Origin: Geobacter metallireducens GS-15 | Lineage (GTDB): Bacteria; Desulfobacterota; Desulfuromonadia; Geobacterales; Geobacteraceae | Assembly: GCF_000012925.1 (NCBI RefSeq) | Contig: NC_007517.1 | Coordinates: 3,870,001-3,902,000, forward strand | Direction: 5' to 3' | Length of the DNA stretch: 32,000 nt | Shown here: piece by piece, positions 1-32,000 of the stretch | Layout: each line of letters begins with the position of its first letter | How positions within the stretch are numbered: the stretch's first letter is position 1 | Notes under the pieces: model-generated | What the model was told of the DNA's origin: nothing | Database searches by the model: none | What the model saw: the letters and a program-made list of their open reading frames with translations, nothing else | Program-made: the position numbers and the translations under genes

Positions 1-206
1 ATCCCGCCCCCTGGCGGCAGTACCTTTCGGCGGCAGTGGGGGGAATCCTGATGGGGCTCGCCTCGCGCATGGCTCCTGCCTGTAATGTCTGGCATTTTCT
101 GGGGGGGCTGCCCATCCTTGCATTTTCCAGCATTTTTTTCCTGGCAGGAATCCTCCCGGGCGCCTGGCTCGGAGCTTGCATACTAACCAGATGGGTAGTG
201 CGCTGA
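1..206 (+). CDS. YeeE/YedE-family sulfur-compound transporter, C-terminal end (5' part outside window)
   Basis: Frame 3 is open from the window edge to TGA at 204-206. It reads ...GGILMGLASRMAPACNVWHFLGGLPILAFSSIFFLAGILPGAWLGACILTRWVVR, a hydrophobic membrane segment with a Cys loop as in YeeE/YedE. A TusA/YeeD-like gene follows, as in yeeE-yeeD pairs. It is absent from the ORF track because it has no start codon in the window. Confidence 0.55.
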   Translation, partial: PAPWRQYLSAAVGGILMGLASRMAPACNVWHFLGGLPILAFSSIFFLAGILPGAWLGACILTRWVVR

Positions 207-240
207 GCGTGTCGCCCTACATTTTGCCGGAGATACAATC

Positions 241-495
241 ATGACATCCGCTGCTGTCGACACTATCGAATACGACATCCGGGGCCAGATATGCCCGTCC
301 ACGCTGCTCATCGCCCTGCGGGAGATCAACAGCCATGCTGCTGCCTTGCGCAAAGGCGAGGTAGCCCTCCTGTTCCTGACCACCAATCGCGACTCGACCC
401 ACACCATTCCCGAATCGGCGCAGAACATGGGATTTTGTGCTGTGGTGGCCCCCCGGGACGGCTACTATGCCATCAGGGTGTCCGGCAATGAGTGA
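241..495 (+). CDS. TusA/SirA/YeeD-like sulfur-carrier protein (84 aa), variant active-site motif
   Basis: The N-terminal DIRGQICPSTLL matches the TusA-family D-x-R-G-x-x-CPxP signature, except that the second Pro is Thr. Size and position after a YeeE-like gene fit. Confidence 0.65.
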   Translation: MTSAAVDTIEYDIRGQICPSTLLIALREINSHAAALRKGEVALLFLTTNRDSTHTIPESAQNMGFCAVVAPRDGYYAIRVSGNE

Positions 496-1885
496 GCATC
501 AACCGCAAACCAGCGGCACGATAACGGCTCGAGTCCCTGACGGCCCCGCGGCCGAGCTCGCGCAACTCAAGGAGGAAAATGCCCGGCTCCGCGCCCGGCT
601 CGCCAGCAAGTCCGACTACATCCGCCGCAAGGTCGACCAGATGCTCACGGTCATGGGCACCCGGCCGCTCCGCCAGGAAGAACTCGACGACAACACCTTG
701 ATCGACGTGGACCCCTTGGGCATCCTGGTGGATTCCTTCGCCCACATCCTCGACCATCTCCACACGACAAACCGCGAACTCACCGAGAATCGGGAGTTGT
801 TGCAGACCATCTTCTCCTCTCTCGAATCGGGCATCCTCCTGATCCGGGAGGAAGACCATGTGATCACGGACGTGAACGAAACGGCGTGCCGCAGCCTTGG
901 GCTGAAGCGTGAAGACATCCTCGGCCAACTCTGTTTTTCGTTCATCTACCCCGACTGCACCGGTGCCTGCCCCATGAAGGAGCAGAACCTGAAAATCGAC
1001 AATTCCGAACGGATGCTCCGTGCGGCTGACGGTCACATCGTGCCGGTGCTGAAAACCGTCGGGCGGGTCATGGTGCACGGCATTCCGCACTTTCTTGAAA
1101 GCTTCATTGACATCACTGCCCAGAAAGAGGCGGAAGCAGAGATCCTGGCCCTGAATGATGACCTGGAAATGCGGGTGCAGGAACGAACGGCGGAATTGAT
1201 CCAGGCCAACCGCGAGATGGAGTCGTTCAGCTACTCCATCTCCCATGACCTGCGGGCGCCGTTACGGCACATCAACGGCTATATCAACATTCTCCGCGAG
1301 GATTATGGCGGCCATCTGGATATGGCTGGGATCAACTGCCTGCAACGGGTCGATGCCGCCAGCAAACAGATGGGAATGCTGATCGACGACCTCCTTTCCT
1401 TCTCGCGGATCCCGCGAACCCTCAAAAACCCTCAAACGGTCGACCTGAGCCAACTGGCCCGCGACGTAACCGTCATGCTCCGCGAAACGGAGCCCGACCG
1501 GCAGGTGGAGGTGGAAATCCAGGATGGATTGGTTGCCCATGGGGATGTTTCACTGTTGAACATGGTAGTCCAGAACCTGATCGGCAACGCATGGAAATTC
1601 ACGGCAAGGAGCAGCCGGGCGGCCATTTCTTTCGGGAGGAAACGACAGGGGGAGAGGGACGTATTTTTTGTGCTTGACAATGGCGTCGGCTTCGACATGA
1701 CCTATCAGAACAAGCTTTTCAAGGTCTTCGAACGGCTGAACGGCGAAGAATTTGAGGGAACCGGCATCGGCCTGGCAATAGTCAAGCGGATCGTCAACCG
1801 TCACGGCGGAGATATCTGGGCTGAGTCTTCTCCGGGCAACGGGGCAACCTTTTACTTCACGTTGGCCTCCCCGCGGCAACCTTAG
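488..1885 (+). CDS. Cytoplasmic PAS-domain sensor histidine kinase
   Basis: The ATG at 488 (MSEHQPQ...) overlaps the upstream stop as ATGAGTGA, which I prefer over the track start at 437. H-box SYSISHDLRAPLRHINGY; ATP-lid GTGIGLAIVKRIVNRHGGDIWAESSPGNGATFYFTL; coiled coil plus a PAS segment containing C-x7-C-x3-C (about nt 932-970). Confidence 0.9.
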   Translation: MSEHQPQTSGTITARVPDGPAAELAQLKEENARLRARLASKSDYIRRKVDQMLTVMGTRPLRQEELDDNTLIDVDPLGILVDSFAHILDHLHTTNRELTENRELLQTIFSSLESGILLIREEDHVITDVNETACRSLGLKREDILGQLCFSFIYPDCTGACPMKEQNLKIDNSERMLRAADGHIVPVLKTVGRVMVHGIPHFLESFIDITAQKEAEAEILALNDDLEMRVQERTAELIQANREMESFSYSISHDLRAPLRHINGYINILREDYGGHLDMAGINCLQRVDAASKQMGMLIDDLLSFSRIPRTLKNPQTVDLSQLARDVTVMLRETEPDRQVEVEIQDGLVAHGDVSLLNMVVQNLIGNAWKFTARSSRAAISFGRKRQGERDVFFVLDNGVGFDMTYQNKLFKVFERLNGEEFEGTGIGLAIVKRIVNRHGGDIWAESSPGNGATFYFTLASPRQP

Positions 1886-1899
1886 GCCCCCATCCATGA

Positions 1900-2946
1900 T
1901 CAGTGGCTGTGCCTGTGGTGGATATCGGGCCAGTGAACGTGAGAATGGGTGAGCGGCTCATGCAGGTGGGGATGGTCATGGGGCTCCGTCCCCTCACCTT
2001 CAGCGTGCTCATGTTGATGATGCTCATCATGCAGGTGCTTGTGGGAATGAGAAAGCTCCTCGTGGGTATGGGGGTGGCCGTGCATTTCCCGCTGGAGGAG
2101 CGCTATCCCCGCAAGCATGAGTGAAGCGGCAACCCAATAGGTCGCTGGCGGGCGTTCGCCGAGGATGAGAACGGAGAGGAACGTCCCGACGAAAGGGCCA
2201 ATGGCAAAGAGGGTGCTGGTCCTGGCGGAACCGATTCTCCGCAACGCCTCGACGAACAGAACCAGGCTCATGCCGTAGCTCATGGCGCCGATCAGGAGCG
2301 AACCGGCGACCTGAGGGACGGTTGCCGTTCCGGTTGAGAGAGCGAGCGCCAGGAGTGTGTTGAACGCCCCGGCGCCAAACCCTTTGATGCTGGCGAGAAC
2401 CGTTGCCGGCAGCTCCTCGATGTCACGGGTCAGGTTGTTGTCGATCCCCCAGAACGCACAGGCCAGAAGGACGAGCAGTCCGGCAAAGGAAAAGGCAAGA
2501 GAACCGTCGTTCTTAAGAATGACAAATACCGAACCGAGAAGAATGAGCGCCTTGCCCCCCCAAACGCCGAGGCCCACATGCTCCCTGAAGACAAACCACG
2601 CAATGAGTGTGGTTGCCACCGTTTCAATATTCAATAGGAGAGAAACCTCTGAAGCGGTGCCGAATTTAATGCCGTAGGCAAGAAAGAGCGGAGCGACAAC
2701 ACCGCCGGAGAGTATCGAACCAAGCAAAGCAAGCCGCTTCTTCGGGGATAGCCGCTTTACCTCCTCGATTGATTTTTTCCCCTGAAACAACAGCAGGATG
2801 TGCAGTCCGATCCCCGACCCTAAATAGAGAAGGCCTGCCAACAGGGCGGGCGACATTTCACCTATCACCAGCTTGCATAAGACAGGAGAAATGCCGAAGA
2901 GCGCCGCGGATATGACAGCAAGGAATTGTCCGGAATACATAGGCAT
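1900..2946 (-). CDS. EamA/DMT-superfamily transporter with extremely His-rich C-terminal tail
   Basis: About 10 hydrophobic segments with Gly/Ala-rich EamA-like repeats. The last 60 residues (nt 1903-2082) contain 23 His (HGHPHTHEELSHSHKHLHDEHHQHEH...HVHWPDIHHRHSH). The start is uncertain: TTG 2970, ATG 2946 or ATG 2940. The last has an AAGGA 5 nt upstream. Confidence 0.8.
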   Translation of the reverse strand: MPMYSGQFLAVISAALFGISPVLCKLVIGEMSPALLAGLLYLGSGIGLHILLLFQGKKSIEEVKRLSPKKRLALLGSILSGGVVAPLFLAYGIKFGTASEVSLLLNIETVATTLIAWFVFREHVGLGVWGGKALILLGSVFVILKNDGSLAFSFAGLLVLLACAFWGIDNNLTRDIEELPATVLASIKGFGAGAFNTLLALALSTGTATVPQVAGSLLIGAMSYGMSLVLFVEALRRIGSARTSTLFAIGPFVGTFLSVLILGERPPATYWVAASLMLAGIALLQREMHGHPHTHEELSHSHKHLHDEHHQHEHAEGEGTEPHDHPHLHEPLTHSHVHWPDIHHRHSH

Positions 2947-3038
2947 CCTTAAACTAGTGGCTTTGTTCAAGCGCTTCAGGATACCATACGCCCCCCAAAT
3001 TGTCTGAATGAATTACCCGATTGGGGCCGCCAGTGCCA

Positions 3039-3722
3039 TCACCGCGGCTGTGCCTTCAGCAGGTCCGAGATCTCCCCTTGCATGTCGGTCGCATCGATCT
3101 TCGCATTCTGGAGGAGCGCTCCCCAGCTTTTCTTTCCGCTTTTGACCTCGTGGTAGAGTTGTGGGGCCGGTTGTTTCGTCTTCCGGGCAATGACGGAGGC
3201 AATGATCAACTCCTGGTTGGAAGCGCCATCCTTGTGCATTCCCGCCAGTTCCCCATCGTTCAGCAACCGGTACCGAAGGAGCAGCTCGTCGACCACTGCG
3301 CCGGCAAGGCGCGCTGCCGGGGCCTTCGCGGCAAGGGTGCCGGAGAACCGGGGGCCGAGGACGCCGGGGGATATCCCCTGGGATGCCACGACATCCTTCC
3401 ACGATTCCCTGGACTTCTTCGCCTCAAGGAGGGACTCCGGCGACGCCGGGGATTTGGACGCGATCCAGTAGGCTACCCAGAGGTCATCCGCAGAGGTTCC
3501 CCGCTGCTTCTTCATCACGATCGTCTTTTTCTCCACATTGAACGCCGTTGCGAAAAACGAGTTCTGGGTGGTGGCCAGGAAGTACGGATCGGCCACCGTG
3601 GGGCTCGCCGGATCGTAGGAGCGGTCGGTGAAGCAATGGCAGGTGATGGCGGGAATCGCCTGCGCCGGCAGTGGGGCAAGCAACAGTAGAATCAGGATCA
3701 GGTTGTAGATACCGTGACGCAT
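3039..3722 (-). CDS. Secreted hypothetical protein (signal peptide, CHC motif at mature N-terminus)
   Basis: N-terminal [22 protein letters not shown] followed by [16 protein letters not shown]. Composition is normal, unlike the Arg/Gly-rich opposite-strand ORF 3021-3689. No family recognised. Confidence 0.6.
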
Positions 3723-3766
3723 GGGTGTTCCTCTCTTTGCTGACCAATGACAGCGATTGTCGTGAT

Positions 3767-3793
3767 GGGAGGCGGGGCTCTGCCCCGCCTCCC
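3767..3793 (-). terminator. Perfect 12-bp GC-rich stem-loop (GGGAGGCGGGGC-TCT-GCCCCGCCTCCC), possible attenuator or mRNA-stabilising hairpin
   Basis: Read directly from the sequence. It lies 18 nt downstream of the stop at 3811 and upstream of the start at 3722. No U-tract follows on either strand, so it is not a canonical intrinsic terminator. Confidence 0.3.
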
Positions 3794-3810
3794 CTGTTCA
3801 TCCCGATGGA

Positions 3811-4473
3811 TCAGTGCTCCGCCGCGCCGTGCCCGACCGGGGAATGCCCGGCGCCGCCGTGCTGCTCGGCATGGGGGTCTCCGCCGTGCTCGCCGTGGGC
3901 GCCCGCGCCGGTGGCATCCGTATGGAGCCGCTCGACGTAGTGGGTGAACTCCACATACGCCTTCACGAACTCCCGCCCCTGGGCGACACTCTCATCCTTG
4001 TGCCGGTAGGTCTCCGCGGCATGCTCGTAGCGTTTCCTGATCCCCGCCGCAACATCGTCGCTGACCAGTTTCACCAAGGCGTCGGCAGAACCGCCGACCA
4101 GGGCCTTGTCCGCCTCGGCGACGGCGGGCTCCACCGCTCCGGCGGGCTTCAGGCCGGTGAACGGTGCTCCCTCGCCGGCCCGATGGACCTTGACGAGGGT
4201 CGTGAAAAACCGTGTCTCCGCAGCCTCGGCATTCTTCCCCTTGGCGGCCAGCACCGCGTTGAAAGCACTCTTTACCGTATGTTCATCCGTCGGCCGTACC
4301 CATTTCAGGACCGGGGTAATATCCTTGGCTTCGATGGCCTTCCGCGCGTCCTGAACGACCGGCCCGTCGAGGGTATCGCAATGGGCCGAGGCGAATTGGG
4401 GAAGCGCGAGGGAGAGGGCGATGGCTGCCGCGATTCCCGCCGTTTTGATAGAGAGTATATTTTTCGTGTTCAT
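3811..4473 (-). CDS. Periplasmic protein with predicted mature N-terminus HCDTLDGPVV and His-rich C-terminal tail (possibly DUF6448-type; unverified)
   Basis: Signal peptide MNTKNILSIKTAGIAAAIALSLALPQFASA, then HCDTLDGPVVQDARKAIE. There are 8 His in the last 37 residues (HTDATGAGAHGEHGGDPHAEQHGGAGHSPVGHGAAEH). Confidence 0.7.
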   Translation of the reverse strand: MNTKNILSIKTAGIAAAIALSLALPQFASAHCDTLDGPVVQDARKAIEAKDITPVLKWVRPTDEHTVKSAFNAVLAAKGKNAEAAETRFFTTLVKVHRAGEGAPFTGLKPAGAVEPAVAEADKALVGGSADALVKLVSDDVAAGIRKRYEHAAETYRHKDESVAQGREFVKAYVEFTHYVERLHTDATGAGAHGEHGGDPHAEQHGGAGHSPVGHGAAEH

Positions 4474-4547
4474 GGTTATCTGTCTCCTGTTCTTTGATTT
4501 CTGAGTTTGAAGTAATCACGCCCGCATGGTTTTCCGGGCGCCCATGG

Positions 4548-4940
4548 TCAGGCAGCATTCCTCGGGGGGATATACAGGGGCCGGGGATAGCCGAGGAGGA
4601 GTCTGCCGGCATAGGAAGGGGAGAGTTCCACGATGAGCTGCGTTACGGCATGGGATTGACTATGCGTGACGACAAAAGGGGTGTCCGGATGGCAGATGCC
4701 GGAGCTGCCGTGATGGTCCCCCGTGGAGTCATGGCCGGCGTCCTCCGTGGAGTCATGGCCGGCGTCAGCATCGGTGGCAAGGCAGACGATATCCGAGGCG
4801 TGGGGCCCGCCAGGCTCGACGAACGCAAGGCCGTGGGCGTGGACCAGGGGGAAGAGGAACAGGTGAAGCACCACCATCACCATGGCCACGGCCTGTATGG
4901 GTACATGCGAAAATTTCATGGTCGCGTGTTGCCCTTTCAT
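4548..4940 (-). CDS. Small membrane-anchored His/Asp-rich protein with internal DAGHDST tandem repeat
   Basis: N-terminal hydrophobic segment IQAVAMVMVVLHLFLFPLVHAHG, then DADAGHDSTEDAGHDSTGDHHGSSGICHPD. Start is ATG 4940 or ATG 4919. No family recognised. It heads the His-rich cluster. Confidence 0.5.
   Translation of the reverse strand: MKGQHATMKFSHVPIQAVAMVMVVLHLFLFPLVHAHGLAFVEPGGPHASDIVCLATDADAGHDSTEDAGHDSTGDHHGSSGICHPDTPFVVTHSQSHAVTQLIVELSPSYAGRLLLGYPRPLYIPPRNAA
4716..4766. repeat. 24-bp tandem direct repeat, about 2.1 copies with one mismatch
   Basis: GTCCCCCGTGGAGTCATGGCCGGC (4716-4739) and GTCCTCCGTGGAGTCATGGCCGGC (4740-4763), then GTC. On the minus strand, in frame, it encodes DAGHDST(E/G) twice. 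Confidence 0.9.
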
Positions 4941-4994
4941 TAAATTGCCATGTTTTATTCTACACTTATATACCCGGTACCGACTTGTAATTCC

Positions 4995-5008
4995 TTGACC
5001 GAGGTCAA
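4995..5008. promoter_or_regulatory. Inverted repeat TTGACC-GA-GGTCAA in the AT-richer region upstream of the His-rich cluster
   Basis: Read directly. It lies between the ABC permease stop (5057) and the start of the small His-rich gene (4940). A 2-nt spacer is too short for an RNA hairpin, so a protein-binding site is more likely. No convincing -35/-10 pair could be aligned. Confidence 0.3.
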
Positions 5009-5056
5009 AAACCGTCCCCTTTTCCCGTCGCGTTCATCGCCACGGACACCTCCATC

Positions 5057-6178
5057 TCAGCCGAGTCTCTTGCGGAACCGCAGGGCACTCAGGGACATGA
5101 CCGCCACCCCCAGGGCCAGGAGCGCGGCCAATTGGGGCCAGAGGACGCCGATGCCGTTTCCCTTCAGGAAGATCCCCCGGATGATGACCAGGAAGTAGCG
5201 GAGCGGATTGAGGAAGGTGCCGTACTGGATCGCCTCCGGCATGTTCTCGATGGGGAACATGAAGCCGGAGAGGAGCACCGCCGGGATGTAGAAGAGAAAG
5301 GTGGCCATGAGGGCCTGCTGCTGCGTCCGGGAGATGGTGGAGATGAAGAGCCCGATCCCGAGGACCGACAGGAGGTAGATGCCGGTGGCGAGGGTGAGAA
5401 GCGGCAGGGAGCCCTTTATGGGGATGCCGAACCAGAAGACCCCGACCGTGGTCACCAGTGCCATGTCGAAGAAGCTGATGACGGCGAAGGGGATGGTCTT
5501 CCCCAGGATCAGCTCCACCGGTTTCAGGGGGGTTACCATGAGCTGCTCCATGGTCCCGATCTCCCGTTCCCGCACCACCGCCATGGCGGTGAGCAGCAGA
5601 GAGGTGAGCATGATGATGATGGCGATGACCCCCGGGACGTTGTAGTTTCGGCTCCGAAGATCCGGGTTGTACCAGGCACGGGGGCGGAGATCGACTCTCC
5701 CCGTCTTCGCGAGGGGCCGGGTCATCGCCCGGCTCCCCATATCCTTGCCGAACCGGGCAATGACCCGCGTGGCGTAGTCCATGGCGACAGAGGCGGTGTT
5801 CGAGTCGGTGCCGTCCACGATCACCTGCACCTCCGTGGGGATCCCCCGCGCCAGGTCGCGGCCGAACCCGCGGTTCACCTGCACCGCAGCGAGGACCTTC
5901 CCCCGGTCGATGAGTTCCCCCAGCTCCTCCGGCGAAGCAGGGGTGGAGGTGATGGTGAAGTAGCCCGAGGATTCAAGTCTTCGGGCAAGCTCCCTGCTTT
6001 CATATGAGCGGTCCAGGTCGTAAACGGCGGTGGTGATATTCTTGACATCTGTAGTGACCGCGTAGCCGAACATGAGGAGCTGCAGGATGGGGGTGACGAA
6101 GATGATCGCCTTCATCCGCCGGTCCCGGAAGACCTGGCTGAACTCCTTGATTACCATCTCTCTTATCCGTTCGAACAT
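5057..6178 (-). CDS. ABC-2 type transporter permease (YbhR/YhhJ-like)
   Basis: Typical architecture: N-terminal TM helix, a large periplasmic loop, then 5 C-terminal TMs. It is a paralogue of the adjacent permease and is the last gene of the exporter operon. Confidence 0.9.
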   Translation of the reverse strand: MFERIREMVIKEFSQVFRDRRMKAIIFVTPILQLLMFGYAVTTDVKNITTAVYDLDRSYESRELARRLESSGYFTITSTPASPEELGELIDRGKVLAAVQVNRGFGRDLARGIPTEVQVIVDGTDSNTASVAMDYATRVIARFGKDMGSRAMTRPLAKTGRVDLRPRAWYNPDLRSRNYNVPGVIAIIIMLTSLLLTAMAVVREREIGTMEQLMVTPLKPVELILGKTIPFAVISFFDMALVTTVGVFWFGIPIKGSLPLLTLATGIYLLSVLGIGLFISTISRTQQQALMATFLFYIPAVLLSGFMFPIENMPEAIQYGTFLNPLRYFLVIIRGIFLKGNGIGVLWPQLAALLALGVAVMSLSALRFRKRLG

Positions 6179-6179
6179 C

Positions 6180-7289
6180 TCACACGATCCTTTTCCTGAA
6201 TTTTCTGACCGACAGGATGAAGACCACCACGCCGAAGAGGGCGAGGAGGGCGGTTTCCGCCGCCAGGAGCCGGAGGGTGCTCCCCTTGAGGAAGATCCCC
6301 TTGAGGATCGAGACGAAGTAGCGGGCCGGGATGACCCGGGTCACGTTCCGCAGCGGCGTCGGCATGTTGGCGATGGCGTACATGAACCCGGAGAGGAGGA
6401 AGGCGGGGAGAAAGCTCACCACCATGGCGATCTGGCTCGCCACAAGCTGGGACCTGGCGACCACGGAGATGAGAATTCCCAGGGAGAGTCCGCCGAAGAG
6501 GAAGAGCGAGGAGAGGAGGGCGAGAAGAAGGAGGCTCCCCCGCAACGGAACGTCGAAGATGAGCGTCGCCATGGCCACCGAGAGGGCCACGTCGATGAAA
6601 CCGATGAAAAAGTAGGGGATGAGCTTTCCGGCGATCAGCTCGGTGGGCTTTACCGGGGTGGCGATCAACTGCTCCATGGTCCCCCGCTCCCACTCCCGGG
6701 CGATGGTGAGGGAGGTGAGAAGGGCGGCGATGACCGCCATGATCACCGCGATGAGGCCGGGAATGATGTAGTTGCGGGACTTCAGCTCCGGGTTGTACCA
6801 GACCCGCACCCGGGGATCGATGGTGGGGGTCGCGAGCCCTCCCGAAGTCCGCTGACTGAAGCGCTCCGCAACCGCCTCCACGTAGCCCAGGGCGATGGTG
6901 GCGGTGTTGGAATCGCTTCCGTCCACCACCACCTGGAGCGGGGCGCTTTTCCCCCGCCGAAGGTTCTCGGAGAAATCCTCCGGGATCCAGAGCGCCACCT
7001 GTCCCCGGTTCGCGTCCAGGGCGGCGTCGATGTCGCCGCCTTGCTCCAGGGTGGCGACAATGGTGAAATACCCCGACTCCCGGAACTGGGACACGAGCTC
7101 CCGGCTCAGGGAGCTTCGGTCCAGGTCGTAGACCACGGTGCGCAGGTTGTTCACGTCCATGGTGATGGCGTAGCCGAAGATGAAGAGGAGGATCACCGGC
7201 ATGAGAAACGCCATGGCGAGGCTCAGGGGGTCGCGGATAACCTGGATCAGCTCTTTCTTGGCTATGGCGCGGATGCGAGAGAGTTTCAT
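6180..7289 (-). CDS. ABC-2 type transporter permease (YbhS-like)
   Basis: Same architecture as 5057-6178 and alignable with it (RNYIIPGLIAVIM / RNYNVPGVIAIIIM). A 1-nt gap separates it from the next gene. Confidence 0.9.
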   Translation of the reverse strand: MKLSRIRAIAKKELIQVIRDPLSLAMAFLMPVILLFIFGYAITMDVNNLRTVVYDLDRSSLSRELVSQFRESGYFTIVATLEQGGDIDAALDANRGQVALWIPEDFSENLRRGKSAPLQVVVDGSDSNTATIALGYVEAVAERFSQRTSGGLATPTIDPRVRVWYNPELKSRNYIIPGLIAVIMAVIAALLTSLTIAREWERGTMEQLIATPVKPTELIAGKLIPYFFIGFIDVALSVAMATLIFDVPLRGSLLLLALLSSLFLFGGLSLGILISVVARSQLVASQIAMVVSFLPAFLLSGFMYAIANMPTPLRNVTRVIPARYFVSILKGIFLKGSTLRLLAAETALLALFGVVVFILSVRKFRKRIV

Positions 7290-7307
7290 GGCGATAGTCC
7301 TTTGCTC

Positions 7308-7326
7308 CCCCCTTTTTTAAAGGGGG
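7308..7326 (-). other. Intercistronic hairpin CCCCCTTT-TTT-AAAGGGGG between ATPase and permease genes
   Basis: Read directly from the 53-nt gap 7290-7342. An 8-bp stem; the function is unknown. Confidence 0.3.
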
Positions 7327-7342
7327 ACTTTGCAAGCATTGT

Positions 7343-8269
7343 TCACGACGTCTCGATCAACGTCACGAACACATCCTCCAGCGACGGCACGATCTTCTCG
7401 ATCCGCACGGCCCCGATCCCCCCCCCGGCAAGGGCCTCCCTGATTCGCGGGATATCGTCGGCCGCGTTTTCCACGGTGGCATGGAGGACACTGCCGAAGA
7501 TGGCCGCGTCAATGCCGTGACTGTCGAGGAGTTCCAGCGCCTCCACCACCCCCTCCACCTCGATCTCCAGGACATCCCGGGCCATGTGCCGCTCCTTCAG
7601 GGTGCCGGGCATTCCCTCGGCAATGATCCGTCCCCGGTAGATGAGGGCGAGCCGGTCGCAGTACTCCGCCTCGTCCATATAGTGGGTGGTGACGAAGATG
7701 GTCTTCCCCTCCCTTGCCATGTCGTAGATGAGCCGCCAGAAGTTGCGCCGGGAGATGGGGTCGACCCCGGAGGTCGGCTCGTCGAGAAAGATGATGGGGG
7801 GCTCGTGGAGGATGGCGCAGCCCAACGCCAGCCGCTGCTTGAACCCGCCGGAGAGGGTCCGCGTGAGGGCGCCCCGCTTGCCGGCGATCCCCGCCATCTC
7901 CAAGACCCACTCCTTCCGCTCCCGCTTCTTCTCCCTCGGCACCCGGTAGATCCCGCTGAAAAAGTTGATGTTCTCCTCAACGGTGAGGTCGTCGTAGAGG
8001 GAGAACTTCTGGGACATGTAGCCGATGGTCTTCTTGATCTCCTCCGCTTCCCCCATGATGTCGAAGCCCCCCACCATCCCCTTGCCGGCCGTTGGAGTGA
8101 GGAGGCCGCAGAGCATCTTGATGGTGGTGGACTTTCCGGCGCCGTTGGGGCCGAGAAAGCCGAAGATCTCCCCCTTGCGGACCGTGAGGCTGATGTGATC
8201 CACGGCGGTAAAGTCGCCGAAGACCCGGGTCAGCCCCCCAAACTCCACTGCCGTACCGTTTCCGTTCAT
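7343..8269 (-). CDS. ABC transporter ATP-binding protein
   Basis: Walker A GPNGAGKSTT, signature LSGGFKQRLAL, Walker B IIFLDEPTSGVD. ATGA overlap with the upstream ATPase gene. Confidence 0.95.
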   Translation of the reverse strand: MNGNGTAVEFGGLTRVFGDFTAVDHISLTVRKGEIFGFLGPNGAGKSTTIKMLCGLLTPTAGKGMVGGFDIMGEAEEIKKTIGYMSQKFSLYDDLTVEENINFFSGIYRVPREKKRERKEWVLEMAGIAGKRGALTRTLSGGFKQRLALGCAILHEPPIIFLDEPTSGVDPISRRNFWRLIYDMAREGKTIFVTTHYMDEAEYCDRLALIYRGRIIAEGMPGTLKERHMARDVLEIEVEGVVEALELLDSHGIDAAIFGSVLHATVENAADDIPRIREALAGGGIGAVRIEKIVPSLEDVFVTLIETS

Positions 8270-9183
8270 TTCCCCTCCACCATGGCGATGAAGACATCCT
8301 CCAGGGATGGGAGGATCGGCCGGTGCCCCTTCACCTCGATTCCCTCCCCCTTCAGCCTCCCGGCCACCAGCTCCTCGATCCCGCTCCGCTCCAGGGAGAC
8401 GTGGAGCTTGTCGCCGTAGATGCTCACGCTCCGCACTCCGTCGGTTCCCCGCACGATCTCCTCCGCCAGCCTTGCCTCGCCGGTCCAGAGCTCCACCATC
8501 GGGAAGCCGAGGGAACCCTTGATCCGCGCCGGGGTGTCGTCGACCAGGATTCTCCCCCGGTGCATGAGGCCGACTCTCGTGCAGCGCTCCGCCTCGTCCA
8601 GGTAGGCGGTGGAGACGAAGATGGTGATCCCCTCCTTCAGGAGATCGTAGAGGATTCGCCAGAAGTCCCGCCGGGAGACCGGATCGACCCCGTTGGTTGG
8701 CTCATCGAGAAAGAGGATCTCCGGGGTGTGGATGAGGGCGCAGGCAAGCCCCAGCTTCTGCTTCATGCCGCCGGAGAGCTTTCCCGCCAGCCGGTCCCTG
8801 AAGGGGGTGAGGTTGGAGAAGCCGAGAAGCCGCTCGAAGCGCGGCGGCCGCTCCCGTTTCGGAACCTCGTAGAGGTCGGCGTAGAAGGTGATGTTTTCCA
8901 TGACGGTCAGCTCTTCGTAGAGGCCGAATCTCTGGGACATGTAGCCGATCCGCTCCTTGATCCGCTCTCCTTCTGTCCGGACCGAATGCCCGGCCACCCA
9001 TGCCTCGCCGGACGAAGGCTCCATGATGGCGGTCAGAAGGCGCATGGTAGTGGTCTTGCCGGCGCCGTCCGGACCCACCAGGCCGAACAGTTCCCCTTTG
9101 CCGATCTCCAGGGTCAGGCCGTCCACGGCAGTCAGCGGGCCGAAGCCCTTGGTGAGGTTGTCGGTACGGATGACCGGGTTCAT
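8266..9183 (-). CDS. ABC transporter ATP-binding protein
   Basis: Walker A GPDGAGKTTT, signature LSGGMKQKLGL, Walker B ILFLDEPTNGVD. ATGA overlaps at both ends. Confidence 0.95.
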   Translation of the reverse strand: MNPVIRTDNLTKGFGPLTAVDGLTLEIGKGELFGLVGPDGAGKTTTMRLLTAIMEPSSGEAWVAGHSVRTEGERIKERIGYMSQRFGLYEELTVMENITFYADLYEVPKRERPPRFERLLGFSNLTPFRDRLAGKLSGGMKQKLGLACALIHTPEILFLDEPTNGVDPVSRRDFWRILYDLLKEGITIFVSTAYLDEAERCTRVGLMHRGRILVDDTPARIKGSLGFPMVELWTGEARLAEEIVRGTDGVRSVSIYGDKLHVSLERSGIEELVAGRLKGEGIEVKGHRPILPSLEDVFIAMVEGK

Positions 9184-10187
9184 TTCCTGGTCCCCGATTC
9201 CCGGTCCCCGGTCACGATCCTGACATCGGCCGGCATGCCGGGCTTCAGCTCCTGGTTCGGGTTGTCCACGCTCACCTTGACCCCGAAGACGAGCTTCACC
9301 CGTTCTTCCTGGGTCTGCACGTTCTTGGGAGTGAATTCCGCCTCGGAGGAGATGTAGGTCACCACCCCCGCGAACTTCCTGCCGGGATAGGTGTCGACCG
9401 TCACCTCGGCCTTCTGGCCGAGCTTCACGAGCCCCAGCTTGTCCTCCTTCACATAGATCTTCACCCAGGGGTGCTCCAGTTCCCCCACAGTGAAGATGGG
9501 GGTCCCGGCGGTAACGGTTTCACCCGCTTCCACGTTTTTCCGCAGGACCACCCCCTTTACCGGCGTTTTCAGCTCCATGTCCGCCAGCTGCTCCCGGTAG
9601 ACCCCGAGCTGTGCCCCGGCCTGCCGCACCTGGGCCTCCGTCGCCCTGATCGTCTCCAGGCGCGGTCCTTCCTTTACCAGGCTCTCGTTCTGCACGGCAT
9701 GATCTTGCTGGGCCTTTGCCACCTCGAAGGAACGCTTGGCGACGTCCCGCTGCTGGGCGGCGATGGCGCCGTTTCTGAAGAGGGTCTCGGCCCGTTCGAG
9801 GTCCTTTACAGCCTTTTCCAGATCAGCCGATGCCGATGCGACCATGGCCCGAGCGCTCCTTTTTTCCTGGGGGCGGGAGCCGTGCTGCAGTTCCAGGAGC
9901 CGGGCGCTGCTGGCGTCGATGACGGCCCGCTGCGCTTCCATCTGGCGCAGGAGTTCCGAGCGGTCGAGCACCGCCACGGCCTCCCCCGCTACCACTTTCC
10001 TCCCCTCGTCGGTCAGGAGCCTCTCCACCCTCCCGGGAACCTTGAAGCCGAGATCCACCTCGGTCACCTCCACGTTTCCGGAGCTTAGCAGGATACCGGT
10101 ATCGTCCTTTTTCCGATTCAGCAGGAAGAAGGCGGCAACACCCGCAATGACGACCACAAGTATTAGAAGTATCAGTTTCCTTTTCAT
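9180..10187 (-). CDS. HlyD-family membrane fusion / periplasmic adaptor protein (YbhG-like)
   Basis: N-terminal TM anchor LILLILVVVIAGVAAFFLL, a long coiled-coil hairpin, and barrel-sandwich motifs (VKPGMPADVRI near the C-terminus). Confidence 0.9.
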   Translation of the reverse strand: MKRKLILLILVVVIAGVAAFFLLNRKKDDTGILLSSGNVEVTEVDLGFKVPGRVERLLTDEGRKVVAGEAVAVLDRSELLRQMEAQRAVIDASSARLLELQHGSRPQEKRSARAMVASASADLEKAVKDLERAETLFRNGAIAAQQRDVAKRSFEVAKAQQDHAVQNESLVKEGPRLETIRATEAQVRQAGAQLGVYREQLADMELKTPVKGVVLRKNVEAGETVTAGTPIFTVGELEHPWVKIYVKEDKLGLVKLGQKAEVTVDTYPGRKFAGVVTYISSEAEFTPKNVQTQEERVKLVFGVKVSVDNPNQELKPGMPADVRIVTGDRESGTRK

Positions 10188-11509
10188 CGTGAGGCCACCT
10201 CCCCGTATGCGTTGCTCCCCAAGGCCTTGTCCAGGGCCGCCTTCGCCGCCGCCAAGTCGTAGGAGGCCTGGTGCCGGTCGGTCGTTGCCCGCAGGAGCGC
10301 CGTCTGGGCGTCGATCACGTCCCTCGTCGTCCCGACCCCGGTTTCATACTTCAACTGCTCTACCCGCAGGTTCTCTTCCGCCGAGGAGATCGCCTCCCGC
10401 GCCACGGCAAGCCTCTTCTCCGCGTCGGCGACGGCAAGATACGCCTCCCTCACCTCCCGGACGATCGAAAGCCGCACGGCACGGAGCTCTTCGCCGGTCC
10501 GCTCCAGCTCCACCATCCCCTTTTTGATCTCCGCTCTGGTTATCCCGCCGTCAAAGAGGGGGTAGGAGAGCCGAAGACCGATGTTCCAGTTCTCCTTGAA
10601 CGACAAGGAATCCCCCGCCCTTTCCCCGTACTCCCCCGCCACATCCACGGATGGGAGGCGTTTCCCCCTGGCGAGGTCGAGCCGTGCCTGGAAAAGTTCC
10701 GTCCGCGCCTTTACCTTCAGGTAGTCGGGACGCTGCCGCAGGGCGACCTCGACCGCTTTTTCTTCAGGCGGATACCCCTTTTCAGGGAAAGGCTCTTCGG
10801 CCACGGTGAATCGCGGGTAGCTTTCGTCCACCCCCATGAGGGAGCGCAGCAGCGCATAGGCGGCAGCGCCGGCGTTTTGCGTCGCCAGGACCTGCTGACG
10901 GCCATGGGCGAGCTCCACGTCGGTCTTCATGAGGTCCACCCGCGCCGCGCTCCCGGCCTTGACAAACTGCTCGGTGACTCGCCGGTGCTCTTCGAGTTGC
11001 CGCACATTCTGCTCGTGGGCCTTGAGGAGCTCCTCCAGCTCCAGGATCTTGCAGTAGACGCTCGTGACGTTGAAGACCAGCTCCTGTCTCCCCTGATGAA
11101 GGGCCCGCTCCGCAATCAGCCGGTTGATCTCCGCAATCTCCACGTTTTTCACCAGGCGTCCCCCCCGGTAGATGGGAAGCTTCAGGGTCAGCGACGCATC
11201 GTAGATGTCTTTGTCGAAGGGGGGGAATCCTCCGCCATTCTGCGGGGCCCCGGAGATAGGGGTGATGGGAGCGGCATAGCGGTAGCGCGTGATGCCTGCC
11301 TCCAGATCGAGCCTTGGCCACCTCCCCCCCTTGGCGGCGTCGACGGTGTGTTTTGCCGCCTCGATATCCTTGCCCAAGACCGAAAGCTTCGGCTCGTTCT
11401 CCAGGGCGAAATCAATCACCCGGGAAAGGGCGAAGGCCGGCACGCCAGCCTCTGCAAAGACTCCATGCGGCAGAAGAACCATCCCCATCAAGATCACTAA
11501 CCTTTTCAT
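10184..11509 (-). CDS. TolC-family outer membrane efflux protein
   Basis: Signal peptide MKRLVILMGMVLLPHGVFA and two repeats of the TolC coiled-coil/beta pattern. GGAGA lies 5 nt upstream of the ATG. Confidence 0.9.
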   Translation of the reverse strand: MKRLVILMGMVLLPHGVFAEAGVPAFALSRVIDFALENEPKLSVLGKDIEAAKHTVDAAKGGRWPRLDLEAGITRYRYAAPITPISGAPQNGGGFPPFDKDIYDASLTLKLPIYRGGRLVKNVEIAEINRLIAERALHQGRQELVFNVTSVYCKILELEELLKAHEQNVRQLEEHRRVTEQFVKAGSAARVDLMKTDVELAHGRQQVLATQNAGAAAYALLRSLMGVDESYPRFTVAEEPFPEKGYPPEEKAVEVALRQRPDYLKVKARTELFQARLDLARGKRLPSVDVAGEYGERAGDSLSFKENWNIGLRLSYPLFDGGITRAEIKKGMVELERTGEELRAVRLSIVREVREAYLAVADAEKRLAVAREAISSAEENLRVEQLKYETGVGTTRDVIDAQTALLRATTDRHQASYDLAAAKAALDKALGSNAYGEVASR

Positions 11510-11520
11510 GCCCGTCTCCG

Positions 11521-11736
11521 TTATGAAGGTTGAGTCCGCAAAATCCCCGAAGTCAGATATTCCTCGTAATTGCGCCAGAGCTTCATCCCTTCATTGACCA
11601 GGGAAAAGGAATGACCGTTCAGCGACCATTTGAGGGTCATTGCCAGCACCATTCCTATCAGCATCGAGGCGGCGGCCGCCGGATCAACAACATGCCCGAT
11701 GGCGCCAGTCTTTTTTCCGTGCTGAATGAGCGCCTC
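11521..11736 (-). pseudogene. Relic of a second TetR-family regulator gene (C-terminal 71 codons only)
   Basis: The minus-strand frame reads EALIQHGKKTGAIGHVVDPAAAASMLIGMVLAMTLKWSLNGHSFSLVNEGMKLWRNYEEYLTSGILRTQPS*. It aligns position for position with the C-terminus of the intact TetR at 11774-12376 (..IEQGQEAGALNREMDPNALATMFIGTVNFTALRWVMNKFSSKLSDEGERLWETF..). Immediately upstream the frame is closed by in-frame TAG TGA. There is no start codon and no helix-turn-helix part. Confidence 0.55.
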
Positions 11737-11747
11737 TCACTAGTGAG
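11736..11747. other. Perfect 12-bp palindrome CTCACTAGTGAG at the truncation point of the TetR relic
   Basis: Read directly. It supplies the TAG TGA double stop in the relic frame and lies 27 nt downstream of the intact tetR stop. Confidence 0.6.
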
Positions 11748-11773
11748 CGAGTTGAAAGATCTTGCCTGCAATC

Positions 11774-12376
11774 TCACACCTTGCAGACGAGCGACTTCAC
11801 AAAGGTTTCCCAGAGCCTTTCCCCCTCATCGCTCAGTTTCGAGGAAAACTTGTTCATTACCCACCGCAGGGCGGTAAAATTGACCGTGCCGATGAACATG
11901 GTGGCCAGAGCGTTCGGGTCCATTTCCCTGTTCAATGCCCCCGCTTCCTGTCCCTGTTCGATAACGGCGCTGATCCCCCTGAAATAGTGCATGAGATTTC
12001 CCCTGACTTTTTCCCGGAGGGTCTCGTTCAGCACCAGAACCTCCTCGGTGAAGATGGTGCGGGGAATGCCCACATGCTCTTCGATGTACGAGAGGTGCCG
12101 CTTGAAGATTTCCTCAAGTCTGCGCAGTGGTTCGGCGATATCCGCAGCGGCATCGAGAATCGATGCGAGATCGTTTCCGATCTTGTCGATCACCGACCCG
12201 AGGATCTCTTCCTTCCCCTTGAAGTGCCGGTAAAGGTTCCCTTCGGAGATGCCGCTCGCAGAGGCGATCTCCGCTGTTGTTGCGCCGCTTATTCCTTTCG
12301 TTCCGATAATCCTGAGGGCCGCCTCGGTAATCTGCTGTCGCCTTACTTCCGTGGGCTCTTTTTTTCGTGGTTTCAT
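11774..12376 (-). CDS. TetR/AcrR-family transcriptional regulator (CecR/YbiH-like position ahead of the exporter genes)
   Basis: N-terminal HTH region RRQQITEAALRIIGTKGISGATTAEIASASGISEGNLYRHFKGKEEIL. First gene of the minus-strand exporter block. Confidence 0.9.
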   Translation of the reverse strand: MKPRKKEPTEVRRQQITEAALRIIGTKGISGATTAEIASASGISEGNLYRHFKGKEEILGSVIDKIGNDLASILDAAADIAEPLRRLEEIFKRHLSYIEEHVGIPRTIFTEEVLVLNETLREKVRGNLMHYFRGISAVIEQGQEAGALNREMDPNALATMFIGTVNFTALRWVMNKFSSKLSDEGERLWETFVKSLVCKV

Positions 12377-12388
12377 GGTCGGTCTCTT

Positions 12389-12410
12389 TGCAAGTGAGCG
12401 GTTACTTGCA
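12389..12410. promoter_or_regulatory. Candidate TetR operator: inverted repeat TGCAAGTGA-GCGG-TTACTTGCA
   Basis: 9-bp arms with 8 of 9 positions complementary and a 4-bp spacer, 13 nt upstream of the tetR ATG in the divergent tetR/treZ intergenic region. Confidence 0.4.
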
Positions 12411-12654
12411 TGACAGTATTGCAGGCTCCCTCCCGGTTTGAGTTTGATCTAAGTCAAAAAGGGCTATTTCTCTGGCAAAGACCGTCCCTAGCTCCATCTC
12501 GGCCGAACCCTTTGCATCCATGCCGTTGCCTGTTAGTCTTTCAGAGATGATTGCAGCAGGCGGGGGCCACGGAGTCGGCCCTCTTACCCTGCCGGAAAAC
12601 GGCCGCGCACCGGCGCAGCCATAACCCGGCTGACGGCACAGGGAAGGTGCAGAC

Positions 12655-14493
12655 ATGGGAGAGTGGCATCTGGACATGGGGGCGACCCCCCTTGCCGGGG
12701 GAGTTCGCTTCAGGGTATGGGCCCCTTTGGCCGAGTCGGTGGCGGTCATCCCCTGCGGGAAAGAGGCATCGTACCCCCTCTCCCGGGCCGGCGAATACTT
12801 CCAGGGGACCATCGCCGGCATGGCCCCGGGAGACCGTTACTGGTACCTGCTTGACGGCACTCTCCGGCGTCCCGACCCCGCGTCACGGAGCCAGCCCGAC
12901 GGGGTCCACGGTCCATCCCAAGTGGTGGCTCCGGTCTCCTTCTGCTGGACCGATGGCCAGTGGCGGGGGCTGAAGCTTGAAGAACTGATCACCTACGAGC
13001 TCCACGTGGGGACCTTCACCCCCGTGGGTACCTTCACGGCGGCAATCAGGCGCCTCGATTACCTGGCGGAGCTGGGAGTGACCGCGGTGGAGCTCATGCC
13101 GGTGGCGGAGTTTCCCGGCACCCGCAACTGGGGGTATGACGGGGTTTTCCCCTTTGCCCCGCACCACGCCTACGGAGGGGCGAACGGGCTCAAGGCCCTG
13201 GTGGACGCCTGCCACCGGCGGGGGCTCGCCGTGATCCTCGACGTGGTCTACAACCACCTCGGCCCCGAGGGGAACTATCTCCACCCCTTTGCCCCCTACT
13301 TCACCGACCGCTACCGCACGCCGTGGGGAGATGCCGTCAACTTCGACGGACCCGACAGCAACGGGGTGCGCCACTACGTAATCGCCAACGCCCTCCACTG
13401 GGTAAGCGAGTACCACGTGGACGGCCTGCGCCTCGACGCCATCCACGGCATCTACGACTTCAGCGCCCGCCACATCCTTCTGGACATCAGCCAGGCGGTC
13501 GATTCCCTGGCCCGGCAGCTGGGGAGGAAGGTCCACGTCATCGCCGAGAGCGACCTGAACGACGTGCGGACCATCACGCCGCCGGAATGGGGGGGACACG
13601 GCTGCCACGCCCAGTGGTGCGACGATTTCCACCACGGGCTCATGACGTACCTCACCGGGGAACGTCAGGGGTATTACGCGGATTTCGGCCTCTTCGGCCA
13701 TCTGGAGAAGGCTTTTCGGGAAGGGTTCGTTTACTCCGGCCAATACTCCCGCCACCGCCGGCGCCGCCACGGCAGCCCGTCGGCGGCCCGTCCACCCCGG
13801 CAGCTGGTGGTCTTCTCCCAGAACCACGACCAGGTGGGAAACCGGCTACGGGGGGACCGCCCCTCGCTCCGCCTCTCCCTGGAGCAGCTCAAGCTGGCCG
13901 CCGGCGCGGTCATCCTCTCCCCCTACCTCCCCCTTCTCTTCATGGGGGAGGAGTACAGCGAAACCGCACCCTTTCCCTACTTCACGAGCCACGGCGACCC
14001 GGAGCTGGCGGAGGCGGTGCGGCAGGGGCGCCGGGAAGAGTTCGCCTCCTTCGGCTGGGAGGCCGAGGTGCCTGACCCCCAGGCCGAAGAGACCTTCCTC
14101 GCCGCCAGAATCGACCCGGAGCGCCGTCACCAGGGGTGGCACCGCTCCCTGTACGCCTTTTACCGGGAAGTGATCCGGCTCCGCCGGGAGCTTCCGCACC
14201 TGCGCCACCCCGAGCGGGAGGAGGTGGCGGTGGTCGGGCTGGAAGCGGACCGGGTCATCGCCCTCCGCTATCGCCATGGCGGGAGAGAACTCATCACCCT
14301 CTTTGCCCTGGGGAAAACTCCCCGCACCGTCCGGCTCCCCTTCAGACACGGCGAATGCCGCAAGCTCCTCGATTCGGCCGGGAAGAGCTGGGGCGGTCCG
14401 GGGAGCATCGCGCCGGAACGAATCGGCGCTGACGGCGATGGCGCAGGCCTCACCCTCGCGCCCTTCAGCGTCACGCTCTACGGCACAGGGTAA
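12655..14493 (+). CDS. treZ: Malto-oligosyltrehalose trehalohydrolase (GH13)
   Basis: GVRFRVWAP...PDPASRSQPDGVHGPSQVV...YELHVGTFTPVGTF...WGYDGVFPFAP...LDVVYNHLGPEGNYL...WGDAVNFD are characteristic TreZ blocks. It lies next to treY. Confidence 0.9.
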   Translation: MGEWHLDMGATPLAGGVRFRVWAPLAESVAVIPCGKEASYPLSRAGEYFQGTIAGMAPGDRYWYLLDGTLRRPDPASRSQPDGVHGPSQVVAPVSFCWTDGQWRGLKLEELITYELHVGTFTPVGTFTAAIRRLDYLAELGVTAVELMPVAEFPGTRNWGYDGVFPFAPHHAYGGANGLKALVDACHRRGLAVILDVVYNHLGPEGNYLHPFAPYFTDRYRTPWGDAVNFDGPDSNGVRHYVIANALHWVSEYHVDGLRLDAIHGIYDFSARHILLDISQAVDSLARQLGRKVHVIAESDLNDVRTITPPEWGGHGCHAQWCDDFHHGLMTYLTGERQGYYADFGLFGHLEKAFREGFVYSGQYSRHRRRRHGSPSAARPPRQLVVFSQNHDQVGNRLRGDRPSLRLSLEQLKLAAGAVILSPYLPLLFMGEEYSETAPFPYFTSHGDPELAEAVRQGRREEFASFGWEAEVPDPQAEETFLAARIDPERRHQGWHRSLYAFYREVIRLRRELPHLRHPEREEVAVVGLEADRVIALRYRHGGRELITLFALGKTPRTVRLPFRHGECRKLLDSAGKSWGGPGSIAPERIGADGDGAGLTLAPFSVTLYGTG

Positions 14494-14520
14494 GAGCTAC
14501 GCCGCCTCACGGAGTCACCC

Positions 14521-17505
14521 ATGAACCAGACGAACCTTGCCAAGGCACGGATACCGACGGCAACCTACCGCCTCCAGTTCAACGAGGGGTTCCGCTTCCA
14601 GGATGCGGAGCGGATCGTTCCCTACCTGAGCGCCCTGGGGGTGAGCGACGTCTATGCCTCCCCCTTCTTCAAGGCCCGGGCCGGGAGCATGCACGGCTAC
14701 GACATCGTCGACCACAACCGCCTGAACCCGGAACTCGGCACCCGGGAGGACTTCGACTCCTACTGCGACTGCCTCGGGCGCCACGGCATGGGGCAGGTAC
14801 TCGACTTCGTCCCGAACCACATGTGCGTCGAGGGGGGAGGCAACGAGCGGTGGCTCGACCTCATGGAAAACGGCCCCAGCTCGCCCCACGCGGCCTTTTT
14901 CGATGTGGACTGGTCGCCGGTCAAGAAGGAGTTGGCCGACAAGGTGCTCATTCCGGTCCTCGGCGACCAGTACGGAACGGCTCTGGAAAAGGGGGAACTG
15001 GTCCTCTCCTTCGAGGAAGGGGCATTCTTCATCAGCTACTACGAGCACCGGTTCCCCATCATCCCCAAGACCTACTGCCCCCTCCTCACCCACCGGCTCC
15101 AGGAACTGGAGCGGCTCCTCCCCCCTGATCACGAGGCGTACCAGGAGCTCCTGAGCATCGTGACCGCCATCTCTCACCTCCCCTTCTACACGGAGCGCGA
15201 TCCGGACCTGGTCCGGGAGCGCTATCGGGAAAAGGAGGTGATCAAGCTGCGGCTCGCGGCCCTCTGCCGTGATTACTGGCCCGTCAAGACGTTCATCGAT
15301 GAGAATGTCCGGATCTTCAATGGCGAGAAGGGGAATCCCCGCAGCTTCGACCTGCTGGACGGAATCCTGCGCCAGCAGGTCTACCGCCTCGCCCACTGGC
15401 GGACCGCCACCGACGAGATCAACTACCGCCGCTTTTTCGACATCAACGCCCTCGGCGCCATACGGATGGAGACCCCCCGGGTCTTCGAGGAGACCCATCG
15501 GCTGGTCCTGGGACTGGTGCGGGAGGGGAAGGTGACGGGGCTGCGGATCGACCACGCCGACGGGCTCTTTAACCCCACCGACTATTTCAGGCGGCTCCAG
15601 CGGAGCTGCTTCCTGGAGACGCGCCTGGCAGGCCTCGGGAACAGGAGCAGGGCCAGGGAAGAGGAAGAACCCGCGGGAACTCTCGCCGAGGGTATCCTTC
15701 AGCTCTACGACGAGATGCTGGAGGTTTCGCCCCGGATCAAGCCCTTCTACATCATCGGCGAAAAAATTCTCATGAAGAACGAGCGGCTCCCCGAGGACTG
15801 GCCGGTCCACGGCACCACGGGGTACGAATTCGCCAACGCCGCGACCGGCCTCCTGGTGGATACCCGCAACGGCCGCCGGTTCGACACCGTCTACGCGCGG
15901 TTCATCCACGAAAAGCCCGATTTCCCCGAGATCGCCTATCAGAAGAAGAAGCAGGTCATGAAGTTCTCCATGGGGGGCGAAATCAACACCCTGGGGCACT
16001 ACCTCAACAAGCTTTCGGAGACCAACCGCCACACCCGCGATTTCACCCTCGGGAGCCTCACCAAGGCACTGCTGGAGGTGATCGCCCATTTCCCCGTCTA
16101 CCGGACCTACACGGCAACCCGCAAGGTGGCTGACCGGGACCGCCAGTACATCGAATATGCCGTGGCCAGGGCCAAGCGGCGCAATCCGGCCATGAGCGAA
16201 TCGATCTTCACCTTCATCGAGGATGTGCTCCTGCTCCGCTTCCATGACAGCACCAGCGGGGATGAGCAGGAGCAGTGGCTCGACTTTGTCATGAGGGTCC
16301 AGCAGCTCACCGGACCGGTCATGGCCAAGGGGCTTGAGGATGCCGCCTTCTACGTCTACAACCGGCTCGTCGCCCTCAACGAGGTGGGAGGAACCCCGGA
16401 GCGCTTCGGCATCACCATCGAGGCCTTCCACGGCCAGAACATCGAGCGGGCCCGGAGCATCCCGACGGCGCTGCTTACCACCTCCACCCACGACACCAAG
16501 CGGAGCGAGGATGTCCGCGCCCGGATCTGCGTCCTCTCGGAGGACCCTGGAGCGTGGCACGACTGCCTCATGCGCTGGAGCCGGATGAACCGCCCCCACA
16601 AGGCGACCGTCCAGGGGATCAAGGTGCCGAGCCGCAACGAGGAGTGCCTCCTCTACCAGACCATCGTCGGCGCCTGGCCGGCAGAGGATTTCACGGGGAA
16701 TGAACGGGACGTTTTCGTGGGACGGATCAGGGAGTACATGCTCAAGGCCATGCGGGAGGCCAAGGTGAACACGAGCTGGATCAACCCGGATTCGGTCTAC
16801 GAAGAGGCGGCGCTCCACTTCGTTGACACCATCCTCCAGGACGTCACCGCCAACAACTTCCTTGCCGACCTGCGGCGGACCCTTCCCCCCCTCATCCGTT
16901 GCGGAATGCTGAATTCCCTCTCCCAGACCCTGCTCAAGGTGGCCTCACCCGGCGTCCCGGACTTCTACCAGGGGAACGAGCTCTGGGACTTCAGCCTCGT
17001 GGACCCGGACAACCGCCGGCCGGTGGATTTCGCGAAGCGGATCGCCATGCTCGATGGATTGCGGACGGCAGAGGAGGAGCGGGGCCCCCTTGCCTTGACG
17101 CGGGAGCTCCTCGAAACCATGGCCGACGGCCGGGTGAAGCTATTCCTCATCGGGAAGGCCCTCGCCCATCGCCGGGCCAACCGCTCCCTCTTCGAGCTCG
17201 GCACATACCTTCCGCTTGAGGTTCAGGGCGAACAGAGCGACAACGTCTGCGCCTTCGCGCGCTGCCACGACGGCGCGATGGCCATTGCCGTGGCTCCGCG
17301 CTTCTTCACCCGGCTGGGGGTTCCCCCCCTGGGTGCCGCGGTCTGGGAGGATACGCGGCTCGTCATCCCTGCCGCGGGGAGCGGCCGCGCCTGCCGCAAC
17401 ATCTTCACCGGCGAGCGGGTCGCGATGTCGCAGCAGGAGAGAGTGGCGACCCTCCCCCTTTCCGCCGTGCTCTCGGATTTTCCCGTGGCCCTGCTGGAAG
17501 CATGA
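14521..17505 (+). CDS. treY: Malto-oligosyltrehalose synthase
   Basis: N-terminal PTATYRLQFNEGFRFQDAERIVPYLSALGVSDVYASPFFKARAGSMHGYDIVDHNRLNPELG and a length near 990 aa are typical of TreY. Confidence 0.95.
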   Translation: MNQTNLAKARIPTATYRLQFNEGFRFQDAERIVPYLSALGVSDVYASPFFKARAGSMHGYDIVDHNRLNPELGTREDFDSYCDCLGRHGMGQVLDFVPNHMCVEGGGNERWLDLMENGPSSPHAAFFDVDWSPVKKELADKVLIPVLGDQYGTALEKGELVLSFEEGAFFISYYEHRFPIIPKTYCPLLTHRLQELERLLPPDHEAYQELLSIVTAISHLPFYTERDPDLVRERYREKEVIKLRLAALCRDYWPVKTFIDENVRIFNGEKGNPRSFDLLDGILRQQVYRLAHWRTATDEINYRRFFDINALGAIRMETPRVFEETHRLVLGLVREGKVTGLRIDHADGLFNPTDYFRRLQRSCFLETRLAGLGNRSRAREEEEPAGTLAEGILQLYDEMLEVSPRIKPFYIIGEKILMKNERLPEDWPVHGTTGYEFANAATGLLVDTRNGRRFDTVYARFIHEKPDFPEIAYQKKKQVMKFSMGGEINTLGHYLNKLSETNRHTRDFTLGSLTKALLEVIAHFPVYRTYTATRKVADRDRQYIEYAVARAKRRNPAMSESIFTFIEDVLLLRFHDSTSGDEQEQWLDFVMRVQQLTGPVMAKGLEDAAFYVYNRLVALNEVGGTPERFGITIEAFHGQNIERARSIPTALLTTSTHDTKRSEDVRARICVLSEDPGAWHDCLMRWSRMNRPHKATVQGIKVPSRNEECLLYQTIVGAWPAEDFTGNERDVFVGRIREYMLKAMREAKVNTSWINPDSVYEEAALHFVDTILQDVTANNFLADLRRTLPPLIRCGMLNSLSQTLLKVASPGVPDFYQGNELWDFSLVDPDNRRPVDFAKRIAMLDGLRTAEEERGPLALTRELLETMADGRVKLFLIGKALAHRRANRSLFELGTYLPLEVQGEQSDNVCAFARCHDGAMAIAVAPRFFTRLGVPPLGAAVWEDTRLVIPAAGSGRACRNIFTGERVAMSQQERVATLPLSAVLSDFPVALLEA

Positions 17506-17531
17506 AGGGATGAGTGACAAGGAGGTACCCC

Positions 17532-20870
<3,339 letters not shown>

Positions 20871-20908
20871 TCCGCGCCGCCGCGTTAGAACCGCGCTGGG
20901 AAAATCAG

Positions 20909-20937
20909 TTGCGCAATTCCCGTGGCGTCAGTATAAA
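20909..20937 (+). promoter_or_regulatory. Possible sigma70-type promoter TTGCGC-17 nt-TATAAA
   Basis: Read directly. The -10 ends only 12 nt before the ATG at 20950, implying a very short leader. Weak call. Confidence 0.25.
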
Positions 20938-20949
20938 ATCTGCGTGCCC

Positions 20950-22791
20950 ATGAAACAGCAACCCCCTCGACGAGCTCCGCTCTGGCCCACGCCATTGGTC
21001 CTGATCCACGACCTCCACCTGCTTCGCCGGTTCGTTCGGCTACGGCGGAGTGTCCTGGCCCTCCTCTCCCGTCTGCGGATCAGCGAGAGCACCCTCATGG
21101 CAGTTCTGGCCGTGGGGATAGGGCTCCTGGCGGGACTCTGCAACTACGCCTTCCGTTCGTGCATCGATTTTTTCCGCTGGCTCATCATCGACAACGGTGC
21201 CCGACTGACCGGCTATTCCCCCGACACCTGGGACGCAAGCCGGCTCTGGGCGTTGGCCTTTCCCGTCATCGGCGCGACCATCATGCTCCCCCTCTTCATC
21301 TGGTACCGAGAGGACATGGCCTTCGGCTTCCCCCGTTTCCTTGAGAGGGTCAACCTGAGGGGGGGACGACTTCCCCTGCGGCTCATGTTCACCAGGGGGA
21401 TTTCGTCGGCCCTCACCATCGGCTCCGGCGGCTCGGCCGGCCAGGAAGGCCCCATCGCCCAGATCGGCGGCACGGCCGGCTCCGTGGTTGGCCATCTGCT
21501 CGGCATGCCGGAGGAACGGCTCAAGGTCCTGATCGGCTGCGGAGTTTCCGGCGGCGTGGCAGCCACCTTCAACGCCCCCCTCGCCGGCGTCTTTTTTGCC
21601 CACGAAATTGTCCTTCTCTCCAGCTTCGAGCTTTCCTCTTTCACGAGCATCGTCATCTCATCCGGCATGGCCACGGTCGTCTCCCGGGCCATGTACGGCG
21701 ACATCCCCGCCTTTGACGTACCGGCCTACCAGCTCGTCCACCCCCTGGAACTGGTCTTGTATGCCCTGTTAGGGATCGTGTGCGGCTGCGTCGCGGCCCT
21801 CTTCATCACTGGCTATGGAAAAACCAGGGAGTTTTTCGAGCAGCTCCGGGTGAATCCCCTCTGGAAGCCGCTGCTCGGGGGATTCCTCGCCGGCTGTGTC
21901 GGGGTCCTCCTCCCCCAGGTCCAGGGAAACGGGTACGGATTCATTGAAAAGGCCGTCGGCAACGACGTGGGATGGCTCCTTGTCACGCTCCTCATCGTCG
22001 GGAAGATGGCCGCCACCTGCGTCACGATCGGCTCGGGGCTGCCGGGGGGAACCTTCGCCCCGTCGCTTTTCATAGGGTCAGTGACCGGCATGAGTTTCGG
22101 TTTCCTGGCAAACCTCCTCTTTCCGCTCCATACCGCAACGCCGGGGGCCTATGCCCTGGTGGGAATGGGGGCGTTCCTCGCCTCGGTCACCCATGCGCCC
22201 ATGACCGGCATCTTCCTCCTGTTTGAGATGACCGGTTCCTACAAGGTTATCATTCCGATCATGCTTGCCTGCTCCATCGGCACTGCCGTGGCGCGCCATT
22301 TCCGCAAGGACGGCATCGACACCGCCGACCTTGCAGCCCGGGGGATCGACCTGAGAACGGGGCGCGAGGAGACGATACTGGAGAAGATCCAGGTGAGGGG
22401 AGTCATGATGCACGATGCGGAGGTTCTCCCCGAATCGATGACCATCCGTGAGTTTCTGGAACGCGCCCATACCCCTCGCCAGCACACCTTTCCCCTGGTA
22501 GACGCCGGCGGCGGCCTGGCCGGCGTCGTCACGATCCATGACTTCCTGGGCGTCGCCTTCGAACCGGACATCCTGGACAAGGTTCCCCTCGGGGAAATGG
22601 CCACCGACGACGTCATCACCGTGCAGGGCGACGAAAGCCTCGCCGCTGCGCTCAGGAAGATGGACCTCACCCCCATCGAAGAACTGCCGGTTGTCGATTC
22701 CGGCAATGGAAAGGTTATCGGGATTCTGTCGCGACGGGAAGTCATTGCCGCCTACAACCGGGCGATCGTGGAACGGACGTTCCGGGCGTGA
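20950..22791 (+). CDS. ClC-family chloride channel / Cl-/H+ antiporter with C-terminal CBS-domain pair
   Basis: ClC selectivity motifs GSGGSAGQEGP and GLPGGTFAPSLFIG, with multiple TM helices. The C-terminus has two CBS-like repeats (VMMHDAEVLPESMTIREFLE..., TDDVITVQGDESLAAALRKM...LPVVD). The start could also be GTG 20944. Confidence 0.9.
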   Translation: MKQQPPRRAPLWPTPLVLIHDLHLLRRFVRLRRSVLALLSRLRISESTLMAVLAVGIGLLAGLCNYAFRSCIDFFRWLIIDNGARLTGYSPDTWDASRLWALAFPVIGATIMLPLFIWYREDMAFGFPRFLERVNLRGGRLPLRLMFTRGISSALTIGSGGSAGQEGPIAQIGGTAGSVVGHLLGMPEERLKVLIGCGVSGGVAATFNAPLAGVFFAHEIVLLSSFELSSFTSIVISSGMATVVSRAMYGDIPAFDVPAYQLVHPLELVLYALLGIVCGCVAALFITGYGKTREFFEQLRVNPLWKPLLGGFLAGCVGVLLPQVQGNGYGFIEKAVGNDVGWLLVTLLIVGKMAATCVTIGSGLPGGTFAPSLFIGSVTGMSFGFLANLLFPLHTATPGAYALVGMGAFLASVTHAPMTGIFLLFEMTGSYKVIIPIMLACSIGTAVARHFRKDGIDTADLAARGIDLRTGREETILEKIQVRGVMMHDAEVLPESMTIREFLERAHTPRQHTFPLVDAGGGLAGVVTIHDFLGVAFEPDILDKVPLGEMATDDVITVQGDESLAAALRKMDLTPIEELPVVDSGNGKVIGILSRREVIAAYNRAIVERTFRA

Positions 22792-23029
22792 GCCCCCTTC
22801 CGCCATAGCTCTCGGCATCACTTTCCCGACCTCATGCTCAAGGGGGATGTCCGGGCAAAGGTCATCTGTGGCGAGATCAACGGCGTCCGGGGATCGGTCG
22901 GGGACGTGGTCATCGATCCCTCGTACCTGGACCTGGTACGGCCCCATCGTCATGAATATCCAGGATGAACTCCGGATTGCCTTCGAGGAATACGAAAAGG
23001 GGACATTTATCAAGCGCGGGCAGGGATGA
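22792..23029 (+). pseudogene. Pirin-family gene relic (5'-truncated, internally deleted, frameshifted)
   Basis: Frame 1 (22792-22933) reads ..DLMLKGDVRAKVICGEINGVRGSVGDVVIDPSYLDL, matching the start of the pirin C-terminal cupin (compare human VAVISGEALGIKSKV..LYLDF). Frame 2 (about 22934-23029) reads YGPIVMNIQDELRIAFEEYEKGTFIKRGQG*, matching the pirin C-terminus (HGPFVMNTNEEISQAILDF). The roughly 100 residues normally between them and the whole N-terminal cupin are missing. Confidence 0.55.
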
Positions 23030-23235
23030 TTGTTATGGGTACGTCCTTCAGGCGGTCAGCCCTGCGCCATCAACTAGGAATACTGTGACACCCCAATATG
23101 GTGTGGTAAAAAATTCTTCGCTTTTCGTCATAGGGTTTTGAGGAGTGTATTTTCGGGTACTTTCAAAACGGTGCTTGTAGCCAAAGAATCCAGCAGAAAG
23201 CGCCGCAGGGTTAACAACCTGCGGGAACAATTCAT

Positions 23236-23261
23236 TCTCCTGTAGCTCAGTCGGTAGAACG
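23236..23261 (+). pseudogene. tRNA-Asn-like 5' fragment (acceptor strand plus D-arm only)
   Basis: TCTCCTGTAGCTCAGTCGGTAGAACG closely parallels the first 26 nt of E. coli tRNA-Asn as I recall it (TCCTCTGTAGTTCAGTCGGTAGAACG). No anticodon stem, T-arm (GGTTCGA) or 3' acceptor follows, so it is not a functional tRNA. Confidence 0.4.
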
Positions 23262-23282
23262 AGTGAGCATGAAGATAACAAT

Positions 23283-23315
23283 AAAAGCCCATGGACACAG
23301 CATCCATGGGCTTTT
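23283..23315. terminator. Bidirectional rho-independent terminator
   Basis: AAAAGCCCATGGA-CACAGCA-TCCATGGGCTTTT: a perfect 13-bp stem with a 7-nt loop and T-runs on both strands. It sits between the convergent + block and - block. Confidence 0.7.
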
Positions 23316-23505
23316 ATGCGTTCAATTACGCTGCAATATGGCGATTGGAGACGGACACTTCAAGCTCAATTACATAATGTTATCGGCCAGTTAACATTTG
23401 CAGTCCAAATTAACAAATCGTTGATGTTGATCGGCTTCAAAGGCAGACCCACCCCGAAATGCCCCGTGACAAACCGTGCAACCGTGCAATGTCTCCACAA
23501 ACCCG

Positions 23506-24069
23506 TCAGGTCTTCTGATACTCTCTGTTGCATCGTTCAATGAAATTGTTGATGTCTTCAACCGAAATCTCCGGCAGAACCAGAGCGCCATCGGCATCTT
23601 TCTCCACGTCGGTGATCCCGGGGTACTTCTGTTCCAGAGCGCTCAGTTCCTGGCTCTGGCGTTTCACCGTTCGCAGGAGACGCCGGTTATCCTCTTCGAG
23701 CACCAACCTGTCAAAAGCTGAGCGTAGCGCAAATCTCAACTCCAGGTCATCCCACGGCTTGGTGAAGAAGCGGTAGATTTCCCCCTGGTTCACCGCCCTC
23801 ATGGTGGCATCGATAGAGGCATGACCCGTGAGCATGATCCTGATCGTCTCGGGGTACCGCTCGCGGACAGCAGCAAGAAATTCGGCTCCCCCCATGCCCG
23901 GCATCTTCTCGTCGGACACCACCACACCGACCCGGTGCTCAGCGAAAAGCGCCAACCCCTCTTGACCGCTTCCGGCAGTCAGTATCTCGTAGGGCTCGTC
24001 CGCGAGGGCCCTCCGGAGCGAATTAATGACAAAGGGCTCGTCATCCACCAGCAGCAGGGTCTTTTTCAT
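23506..24069 (-). CDS. Response regulator: REC domain + coiled coil + small unassigned C-terminal domain
   Basis: The ATG at 24069 (MKKTLLLVDDEP...) has GGAGGAAA upstream and forms an ATGA overlap with the upstream stop. I prefer it over the track start at 24159. REC motifs LVDDE, VVVSDEKMPGMGG and FTKPWDDLEL. C-terminus: SALEQKYPGITDVEKDADGALVLPEISVEDINNFIERCNREYQKT. Confidence 0.9.
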   Translation of the reverse strand: MKKTLLLVDDEPFVINSLRRALADEPYEILTAGSGQEGLALFAEHRVGVVVSDEKMPGMGGAEFLAAVRERYPETIRIMLTGHASIDATMRAVNQGEIYRFFTKPWDDLELRFALRSAFDRLVLEEDNRRLLRTVKRQSQELSALEQKYPGITDVEKDADGALVLPEISVEDINNFIERCNREYQKT

Positions 24070-26537
24070 ATTTCCTCCATCAAAGTCAGGCTGTCCGTCC
24101 CCTTCTCCACCCCGCAGAAGGGGCAAACGGACCACTCCTCCTCCAGGGGCATCTTGCATCCCTTACAGCAGTTGCTCTTGAAAGTCCCGCAGAAGGGGCA
24201 GAAGAGGAACTTGGCGTCCACCATCTTCCCGCAGTGGGGGCAGGCCCGCTCGTAGACCATCTGGGGGCCAATCACCCGCAGGAGCTCCTCCAGGGTCGTG
24301 AGCCCCAGCCTTACCTTCTCAATCCCGTCCTCGATGAGCGTCTTCATGCCGTTGGCCCGCGCCATCTCGAAGAGCTCTGACTCCCGGTAGTGACTGCTGA
24401 TGAAGTGGCGGAAGTCATCGTTCATAACGAAGAGTTCGAACACCCCGATCCGCCCCCGGTAGCCGGTCTTGTTGCACTTGTCGCACCCCTTCCCCTGGTA
24501 GACGGTTCCATTCAGGTAGTCGGCGGGAACCCGCAGAAGCTCCAGGAGGTCCCGGTCGGGGGGGACGGCGGTCTTGCACGCCTCGCAGACCCGCCGCACG
24601 AGCCGCTGGGCCATGATCCCCTCCAGGGCCGAGGCGATGATGTACGGCTTGATCCCCATATCCATGAGGCGGGTGATGGAGGCGACGGCGCTGTTGGTGT
24701 GGAGGGTGGAGAGGACCATGTGGCCCGTGAGCGATGCTTTGAACGCCACGTCGGCGGTCTCCTGGTCGCGGATCTCCCCCACCATGATCACGTCCGGATC
24801 CTGGCGCAGCGTCGAGCGGAGCACTTGGGCAAAGGAGAGGCCGATCTTCTCCCGGACCGCCACCTGGTTCGCCTCCTCCAGGAAGTACTCCACCGGCTCC
24901 TCGATGGTCTCGAAGTTCTTGTGGCTGTCCATCATGGCAGACAGCAGCGAGTAGAGCATGGTGGTTTTGCCGCTCCCGGTGGGGCCTGTGGAGATGATGA
25001 CCCCCTGGGGCTTTTTGCTGAGAACGGTCAGCTTCCTCATGTCATCGGGAAGTACCCCCAGTTCGTCCAACCCCTTGATGGAAGCGCTCTTGTCGAGGAT
25101 CCGCATCACCACTTTCTCGCCGTTCATGGTGGGGAGGGTCGAGACCCGCATGTCTACGATCCTGGTTCCGGCCTTGACCGTGATCCGGCCGTCCTGGGGT
25201 TTACGCCGCTCGGAAATGTCCATCTTGGCGAGAATCTTCACCCGCGAAACCACCGCCGCGTGGATGTCGGAGGGGATCCTGATTTTACCGTGGAGAAGCC
25301 CGTCGATCCGGTAGCGGATCACGGTGCACTTGGTCTTGGGCTCGATGTGGATGTCGCTGGCCCGGTAGCGGACCGCCTCGGAGATGACAGCGTTGACGAC
25401 CCTGATGATGGGAGGGACTTTGGAGGAGCCGATCAACTCGTCGACGCTCACGTCGGCCTCTTCGTCCTCAATGACGATGTCAATCTCGTCCAGGGGCTCC
25501 AGTTCGCCGAATTCGTCGAGCTCCTCTCCGCCACCGGAAACGATGGCGGCGGCCCCCTCGCCGTAGATCCGAGCGAGCTGGGCCTGGATCTCGGAACTGG
25601 TGGAGAGGAGGGGCATCACCTTGAGGCCCAGGACCCGGGAGATATTGTCGATCTTGAAGATGTCGGAGGGGTCGGCCATGGCAATGGTGAGCCGGTTACC
25701 GTCGAGCCGCACCGGGATGAGGCGGTGCCTGTCGCACATGTCGCGGGGGAGACACCGCACCACCCCGGGGGTGATGTTCGCCTCCCGCAGGTCGATGAAC
25801 TCGACGCCCAGGTGGTTCTGGAGGGTCTTGAGAATCTTCGCCTCGGTGGAGACGCTGGTCCTCACCAGGGCGTCCACCAGGAGCTCTCCTGGTTTCTTCC
25901 CCTGGAGCACCGCGGCGAAGTCATCCTTGCGGATCACCCCCGCCTCGGTCAGGATGCTCCCGAGCATCGACTTGTCCTCATCGAAGAGCCCGGCGAAGTT
26001 CCTGATCTTCGTCTGCTGGGCCTTGGCGATCTCCTTGAGCTTCTTGTTCTCCTGGATGAGAGCATACTGTTGGAGCGCGAGACTCACTGTGAGGCGCAGG
26101 TCCTCGTCGTTCCACGGCTTGGTGATGAACTTGAAGACCGCCCCCTCCCTCACCGCCCCCATGATCGACTGGACGTCGGCGTAGCCGGTCAGCATGATCC
26201 GGATGGTATCGGGCCACTTCTGTTTGATCTCCTTGAGGAGCTGAGCGCCGGTCATCCCCGGCATCCGGTGGTCGGAGACGACCAAGTGCACCGAATGTTT
26301 TCCAAGGATCTCCAAAGCCTTTTCGGCCGATTCGGCGGTGAGGATCTCGTAGTTCTCGTCGATAAAAATACGCCGCAACGCCCTTAGGACCCCCTCCTCG
26401 TCGTCGACGAAGAGGAGGGTGAACCTGCTCTCGGTCTCGCTGTACTCCACCAGCGAGGCGTCGTCATCGGGCAAAAGGGGCGGCGGGGGCTCCTTGCCGG
26501 CAGCAACGGTTTTGAAGAGTTCCGAAAACTTTGCCAT
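24066..26537 (-). CDS. REC-domain-fused GspE/PilB-type secretion ATPase with C-terminal double zinc ribbon
   Basis: REC: LLFVDDEEGVLRAL...VVSDHRMPGMTG...FITKPWNDEDL. T2SSE_N-like: LGVEFIDLREANITPGVVRCLPRDMCDRHRLIPVRLDGNRLTIAMADPSD. ATPase: Walker A GPTGSGKTT, Walker B DPDVIMVGEIRD, His box LTGHMVLSTLHTN, tetra-Cys CEACK...CDKCNKTGYRGRIGVFE. Extra tail: CPHCGKMVDAKFLFCPFCG...CKGCKMPLEEEWSVCPFCG. Confidence 0.9.
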   Translation of the reverse strand: MAKFSELFKTVAAGKEPPPPLLPDDDASLVEYSETESRFTLLFVDDEEGVLRALRRIFIDENYEILTAESAEKALEILGKHSVHLVVSDHRMPGMTGAQLLKEIKQKWPDTIRIMLTGYADVQSIMGAVREGAVFKFITKPWNDEDLRLTVSLALQQYALIQENKKLKEIAKAQQTKIRNFAGLFDEDKSMLGSILTEAGVIRKDDFAAVLQGKKPGELLVDALVRTSVSTEAKILKTLQNHLGVEFIDLREANITPGVVRCLPRDMCDRHRLIPVRLDGNRLTIAMADPSDIFKIDNISRVLGLKVMPLLSTSSEIQAQLARIYGEGAAAIVSGGGEELDEFGELEPLDEIDIVIEDEEADVSVDELIGSSKVPPIIRVVNAVISEAVRYRASDIHIEPKTKCTVIRYRIDGLLHGKIRIPSDIHAAVVSRVKILAKMDISERRKPQDGRITVKAGTRIVDMRVSTLPTMNGEKVVMRILDKSASIKGLDELGVLPDDMRKLTVLSKKPQGVIISTGPTGSGKTTMLYSLLSAMMDSHKNFETIEEPVEYFLEEANQVAVREKIGLSFAQVLRSTLRQDPDVIMVGEIRDQETADVAFKASLTGHMVLSTLHTNSAVASITRLMDMGIKPYIIASALEGIMAQRLVRRVCEACKTAVPPDRDLLELLRVPADYLNGTVYQGKGCDKCNKTGYRGRIGVFELFVMNDDFRHFISSHYRESELFEMARANGMKTLIEDGIEKVRLGLTTLEELLRVIGPQMVYERACPHCGKMVDAKFLFCPFCGTFKSNCCKGCKMPLEEEWSVCPFCGVEKGTDSLTLMEEI

Positions 26538-26538
26538 G

Positions 26539-27858
26539 CTATCCCCCTGTCACCGGCAGTCTCACCACGAAAGAGGCACCTCCTTCGGGCGTGCTTCCAG
26601 CCTCCACCGTGCCGCCGTGGGCGGTTACTACCTCGTGGGCCACCGCAAGCCCCATCCCCATCCCCTGGCCCACCGGCTTGGTGGTGAAGAAGGGTTCGAA
26701 GACGCGGTCCAGGAGCTCCGGCAGGATGCCGGGGCCGTTGTCGGTGATGGTTATGGCGATGGCATCCCCCTCCAGGGCGGTGCGGATGGTGAGCCTGAGC
26801 CCCTCGCTCCGGGCCTGACAGGCGTTCATGATGATGTTGAGGAACACCTGGCAGAGTTCCCCCGCCCGGCAGCTGAGTCCCGGAATGGAGCCGTACTCCC
26901 TGGCGATCTCGGTCCCCGCCGGGATCTCGTGGACCAGCACGGCGAGGGTTCGGTCGATCTCGGCGTTCAGGTCCGCCACCGTTTCCCCTAGGTCGTCGAT
27001 GTGCGAGAACCCCTTCAGGTCGGCCACAATCTTTTTCACCCGCTCCGCCCCGCCGAGACTCTGGGATACAAGTTCGTCCACATCGGCAAGTACCATGTCG
27101 AGCTTCAACTGGCGCCACTTCTCGGCAAAGCGCTCCCCGCCCGCTCCTCCCCCCGCCACGGGGAAGAGATCCCGGGCGAACTGAAGCATCTCCACGAAGC
27201 GCCCTGCATACTTCTGCATCGTCCGGATGTTGCTCGTGACGAACCCCATGGGATTGTTGATCTCGTGGGCGATGCCAGCCGCCAGCTGCCCCACCGAGGC
27301 GAGCTTCTCCTGTTGCAGGAGTCGGGCCAGGGCCTTTTTCAGCTCCGCGGTCCGCTCCTCCACCTTGATCTCCAGGCTCTCCGCCAGCTCCCGATAGCGG
27401 GCCTCGGAGGCAGTAAGCTTCCGGTTAGTTTCCAGAAGCTCCTCGTAGGACTGGTTCACCACCGTCGTGTGGATCTCGGTGGTGAGCATCCTCTTCAGGT
27501 TCGAGCCCACCAGGAGGTTCACCGCAGCCGTGAGCATGACGGCAATCCCCTTCAGGAACTCCTCCCTTCCCCTCTCTCCCTTCACCAGAATCGACCCCAC
27601 CGGCTCCCCCTCCAGGAGGATGGCGGGCCCTCGGAGCCCCAGGGAGGCAGCTTCCCCTCCGTCGGTCGGCGCGGCATGGGACCAGAGAGTGGTTCCCTCG
27701 GCATCGGCGAGGGCCGCGGCACGGGCGCCGGCACGTACGGCACCCCTGAGGAGCGGGATCACCTCTGTCTCGGTGATGACGTCCCTGAGGAGCCGCTCTT
27801 CGCCGACCACGTAGTTGAGGCGCTTGGCCGATACGTTTGATGTATGTTGGTTTTTCAT
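26539..27858 (-). CDS. Soluble sensor histidine kinase with unassigned N-terminal domain of about 130 aa
   Basis: H-box EKLASVGQLAAGIAHEINNPMGF and HATPase motifs NIIMNACQA, DNGPGI, GQGMGMGLAVAHEVVTAHGG. No TM segment. ATG 27858 (AAGAGA upstream) is preferred; GTG 27888 is possible. Confidence 0.85.
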   Translation of the reverse strand: MKNQHTSNVSAKRLNYVVGEERLLRDVITETEVIPLLRGAVRAGARAAALADAEGTTLWSHAAPTDGGEAASLGLRGPAILLEGEPVGSILVKGERGREEFLKGIAVMLTAAVNLLVGSNLKRMLTTEIHTTVVNQSYEELLETNRKLTASEARYRELAESLEIKVEERTAELKKALARLLQQEKLASVGQLAAGIAHEINNPMGFVTSNIRTMQKYAGRFVEMLQFARDLFPVAGGGAGGERFAEKWRQLKLDMVLADVDELVSQSLGGAERVKKIVADLKGFSHIDDLGETVADLNAEIDRTLAVLVHEIPAGTEIAREYGSIPGLSCRAGELCQVFLNIIMNACQARSEGLRLTIRTALEGDAIAITITDNGPGILPELLDRVFEPFFTTKPVGQGMGMGLAVAHEVVTAHGGTVEAGSTPEGGASFVVRLPVTGG

Positions 27859-27936
27859 GATAGGTCTCTTTGAACATCCACTGGGCACACTCTATAGCGC
27901 CTCGCATCGCATGAGCAGAGCGCCATGAAGGCGCCC

Positions 27937-28614
27937 CTACACGAATCCAGCTATGCCCTGCGTCGCTTCAACCGATGTCATCTTTCGCACGAAGCTCTCG
28001 CTGCCGAGTCCGTGCTCATCCAGGAGCCGGTACTTCCGGTCGATGGCAGCATAGGTAAGCTCCAGAAGCCTAGTGAAGGTCTCCACCACACCCCACCCCT
28101 CCAGGGCCGATGCGCCCGTCACCTGGATCCCCGTGGGTTCCCAGACCCGGGCGATCTCTTCCTCGCTCACGATGTTTGTCAGGTCCCTCTTGTTGAACTG
28201 GATCACGAGGGGAACCTTTTCGATATCGATTCCCACGAAGGCAAGGTTTTTCTCCAGGTTGTCGAAACTCTCGAAATTGTTGGCCGCCTCGGAGAGTTGG
28301 GAATCAGCCACGAAGACCACTCCGTCTGCCCGTTGAAGAACCGCCTTGCGGGTTGCATCGTGGCGCACCTGCCCCGGCACTGTGTAGACCTTCACCTTGA
28401 TCTTCAAGCCGCTTGGCGCCACGAGGAAAAAGGGGAGGAGATCGAAGAATATGGTCCGGTCGTCAGTCGTGTCGAGGACCATCAGCTCTCCACGCCCCTC
28501 CTGGGTGATCAGGTCGTGGAGTTTCAGTAGATTTGTAGTCTTTCCCGACATGGCTGGTCCGTAGTAGACCAGCTTCAAGACCATCTTTTTTTGTGCTTCG
28601 TCGTATTCAATCAT
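27937..28614 (-). CDS. MglA-family Ras-like small GTPase with C-terminal extension
   Basis: It aligns along its length with M. xanthus MglA as I recall it: KLVYYGPAMSGKTTNL (P-loop), DRTIFFDLLP (switch I), VYTVPGQV (the MglA-specific TxxGQ in place of DxxGQ), GVVFVADSQ, IQFNKRDL (NKxD). 225 aa versus about 195 for MglA. Confidence 0.85.
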   Translation of the reverse strand: MIEYDEAQKKMVLKLVYYGPAMSGKTTNLLKLHDLITQEGRGELMVLDTTDDRTIFFDLLPFFLVAPSGLKIKVKVYTVPGQVRHDATRKAVLQRADGVVFVADSQLSEAANNFESFDNLEKNLAFVGIDIEKVPLVIQFNKRDLTNIVSEEEIARVWEPTGIQVTGASALEGWGVVETFTRLLELTYAAIDRKYRLLDEHGLGSESFVRKMTSVEATQGIAGFV

Positions 28615-28623
28615 TACCCACGC

Positions 28624-29934
28624 TCATACTTCCACGAAGACGCCGTGAGGGGGAGGGTCGAGGCGGTAGTAGCGGCGGATCGCCTCGATCTTGACCACAT
28701 CGAGGCGTACCCCCCGGTTGAGGAGAAGGAGGCCGGTGCCACTGTATATGTCGCGGGAGAGCACTTGGCCGACAAAAAGCTCGGCGATTCCCACCTCGAC
28801 CTCGCCGAGTTTCCTGGTATCCGTTTCCTTCACATAGTAGACGTGCTTGGCGAACTTGCGCAGGGACTCATAGAGGGACGGATCGAGCTTCTTCCCCAAC
28901 TCGGCGGCGACGCTCCGCAGGCCGTAGTCGATGGCAGTGTAACCGTGCAGCTTCTGTATGGCCCTATCGAGAAAATCGGCTATGGCGATGATGCGGGAGC
29001 CGAGGGGAATAGCCTCTCCCCGCAGGCCGTCGGGGTAACCGCTGCCGTCGTAATGCTCGTGGTGATGGCGGATGAGGACCCCGGCAGGGGTGAGCTCCTC
29101 AATGGCGTCAATGGCCGTCTGCCCCCTCACGGCATGGAGCATGTACTCTCTCAGCTCTCCCGGAGTCATCTCTGACAGGTCCTTCTTCAGGATCGCATCA
29201 GCTATCCCCAACTCCCCGATGTCGTGGAGCAGGGCCGCGTTGTGCACCGTCTCCACCTCCCCGGCGGAAACCCCCATTGCCTGGGCAATGTTCATGGCGA
29301 GGGTCGCCACGGTTTCGGCGTGACGCTTTTTCCCCCCCAGTTCTATAAGCCGGGAAAACGCCGTGACGGTGTCCTTGAAATTGCTCCGGAGCCGTTCGTT
29401 GAGCTCTTTCAGGTTTTCGTGTTTCTTCCGGATCTCGGTAGTCTGCTCGAGGACCCGCACCTTCAGGTTCTCATTCCACTCCTTGAGCTCCTCGTTCTGC
29501 TTGTTGACGATCTCCGTGAGGCGCCGGTTCTCCTGAACGAGCCGGTACTGGTTGACCGCGTCGCGGATGATCTGGACCAGTTCCTCGTCGTTCCACGGCT
29601 TGGTGATGTACCGATAGGCGCCGCCGCGATTGATGGCATCCACAGTTGCCGAAATGTCTGCGTATCCGGTCAGCATGATCCGGAGTGTCTCGGGGAACAT
29701 CTCCCGGACCTGGGCCAGAAACTGGACCCCGGTGATCTCGGGCATCCGCTGATCGGACACGATAACCCCCACGTCCTCCGTCTCCATGAGAATCCGCAGT
29801 CCTTCCCTGGCCGACGGAGCGGTGATGACCTCGAACTCCTCATCCATGAAAACCCTGCTCAGGGACTTGAGCATGTTTTCCTCGTCATCGACGAAAAGCA
29901 CCCGTACCGGTGCAGTTTCCGGCAGTTCATACAT
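28624..29934 (-). CDS. RpfG-type response regulator: REC + HD-GYP c-di-GMP phosphodiesterase + C-terminal extension
   Basis: ATG 29934 (MYELPE...) has GAGGGAG upstream, and I prefer it over the track start at 30063. REC: VLFVDDEENMLKSL...VIVSDQRMPEITG...YITKPWNDEEL. HD-GYP: LLHDIGE and HHHEHYDGSGYPDGLRGEAIPLGSRIIAIAD. Confidence 0.9.
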   Translation of the reverse strand: MYELPETAPVRVLFVDDEENMLKSLSRVFMDEEFEVITAPSAREGLRILMETEDVGVIVSDQRMPEITGVQFLAQVREMFPETLRIMLTGYADISATVDAINRGGAYRYITKPWNDEELVQIIRDAVNQYRLVQENRRLTEIVNKQNEELKEWNENLKVRVLEQTTEIRKKHENLKELNERLRSNFKDTVTAFSRLIELGGKKRHAETVATLAMNIAQAMGVSAGEVETVHNAALLHDIGELGIADAILKKDLSEMTPGELREYMLHAVRGQTAIDAIEELTPAGVLIRHHHEHYDGSGYPDGLRGEAIPLGSRIIAIADFLDRAIQKLHGYTAIDYGLRSVAAELGKKLDPSLYESLRKFAKHVYYVKETDTRKLGEVEVGIAELFVGQVLSRDIYSGTGLLLLNRGVRLDVVKIEAIRRYYRLDPPPHGVFVEV

Positions 29935-30067
29935 GAACGTGTACTCCCTCTTTACTATCGTTCGGCAATAATTCCCTTTTCTTGAATGCGGAAATATCCG
30001 CGGAGAGCCGCTCCAAGGAGTTGAGAATATGCTCTTCATCATCCACGAACAGAATTTTGGCACTCAT
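29927..30067 (-). pseudogene. Stub of a receiver-domain gene (46-codon ORF, only the first 21 codons or so are REC-like)
   Basis: The ATG at 30067 forms an ATGA overlap with the hybrid-kinase stop. The ORF reads MSAKILFVDDEEHILNSLERL, then unrelated SADISAFKKRELLPNDSKEGVHVHV*. The REC-like part parallels VRVLFVDDEENMLKSLSRVF of the next gene. The DNA after the stub is visibly AT-richer. Confidence 0.45.
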
Positions 30068-32000
30068 AGGGGTTCCTCCCCATTGAAGACAAGAACGATT
30101 CCCTCCTGCTCCCCCTCCTTGAGATACACCCCCAGACTCCGGACTCCGGCGACACCGGCCAATAGCCGGCACATGGAGGTCTTTTCCCGGGCGAGCTCGT
30201 CAATGAACGCACAGATCTCCGGCGACAGGGCTTCGGCTGCGCCTCTACCGACGACTGCGTATTCATCGAGCCCCAGAAGCCGCGCCGCACTCCGGTTGCA
30301 TTGGACCACCGTCCCCTCCGTGTCCATCCCCAGGACCCCCACCGGCAAAGCGTCGAGGATGTTCTGGGCGGCACTGAGGGCCCGGTTGCGGAACAGGACT
30401 TCCTCGGTCCGTTCGGCAACGATCGCCTCCAGGTTCTCGTTCATAAGGACGAGCTCCTCGTTGGACCGGCTCAACTCATCAAGGAGCTTGGCGTTATGCT
30501 TTTGGAGCTGGTACTTCTCCAGGGCGTTTATCACTGTAACCCTGAGTTCGTCGTCGGTCCACGGCTTGGGGACGAACTTGTAGATCTGCCCCTCGTTGAT
30601 GGCGGCGACAATGGCGGCCGTGTCGGCATACCCCGACAGGACGATGCGGACCGTGTCGGGCCACTGGGTACAGACCTTACGGAGAAAATCGACCCCGTTC
30701 ATGACCGGCATCCGGTAGTCAGAGATAACGATCTGCACCGGGGACTCCCGCTCGAGGATTTCCAGCCCCTCGGCCGCCGACGAAGCGGTAAGGATGTCGT
30801 AGTTGTCGTCGAGGAACATCCGTCCCAGCGACCGGAGCACGTTCATCTCATCATCCACACAGAGAATGCGTACCTGTTCGTCCATATCAGTTCCTCTCCC
30901 GGACAGGGACCGCACGGTGAAGGTGGTCCCCCGGCCTTGCTCGCTCTCCACGGTAATCTCGCCGCCGTGCTTCTTCACGATGTCGTAGCTGATGGAAAGC
31001 CCGAGCCCCGTCCCCTTTCCCACCTCCTTGGTGGTGAAGAAGGGCTCGAAGATCCGGGCTCTGATCTCCTCGGGAATCCCGCAGCCAGTGTCGGAAATGG
31101 CAATGAAGGCGTCCTCCCCCTCACGCCAGGTCCGGACGGTAATCTCTCCCTGGCTCTCGATGGCATGGCCGGCATTCACGAGGAGATTCATGAATACCTG
31201 GTTGAGCTGCTGGGGGTTGCACCGCAGGGGAGGGACGTCGCCGTACTCCTTCTTGAGAGTCGCTTTGTACTTCAACTCGTTCCAGACGATGTTGATGGTG
31301 CTGTCGAGGCACTCGCGCAGATCCACCACCTTCACCTCTGCCTCATCCACCCGGGAGAATCCCTTGAGATCCTGCACGATCTTCTTCACCCGCTCCGCCC
31401 CGTCGAGGGATTCGGTGATGAGGCCGTCGATGTCTCCCATGATGTACTCTATCTTCAGCGTCTTTTTTGCTTGGGCGAGGCGCTGCGACACCGCTTCCCC
31501 TTCCAGTTCGGCGATGGTCTCATCCTGGGCGGCGATGAATTCCCGAATCCGTCCCAGATACTTACCGAGGGTTCCGAGGTTGCTCATGATGAAACCGATG
31601 GGATTGTTGATCTCATGGGCCACGCCGGCGGCCAGCTGCCCGATGGAGGCCATTTTTTCCCGCTGGAGCATCTGTCCCTGGGCCTCCTTCAACTCGCCGT
31701 AGGCCTTCTCCAGGGCTTCGCCGACCTTTTTCAGCTCCGTGGTATCGTGAAGTGTGACGACGCTCCCACTCATCCCGCTTTCATTTTTTTGTCTGAAGGG
31801 GTAGATGGCGCAGAAGAACCAGCGTTCCGTCAACCTGTGGAAGAGCTCTCCTCCCTCTTGGGTGAACCGGATCCTCTCCATCTCGGGCGAGAGAACGATC
31901 GAACGCCACTCTCTCCCAAGGACATCCTGGTAGGGAAGACCGGCAAGCTCGACGACGGCCCGGTTGCAGCGCCGGATGTGTCCTTCGTTGTCCGTCAGGA
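30064..32000 (-). CDS. Hybrid sensor kinase PAS-HisKA-HATPase-REC-PAS (5' end outside window)
   Basis: The frame stays open upstream of the track start to the window edge (..LTDNEGHIRRCNRAVVELAGLPYQDVLGREWRSIVLSPEMERIRF.., PAS-like). H-box EKMASIGQLAAGVAHEINNPIGF; HATPase DTGCGI and GKGTGLGLSISYDIVKKHGG. REC: ILCVDDEMNVLRSL...VISDYRMPVMNG...FVPKPWTDDEL. A PAS-like segment of about 100 aa ends the protein. Confidence 0.9.
   Translation of the reverse strand, partial: LTDNEGHIRRCNRAVVELAGLPYQDVLGREWRSIVLSPEMERIRFTQEGGELFHRLTERWFFCAIYPFRQKNESGMSGSVVTLHDTTELKKVGEALEKAYGELKEAQGQMLQREKMASIGQLAAGVAHEINNPIGFIMSNLGTLGKYLGRIREFIAAQDETIAELEGEAVSQRLAQAKKTLKIEYIMGDIDGLITESLDGAERVKKIVQDLKGFSRVDEAEVKVVDLRECLDSTINIVWNELKYKATLKKEYGDVPPLRCNPQQLNQVFMNLLVNAGHAIESQGEITVRTWREGEDAFIAISDTGCGIPEEIRARIFEPFFTTKEVGKGTGLGLSISYDIVKKHGGEITVESEQGRGTTFTVRSLSGRGTDMDEQVRILCVDDEMNVLRSLGRMFLDDNYDILTASSAAEGLEILERESPVQIVISDYRMPVMNGVDFLRKVCTQWPDTVRIVLSGYADTAAIVAAINEGQIYKFVPKPWTDDELRVTVINALEKYQLQKHNAKLLDELSRSNEELVLMNENLEAIVAERTEEVLFRNRALSAAQNILDALPVGVLGMDTEGTVVQCNRSAARLLGLDEYAVVGRGAAEALSPEICAFIDELAREKTSMCRLLAGVAGVRSLGVYLKEGEQEGIVLVFNGEEPL

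What the first reader, a model, noticed from the sequence alone, without database searches (positions are those of the whole stretch)
23506..32000. Cytoplasmic operon joining two kinases, four paralogous receivers, an HD-GYP enzyme, an MglA-type GTPase and an orphan GspE/PilB-type ATPase
Six intact genes and one gene stub on the minus strand are packed very tightly: ATGA start/stop overlaps at 30064-30067 and 24066-24069, a 1-nt gap at 26538 and a 9-nt gap at 28615-28623. They therefore look like one translationally coupled unit. The order is PAS-HK-REC-PAS hybrid kinase > REC stub > REC-HD-GYP > MglA-like GTPase > soluble kinase > REC-T2SSE_N-GspE/PilB ATPase-double zinc ribbon > REC plus unknown C-terminal domain. 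I see no transmembrane segment in any product. The normal partners of the individual parts are missing from the cluster: no MglB/Roadblock GAP, no PilC/GspF platform, no pilin or secretin, no GGDEF cyclase. The four receivers are obvious paralogues (shared RI[MV]L[TS]G[YH]A and KPW[NDT]D[DEL][ED]L blocks). The two kinases share the H-box QLAAG[IV]AHEINNP. The module therefore seems to have expanded by internal duplication. The combination suggests a switch in which phosphorelay, c-di-GMP hydrolysis and a Ras-like GTPase converge on a hexameric motor ATPase. I do not know of a characterised system with this composition.
Basis: partly seen in the sequence, partly recalled or inferred. Interest (0 to 1): 0.8.

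Follow-up and report, generated by a model that had tools for sequence, protein, structure and literature searches.

The report
Conserved GTPase–kinase–PilB-like ATPase signalling operon
This Geobacter metallireducens operon (Gmet_3472–3476 plus a membrane sensor kinase) belongs to a gene cluster conserved across several bacterial phyla, which always links an MglA-type small GTPase to a histidine kinase and a receiver-fused PilB/GspE-type ATPase; I found no paper that studies the cluster as a system.

Summary
Three points need correction. First, the first gene runs off the window. Its full 1443-aa product is a membrane dCache sensor kinase, so the operon is not purely cytoplasmic. Second, the "hybrid" kinase is a lineage-specific fusion of a kinase with a normally separate REC-PAS gene. 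The "REC stub" is what remains of a second, canonical REC-HD-GYP gene after an ~850-bp internal deletion. Third, the surviving HD-GYP (Gmet_3476) carries RxxQ instead of RxxK and is reported in the literature as cGAMP-selective, not a c-di-GMP enzyme.

The cluster is strongly conserved. In 65 species-level loci with enough flanking DNA, the GTPase is followed by the kinase in 64, and the REC-MshEN-T2SSE ATPase lies in the cluster in 64. These loci span Geobacterales, Nitrospirota, Desulfobacterales and Beta-/Gammaproteobacteria. No inspected locus encodes MglB, PilC/GspF or a pilin.

Individual parts are already catalogued: Gmet_3473 is the published exemplar of the REC-MshEN-T2SSE architecture. 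Ten literature searches found no description of the ensemble.

Best reading: a multi-kinase phosphorelay, coupled to an MglA-family switch, gates a PilB-like motor. The composition is shown; the mechanism is inferred.

The parts
30064..32000 (-). 3' part (644 codons) of the membrane sensor kinase. The full protein is 1443 aa: TM-dCache_1-TM, several PAS, HisKA/HATPase_c, then a fused REC-PAS.
   Evidence: The ORF is open to the window end. The full gene is in L001 at 4185-8516 with dCache_1 and TM helices at residues 10-28 and 287-305. Pfam domains. It is the orthologue of the G. sulfurreducens 1174-aa kinase (69-84% identity), joined to the 273-aa REC-PAS gene (77% identity).
30883..30900 (-). 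Fusion junction. It holds the relict out-of-frame TGA (30887-30889) and the relict ATG (30883-30885) of the once separate REC-PAS gene.
   Evidence: The G. sulfurreducens sequence GGTTGATATGGAT reads GGAACTGATATGGAC here. The fused ORF also appears in independent assemblies L002-L006.
29927..30067 (-). 46-codon remnant of a second, canonical REC-HD-GYP gene (329 aa in G. sulfurreducens).
   Evidence: Residues 1-24 are 87.5% identical to the N-terminus of the 329-aa protein, and residues 16-45 match its C-terminus. At the DNA level both flanks align at 76-78% identity and about 858 bp are missing. Pfam finds no domain.
29985..29995 (-). Deletion scar inside the stub.
   Evidence: The blastn breakpoints at L001 8585/8595 convert to these window coordinates.
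28624..29934 (-). Gmet_3476 (ABB33684): REC-HD-GYP response regulator and cyclic-dinucleotide phosphodiesterase. HD is at residue 237 and GYP at residues 299-301.
   Evidence: Pfam REC + HD_5. NCBIfam NF053512 scores 478 bits against a cutoff of 400. Motifs. Identity. Reported cGAMP selectivity.
28954..28965 (-). RAIQ (residues 324-327). This is the RxxQ variant of the RxxK substrate-specificity motif.
   Evidence: Read from the sequence. Meaning of the motif: Galperin preprint and Wright et al. preprint.
27937..28614 (-). Gmet_3475 (ABB33683): MglA-family small GTPase, 225 aa, with a clade-specific C-terminal extension of about 30 aa.
   Evidence: phmmer against the PDB gives E = 1e-44 to M. 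xanthus and T. thermophilus MglA. It is 45% identical to MglA and keeps R53/T54, PGQ82 and NKRD. Close relatives are 70-80% identical.
26539..27858 (-). Gmet_3474 (ABB33682): soluble histidine kinase, 439 aa. It has an N-terminal alpha/beta domain, a long conserved helix, DHp and HATPase_c.
   Evidence: Pfam. NCBIfam T2SS_HK scores 257 bits, below the cutoff of 450. It follows the GTPase in 64 of 65 loci.
27469..27813 (-). Cluster-specific N-terminal domain of the kinase (residues 16-130), with the conserved E-x-E-P-x-G hairpin.
   Evidence: AF2 models have pLDDT 86-87 and an a-b-b-b-b-a topology. No Pfam match. No Foldseek hit at E <= 1e-3; the top hits are PAS, GAF and MglB. The domain occurs almost only at the N-terminus of kinases of about 400-460 aa.
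24066..26537 (-). Gmet_3473 (ABB33681): REC-MshEN-T2SSE ATPase with a C-terminal double zinc ribbon, 823 aa.
   Evidence: Pfam T2SSE 438 bits, REC, MshEN, DZR. It falls below the PilB and GspE equivalog cutoffs. Walker A/B, a tetracysteine site and four more CxxC are present. It is the published exemplar of this architecture.
25548..25985 (-). MshEN region of the ATPase (residues 185-330), with degenerate dinucleotide-binding motifs.
   Evidence: Pfam MshEN 80.7 bits. Motif 1 matches 9 of 11 relaxed positions, and both signature Arg are hydrophobic in all 63 orthologues.
24102..24248 (-). Double zinc ribbon tail (four CxxC).
   Evidence: The tail is present in 43 of 61 orthologous loci: 34 of 38 in the close group and 9 of 23 in the rest.
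23506..24069 (-). Gmet_3472 (ABB33680): small response regulator made of REC, a coiled coil and the C-terminal motif PGITxVxxDxDG.
   Evidence: Pfam finds REC only. The same family lies directly upstream of the GTPase in Pseudomonas and Marinobacter, at 39% identity with the motif conserved.
23281..23317 (-). Terminator-like hairpin with a 17-bp stem, about 190 nt after the last stop codon.

Best explanation
This is the Geobacter metallireducens copy of a widely conserved signalling operon whose most likely output is a receiver-gated PilB/GspE-class hexameric ATPase.

Shown:
- The operon encodes a membrane dCache/PAS sensor kinase, fused here to a REC-PAS regulator. It also encodes an RpfG-type REC-HD-GYP phosphodiesterase, an MglA-family GTPase with intact catalytic Arg/Thr/Gln, and a soluble kinase with a family-specific N-terminal domain. 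The last two genes encode a REC-MshEN-T2SSE ATPase with intact ATPase motifs and a small REC protein.
- All four receivers keep the phospho-acceptor residues and belong to one subfamily.
- The triad GTPase > kinase > REC-ATPase is nearly invariant across phyla.

Inferred:
- The sensor kinase(s) and the soluble kinase phosphorylate the paralogous receivers. This would switch on the phosphodiesterase (cGAMP-selective in this species) and the ATPase together.
- The GTPase and the adjacent kinase form a coupled pair. The nucleotide state of the GTPase is read, or set, by the kinase's N-terminal domain. This resembles the kinase-GTPase pairing of the actinobacterial conservon, and the small REC protein would play a RomR-like accessory role.
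- The ATPase has no platform protein of its own. It would act on a type IV pilus or type II secretion machine encoded elsewhere, as an alternative, signal-gated motor.
For: Composition and motifs.

Single transcription unit: overlapping or near-abutting junctions, and only one strong terminator, after the last gene.

Conservation:
- In 65 loci with at least 3.3 kb downstream, the kinase is present in 64. The T2SSE ATPase is downstream in 63, and upstream in one more, L043.
- An HD-GYP lies within 3.5 kb upstream in 56 of 75 loci.
- The same families appear with Pfam labels in G. sulfurreducens, Nitrospirota, Pseudomonas, Marinobacter and Vreelandella.
- The small REC protein is conserved between the delta and gamma versions.

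Other points:
- The kinase N-terminal domain occurs almost only in this kinase family.
- GTPase and kinase genes overlap by 8 nt in the gamma versions.
- Precedents come from papers found here. MglA stimulates type IV pili (PMC7668184, PMC7519303, listed). The RomR receiver links to MglA (10.1101/2024.02.20.581209). The conservon pairs a kinase with an MglA-like GTPase (PMC4316618).
Against: - There is no experimental datum for any interaction or phosphotransfer in this cluster.
- No platform, pilin or secretin gene occurs in any inspected locus, so the ATPase's target is unknown.
- The ATPase scores below the NCBIfam equivalog cutoffs for both PilB and GspE, so it may not be a filament motor at all.
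- The fold of the kinase N-terminal domain cannot be told apart from PAS or GAF. No Foldseek hit reaches E <= 1e-3, so a GTPase-binding role is a guess.
- In this genome a 78-nt gap separates the GTPase from the kinase.
Confidence: 0.5

Rival explanations
1. The PilB-like ATPase is not a filament motor. It is a signalling ATPase: a nucleotide- and phosphorylation-dependent switch that passes information to other proteins. The whole cluster would then be a self-contained cytoplasmic decision module with no pilus or secretion output.
For: - None of the loci inspected with Pfam labels, or by ORF and domain search, has a platform, pilin or secretin gene.
- The ATPase is below the PilB and GspE equivalog cutoffs.
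- It carries extra regulatory parts (REC, MshEN, double zinc ribbon) that canonical motors lack.
- From my own knowledge, not checked here: M. xanthus PilB has been proposed to act as a signalling protein for exopolysaccharide production.
Against: - The T2SSE domain is highly conserved (69-89% identity within the close group, 53-62% to the distant group).
- It has intact Walker A/B and the tetracysteine site.
- It matches PilB and PilF structures over its full length at E = 1e-134 to 1e-144. That is what a working hexameric motor would look like.
Confidence: 0.2
2. One reading: a c-di-GMP-centred switch. The HD-GYP enzyme lowers c-di-GMP, and the MshEN domain of the ATPase senses that drop.
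For: - The Pfam MshEN domain is present at 80.7 bits.
- The HD and GYP motifs are intact.
- NCBIfam names the enzyme a c-di-GMP phosphodiesterase of the NosR family.
- The gammaproteobacterial versions carry a REC-PAS-GGDEF-EAL gene at the end of the cluster.
Against: - Gmet_3476 has RxxQ and is reported as cGAMP-selective.
- The canonical RxxK/R paralogue has been deleted in this genome.
- Both Arg of the tandem MshEN motif are replaced by hydrophobic residues in all 63 orthologues, and the Gln positions are shifted.
- Wang et al. note that some listed architectures lack a recognisable binding motif.
Confidence: 0.15
3. The genes are a loose island of independent two-component genes that sit together without a shared function.
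For: - Geobacter genomes are rich in two-component genes. The window holds another PAS kinase at 437-1885.
- Flanking sensor kinases differ between lineages.
Against: - Order and content of the core are kept in about 64 of 65 species-level loci across phyla.
- Start/stop overlaps are kept even around the deleted gene.
- The kinase N-terminal domain, the GTPase C-terminal extension and the small-REC motif are family-specific features that travel together.
Confidence: 0.05

Closest known systems
MglA/MglB/RomR polarity module of Myxococcus xanthus (MglA-GTP stimulates type IV pili via SgmX)
   Same: - The GTPase is a true MglA-family member: E = 1e-44, 45% identity, same intrinsic Arg finger, Thr and PGQ glutamine.
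- Receiver-domain proteins and a PilB-class ATPase belong to the same functional neighbourhood.
   Different: - No MglB/Roadblock GAP, RomX or SgmX-like TPR gene is in the cluster.
- The GTPase has a GPA[LM]SGKTT P-loop and a conserved C-terminal extension of about 30 aa.
- It is always followed by a histidine kinase.
- The clade also occurs in organisms that are not known gliders, such as Nitrospira, Marinobacter and Pseudomonas.
Actinobacterial conservon (CvnA kinase, CvnB Roadblock, CvnC, CvnD MglA-like GTPase)
   Same: A histidine kinase and an MglA-family GTPase are encoded together as a conserved unit (PMC4316618).
   Different: - There is no separate Roadblock or CvnC protein.
- The kinase is soluble and lacks HAMP.
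- Several response regulators are present, whereas the conservon has none.
- The GTPase keeps the Arg finger.
- The cluster contains an HD-GYP enzyme and a T2SSE ATPase.
MshE/PilB-type ATPases with an MshEN c-di-GMP receptor domain (V. cholerae MshE, P. aeruginosa PA14_29490)
   Same: Same MshEN + T2SSE core. Gmet_3473 is listed by the same authors as the exemplar of REC-MshEN-T2SSE.
   Different: - It has an N-terminal receiver and a C-terminal double zinc ribbon.
- Both motif arginines are missing.
- It is not encoded in a pil, msh or gsp operon.
- It is below the PilB and GspE equivalog cutoffs.
RpfG/NosR-type REC-HD-GYP response regulators and the cGAMP-specific HD-GYP phosphodiesterases (GAPs: PmxA, Bd2325)
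   Same: - REC-HD-GYP architecture with intact HD and GYP motifs.
- It passes the NCBIfam NosR-family cutoff.
- It carries the RxxQ signature of GAPs, and this very protein was screened.
   Different: - No NosP (FIST) or NosK partner, and no RpfC partner.
- It is embedded next to a GTPase and a PilB-like ATPase.
- The specificity position varies among orthologues (Q, K, R, E, H).

Membership tests
MglA family of small Ras-like GTPases | Sequence similarity to characterised MglA over the whole G domain | tested here: met
   phmmer E = 1e-44 to M. xanthus MglA (6h17, 5ymx) and 1.7e-42 to T. thermophilus MglA (3t12), over residues 8-188. Identity is 45%.
MglA family of small Ras-like GTPases | Intrinsic Arg finger and Thr in switch I (DRT), catalytic Gln in PGQ, and NKxD | tested here: met
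   R53, T54, Q82 and N141-K-R-D144 are invariant in 22 relatives and align with MglA.
MglA family of small Ras-like GTPases | Cognate MglB (Roadblock/LC7) GAP encoded within a few genes (390 of 449 MglA members in Wuichet & Sogaard-Andersen) | tested here: not met
   No Robl_LC7 gene appears in any locus listed with Pfam labels. The kinase N-terminal domain resembles MglB only weakly (TM 0.47-0.57, E >= 0.05) and resembles PAS and GAF equally well.
PilB / GspE secretion-superfamily ATPases | T2SSE domain with Walker A, Walker B and the tetracysteine Zn site | tested here: met
   PF00437 at 438 bits. GPTGSGKTT, DPDVIMVGEIRD, and CEAC...CDKC are present. Full-length matches to PilF and PilB structures at E = 1e-134 to 1e-144.
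PilB / GspE secretion-superfamily ATPases | Passes the curated equivalog threshold for PilB or GspE | tested here: not met
   TIGR02538 PilB scores 569.6 against a cutoff of 675.65. TIGR02533 GspE scores 555.2 against 630.25. The result is the same for the P. indica orthologue.
PilB / GspE secretion-superfamily ATPases | Encoded with a platform protein (PilC/GspF) and pilins or pseudopilins | tested here: not met
   None is present in the window or in the inspected related loci. The rest of the genome could not be searched.
MshEN c-di-GMP receptor domain | Pfam MshEN domain | tested here: met
   PF05157 at 80.7 bits, residues 243-329.
MshEN c-di-GMP receptor domain | Tandem 24-residue motif RLGxxLVxxGLIxxxxLxxxLxxQ, including Arg9/Arg38 and Gln32/Gln61 | tested here: not met
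   Neither the strict nor the relaxed motif matches. Motif 1 matches 9 of 11 relaxed positions with Met in place of Arg. In 63 orthologues the first position is M/I/V or Q/H, and the second motif also lacks Arg. Binding itself is not testable here.
HD-GYP cyclic-dinucleotide phosphodiesterases (RpfG/NosR type) | REC + HD-GYP architecture with HD and GYP motifs; curated family score | tested here: met
   Pfam REC + HD_5. HDIG at residue 237 and GSGYP at residue 297. NF053512 scores 478 bits against a cutoff of 400.
HD-GYP cyclic-dinucleotide phosphodiesterases (RpfG/NosR type) | RxxK/R motif that specifies c-di-GMP | tested here: not met
   The sequence is RAIQ at residues 324-327. The literature assigns Gmet_3476 to the RxxQ, cGAMP-shifted group.
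NosP-NosK-NosR nitric-oxide pathway | Adjacent NosP (FIST haem sensor) and its kinase NosK | tested here: not met
   No FIST-domain gene is in the locus. The pathway is described in PMC12570481.
Actinobacterial conservon | Four-gene set: CvnA membrane HAMP kinase, CvnB Roadblock, CvnC, CvnD GTPase | tested here: not met
   Only the kinase-plus-GTPase adjacency is shared. The kinase is soluble, and there is no Roadblock or CvnC gene.

The most novel reading that the evidence does not exclude
The triad of MglA-type GTPase, kinase with a cluster-specific N-terminal domain, and REC-fused PilB-like ATPase may be a previously unrecognised and very widespread kind of pathway. In this reading the small GTPase is wired directly into a two-component phosphorelay. 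The kinase's N-terminal domain serves as the GTPase's effector or GAP in place of MglB, and the small REC protein acts as a RomR-like exchange-factor scaffold. The phosphorylation-gated hexameric ATPase is the output, possibly acting without any dedicated pilus or secretion apparatus.
Probability: 0.3. Interest if true: 0.8.

Novelty: new variant of a known kind. Interest (0 to 1): 0.62.

Why it matters
MglA-type GTPases are understood almost only through the Myxococcus polarity module with its MglB GAP. Earlier work set aside 59 "orphan" MglA homologues without analysing them.

This clade has at least several hundred species-level members in Desulfuromonadota, Nitrospirota, Desulfobacterota and Beta-/Gammaproteobacteria. 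It is tied almost without exception to a kinase and a receiver-fused PilB-like ATPase. That gives a concrete, testable case of a bacterial small GTPase coupled to two-component signalling and to a secretion-superfamily motor.

In Geobacter the link to a cGAMP-selective phosphodiesterase is also relevant. It places the cluster next to the cyclic-dinucleotide circuits that control surface-associated growth and extracellular electron transfer. It also raises the question of whether this ATPase drives or regulates the pilus or pseudopilus machinery implicated in filament export. That last idea is my inference and was not tested.

Culturable, genetically tractable hosts carry the system: G. metallireducens, G. 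sulfurreducens, Pseudomonas/Stutzerimonas and Marinobacter.

Tried and rejected
1. Missing MglB fused to the kinase. I tested whether the kinase's N-terminal domain is a Roadblock fold. Two AF2 models (pLDDT 86-87) gave Foldseek hits to MglB/MglC (TM 0.47-0.57), but equally to PAS (DosP) and GAF (DosS/DosT). None reached E <= 1e-3. Pfam finds nothing. An all-library phmmer search finds the domain only at the N-terminus of this kinase family, with no convincing stand-alone proteins. The result is inconclusive, so I make no claim.
2. Curated name for the kinase. NCBIfam T2SS_HK is the best hit but lies far below its cutoff in Gmet, Bacteriovoracaceae, P. indica and Marinobacter. I rejected membership.
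3. 'NosR family' label. It passes the score cutoff, but there is no NosP or NosK partner. I treat it as a generic RpfG-type match.
4. Riboswitch or other RNA control, such as a cGAMP/GEMM element. Rfam gives no hit at gathering score in the window or in L001.
5. Promoters. Sigma-70 and sigma-54 consensus scans are at chance level, so the promoter is not located.
6. G. sulfurreducens PCA locus tags. I wanted them to look up Tn-seq or transcriptome data. The G. sulfurreducens copy found is from another strain (AP017912) and carries no PCA accessions. I abandoned this.
7. The published Wright et al. 2020 paper (PMC7209772) is not held. I used the preprint and Galperin's citation instead.
8. My simple longest-ORF gene calling failed in high-GC loci such as L091 and L068. 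The synteny statistics therefore rest on tblastn and on pre-called genes.

Full report
**Identity of the locus**

The five downstream proteins match GenBank entries of Geobacter metallireducens exactly, in both GS-15 and RCH3:
- ABB33680 (Gmet_3472): small REC protein
- ABB33681 (Gmet_3473): ATPase
- ABB33682 (Gmet_3474): kinase
- ABB33683 (Gmet_3475): GTPase, named "MglA-related GTPase" by UniProt
- ABB33684 (Gmet_3476): REC-HD-GYP

A 43-kb RCH3 contig (L001) extends the window upstream.

**Check of the observation**

ORF listing, Pfam and direct reading confirm the gene order and the domains.

The junctions, in nucleotides between successive genes, are as follows:

| Junction | Distance | Note |
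|---|---|---|
| sensor kinase / stub | -4 | ATGA at 30064-30067 |
| stub / REC-HD-GYP | -8 | ATGTATGA |
| REC-HD-GYP / GTPase | +9 | |
| GTPase / kinase | +78 | |
| kinase / ATPase | +1 | |
| ATPase / small REC | -4 | ATGA at 24066-24069 |

- The four receivers are 42-49% identical. They keep the acidic pocket, the phospho-acceptor Asp, the Thr/Ser and the Lys of KPW.
- Both kinases share QLAAG[IV]AHEINNP, and their catalytic cores are 44% identical.
- The only strong terminator-like hairpin on the coding strand (17-bp stem, 23281-23317) follows the last gene. Promoter-like and terminator-like matches inside the cluster are at shuffle level.

- The first ORF is open to base 32000. Its full product is 1443 aa, with a dCache_1 domain flanked by two hydrophobic helices at residues 10-28 and 287-305. 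The operon therefore starts with a membrane sensor. A second dCache-HAMP-PAS kinase of 1025 aa lies just upstream.
- The 78-nt gap before the kinase was not noted.

**Origin of the odd features**

G. sulfurreducens (L007) and other relatives have this order: sensor kinase(s), a free-standing REC-PAS protein (272-274 aa), a short REC-HD-GYP (about 317-331 aa), a long REC-HD-GYP (about 436 aa), then the GTPase.

*The hybrid kinase is a gene fusion.*
- Residues 1-1162 of the G. metallireducens kinase are 72% identical to the G. sulfurreducens 1174-aa kinase.
- Residues 1171-1440 are 77% identical to the free-standing REC-PAS protein.
- At the DNA level, GGTTGATATGGAT (stop, then start) in G. sulfurreducens reads GGAACTGATATGGAC here. 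A small indel put the TGA out of frame and fused the two genes.
- Independent assemblies show the same long ORF, so this is not a sequencing error.

*The 46-codon stub is a deletion remnant.*
- It is the short REC-HD-GYP gene with about 858 bp removed.
- Its first 24 residues are 87.5% identical to the N-terminus of that protein, and its end matches the C-terminus.
- Both DNA flanks align at 76-78% identity.
- The start and stop overlaps with the neighbouring genes were kept.

**The phosphodiesterase**

Gmet_3476 has intact HD and GYP motifs and passes the NCBIfam cutoff for the "NosR family" of REC-HD-GYP regulators. The locus has no NosP/FIST partner.

Where c-di-GMP-specific enzymes have DALTSxRPY[K/R], the long paralogue has ADFLDRAIQ, which is RxxQ.
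- Galperin's survey names Gmet_3476 among proteins whose RxxQ/N motif shifted specificity to 3',3'-cGAMP.
- The Wright et al. preprint reports the G. metallireducens candidate as cGAMP-selective in an E. coli biosensor screen.
- The deleted short paralogue is the canonical RxxK/R type in every relative.
- This genome has therefore lost the presumed c-di-GMP enzyme of the cluster and kept the variant one.
- Among orthologues the specificity position varies (Q, K, R, E, H).

**The GTPase**

It is a genuine MglA-family member. The PDB search gives E = 1e-44, and it is 45% identical to M. xanthus MglA. The switch I Arg-Thr, PGQ and NKRD motifs are conserved.

The clade has three features of its own:
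- a GPA[LM]SGKTT P-loop
- a conserved C-terminal extension of about 30 aa (HG[LI]D..F[VI]..L[TS])
- very high conservation: 70-80% identity among Geobacter and Nitrospirota members, and 51-54% to gammaproteobacterial members

No MglB gene is present in any inspected locus.

**The kinase**

Gmet_3474 is soluble. Its first ~130 residues have no Pfam match.

AlphaFold models (pLDDT 86-87) show a small a-b-b-b-b-a module with a conserved E-x-E-P-x-G hairpin, leading into a long and highly conserved helix.

Foldseek gives only weak hits: PAS of DosP, GAF of DosS/DosT, and MglB/MglC at TM 0.47-0.57. None reaches E <= 1e-3. A search of 1.84 billion representatives finds the domain essentially only at the N-terminus of kinases of the same size.

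It is therefore a cluster-specific sensor or partner-binding domain. A Roadblock-like role is possible but unproven.

**The ATPase**

Gmet_3473 has a full T2SSE domain with Walker A/B and the tetracysteine site. It also has four more CxxC in a C-terminal double zinc ribbon. It aligns end to end with PilF and PilB structures, but falls below the curated PilB and GspE cutoffs.

Wang et al. 2016 list this very protein as the exemplar of the REC-MshEN-T2SSE architecture. They add that some listed proteins lack a recognisable binding motif.

In my analysis, motif 1 matches 9 of 11 relaxed positions. Across 63 orthologues both signature arginines are replaced by hydrophobic residues, and the glutamines are out of register. 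Dinucleotide binding is therefore open.

**Conservation**

| Feature | Loci with the feature / loci with enough flanking DNA |
|---|---|
| Kinase directly after the GTPase | 64 / 65 |
| T2SSE ATPase downstream | 63 / 65 (60 at the usual offset) |
| HD-GYP within 3.5 kb upstream | 56 / 75 |
| Zinc ribbon tail | 43 / 61 |

- The 65 loci are those among the best 80 with at least 3.3 kb downstream.
- Of the two loci with no ATPase downstream, L043 has it upstream in the same cluster. Only L039 lacks both the kinase and the ATPase.
- Hosts include Geobacterales, Nitrospirota/Thermodesulfovibrionales, Syntrophales, Desulfobacterales and Bacteriovoracaceae. Among the Beta- and Gammaproteobacteria they include Gallionella, Janthinobacterium, Chromatiales, Pseudomonas, Marinobacter and Vreelandella.
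- In the gammaproteobacterial version the order is: kinase, REC-HD-GYP, small REC, GTPase, kinase, REC-MshEN-T2SSE, PAS/GAF kinase, REC, REC-PAS-GGDEF-EAL.
- The small REC protein is the same family as Gmet_3472: 39% identity, with the C-terminal motif PGITxVxRDxxG conserved.
- Orthologous receivers are more alike across phyla (54-67%) than paralogues within this genome. The duplications are therefore ancient.

**Interpretation**

*Shown:* a conserved, co-oriented, tightly packed set of genes. It encodes sensor kinase(s), several receivers of one subfamily, a cyclic-dinucleotide phosphodiesterase, an MglA-type GTPase, a dedicated soluble kinase and a receiver-fused secretion-superfamily ATPase. 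All have intact catalytic motifs.

*Inferred:* the kinases phosphorylate the receivers and so switch the phosphodiesterase and the ATPase. The GTPase and the adjacent kinase act as a coupled pair. The ATPase works on a pilus or secretion machine encoded elsewhere.

*Main rival:* the ATPase is itself a signalling device with no filament.

**Comparison with known systems**

The cluster works partly like three known systems. These are the MglA polarity module (a small GTPase acting on type IV pili), the conservon (kinase plus MglA-like GTPase) and MshE-type regulated ATPases. It fails a defining test of each: no MglB, no Roadblock/CvnC, and no intact MshEN motif or pil/gsp context.

Ten full-text searches found no paper that treats the ensemble. 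Wuichet and Sogaard-Andersen set aside 59 "orphan" MglA homologues without analysing them.

**Verdict**

The finding is real, the parts are known, and the conserved system appears undescribed. The novelty lies in the conserved combination and its breadth, not in any single domain. Every mechanistic step beyond composition is inference.

Noticed in passing
L001 170-690 (beyond the window, upstream of the 1025-aa kinase): Short ORFs with YgjP-like and integrase-core (rve_3) Pfam hits lie next to the cluster. They look like an insertion-sequence remnant, which might relate to the local rearrangements (kinase order, fusion, deletion).
   Followed up: no
window 17514-20870 (+) and 12655-17505 (+): There is a 1118-aa alpha-amylase-family protein with a maltokinase-like N-cap (a TreS-Mak-type fusion). 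Two more alpha-amylase-family genes lie next to it. Together they form a trehalose/alpha-glucan gene set, unrelated to the finding.
   Followed up: partly
window 5057-11509 (-): An efflux operon: outer-membrane factor (OEP), HlyD-type adaptor, two ABC ATPases and two ABC-2 permeases.
   Followed up: partly
window 20944-22791 (+): A CLC-type voltage-gated chloride channel with CBS domains, convergent with the operon.
   Followed up: no
L048 11961-15491, L051 11965-14628, L058: In three Geobacter MAGs an extra large kinase gene sits between the GTPase-linked kinase and the REC-ATPase, displacing the ATPase by about 3 kb. L022 (Nitrospira) has an extra 122-aa receiver at that position.
   Followed up: partly
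L043 3171-5600: In Candidatus Magnetomicrobium the REC-MshEN-T2SSE gene lies upstream of the sensor kinase instead of downstream of the GTPase-linked kinase. The cluster is permuted but complete.
   Followed up: partly
L027: A contig binned as 'Pedobacter sp.' carries a copy whose GTPase is 70% identical to the Geobacter one. This is probably a mis-binned contig rather than a Bacteroidota occurrence.
   Followed up: no
P0122: A 342-aa metagenomic protein joins the kinase N-terminal domain to a PdxJ domain on a 1.3-kb contig. It is most likely an assembly chimera.
   Followed up: no
L009 14813-15685, L010 14994-15881: In Nitrospirota and a related MAG an HDOD-domain gene follows the small REC gene (or its replacement) at the end of the cluster. 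It is absent from G. metallireducens.
   Followed up: no
L092 3315-4022, L093 5370-6056: A DUF6901 gene sits on the opposite strand just upstream of the gammaproteobacterial clusters in both Pseudomonas and Marinobacter.
   Followed up: no

Follow-up and report, generated by a model that had tools for sequence, protein, structure and literature searches.

The N1 domain docks GspE/PilB-type assembly ATPases onto GspL/PilM-type platform proteins, and in P. aeruginosa the receiver proteins PilG and PilH control PilB in trans. DrdR from X. campestris binds PilB/PilT and increases their ATPase activity (PMC13507683), and Synechocystis PATAN-REC regulators are reported to interact with the pilus motor (bioRxiv 10.1101/2021.06.11.447907). 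MglA is reported to activate the type IV pilus through SgmX (PMC7668184), and SofG to position PilB/PilT (Bulyha et al. 2013, cited in PMC4316618). Here, we analysed a 32,000-nt stretch of Geobacter metallireducens DNA (the window, to which all coordinates refer) that encodes a PilB-type ATPase carrying its own receiver.

Domain architecture of the REC-fused ATPase

The ATPase gene lies at 24066..26537 (-) and encodes 823 aa from an ATG start, exactly as given in the initial annotation, and ORF and Pfam analyses resolved the order REC, helix, degenerate MshEN_N, N1, T2SSE core and double zinc ribbon. HMMs, PDB matches and invariance across the family bear out the combination of a receiver, a complete PilB/GspE core and a double zinc ribbon proposed there, and the Walker A/B, His box, tetra-Cys motif and four tail CxxC pairs were all present. 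A long antisense ORF at 24390-26387 (+) is without any Pfam match.

The N-terminal leader (residues 1-41; 26415..26537 (-)) opens with the conserved motif M-x-K-Y-S-E-L-F-K, after which comes a variable stretch of Pro and acidic residues; it is modelled by AF2 with low confidence. In an alignment of 66 homologues, M1, L7 and F8 never vary, and Y4 is kept in 90% or more. The receiver domain (residues 42-150; 26088..26414 (-); Pfam Response_reg, E 8.6e-25; pLDDT 83-90 in the AF2 model) is of the RpfG/HD-GYP type and scores 192 bits against the REC part of the NCBIfam HMM NF053512. Its phospho-acceptor D89, the acidic pair D45/D46, T117 and K140 are invariant in the same alignment. A long helix (residues 151-190; 25968..26087 (-)) joins the REC alpha-5 helix to the ATPase N-terminus, spanning 144-185 in the AF2 secondary structure (pLDDT 57-74). 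Residues Q156, Q157, E163, N164, L167 and Q174 of this helix are invariant, and its QEN..L segment is also present after the other RECs of the operon. Since the AF2 model of the whole protein is moderate (mean pLDDT 68.5, pTM 0.42), it gives no reliable picture of the contact between REC and motor.

The HMM search and structure prediction suggested in the initial annotation located Pfam PF05157 at residues 243-329 (25551..25811 (-); E 7.7e-23) and four helices at residues 191-242 (pLDDT 82-87). The current Pfam name of PF05157, 'MshEN' (formerly T2SSE_N), refers to the N1/T2SSE_N part at 243-329 and not to the c-di-GMP-binding subdomain. N1 includes the AMADPSD motif, of which A288, D289, P290, S291 and D292 are invariant. 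An acidic flexible linker (residues 330-374; 25416..25550 (-); AF2 pLDDT <50) carries the conserved motif EPLDEIDIV with invariant D350, E351, I352, D353 and I354. The T2SSE ATPase core (N2 + CTD, residues 375-754; 24276..25415 (-); Pfam T2SSE, E 2.6e-131) contains the Asp box (443-451), Walker A GPTGSGKTT (518-526), the catalytic E546, Walker B DPDVIMVGEIRD (580-591), the His box (604-615) and the zinc tetra-Cys site C651/C654/C685/C688. Catalytic, phospho-acceptor and zinc-ligand residues are all invariant among the 66 aligned homologues, as are the Arg fingers, the His box and the zinc site.

The C-terminal double zinc ribbon (residues 764-809; 24111..24248 (-)) follows the pattern CxxC-x10-CPxCG-x7-CxxC-x10-CPxCG, with the pairs C766/C769, C780/C783, C791/C794 and C805/C808; the eight cysteines as well as P781, W802, P806 and G809 are invariant. 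The Pfam DZR match at 766-809 (E 1.7e-4, 22.1 bits) stays below the gathering score of 27.3, while relatives reach 29-38 bits, above that score.

From residue 189 to 756 the protein runs collinear with PilB of G. metallireducens and G. sulfurreducens over their full length (5tsg/6olj, E ~1e-134) and also with PilF of T. thermophilus, and the best Foldseek matches are PilF 5oiu and PilB 5tsh/5zfr (E ~1e-37). The core is 42-46% identical to Geobacter PilB. Scores of 569.6 against the NCBIfam PilB equivalog (TIGR02538, cutoff 675.65) and 555.2 against the GspE equivalog (cutoff 630.25) place the ATPase in a separate subfamily, below both equivalog cutoffs. Judging from its intact motifs, we predict that it is most likely a catalytically competent protein of the PilB lineage within the GspE/PilB superfamily.

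Operon, distribution and platform partners

The ATPase gene is the last but one of a self-contained signalling operon that runs from sensor kinase(s) through REC-PAS, REC-HD-GYP, an MglA2-type GTPase, a dedicated cytoplasmic kinase and the REC-PilB-DZR ATPase to a solo REC. A sensor kinase fused to REC-PAS (HisKA-HATPase_c-REC-PAS by Pfam; 30064..32000 (-)) has a frame running upstream past the window end; in relatives the sensor kinase measures 790-1283 aa, and most additionally encode REC or REC-PAS on its own, as a protein of 244-273 aa. The REC-HD-GYP response regulator (28624..29934 (-); probable start M44 of the listed ORF) was identified by Pfam, contains the HD and GYP motifs and scores 477.5 bits against NF053512 (cutoff 400). 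The initial annotation had placed it two genes upstream of the ATPase gene, but two genes intervene, which makes it the third in that direction. The small GTPase (225 aa; 27937..28614 (-)) has the motifs GPAMSGKTT (P-loop), DDRT, TVPGQ and NKRD and a C-terminal extension of ~35 aa. It matches M. xanthus MglA 6h17 over residues 8-188 (phmmer E 1e-44), and its GTPase motifs are conserved in 69 orthologues; by sequence it is a true homologue of MglA in which no GTPase motif is missing. Having 225 aa and no adjacent MglB, it fits the description of the 'MglA2' group of G. metallireducens, whose members are 225 aa long and MglB-less (PMC3000849).

The dedicated histidine kinase (26539..27888 (-)) shows a HisKA-like H-box (AHEINNP) and HATPase_c in Pfam and NCBIfam searches, and no clear membrane segment by hydropathy. 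The solo REC protein (23506..24069 (-)), which has 187 aa when counted from M31 of the listed ORF, matches Pfam REC with E 4e-22. Only 1 nt separates the kinase stop from the ATPase ATG, and the solo REC ATG overlaps the ATPase stop codon (ATGA), which suggests that the three genes are translationally coupled. A terminator-like hairpin with a 17-bp stem and a T-rich tail (23281..23317 (-)), ~190 nt after the solo REC gene, is the likely end of the operon. The four RECs of the operon are paralogues (44-52% identical), and its two kinase cores share 44% identity. The initial annotation had not noticed this strongly conserved operon, which has the ATPase as its output and adds a solo receiver, a kinase of its own and a GTPase of the MglA type.

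A survey of such fusions and their neighbours, which had been recommended, was carried out. More than 120 full-length homologue clusters (65-96% identity) were found in Geobacterales and Thermodesulfovibrionia, and a genome scan showed that 225 of 280 pattern-matched stretches encode a relative. The same full-length architecture occurs in isolates and MAGs of two phyla, from which 80 genome loci were retrieved. Conserved neighbours are the kinase, the MglA-like GTPase, the REC-HD-GYP protein and the solo REC: counted over 80 species-level genomes, with denominators that differ by gene, the solo REC lies directly downstream of the ATPase gene in 71/78 and the kinase directly upstream in 67/74, while the MglA-like gene is found upstream in 63/70 and the REC-HD-GYP gene in 54/68. 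Outside the module, the flanks are mutually unrelated in every genome examined. GenBank already carries an annotation of the architecture for the G. daltonii orthologue, and 'REC - MshEN - T2SSE' (Gmet_3473) appears in Supplementary Table 4 of Wang et al. 2016 (PMC5013675). Among the nearest PilB-like relatives, REC and DZR additions are common, in both orders. The GenBank annotation, this listing and the decorated relatives were absent from the initial annotation, and our literature search retrieved no paper on the architecture or on candidate Geobacter locus tags. The fusion is thus real, conserved and already catalogued rather than an oddity, because it belongs to a common Geobacter/Nitrospirota signalling operon with its own kinase and MglA-like GTPase.

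These data bear on whether the protein might simply be the organism's ordinary PilB or GspE with extra domains, or an assembly or annotation fusion artefact. PilB and GspE are indeed its top HMM matches, and PilF and PilB its nearest structures. However, both equivalog scores and the core identity of only 42-46% speak against this reading; no pil or gsp cluster was ever found to contain the gene, a complete genome labelled G. sulfurreducens has it in addition to the known PilB of the species, and the clusters and loci from two phyla are hard to reconcile with an artefact. We therefore regard this explanation as highly improbable; the conservation data in effect refute it.

The window contains no gene for PilC/GspF, a pilin or a secretin, and in seven other genomes none was seen up to ~10 kb away from the ATPase gene (or, in one of them, from the neighbouring MglA-like gene), so the earlier remark that platform partners are lacking holds locally. 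With no platform, pilin or secretin nearby in these eight genomes, the partner machine of the ATPase is purely inferred. A rather unlikely but substantial rival is accordingly a platform-independent signalling ATPase that powers no filament and serves as a cytoplasmic switch together with the MglA-like GTPase, the kinase and the solo REC; ATP hydrolysis and phosphorylation would set its state, and polarity, exopolysaccharide or c-di-GMP turnover would be possible targets. The missing neighbours (PilMNOPQ included), a module that travels as a unit between unrelated flanks and the scores below both equivalog cutoffs would fit such a role. A canonical PilB is already encoded in the Geobacter pil cluster (PMC8557921), and M. 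xanthus PilB is reported to act as a signalling intermediary for EPS (PMC5544727). Nevertheless, N1 with its AMADPSD motif is strongly conserved and all motor residues are invariant, including the Arg fingers, His box and zinc site, as would be expected of a working mechano-enzyme. Assembly ATPases encoded apart from their machines are known, moreover.

The MshEN_N-like segment and c-di-GMP

The four-helix segment (residues 191-242; 25812..25967 (-)) aligns to the RLG...Q motifs of PilB 5tsg and PilF, and the N-terminal region is homologous to MshE 5HTL (phmmer E 6.5e-10). HMMER alignment to G. metallireducens PilB set half-motif I at M191-K214, in agreement with the initial annotation, and half-motif II at L219-H242 instead of the P216-Q240 assigned there, with a 4-residue spacer between them. 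The degeneracy noted earlier, Met for the leading Arg in motif I and loss of the central Gly in motif II (the G47 equivalent, here Ser228), is borne out and extends further: the position 1 Arg is replaced by Leu219 in motif II, the position 24 Gln by Lys in motif I and His242 in motif II, and the position 3 Gly of motif II (the G40 equivalent) by Val221.

Counting of key positions in 125 sequences revealed that the loss of both Arg and both Gln is family-wide, while about half of the family retains Gly at the G40 position and both half-motifs largely keep their skeleton of hydrophobic and Gly residues. The spacer comprises 4 residues in all family members versus 5 in MshE, and the stretch is the least conserved structured portion of the protein. 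The relaxed MshEN search motif of Wang et al. matched none of 120 family members and none of 18 N-REC representatives (0/138 N-REC proteins), and 34 of 87 relatives without REC. Wang et al. (2016; PMC5013675) reported that c-di-GMP binding is abolished in MshE G40I and absent in XpsE with G40L, that single loss of Arg9 or Gln32 in MshE shifts the affinity at most 5-fold, and that the motif need not be perfectly conserved.

Canonical c-di-GMP binding by the ATPase thus appears unlikely, given the loss of both Arg and both Gln, the shortened spacer and Val at Gly40. The caution of the initial annotation, which had called second-messenger input conceivable without claiming it, was justified, and the evidence leans against canonical binding. 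Some family members may still bind a nucleotide, since single substitutions are tolerated in MshE, the skeleton is kept and Gly40 persists in about half of them. A dual-input motor, in which the segment binds c-di-GMP or another nucleotide and integrates a second messenger, its local concentration set by the HD-GYP enzyme of the operon, with phosphorylation, would draw on these points, on the well-predicted four-helix fold and on the conserved REC-HD-GYP gene; set against Val and Ser at the two Gly positions, the family-wide losses, the spacer and the absence of relaxed-motif matches, we consider it improbable.

Proposed mechanism and comparison with known systems

We favour, with about an even chance of being right, a phosphorylation-gated PilB-type motor that acts on a platform encoded elsewhere, in which the protein is most likely a hexameric PilB-lineage assembly ATPase turned into a response regulator. 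That phosphorylation controls the motor directly may reasonably be inferred, as the receiver is intact and the kinase gene appears translationally coupled. The adjacent kinase, possibly with the upstream sensor kinase, would phosphorylate the four paralogous receivers; phosphorylation of D89 would alter the helix/N-domain arrangement, and this in turn may switch hexamer assembly, ATPase activity or the docking of N1 onto a platform of the PilM/PilC or GspL/GspF type whose genes lie in another part of the genome. The signal would thereby turn assembly of a filament (type IV pilus or pseudopilus) on or off, while the HD-GYP branch would lower c-di-GMP in parallel. We speculate that the MglA-like GTPase provides spatial (polar) or partner control, comparable to MglA and SofG acting on PilB/PilT in Myxococcus, and that the solo REC is a phosphate sink or connector. 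As the ancestral MshEN_N c-di-GMP site has probably decayed, the receiver would now be the regulatory input.

PilB (5TSG, 6OLJ, 5ZFR and M. xanthus PilB) and T. thermophilus PilF are the best sequence (E 1e-134 to 1e-144) and fold matches, collinear from the MshEN_N-like segment by way of N1, the acidic linker and N2 to the CTD, and sharing the tetra-Cys zinc site, the catalytic Glu and the Asp, His and Walker A/B boxes. Unlike PilB, the ATPase has an N-terminal receiver with helix and a C-terminal double zinc ribbon, falls below the TIGR02538 cutoff and is not encoded alongside pilC/pilT/pilMNOPQ; the RLG...Q motifs visible in Geobacter PilB are decayed in it. V. cholerae MshE (5HTL) has the same order, two helical hairpin motifs of ~24 residues followed by N1 and T2SSE, whereas the ATPase is without the Arg/Gln pairs, has the shorter spacer and carries Val/Ser at the Gly40/Gly47 positions. 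Database relatives include MshEN-T2SSE-DZR, MshEN-T2SSE-DZR-REC, MshEN-T2SSE-REC and REC-MshEN-T2SSE. The permuted or partial ones are 36-49% identical over the ATPase, with DZR directly after the CTD as in our protein (several above the Pfam gathering score), yet their receiver is C-terminal or absent and some keep MshEN consensus motifs.

As in the Myxococcus MglA/SofG systems, genetics links an MglA-family GTPase whose motifs are intact to a PilB-type ATPase and to receiver proteins, and SofG, Bdellovibrio MglA and the 225-aa 'MglA2' of G. metallireducens, like the operon GTPase, have no adjacent MglB. In those systems, GTPase and PilB are encoded apart and linked via SgmX, RomR or bactofilins (PMC7668184; PMC4316618), whereas here both share one operon with two-component genes. 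The operon also differs from the trans-acting receiver systems in having no chemotaxis-like (CheA-type) system. With DrdR, the PATAN-REC regulators and PilG/PilH it would share the logic that a receiver, through its phosphorylation, tunes how active the pilus extension ATPase is or where it localises; unlike in all of these, receiver and ATPase form a single covalent chain here, next to a kinase of their own.

Domain architecture of the ATPase

The ATPase is encoded by a single open reading frame of 823 codons with an ATG start (24066-26537, minus strand), which the coordinates of the initial annotation match; the motifs quoted there were all found in its translation, and that observation is confirmed with small corrections. 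Pfam analysis assigned a Response_reg domain (PF00072) to residues 42-150 (E 8.6e-25), an MshEN domain (PF05157) to residues 243-329 (E 7.7e-23), a T2SSE domain (PF00437) to residues 375-754 (E 2.6e-131, profile positions 6-370 of 370), and a double zinc ribbon (DZR, PF12773) to residues 766-809 (E 1.7e-4), the last with 22.1 bits, under the gathering score of 27.3. In an alignment of 66 sequences, the receiver residues D45 and D46 (acidic pair), D89 (phospho-acceptor), T117 and K140 are invariant, as are the Asp box, Walker A, the catalytic Glu (E546), Walker B and the His box of the T2SSE core, which is complete in N2 and CTD. The tetracysteine zinc ligands of the CTD (C651, C654, C685 and C688) are likewise present and invariant; such a site marks the PilB/GspE branch and is absent from PilT. 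Of the domain reading proposed earlier, with a receiver, a GspE/PilB core and a zinc ribbon tail, the receiver and the core were borne out by Pfam and by these invariant residues. Since all eight cysteines of the tail (Cys 766, 769, 780, 783, 791, 794, 805 and 808) and P781, W802, P806 and G809 do not vary in the same alignment either, the sub-threshold DZR match is very probably genuine. The CPxCG signatures are also invariant among the 66 sequences, and the Pfam DZR scores of relatives reach 29-38 bits; the query tail is most likely a true DZR despite its score.

Among solved structures, residues 189-756 of the motor are collinear with G. metallireducens PilB over its full length (5TSG/6OLJ, E ~1e-134) as well as with PilB of G. 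sulfurreducens (5ZFR), and the top match is PilF of T. thermophilus (E 9e-144). Neither NCBIfam equivalog cutoff was reached: TIGR02538 (PilB) aligned with residues 192-755 at 569.6 bits versus a cutoff of 675.65, and TIGR02533 (GspE) aligned from residue 261 at 555.2 bits versus 630.25. The AlphaFold2 model is of moderate quality overall (mean pLDDT 68.5, pTM 0.42), with a well-predicted REC domain (pLDDT 83-90), a confident N1 domain and most of the CTD confident; a long helix (residues 144-185) is predicted to join REC to the N-terminus of the ATPase, and residues 327-379 are predicted to be disordered. A Foldseek search with the whole model recovered only PilF and PilB, and was uninformative on the interface between REC and motor because the inter-domain confidence is low.

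Two short conserved segments lie outside these domains. The N-terminal peptide M-x-K-Y-S-E-L-F-K (residues 1-9, 26511-26537, minus strand), with invariant M1, L7 and F8, precedes a variable Pro/acidic stretch and then the receiver, and could be a docking or membrane-association motif. The acidic motif EPLDEIDIV (residues 346-354, 25476-25502, minus strand), with D350-I354 invariant, sits in the otherwise disordered N1-N2 linker. An antisense open reading frame of 665 aa (24390-26387, plus strand) gave no Pfam match and was rejected as a gene.

The MshEN segment and c-di-GMP

A degenerate pair of MshEN-like half-motifs had been noted between the receiver and the ATPase, and this pair stands, whereas the second segment had been set three residues out of register, since the HMMER alignment to PilB and PilF fixes it at residues 219-242, with the first at 191-214. 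Measured against the consensus RLGxxLLxxGLIxxxxLxxxLxxQ, position 1 (Arg) is Met191 in motif I and Leu219 in motif II, and position 24 (Gln) is Lys214 and His242, respectively; the glycines at positions 3 and 10 are kept in motif I (G193 and G200) and are replaced by Val221 and Ser228 in motif II. Among 125 aligned family sequences, the five commonest residues at position 1 are M/V/Q/A/I in motif I and F/L/S/Y/T in motif II, with Arg in neither set; at position 24, K/R predominate in motif I and H/N in motif II, and the residue equivalent to Gly40 of MshE is a glycine in 51% of the sequences, with Ser in 38% and Val in 4%. The spacer between the half-motifs has four residues in the query and uniformly so in the same 125 sequences. 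Comparison with MshEN/T2SSE_N by profile and structure prediction, as the initial annotation had suggested, upheld the relationship: phmmer matched 5HTL at E 6.5e-10, PF05157 covers residues 243-329, and AlphaFold2 predicts the four-helix MshEN_N fold (helices 192-198, 204-213, 220-226 and 232-243, pLDDT 82-87).

The relaxed search pattern of Wang et al. (2016), a strict one in that Geobacter PilB passes in just one of two motifs, had no match in the query, in the 120 close homologues or in the 18 representatives with an N-terminal REC (more distant cluster representatives than the close homologues), while at least one match occurred in 34 of 87 among the nearest relatives that lack REC, and in 9 of 40 that carry REC at the C-terminus, all counts that are not phylogenetically independent. 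The MshE variants G11L and G40I show poor, if any, c-di-GMP binding, substitutions of Arg9 and Gln32 cause a loss of at most about fivefold, and XpsE, which carries G40L among other changes, does not bind c-di-GMP (Wang et al., PMC5013675). Judged by sequence, canonical c-di-GMP binding is unlikely in the query and doubtful across the ATPase family. The loss of the consensus in the forms with an N-terminal REC, whereas relatives without REC have often kept it, suggests that one regulatory input may have been exchanged for another in evolution. A dual input, in which phosphorylation plus a nucleotide would act on the motor, is a less likely rival to the mechanism proposed below than a signalling ATPase that would act independently of filaments.

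The operon and its conserved neighbours

The ATPase gene is the sixth of seven in gene order, and all operon genes lie on the same strand (minus) with short gaps or overlaps throughout. The module opens with a sensor kinase fused to REC-PAS (30064-31881), whose frame runs to 32000 and off the window end; the upstream extension of this frame resembles a PAS domain. One open reading frame covers kinase and REC-PAS here, while in most relatives the sensor kinase (790-1283 aa) and a REC or REC-PAS protein (244-273 aa) are encoded separately. A 46-codon open reading frame (29930-30067) follows, which begins receiver-like (MSAKILFVDDEEHILNSLERL) before a stop and seems to be what a deletion left of the 5' end of a REC or REC-HD-GYP gene; two REC-HD-GYP genes are often found at its place in relatives. 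The REC-HD-GYP gene (28624-29934), with intact HD and GYP motifs, is followed by the MglA-type GTPase gene (225 aa, 27937-28614) and a histidine kinase gene (449 aa, 26539-27888), the stop codon of which lies 1 nt ahead of the ATPase ATG. Directly downstream of the ATPase, a solo receiver of 187 aa is encoded, with its ATG overlapping the ATPase stop (ATGA). A hairpin with a 17-bp perfect stem and a T-rich tail (23281-23317) lies between the convergent solo REC and ClC channel genes and is probably their shared terminator. Pairwise identity is 44-52% among the four operon receivers and 44% between the two kinase cores. Operon GC (0.58-0.63) equals that of the rest of the window, and composition gives no support for recent horizontal acquisition, an idea that was dropped.

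A scan of one genome per species yielded 280 stretches matched by peptide pattern, 225 of which encode a relative, and the best 80 loci, each of a different species, were retrieved for synteny, every neighbour being counted only where the flank was long enough. The solo REC is directly downstream of the ATPase in 71 of 78 loci and the kinase directly upstream in 67 of 74, with an MglA-like gene upstream in 63 of 70 and REC-HD-GYP upstream in 54 of 68. Pfam-annotated neighbourhoods of seven other genomes (G. daltonii, a Nitrospirae MAG, Geomonas terrae, a Nitrospiraceae MAG, AP017912.1 and two further complete or near-complete assemblies) all contain the same module between unrelated flanks. 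At one relative locus (L087, 7974-10004), kinase and ATPase genes are separated by inserted genes for a hemerythrin and a dCache-PAS protein.

The upstream sensors in these seven genomes are mostly dCache/PAS/GAF kinases. REC-HD-GYP carries an NCBIfam 'NosR family' label, the name of a nitric-oxide two-component system, above cutoff, from which no inference on NO sensing was drawn; neither the window nor the Pfam family lists of the operon genes in the seven genomes include a NosP or H-NOX sensor. A link to type II secretion through NCBIfam 'T2SS_HK' matches of the kinases was dropped as well (256.6 and 342.3 versus a cutoff of 450).

The GTPase is a true MglA homologue, matching Myxococcus xanthus MglA over residues 8-188 (E 1e-44), with the P-loop, DDRT (switch I), TVPGQ (switch II) and NKRD conserved in 69 orthologues; about 35 aa extend it at the C-terminus. 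No other neighbour of the ATPase is as well conserved (61-90% identity across genomes). No Robl_LC7 gene for an MglB-type GAP was found in the operon of any genome examined, and the protein is like the 'Group II MglA2' of G. metallireducens in size and in having no MglB (Fremgen et al., PMC3000849). In the locus of a Nitrospiraceae MAG, an unrelated pair of Robl_LC7 (MglB-like) and Arf-like genes lies 8 kb upstream, beside a transposase (L088, 1049-2145). Orphan MglA homologues were set aside by Wuichet and Sogaard-Andersen, and the retrieved main-text passages contain no description of the module neighbourhood (PMC4316618).

Platform genes were also searched for, a nearby canonical T2SS or T4P locus as normal partner being the alternative named in the initial annotation. 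None was seen: the window contains no pilC/pilT/pilMNOPQ, pilin, secretin or gsp gene, and no T2SSF/PilC, pilin, PilMNOPQ, secretin or gsp gene lies within ~10 kb of the ATPase gene in the seven other genomes (measured around the adjacent MglA-like gene in AP017912.1). Apart from the module, the window contains only efflux, trehalose-synthesis and ClC genes. An efflux operon (5057-12376, minus strand) encodes a TetR regulator, an outer-membrane factor (OEP), an HlyD-type adaptor, two ABC ATPases and two ABC-2 permeases, and a DUF6448 protein is encoded at 3811-4473. Three large consecutive genes of the alpha-amylase family (12655-20870, plus strand) resemble a cluster for trehalose synthesis (TreZ/TreY-like, and TreS fused to a maltokinase N-cap), and the gene of a ClC channel with CBS domains comes next (20944-22791). 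The main rival to a motor that serves a distant platform is a signalling ATPase that would act independently of filaments, with the lack of local partners in its favour and the invariant motor residues against it.

Distribution, proposed mechanism and known systems

More than 120 full-length homologue clusters (790-828 aa, 65-96% identity) share the precomputed domain list and are spread over Geobacter, Geotalea, Geomonas, other Geobacteraceae and Nitrospirota/Thermodesulfovibrionia; REC-PilB-DZR is a conserved protein rather than a chance fusion. The orthologue in AP017912.1 (deposited as G. sulfurreducens) shares 83.6% identity and has retained the zinc ribbons, so that the Geobacter occurrence includes a genome labelled G. 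sulfurreducens. A word-index search for homologues of the last 124 aa (end of the CTD plus DZR) gave nothing beyond 30 short fragments at contig ends, all from this family.

The frequency of receiver-ATPase-zinc ribbon fusions, which the initial annotation had proposed to survey, was addressed by searching 1.84 billion cluster representatives exhaustively with HMMER, combined with segment phmmer and Pfam spot checks. In 18 of the 150 nearest 50%-identity clusters, REC is N-terminal, with DZR present or absent; about 40 carry a C-terminal REC, including MshEN-T2SSE-DZR-REC (Pfam-confirmed in the representative proteins P0298, P0301 and P0313); and about 40 more have a DZR tail without any REC (Pfam-confirmed in P0306 and P0325), 16 of them plain N1-core-DZR. 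A further 14 are tandem T2SSE-T2SSE proteins. By these counts, DZR tail and receiver fusion recur across a broad, unstudied PilB-like clade, in which both decorations are common. The nearest relatives (P0287-P0309) include tandem MshEN-T2SSE-T2SSE proteins of ~1000 aa (Pfam-confirmed for P0287). Relatives of 1400-1530 aa, likewise among the nearest, have MshEN-T2SSE-DZR and then a long C-terminal extension, two of them with a REC behind DZR (Pfam-confirmed for P0313).

At this locus, motor and receiver are both intact, the kinase gene is coupled to the ATPase gene, an MglA-type GTPase is conserved in the neighbourhood, the MshEN consensus has decayed and platform genes are absent nearby. The interpretation put forward in the initial annotation is upheld in part. 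We propose that the adjacent kinase may phosphorylate D89, and that this could alter hexamer assembly, activity or N1 docking via the connecting helix, while the motor would serve a pilus or pseudopilus platform encoded elsewhere. The MglA-type GTPase may provide spatial or partner control, the HD-GYP branch could lower c-di-GMP in parallel, and the solo REC might be a sink or connector. Going further, we entertain tentatively, and regard as rather unlikely, that MglA2-type GTPase, kinase, REC-PilB-DZR and solo REC form a self-contained switch of a kind not described before: a second PilB-type motor, gated by phosphorylation and positioned by the GTPase, would compete with or replace canonical PilB on a platform (pilus or pseudopilus) common to both, or act without a filament, in either case coupling two-component signalling, GTPase polarity control and c-di-GMP breakdown. 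If true, the switch would link these three in one operon of metal-reducing Geobacter and Thermodesulfovibrionia. Pilus and pseudopilus assembly is important to extracellular electron transfer in Geobacter. In G. sulfurreducens, pilB deletion leaves PilA filaments, the persistence of which a second motor, if the switch is real, could help to explain (PMC8557921). GSU2609 and GSU1783 are listed as PilB homologues, and our literature search found no paper characterising either. A guess from flanking purC/mreB that the locus of G. sulfurreducens PCA is GSU2093-2098 was wrong, as this is a CO-dehydrogenase region.

The architecture has already been annotated and catalogued and is not new as a sequence observation. 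The G. daltonii orthologue, 67% identical to the query, is annotated in GenBank (ACM21847) as 'response receiver type II secretion system ATPase and double zinc ribbon protein, PulE and DZR domain-containing', naming both PulE and DZR. 'REC - MshEN - T2SSE' (Gmet_3473) appears without a reference in Supplementary Table 4 of Wang et al. 2016 (PMC5013675); the query has the same domain order. Full-text literature searches retrieved no work on a fusion of this kind or on the candidate locus tags, and the gene adds one more member to a class that is already annotated but has seen no experiments. What makes it interesting is the conserved MglA-kinase-REC-PilB-DZR operon, together with an apparent change of input from c-di-GMP to phosphorylation.

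T4P and T2S motors are controlled by c-di-GMP (MshE, PilF, FimX-PilZ), or by separate receivers and small GTPases in trans. In the ATPase family, the receiver is hard-wired to the motor, with a kinase and an MglA-type GTPase encoded alongside, and this arrangement thus offers a compact, genetically tractable case for phosphorylation gating of a PilB-type hexamer. DrdR binds PilB/PilT and raises their ATPase activity (PMC13507683). In Synechocystis, the pilus motor interacts with PATAN-REC regulators (bioRxiv 10.1101/2021.06.11.447907), MglA works on the pilus via SgmX (PMC7668184), and SofG positions PilB/PilT (Bulyha et al. 2013, cited in PMC4316618). All four act in trans, whereas in the ATPase family described here the receiver is fused to the motor itself.

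Follow-up and report, generated by a model that had tools for sequence, protein, structure and literature searches.

An orphan MglA-family GTPase of Geobacter metallireducens sits in a conserved two-component operon and is linked by gene order and natural fusions to a histidine kinase

We analyzed a stretch of 32,000 nucleotides from Geobacter metallireducens GS-15, referred to below as the window, which encodes on its minus strand an operon of two-component signaling proteins, a PilB/GspE-type ATPase, and a small GTPase, Gmet_3475 (Table 1). The ORF of the GTPase starts with ATG, its translation ends ...IDRKYRLLDEHGLGSESFVRKMTSVEATQGIAGFV, and it is an exact match to the "MglA-related GTPase" of Geobacter metallireducens GS-15 (ABB33683.1 / WP_004513925.1 / UniProt Q39PZ1); Gmet_3475 is a real, intact gene and no chance ORF. 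A preliminary description of this DNA had placed the gene between an HD-GYP regulator, at a 9-nt gap, and a histidine kinase, and the ORFs together with the Pfam and NCBIfam matches agree, with 9 nt separating the stop codon of Gmet_3476 from the ATG of Gmet_3475. The tag Gmet_3476 for the HD-GYP gene was taken from sequential locus tags, and Gmet_3474 for the kinase is an inferred numbering.

Table 1. Features of the Gmet_3475 operon, in coordinates of the window
Feature	Coordinates	Strand	Remarks	Basis
Hybrid kinase ORF, HisKA-HATPase_c-REC-PAS, 605 aa	30064..31881	minus	N-terminus at window edge	
REC-HD-GYP response regulator Gmet_3476	28624..30063	minus	probable start M44 at 29934, giving 436 aa	Pfam REC + HD_5/HD
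MglA-family Group 1 small GTPase Gmet_3475, 225 aa	27937..28614	minus		ORF, PDB phmmer, exact database match
G1 / P-loop GPAMSGKTT, residues 19-27	28534..28560	minus	invariant in 68 clade members	translation
Intrinsic arginine finger R53 beside G2 threonine T54 (DDRT)	28453..28458	minus	both residues invariant in clade	
G3 TVPGQ, residues 78-82	28369..28383	minus	Thr replaces Asp; catalytic Gln; invariant in clade	
G4 NKRD, residues 141-144	28183..28194	minus	guanine specificity; invariant in clade	
C-terminal extension beyond canonical MglA, residues 194-225	27940..28035	minus		alignments, AF2 model
Soluble histidine kinase Gmet_3474, ORF 449 aa	26539..27888	minus	database start M11 (27858), giving 439 aa	Pfam, NCBIfam
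Gmet_3474 N-terminal domain, ORF residues ~22-135	27484..27825	minus	no Pfam family	AF2
Signaling helix NLKRMLTTEIHTTVVNQSYEELLETN, linker from N-domain to HisKA	27409..27528	minus	near-invariant	kinase alignments
REC-MshEN-T2SSE (PilB/GspE-type) ATPase, C-terminal double zinc ribbon, 823 aa	24066..26537	minus		Pfam
Single-domain response regulator with C-terminal tail	23506..24159	minus	probable start M31 at 24069; overlaps ATPase stop	
Terminator-like hairpin, 17-bp stem and T-rich tail	23281..23317	minus		computed

The neighbors of Gmet_3475 include members of two known families, the REC-HD-GYP phosphodiesterases and the MshEN-type PilB/GspE/MshE ATPases. Gmet_3476 exceeds the cut-off of the NCBIfam REC-HD-GYP "NosR family" model (477.5 versus 400 bits). 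The ATPase gave Pfam matches to T2SSE (2.6e-131), MshEN, REC, and DZR; it differs from PilB, GspE, and MshE by its extra zinc-ribbon tail and by matches to the NCBIfam PilB and GspE models that fall under their cut-offs, and the cyclic-dinucleotide-binding motifs expected N-terminal to its Pfam MshEN match are loosely recognizable only. Gmet_3474, which is 100% identical to a 439-aa G. metallireducens protein, comprises an N-terminal alpha/beta domain, a signaling helix, HisKA, and HATPase_c. Of the four closely related REC domains encoded in the operon, one belongs to the REC-HD-GYP protein, which passes the whole NCBIfam model, and the other three reach 190-213 bits with the REC portion of that model. 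The operon likely ends at the terminator-like hairpin, and an Rfam scan of the 32-kb window returned no match.

When Gmet_3475 was compared with all PDB chains by phmmer, the best matches were to Myxococcus xanthus MglA (6h17, 6hjh, and 5ymx; E = 1e-44), and Thermus thermophilus MglA (3t12) matched with an E value of 1.7e-42; the next matches, to Sar1 and Rab35, lay near E = 1e-3, and Pfam gave weak Arf and Ras matches only. The MglA alignment spans residues 8-188 of Gmet_3475, with the G domain beginning at residue ~10. The hallmarks of the family for which it had been singled out, GPAMSGKTT, TVPGQ, and NKRD, are all present in the translation, and the DDR53-T54 stretch corresponds to DRT in the alignment with M. 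xanthus MglA. Group 1 of the MglA family is defined by an intrinsic arginine finger adjoining the G2 threonine and by TVPGQ (PMC4316618), and Gmet_3475 carries the whole Group-1 set, i.e., a GxxxxGK[ST] P-loop, the arginine finger beside the G2 threonine, TVPGQ, and [NT]KxD. An AF2 model of the protein was obtained with a pLDDT of 83.2 and a pTM of 0.85. Throughout the clade to which the protein belongs, R53/T54, Q82, and every G motif are invariant, and Gmet_3475 should therefore be catalytically competent, binding and hydrolyzing GTP by the Group-1 mechanism.

Since the MglA alignment stops at residue 188, about 32 residues of Gmet_3475 exceed the 195-aa MglA, in line with the roughly 30 extra C-terminal residues noted earlier, and the tail reads as it was quoted. 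The extension has a conserved motif in the clade alignments, Y188..D192.(R/K)(Y/F).L..HGL....F208, followed by a last stretch of ~12 residues that is variable in alignments and disordered in the AF2 model (residues 217-225, pLDDT <50). Two short helices, 197-201 and 205-213, were modeled for the extension with a pLDDT of ~94, which suggests that they pack on the G domain.

Members of the MglA family in the characterized polarity systems are paired with MglB, and the lack of an mglB gene in this operon had been pointed out in the preliminary description. That statement can be widened, as the Robl_LC7 family was found by Pfam neither in the six operon proteins nor in 105 ORFs of 70-260 aa across the 32-kb window (E <= 0.01). 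A tblastn search with the M. xanthus MglB sequence, which was checked against PDB entry 6h5b, gave a match in 1 of 81 related loci, designated L048, where it lies 5.9 kb upstream, beside the canonical mglA of that contig. The genome does hold a canonical pair elsewhere: the entries for it in Wuichet & Sogaard-Andersen 2014 (Table S2) include Gmet_3417 ("<MglA<MglB", 195 aa), an orphan third paralog of ~289 aa, Gmet_1982, and Gmet_3475 itself ("<MglA", 225 aa), which is assigned to Group 1 and has no coupled MglB. That study found 59 orphan MglA homologs, which were deliberately left unanalyzed, and noted that Group-1 gene neighborhoods "vary widely" (Wuichet & Sogaard-Andersen 2014). Gmet_3475 stands outside the coupled MglA-MglB system, because adjacency to mglB (within four genes) and orthology to MglA both fail.

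Within Group 1, sequence comparisons put Gmet_3475 in a group apart from canonical MglA. A homolog search gave more than 8000 clusters; the best 120 at 90% identity share at least 71% identity with Gmet_3475 and have a length of ~218 aa, and in the best 80 species-level genomes the identity is 68-91%; these genomes belong to Geobacterales, Desulfuromonadales, Nitrospirota/Thermodesulfovibrionia, Desulfobulbia, Desulfomonilia, Bacteriovoracaceae, and further groups. At a clustering level of 50% identity, the clade is represented in the library by essentially one cluster (P0246, 310 bits), after which the scores drop to ~200 bits. Identity to M. xanthus MglA has a median of 44% over the clade loci and is ~47% for Gmet_3475 and for the L048 orphan, whereas the canonical MglA of a Nitrospiraceae genome, which shares the L048 contig with that orphan, is 79% identical to the M. 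xanthus protein. In a simple neighbor-joining tree of the G domain, computed with no bootstrap values, Gmet_3475, ten orphan loci, and P0246 cluster tightly together, with canonical MglA outside this group. At 110 positions conservation in the clade reaches at least 90%, and 36 of these differ from the residue common to both canonical MglAs; many of the 36 fall within residues 51-76 and 85-96, which we assign to switch I/beta2-3 and switch II/alpha2. By these comparisons, Gmet_3475 is a member of a paralog clade that is both distinct and deeply conserved; the housekeeping MglA is another gene. Of the two findings that would have made the protein an ordinary MglA, a canonical mglB is indeed encoded elsewhere in the genome, but the tree and the identities do not group Gmet_3475 with housekeeping MglA.

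Gene order around the clade members was examined in 81 loci by tblastn, with queries taken domain by domain from the proteins of the window and with the loci that have sufficient flank as denominators. In 75/77 loci the GTPase is followed directly by the kinase N-domain, and the catalytic part of the kinase was found in 74/75; the ATPase core with MshEN (69/71) and the ATPase zinc ribbon (68/70) are kept nearly as often, and the tail of the small REC protein in 42/66. On the other side, an HD-GYP protein is located just upstream of the GTPase in 69 of 80 loci, and a homologous kinase within 5 kb upstream in 60 of 67. The order GTPase, kinase, and REC-MshEN-PilB/GspE-type ATPase is nearly invariant, usually with an HD-GYP phosphodiesterase upstream, and the family-wide arrangement reads PAS kinase or REC-PAS protein, REC-HD-GYP, GTPase, soluble kinase, REC-MshEN-ATPase, and single REC. 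Independent Pfam annotation of four contigs, one of them from G. sulfurreducens and one from a Nitrospirota MAG, gave the same order; no Robl_LC7, T2SSF (platform), or pilin gene was detected on these four contigs. An apparent 507-aa GTPase in locus L022 is an artifact and no fusion, its ORF having been extended across a stop codon.

The upstream HD-GYP protein occurs in two forms across the loci, a REC-HD-GYP protein of ~440 aa with a non-canonical RxxK region and a protein of ~320-360 aa with a canonical DRPYxK. Gmet_3476 reads ...ADFLDRAIQ... past its GYP motif and is of the RxxQ type (DRAIQ); an HD-GYP survey cites it among the RxxQ/RxxN variants with a shift to cGAMP, and in the study underlying that survey an HD-GYP candidate from G. 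metallireducens was cGAMP-selective in an in vivo biosensor screen. Because the RxxQ of Gmet_3476 is not conserved across the operon family, cGAMP specificity is no general property of the module, and we rejected "cGAMP operon" as a general label, many loci differing at RxxQ or having the canonical DRPYxK. A literature search on Gmet_3472-3477 found only this survey, and no published link of HD-GYP or MshEN-type ATPase neighbors to a small GTPase was found. The gene itself had been catalogued; its clade's gene context appears in no paper found by our literature search and is new.

We also analyzed the N-terminal domain of Gmet_3474. A homolog search with the N-terminal fragment alone gave 5 short fragments only, and the full-length kinase, which gave more than 4000 clusters, was used instead. 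An AF2 model from a 120-sequence alignment (pLDDT 80.8) shows a helix, two strands, a variable loop, and two further strands, running into the long signaling helix. When this model was compared with the PDB by Foldseek, no match fell under E = 0.014, and the top matches, with TM scores of ~0.4-0.48, were a mixture of PAS (DosP), GAF (Nlh1 and DosS/DosT), and Roadblock folds. The Roadblock matches, which are weak like the PAS and GAF ones, comprise MglB (3t12_B), MglC, and a Lokiarchaeota Rag-like protein; MglB 3t12_B ranked fifth (E = 0.046, TM 0.45/0.47) among equally weak PAS/GAF matches. A profile search of the PDB with the N-domain brought up the PhoR PAS domain alone, at E = 0.038, below significance, and a Pfam profile search of 60 kinase homologs gave no Robl_LC7 match at E <= 1. 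The domain is a small sensor-type domain of PAS/GAF/Roadblock-like appearance whose resemblance to each of these folds is weak, and alignment by eye with the sister kinases described below suggests a PocR/PAS-like core minus the Cys-rich insert. Gmet_3474 and PocR kinases share an unusual signaling helix ((N)LKRMLTTEIHTTVVNQSYEELLETN versus RSLITSQLHIESVTESYREVNEKN), for which hhalign against the sister-clade PocR kinases gave a probability of 93.7% and an E value of 1.9e-7.

Pairing of the GTPase with a kinase extends to relatives outside the Geobacter/Nitrospirota clade. Five sister clusters (P0252, P0253, P0254, P0258, and P0391) have a C-terminal motif similar to that of the extension, and in 5/5 informative contexts a histidine kinase gene comes immediately after the GTPase gene, in 3 of them with a 4-nt overlap; 4 of the 5 kinases are PocR-HisKA-HATPase_c proteins, and no REC-ATPase was found near the GTPase in these five contexts. 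Myxococcota source names were attached to P0254 (Kofleriaceae) and to a related cluster, P0256 (Myxococcales). Furthermore, 5 of 150 representatives are fusions of an MglA-like GTPase with HisKA/HATPase_c (P0260, P0262, P0268, P0323, and P0370), of which P0260 has in addition a PocR-like domain, and the C-terminal motif, and P0262 a GAF domain. P0262 (745 aa) was found at constant length in 4 assemblies and P0323 (690 aa, Acidobacteriota) in 5, so these two are no accidents of gene calling. The inference best supported by adjacency, fusion, and the shared kinase subfamily taken together is that GTPase and kinase form a functional unit. Adjacency and fusion indicate a functional link; mechanism and direction of regulation are not given by them.

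Comparison with known systems sets this arrangement apart. Gmet_3475 resembles the MglA of the MglA/MglB modules of M. xanthus and T. thermophilus in family, P-loop, arginine finger beside the G2 threonine, TVPGQ, and NKxD, with ~47% identity over residues 8-188. Unlike them, it has no adjacent mglB, falls into a separate clade (canonical MglA being 79% identical across phyla), bears a conserved C-terminal extension of 32 residues and clade-specific residues in the presumed switch regions, and is encoded in an operon of two-component, cyclic-dinucleotide, and ATPase functions. SofG of M. xanthus and the MglA of Bdellovibrio are likewise orphan Group-1 GTPases without a coupled MglB. SofG, which acts on PilB and PilT, has terminal extensions, one of ~60 residues at the N-terminus and another at the C-terminus; Gmet_3475 has a C-terminal extension of its own but none at the N-terminus. 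The counterpart of SofG in Geobacter is more likely Gmet_1982 (~289 aa) than Gmet_3475.

The nearest precedent is the actinobacterial conservon, which consists of the kinase CvnA, the Roadblock protein CvnB, CvnC, and the GTPase CvnD, and in which an MglA-family GTPase is likewise encoded beside a histidine kinase and works with it; published work regards the conservon GTPase as belonging to the signaling output of the kinase. Conservon GTPases belong to Group 2, with GTPGQ, no arginine finger, and a deviant G4, whereas Gmet_3475 is a Group-1 protein, its operon contains neither Roadblock nor CvnC proteins in Pfam scans, its kinase is soluble, and receivers are many. The Gmet_3475 operon is no conservon, as the GTPase is of the wrong group and a Roadblock protein is lacking.

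Where the preliminary description had suggested that a neighboring signaling protein controls or uses the GTPase, or else that the GTPase is an adaptor for the ATPase, the former option gained strong comparative support for one neighbor, the kinase, through adjacency, sister pairs, and fusions, and the latter is less favored because in the sister clades the kinase is retained and the ATPase is not. With moderate confidence, we propose that Gmet_3475 is most likely a G-protein subunit of the adjacent kinase, since the GTPase directly precedes a particular kinase in 75/77 loci and sister pairs and natural fusions exist. In such a mechanism, the GTPase would bind Gmet_3474, probably via its C-terminal helical extension and/or the switch regions, and the contact site on the kinase would be the N-terminal alpha/beta domain together with the signaling helix. 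The GTP/GDP state may then gate the output of the kinase to the four receiver domains, presumably in that direction, and these receivers would in turn govern both the phosphodiesterase and the motor-like ATPase. That the two proteins bind each other, in which direction regulation runs, and where GAP or GEF activity comes from are points that we infer.

An alternative is that Gmet_3475 serves as a polarity or localization factor, its GTP-bound form recruiting or activating the REC-MshEN-PilB-like ATPase, on which the kinases would act solely via the receiver. The ATPase is present in 69/71 clade loci, published work has MglA and SofG controlling the localization of PilB and PilT in M. xanthus, and the C-terminal motif is also borne by clusters of orphan MglA-like proteins of the Myxococcales. 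Against these points, it is the kinase gene and not the ATPase gene that abuts the GTPase gene, sister clades and fusions retain the kinase without such an ATPase nearby, and genes for a type IV pilus or type II secretion machine were not found in the neighborhoods examined; we regard this explanation as unlikely.

Two further explanations make the kinase incidental. Gmet_3475 might be an ordinary paralog of MglA on which the canonical MglB encoded beside Gmet_3417 acts in trans, its place in the operon reflecting co-regulation only. In line with this, the arginine finger and glutamine, catalytic residues that are repositioned in MglA by MglB, are intact, and canonical mglA-mglB is present in the same genome and, in L048, on the contig of the orphan itself. 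The 36 clade-specific substitutions, concentrated in what we take to be the switch regions, the identity of just 44-47% to canonical MglA, and a kinase synteny kept across phyla argue against it, and to our knowledge MglB is no GAP for the orphan SofG; service by MglB in trans seems quite improbable. Still less do we expect that Gmet_3475 binds one of the four operon REC domains to read or set its phosphorylation. MglA does bind REC-domain proteins, e.g., RomR, FrzS, and AglZ, interaction with the REC domain having been published, and the operon offers four closely related ones, but the sister-clade pairs and the fusions have no REC domain beside the GTPase.

Beyond the proposed role of Gmet_3475 as a subunit of its kinase, we offer a broader and decidedly tentative conjecture from these comparisons. 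Extension-bearing MglA GTPases and their adjacent or fused kinases might constitute widespread, undescribed "G-protein-coupled histidine kinases" of Desulfobacterota, Nitrospirota, Myxococcota, and Acidobacteriota, in which the PocR/PAS-like N-domain and signaling helix of the kinase would replace MglB as GAP, GEF, or effector. The Geobacter/Nitrospirota version would couple cyclic-dinucleotide turnover, through an HD-GYP protein that is cGAMP-selective in G. metallireducens, to a PilB-like ATPase.

Gmet_3475 was catalogued yet is functionally unstudied, and what is new here is the conserved module together with the pairing and fusion evidence for GTPase and kinase. Bacterial Ras-like GTPases are known almost wholly through the MglA/MglB polarity switch. 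In the present analysis one orphan MglA clade is tied to a specific histidine kinase: the two genes are adjacent in at least 75 species-level genomes, and related clades show kinase pairs and fusions. An MglB-less MglA is thereby given a concrete, testable partner. Because the Geobacter module has a reported cGAMP-selective phosphodiesterase and a PilB-like ATPase, it may bear on the path from cyclic-dinucleotide signaling to motors of the pilus or secretion type in electroactive bacteria. Altogether, the findings suggest a second route, besides the actinobacterial conservon, by which G-protein and two-component signaling are joined in bacteria.

Five of the representatives of 50%-identity protein clusters among the 150 best MglA-like matches (P0260, P0262, P0268, P0323 and P0370) are single-chain fusions, with an MglA-like GTPase domain at the N terminus and a kinase after it. 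In this set, a PocR or GAF domain is present alongside HisKA/HATPase_c. Two of the fusions, P0262 (745 aa) and P0323 (690 aa, from Acidobacteriota), kept a constant length across 4 to 5 independent assemblies. In the literature searched, we found no description of natural MglA-like GTPase-HisKA/HATPase_c fusions.

The same two partners are encoded side by side in sister clades. Orphan MglA-like GTPases of 226 to 252 aa with a similar C-terminal motif were identified at loci L086, L087, L088, L090 and L091 and on a JGI 3300047160 contig, each with a histidine kinase gene directly 3', of the PocR-HisKA-HATPase type in four of five. The source names of two sister clusters are Myxococcales and Kofleriaceae. 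Genes for HrcA, Peptidase_M50, a DEAD-helicase or Lon frequently lie close to these pairs.

Coordinates of further operon features are compiled in the table together with those of the wider window. At its N-terminal end, the first kinase ORF seems to open with the last part of a PAS domain. G. sulfurreducens and Nitrospirota have one gene for the kinase and another for the REC-PAS protein; in G. metallireducens, either kinase and REC-PAS are fused in this ORF or its true start lies outside the window. Because the REC domains of the hybrid kinase, the ATPase and the single REC protein reach 190 to 213 bits on the REC section of the NosR-family model from NCBIfam, and the fourth operon REC protein, REC-HD-GYP, passes the whole model, sequence comparison suggests that the four domains form one paralogous subfamily (KPW-type), which would be fed by two paralogous kinases.

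Features of the operon and its surroundings in the window
Feature	Window position	Strand	Remark
PAS kinase; EamA transporter	1-22800		
TetR regulator with ABC-2/HlyD/OEP efflux system	1-22800		
Three alpha-amylase-family genes	1-22800		one a long trehalose-synthase-like ORF
ClC-like channel ORF	1-22800		
DUF6448, TusA and Pirin-like small ORFs	1-22800		
C-terminal double zinc ribbon of the PilB/GspE-type ATPase	24066-24300	-	DZR/DUF7575-like
ATPase segment preceding the MshEN match (Pfam)	25850-26000	-	residues ~185-240
REC-HD-GYP (Gmet_3476)	28624-30063	-	DRAIQ after the GYP motif
First kinase ORF of the operon	30064-31881	-	start 31881 at window end; kinase core followed by REC and PAS

Gmet_3476 has been reported to be cGAMP-selective. 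Across the operon family, the residues at its DRAIQ position are variable, and in about one-third of loci a shorter HD-GYP protein with canonical DRPYxK replaces the Gmet_3476-type protein. A candidate from Dechloromonas aromatica was also tested by Wright et al., and Daro_0968 is an orphan MglA of 214 aa.

The double zinc ribbon of the ATPase is an extra element, C-terminal to the usual tetracysteine region, and is kept in 68 of 70 related loci. Cyclic-di-GMP-binding motifs (RLGxxLLxxGLL...Q) are expected N-terminal to the Pfam MshEN match; residues ~185 to 240 of the ATPase resemble them loosely and are poorly conserved.

The window GTPase is identical to the GS-15 protein; its closest match in the genome contigs searched is 91% identical, with G. 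metallireducens itself not among the matches. The first 22,800 nt of the window look ordinary and unrelated to the operon. In a Nitrospirota metagenome-assembled genome carrying the operon module (L083, 1-5245), the module adjoins genes for flagellin, FlaG, FliD and FliS as well as another REC-HD-GYP/REC pair; this location may be a coincidence.

Among the 150 top-scoring MglA-like representatives, 88 have a length of at least 400 aa and a long C-terminal tail. No Pfam match was detected in the tails of the five non-kinase members of these 88 that were scanned (P0259, P0303, P0307, P0337 and P0357), and tailed or multi-domain MglA-like proteins are a large uncharacterised set.
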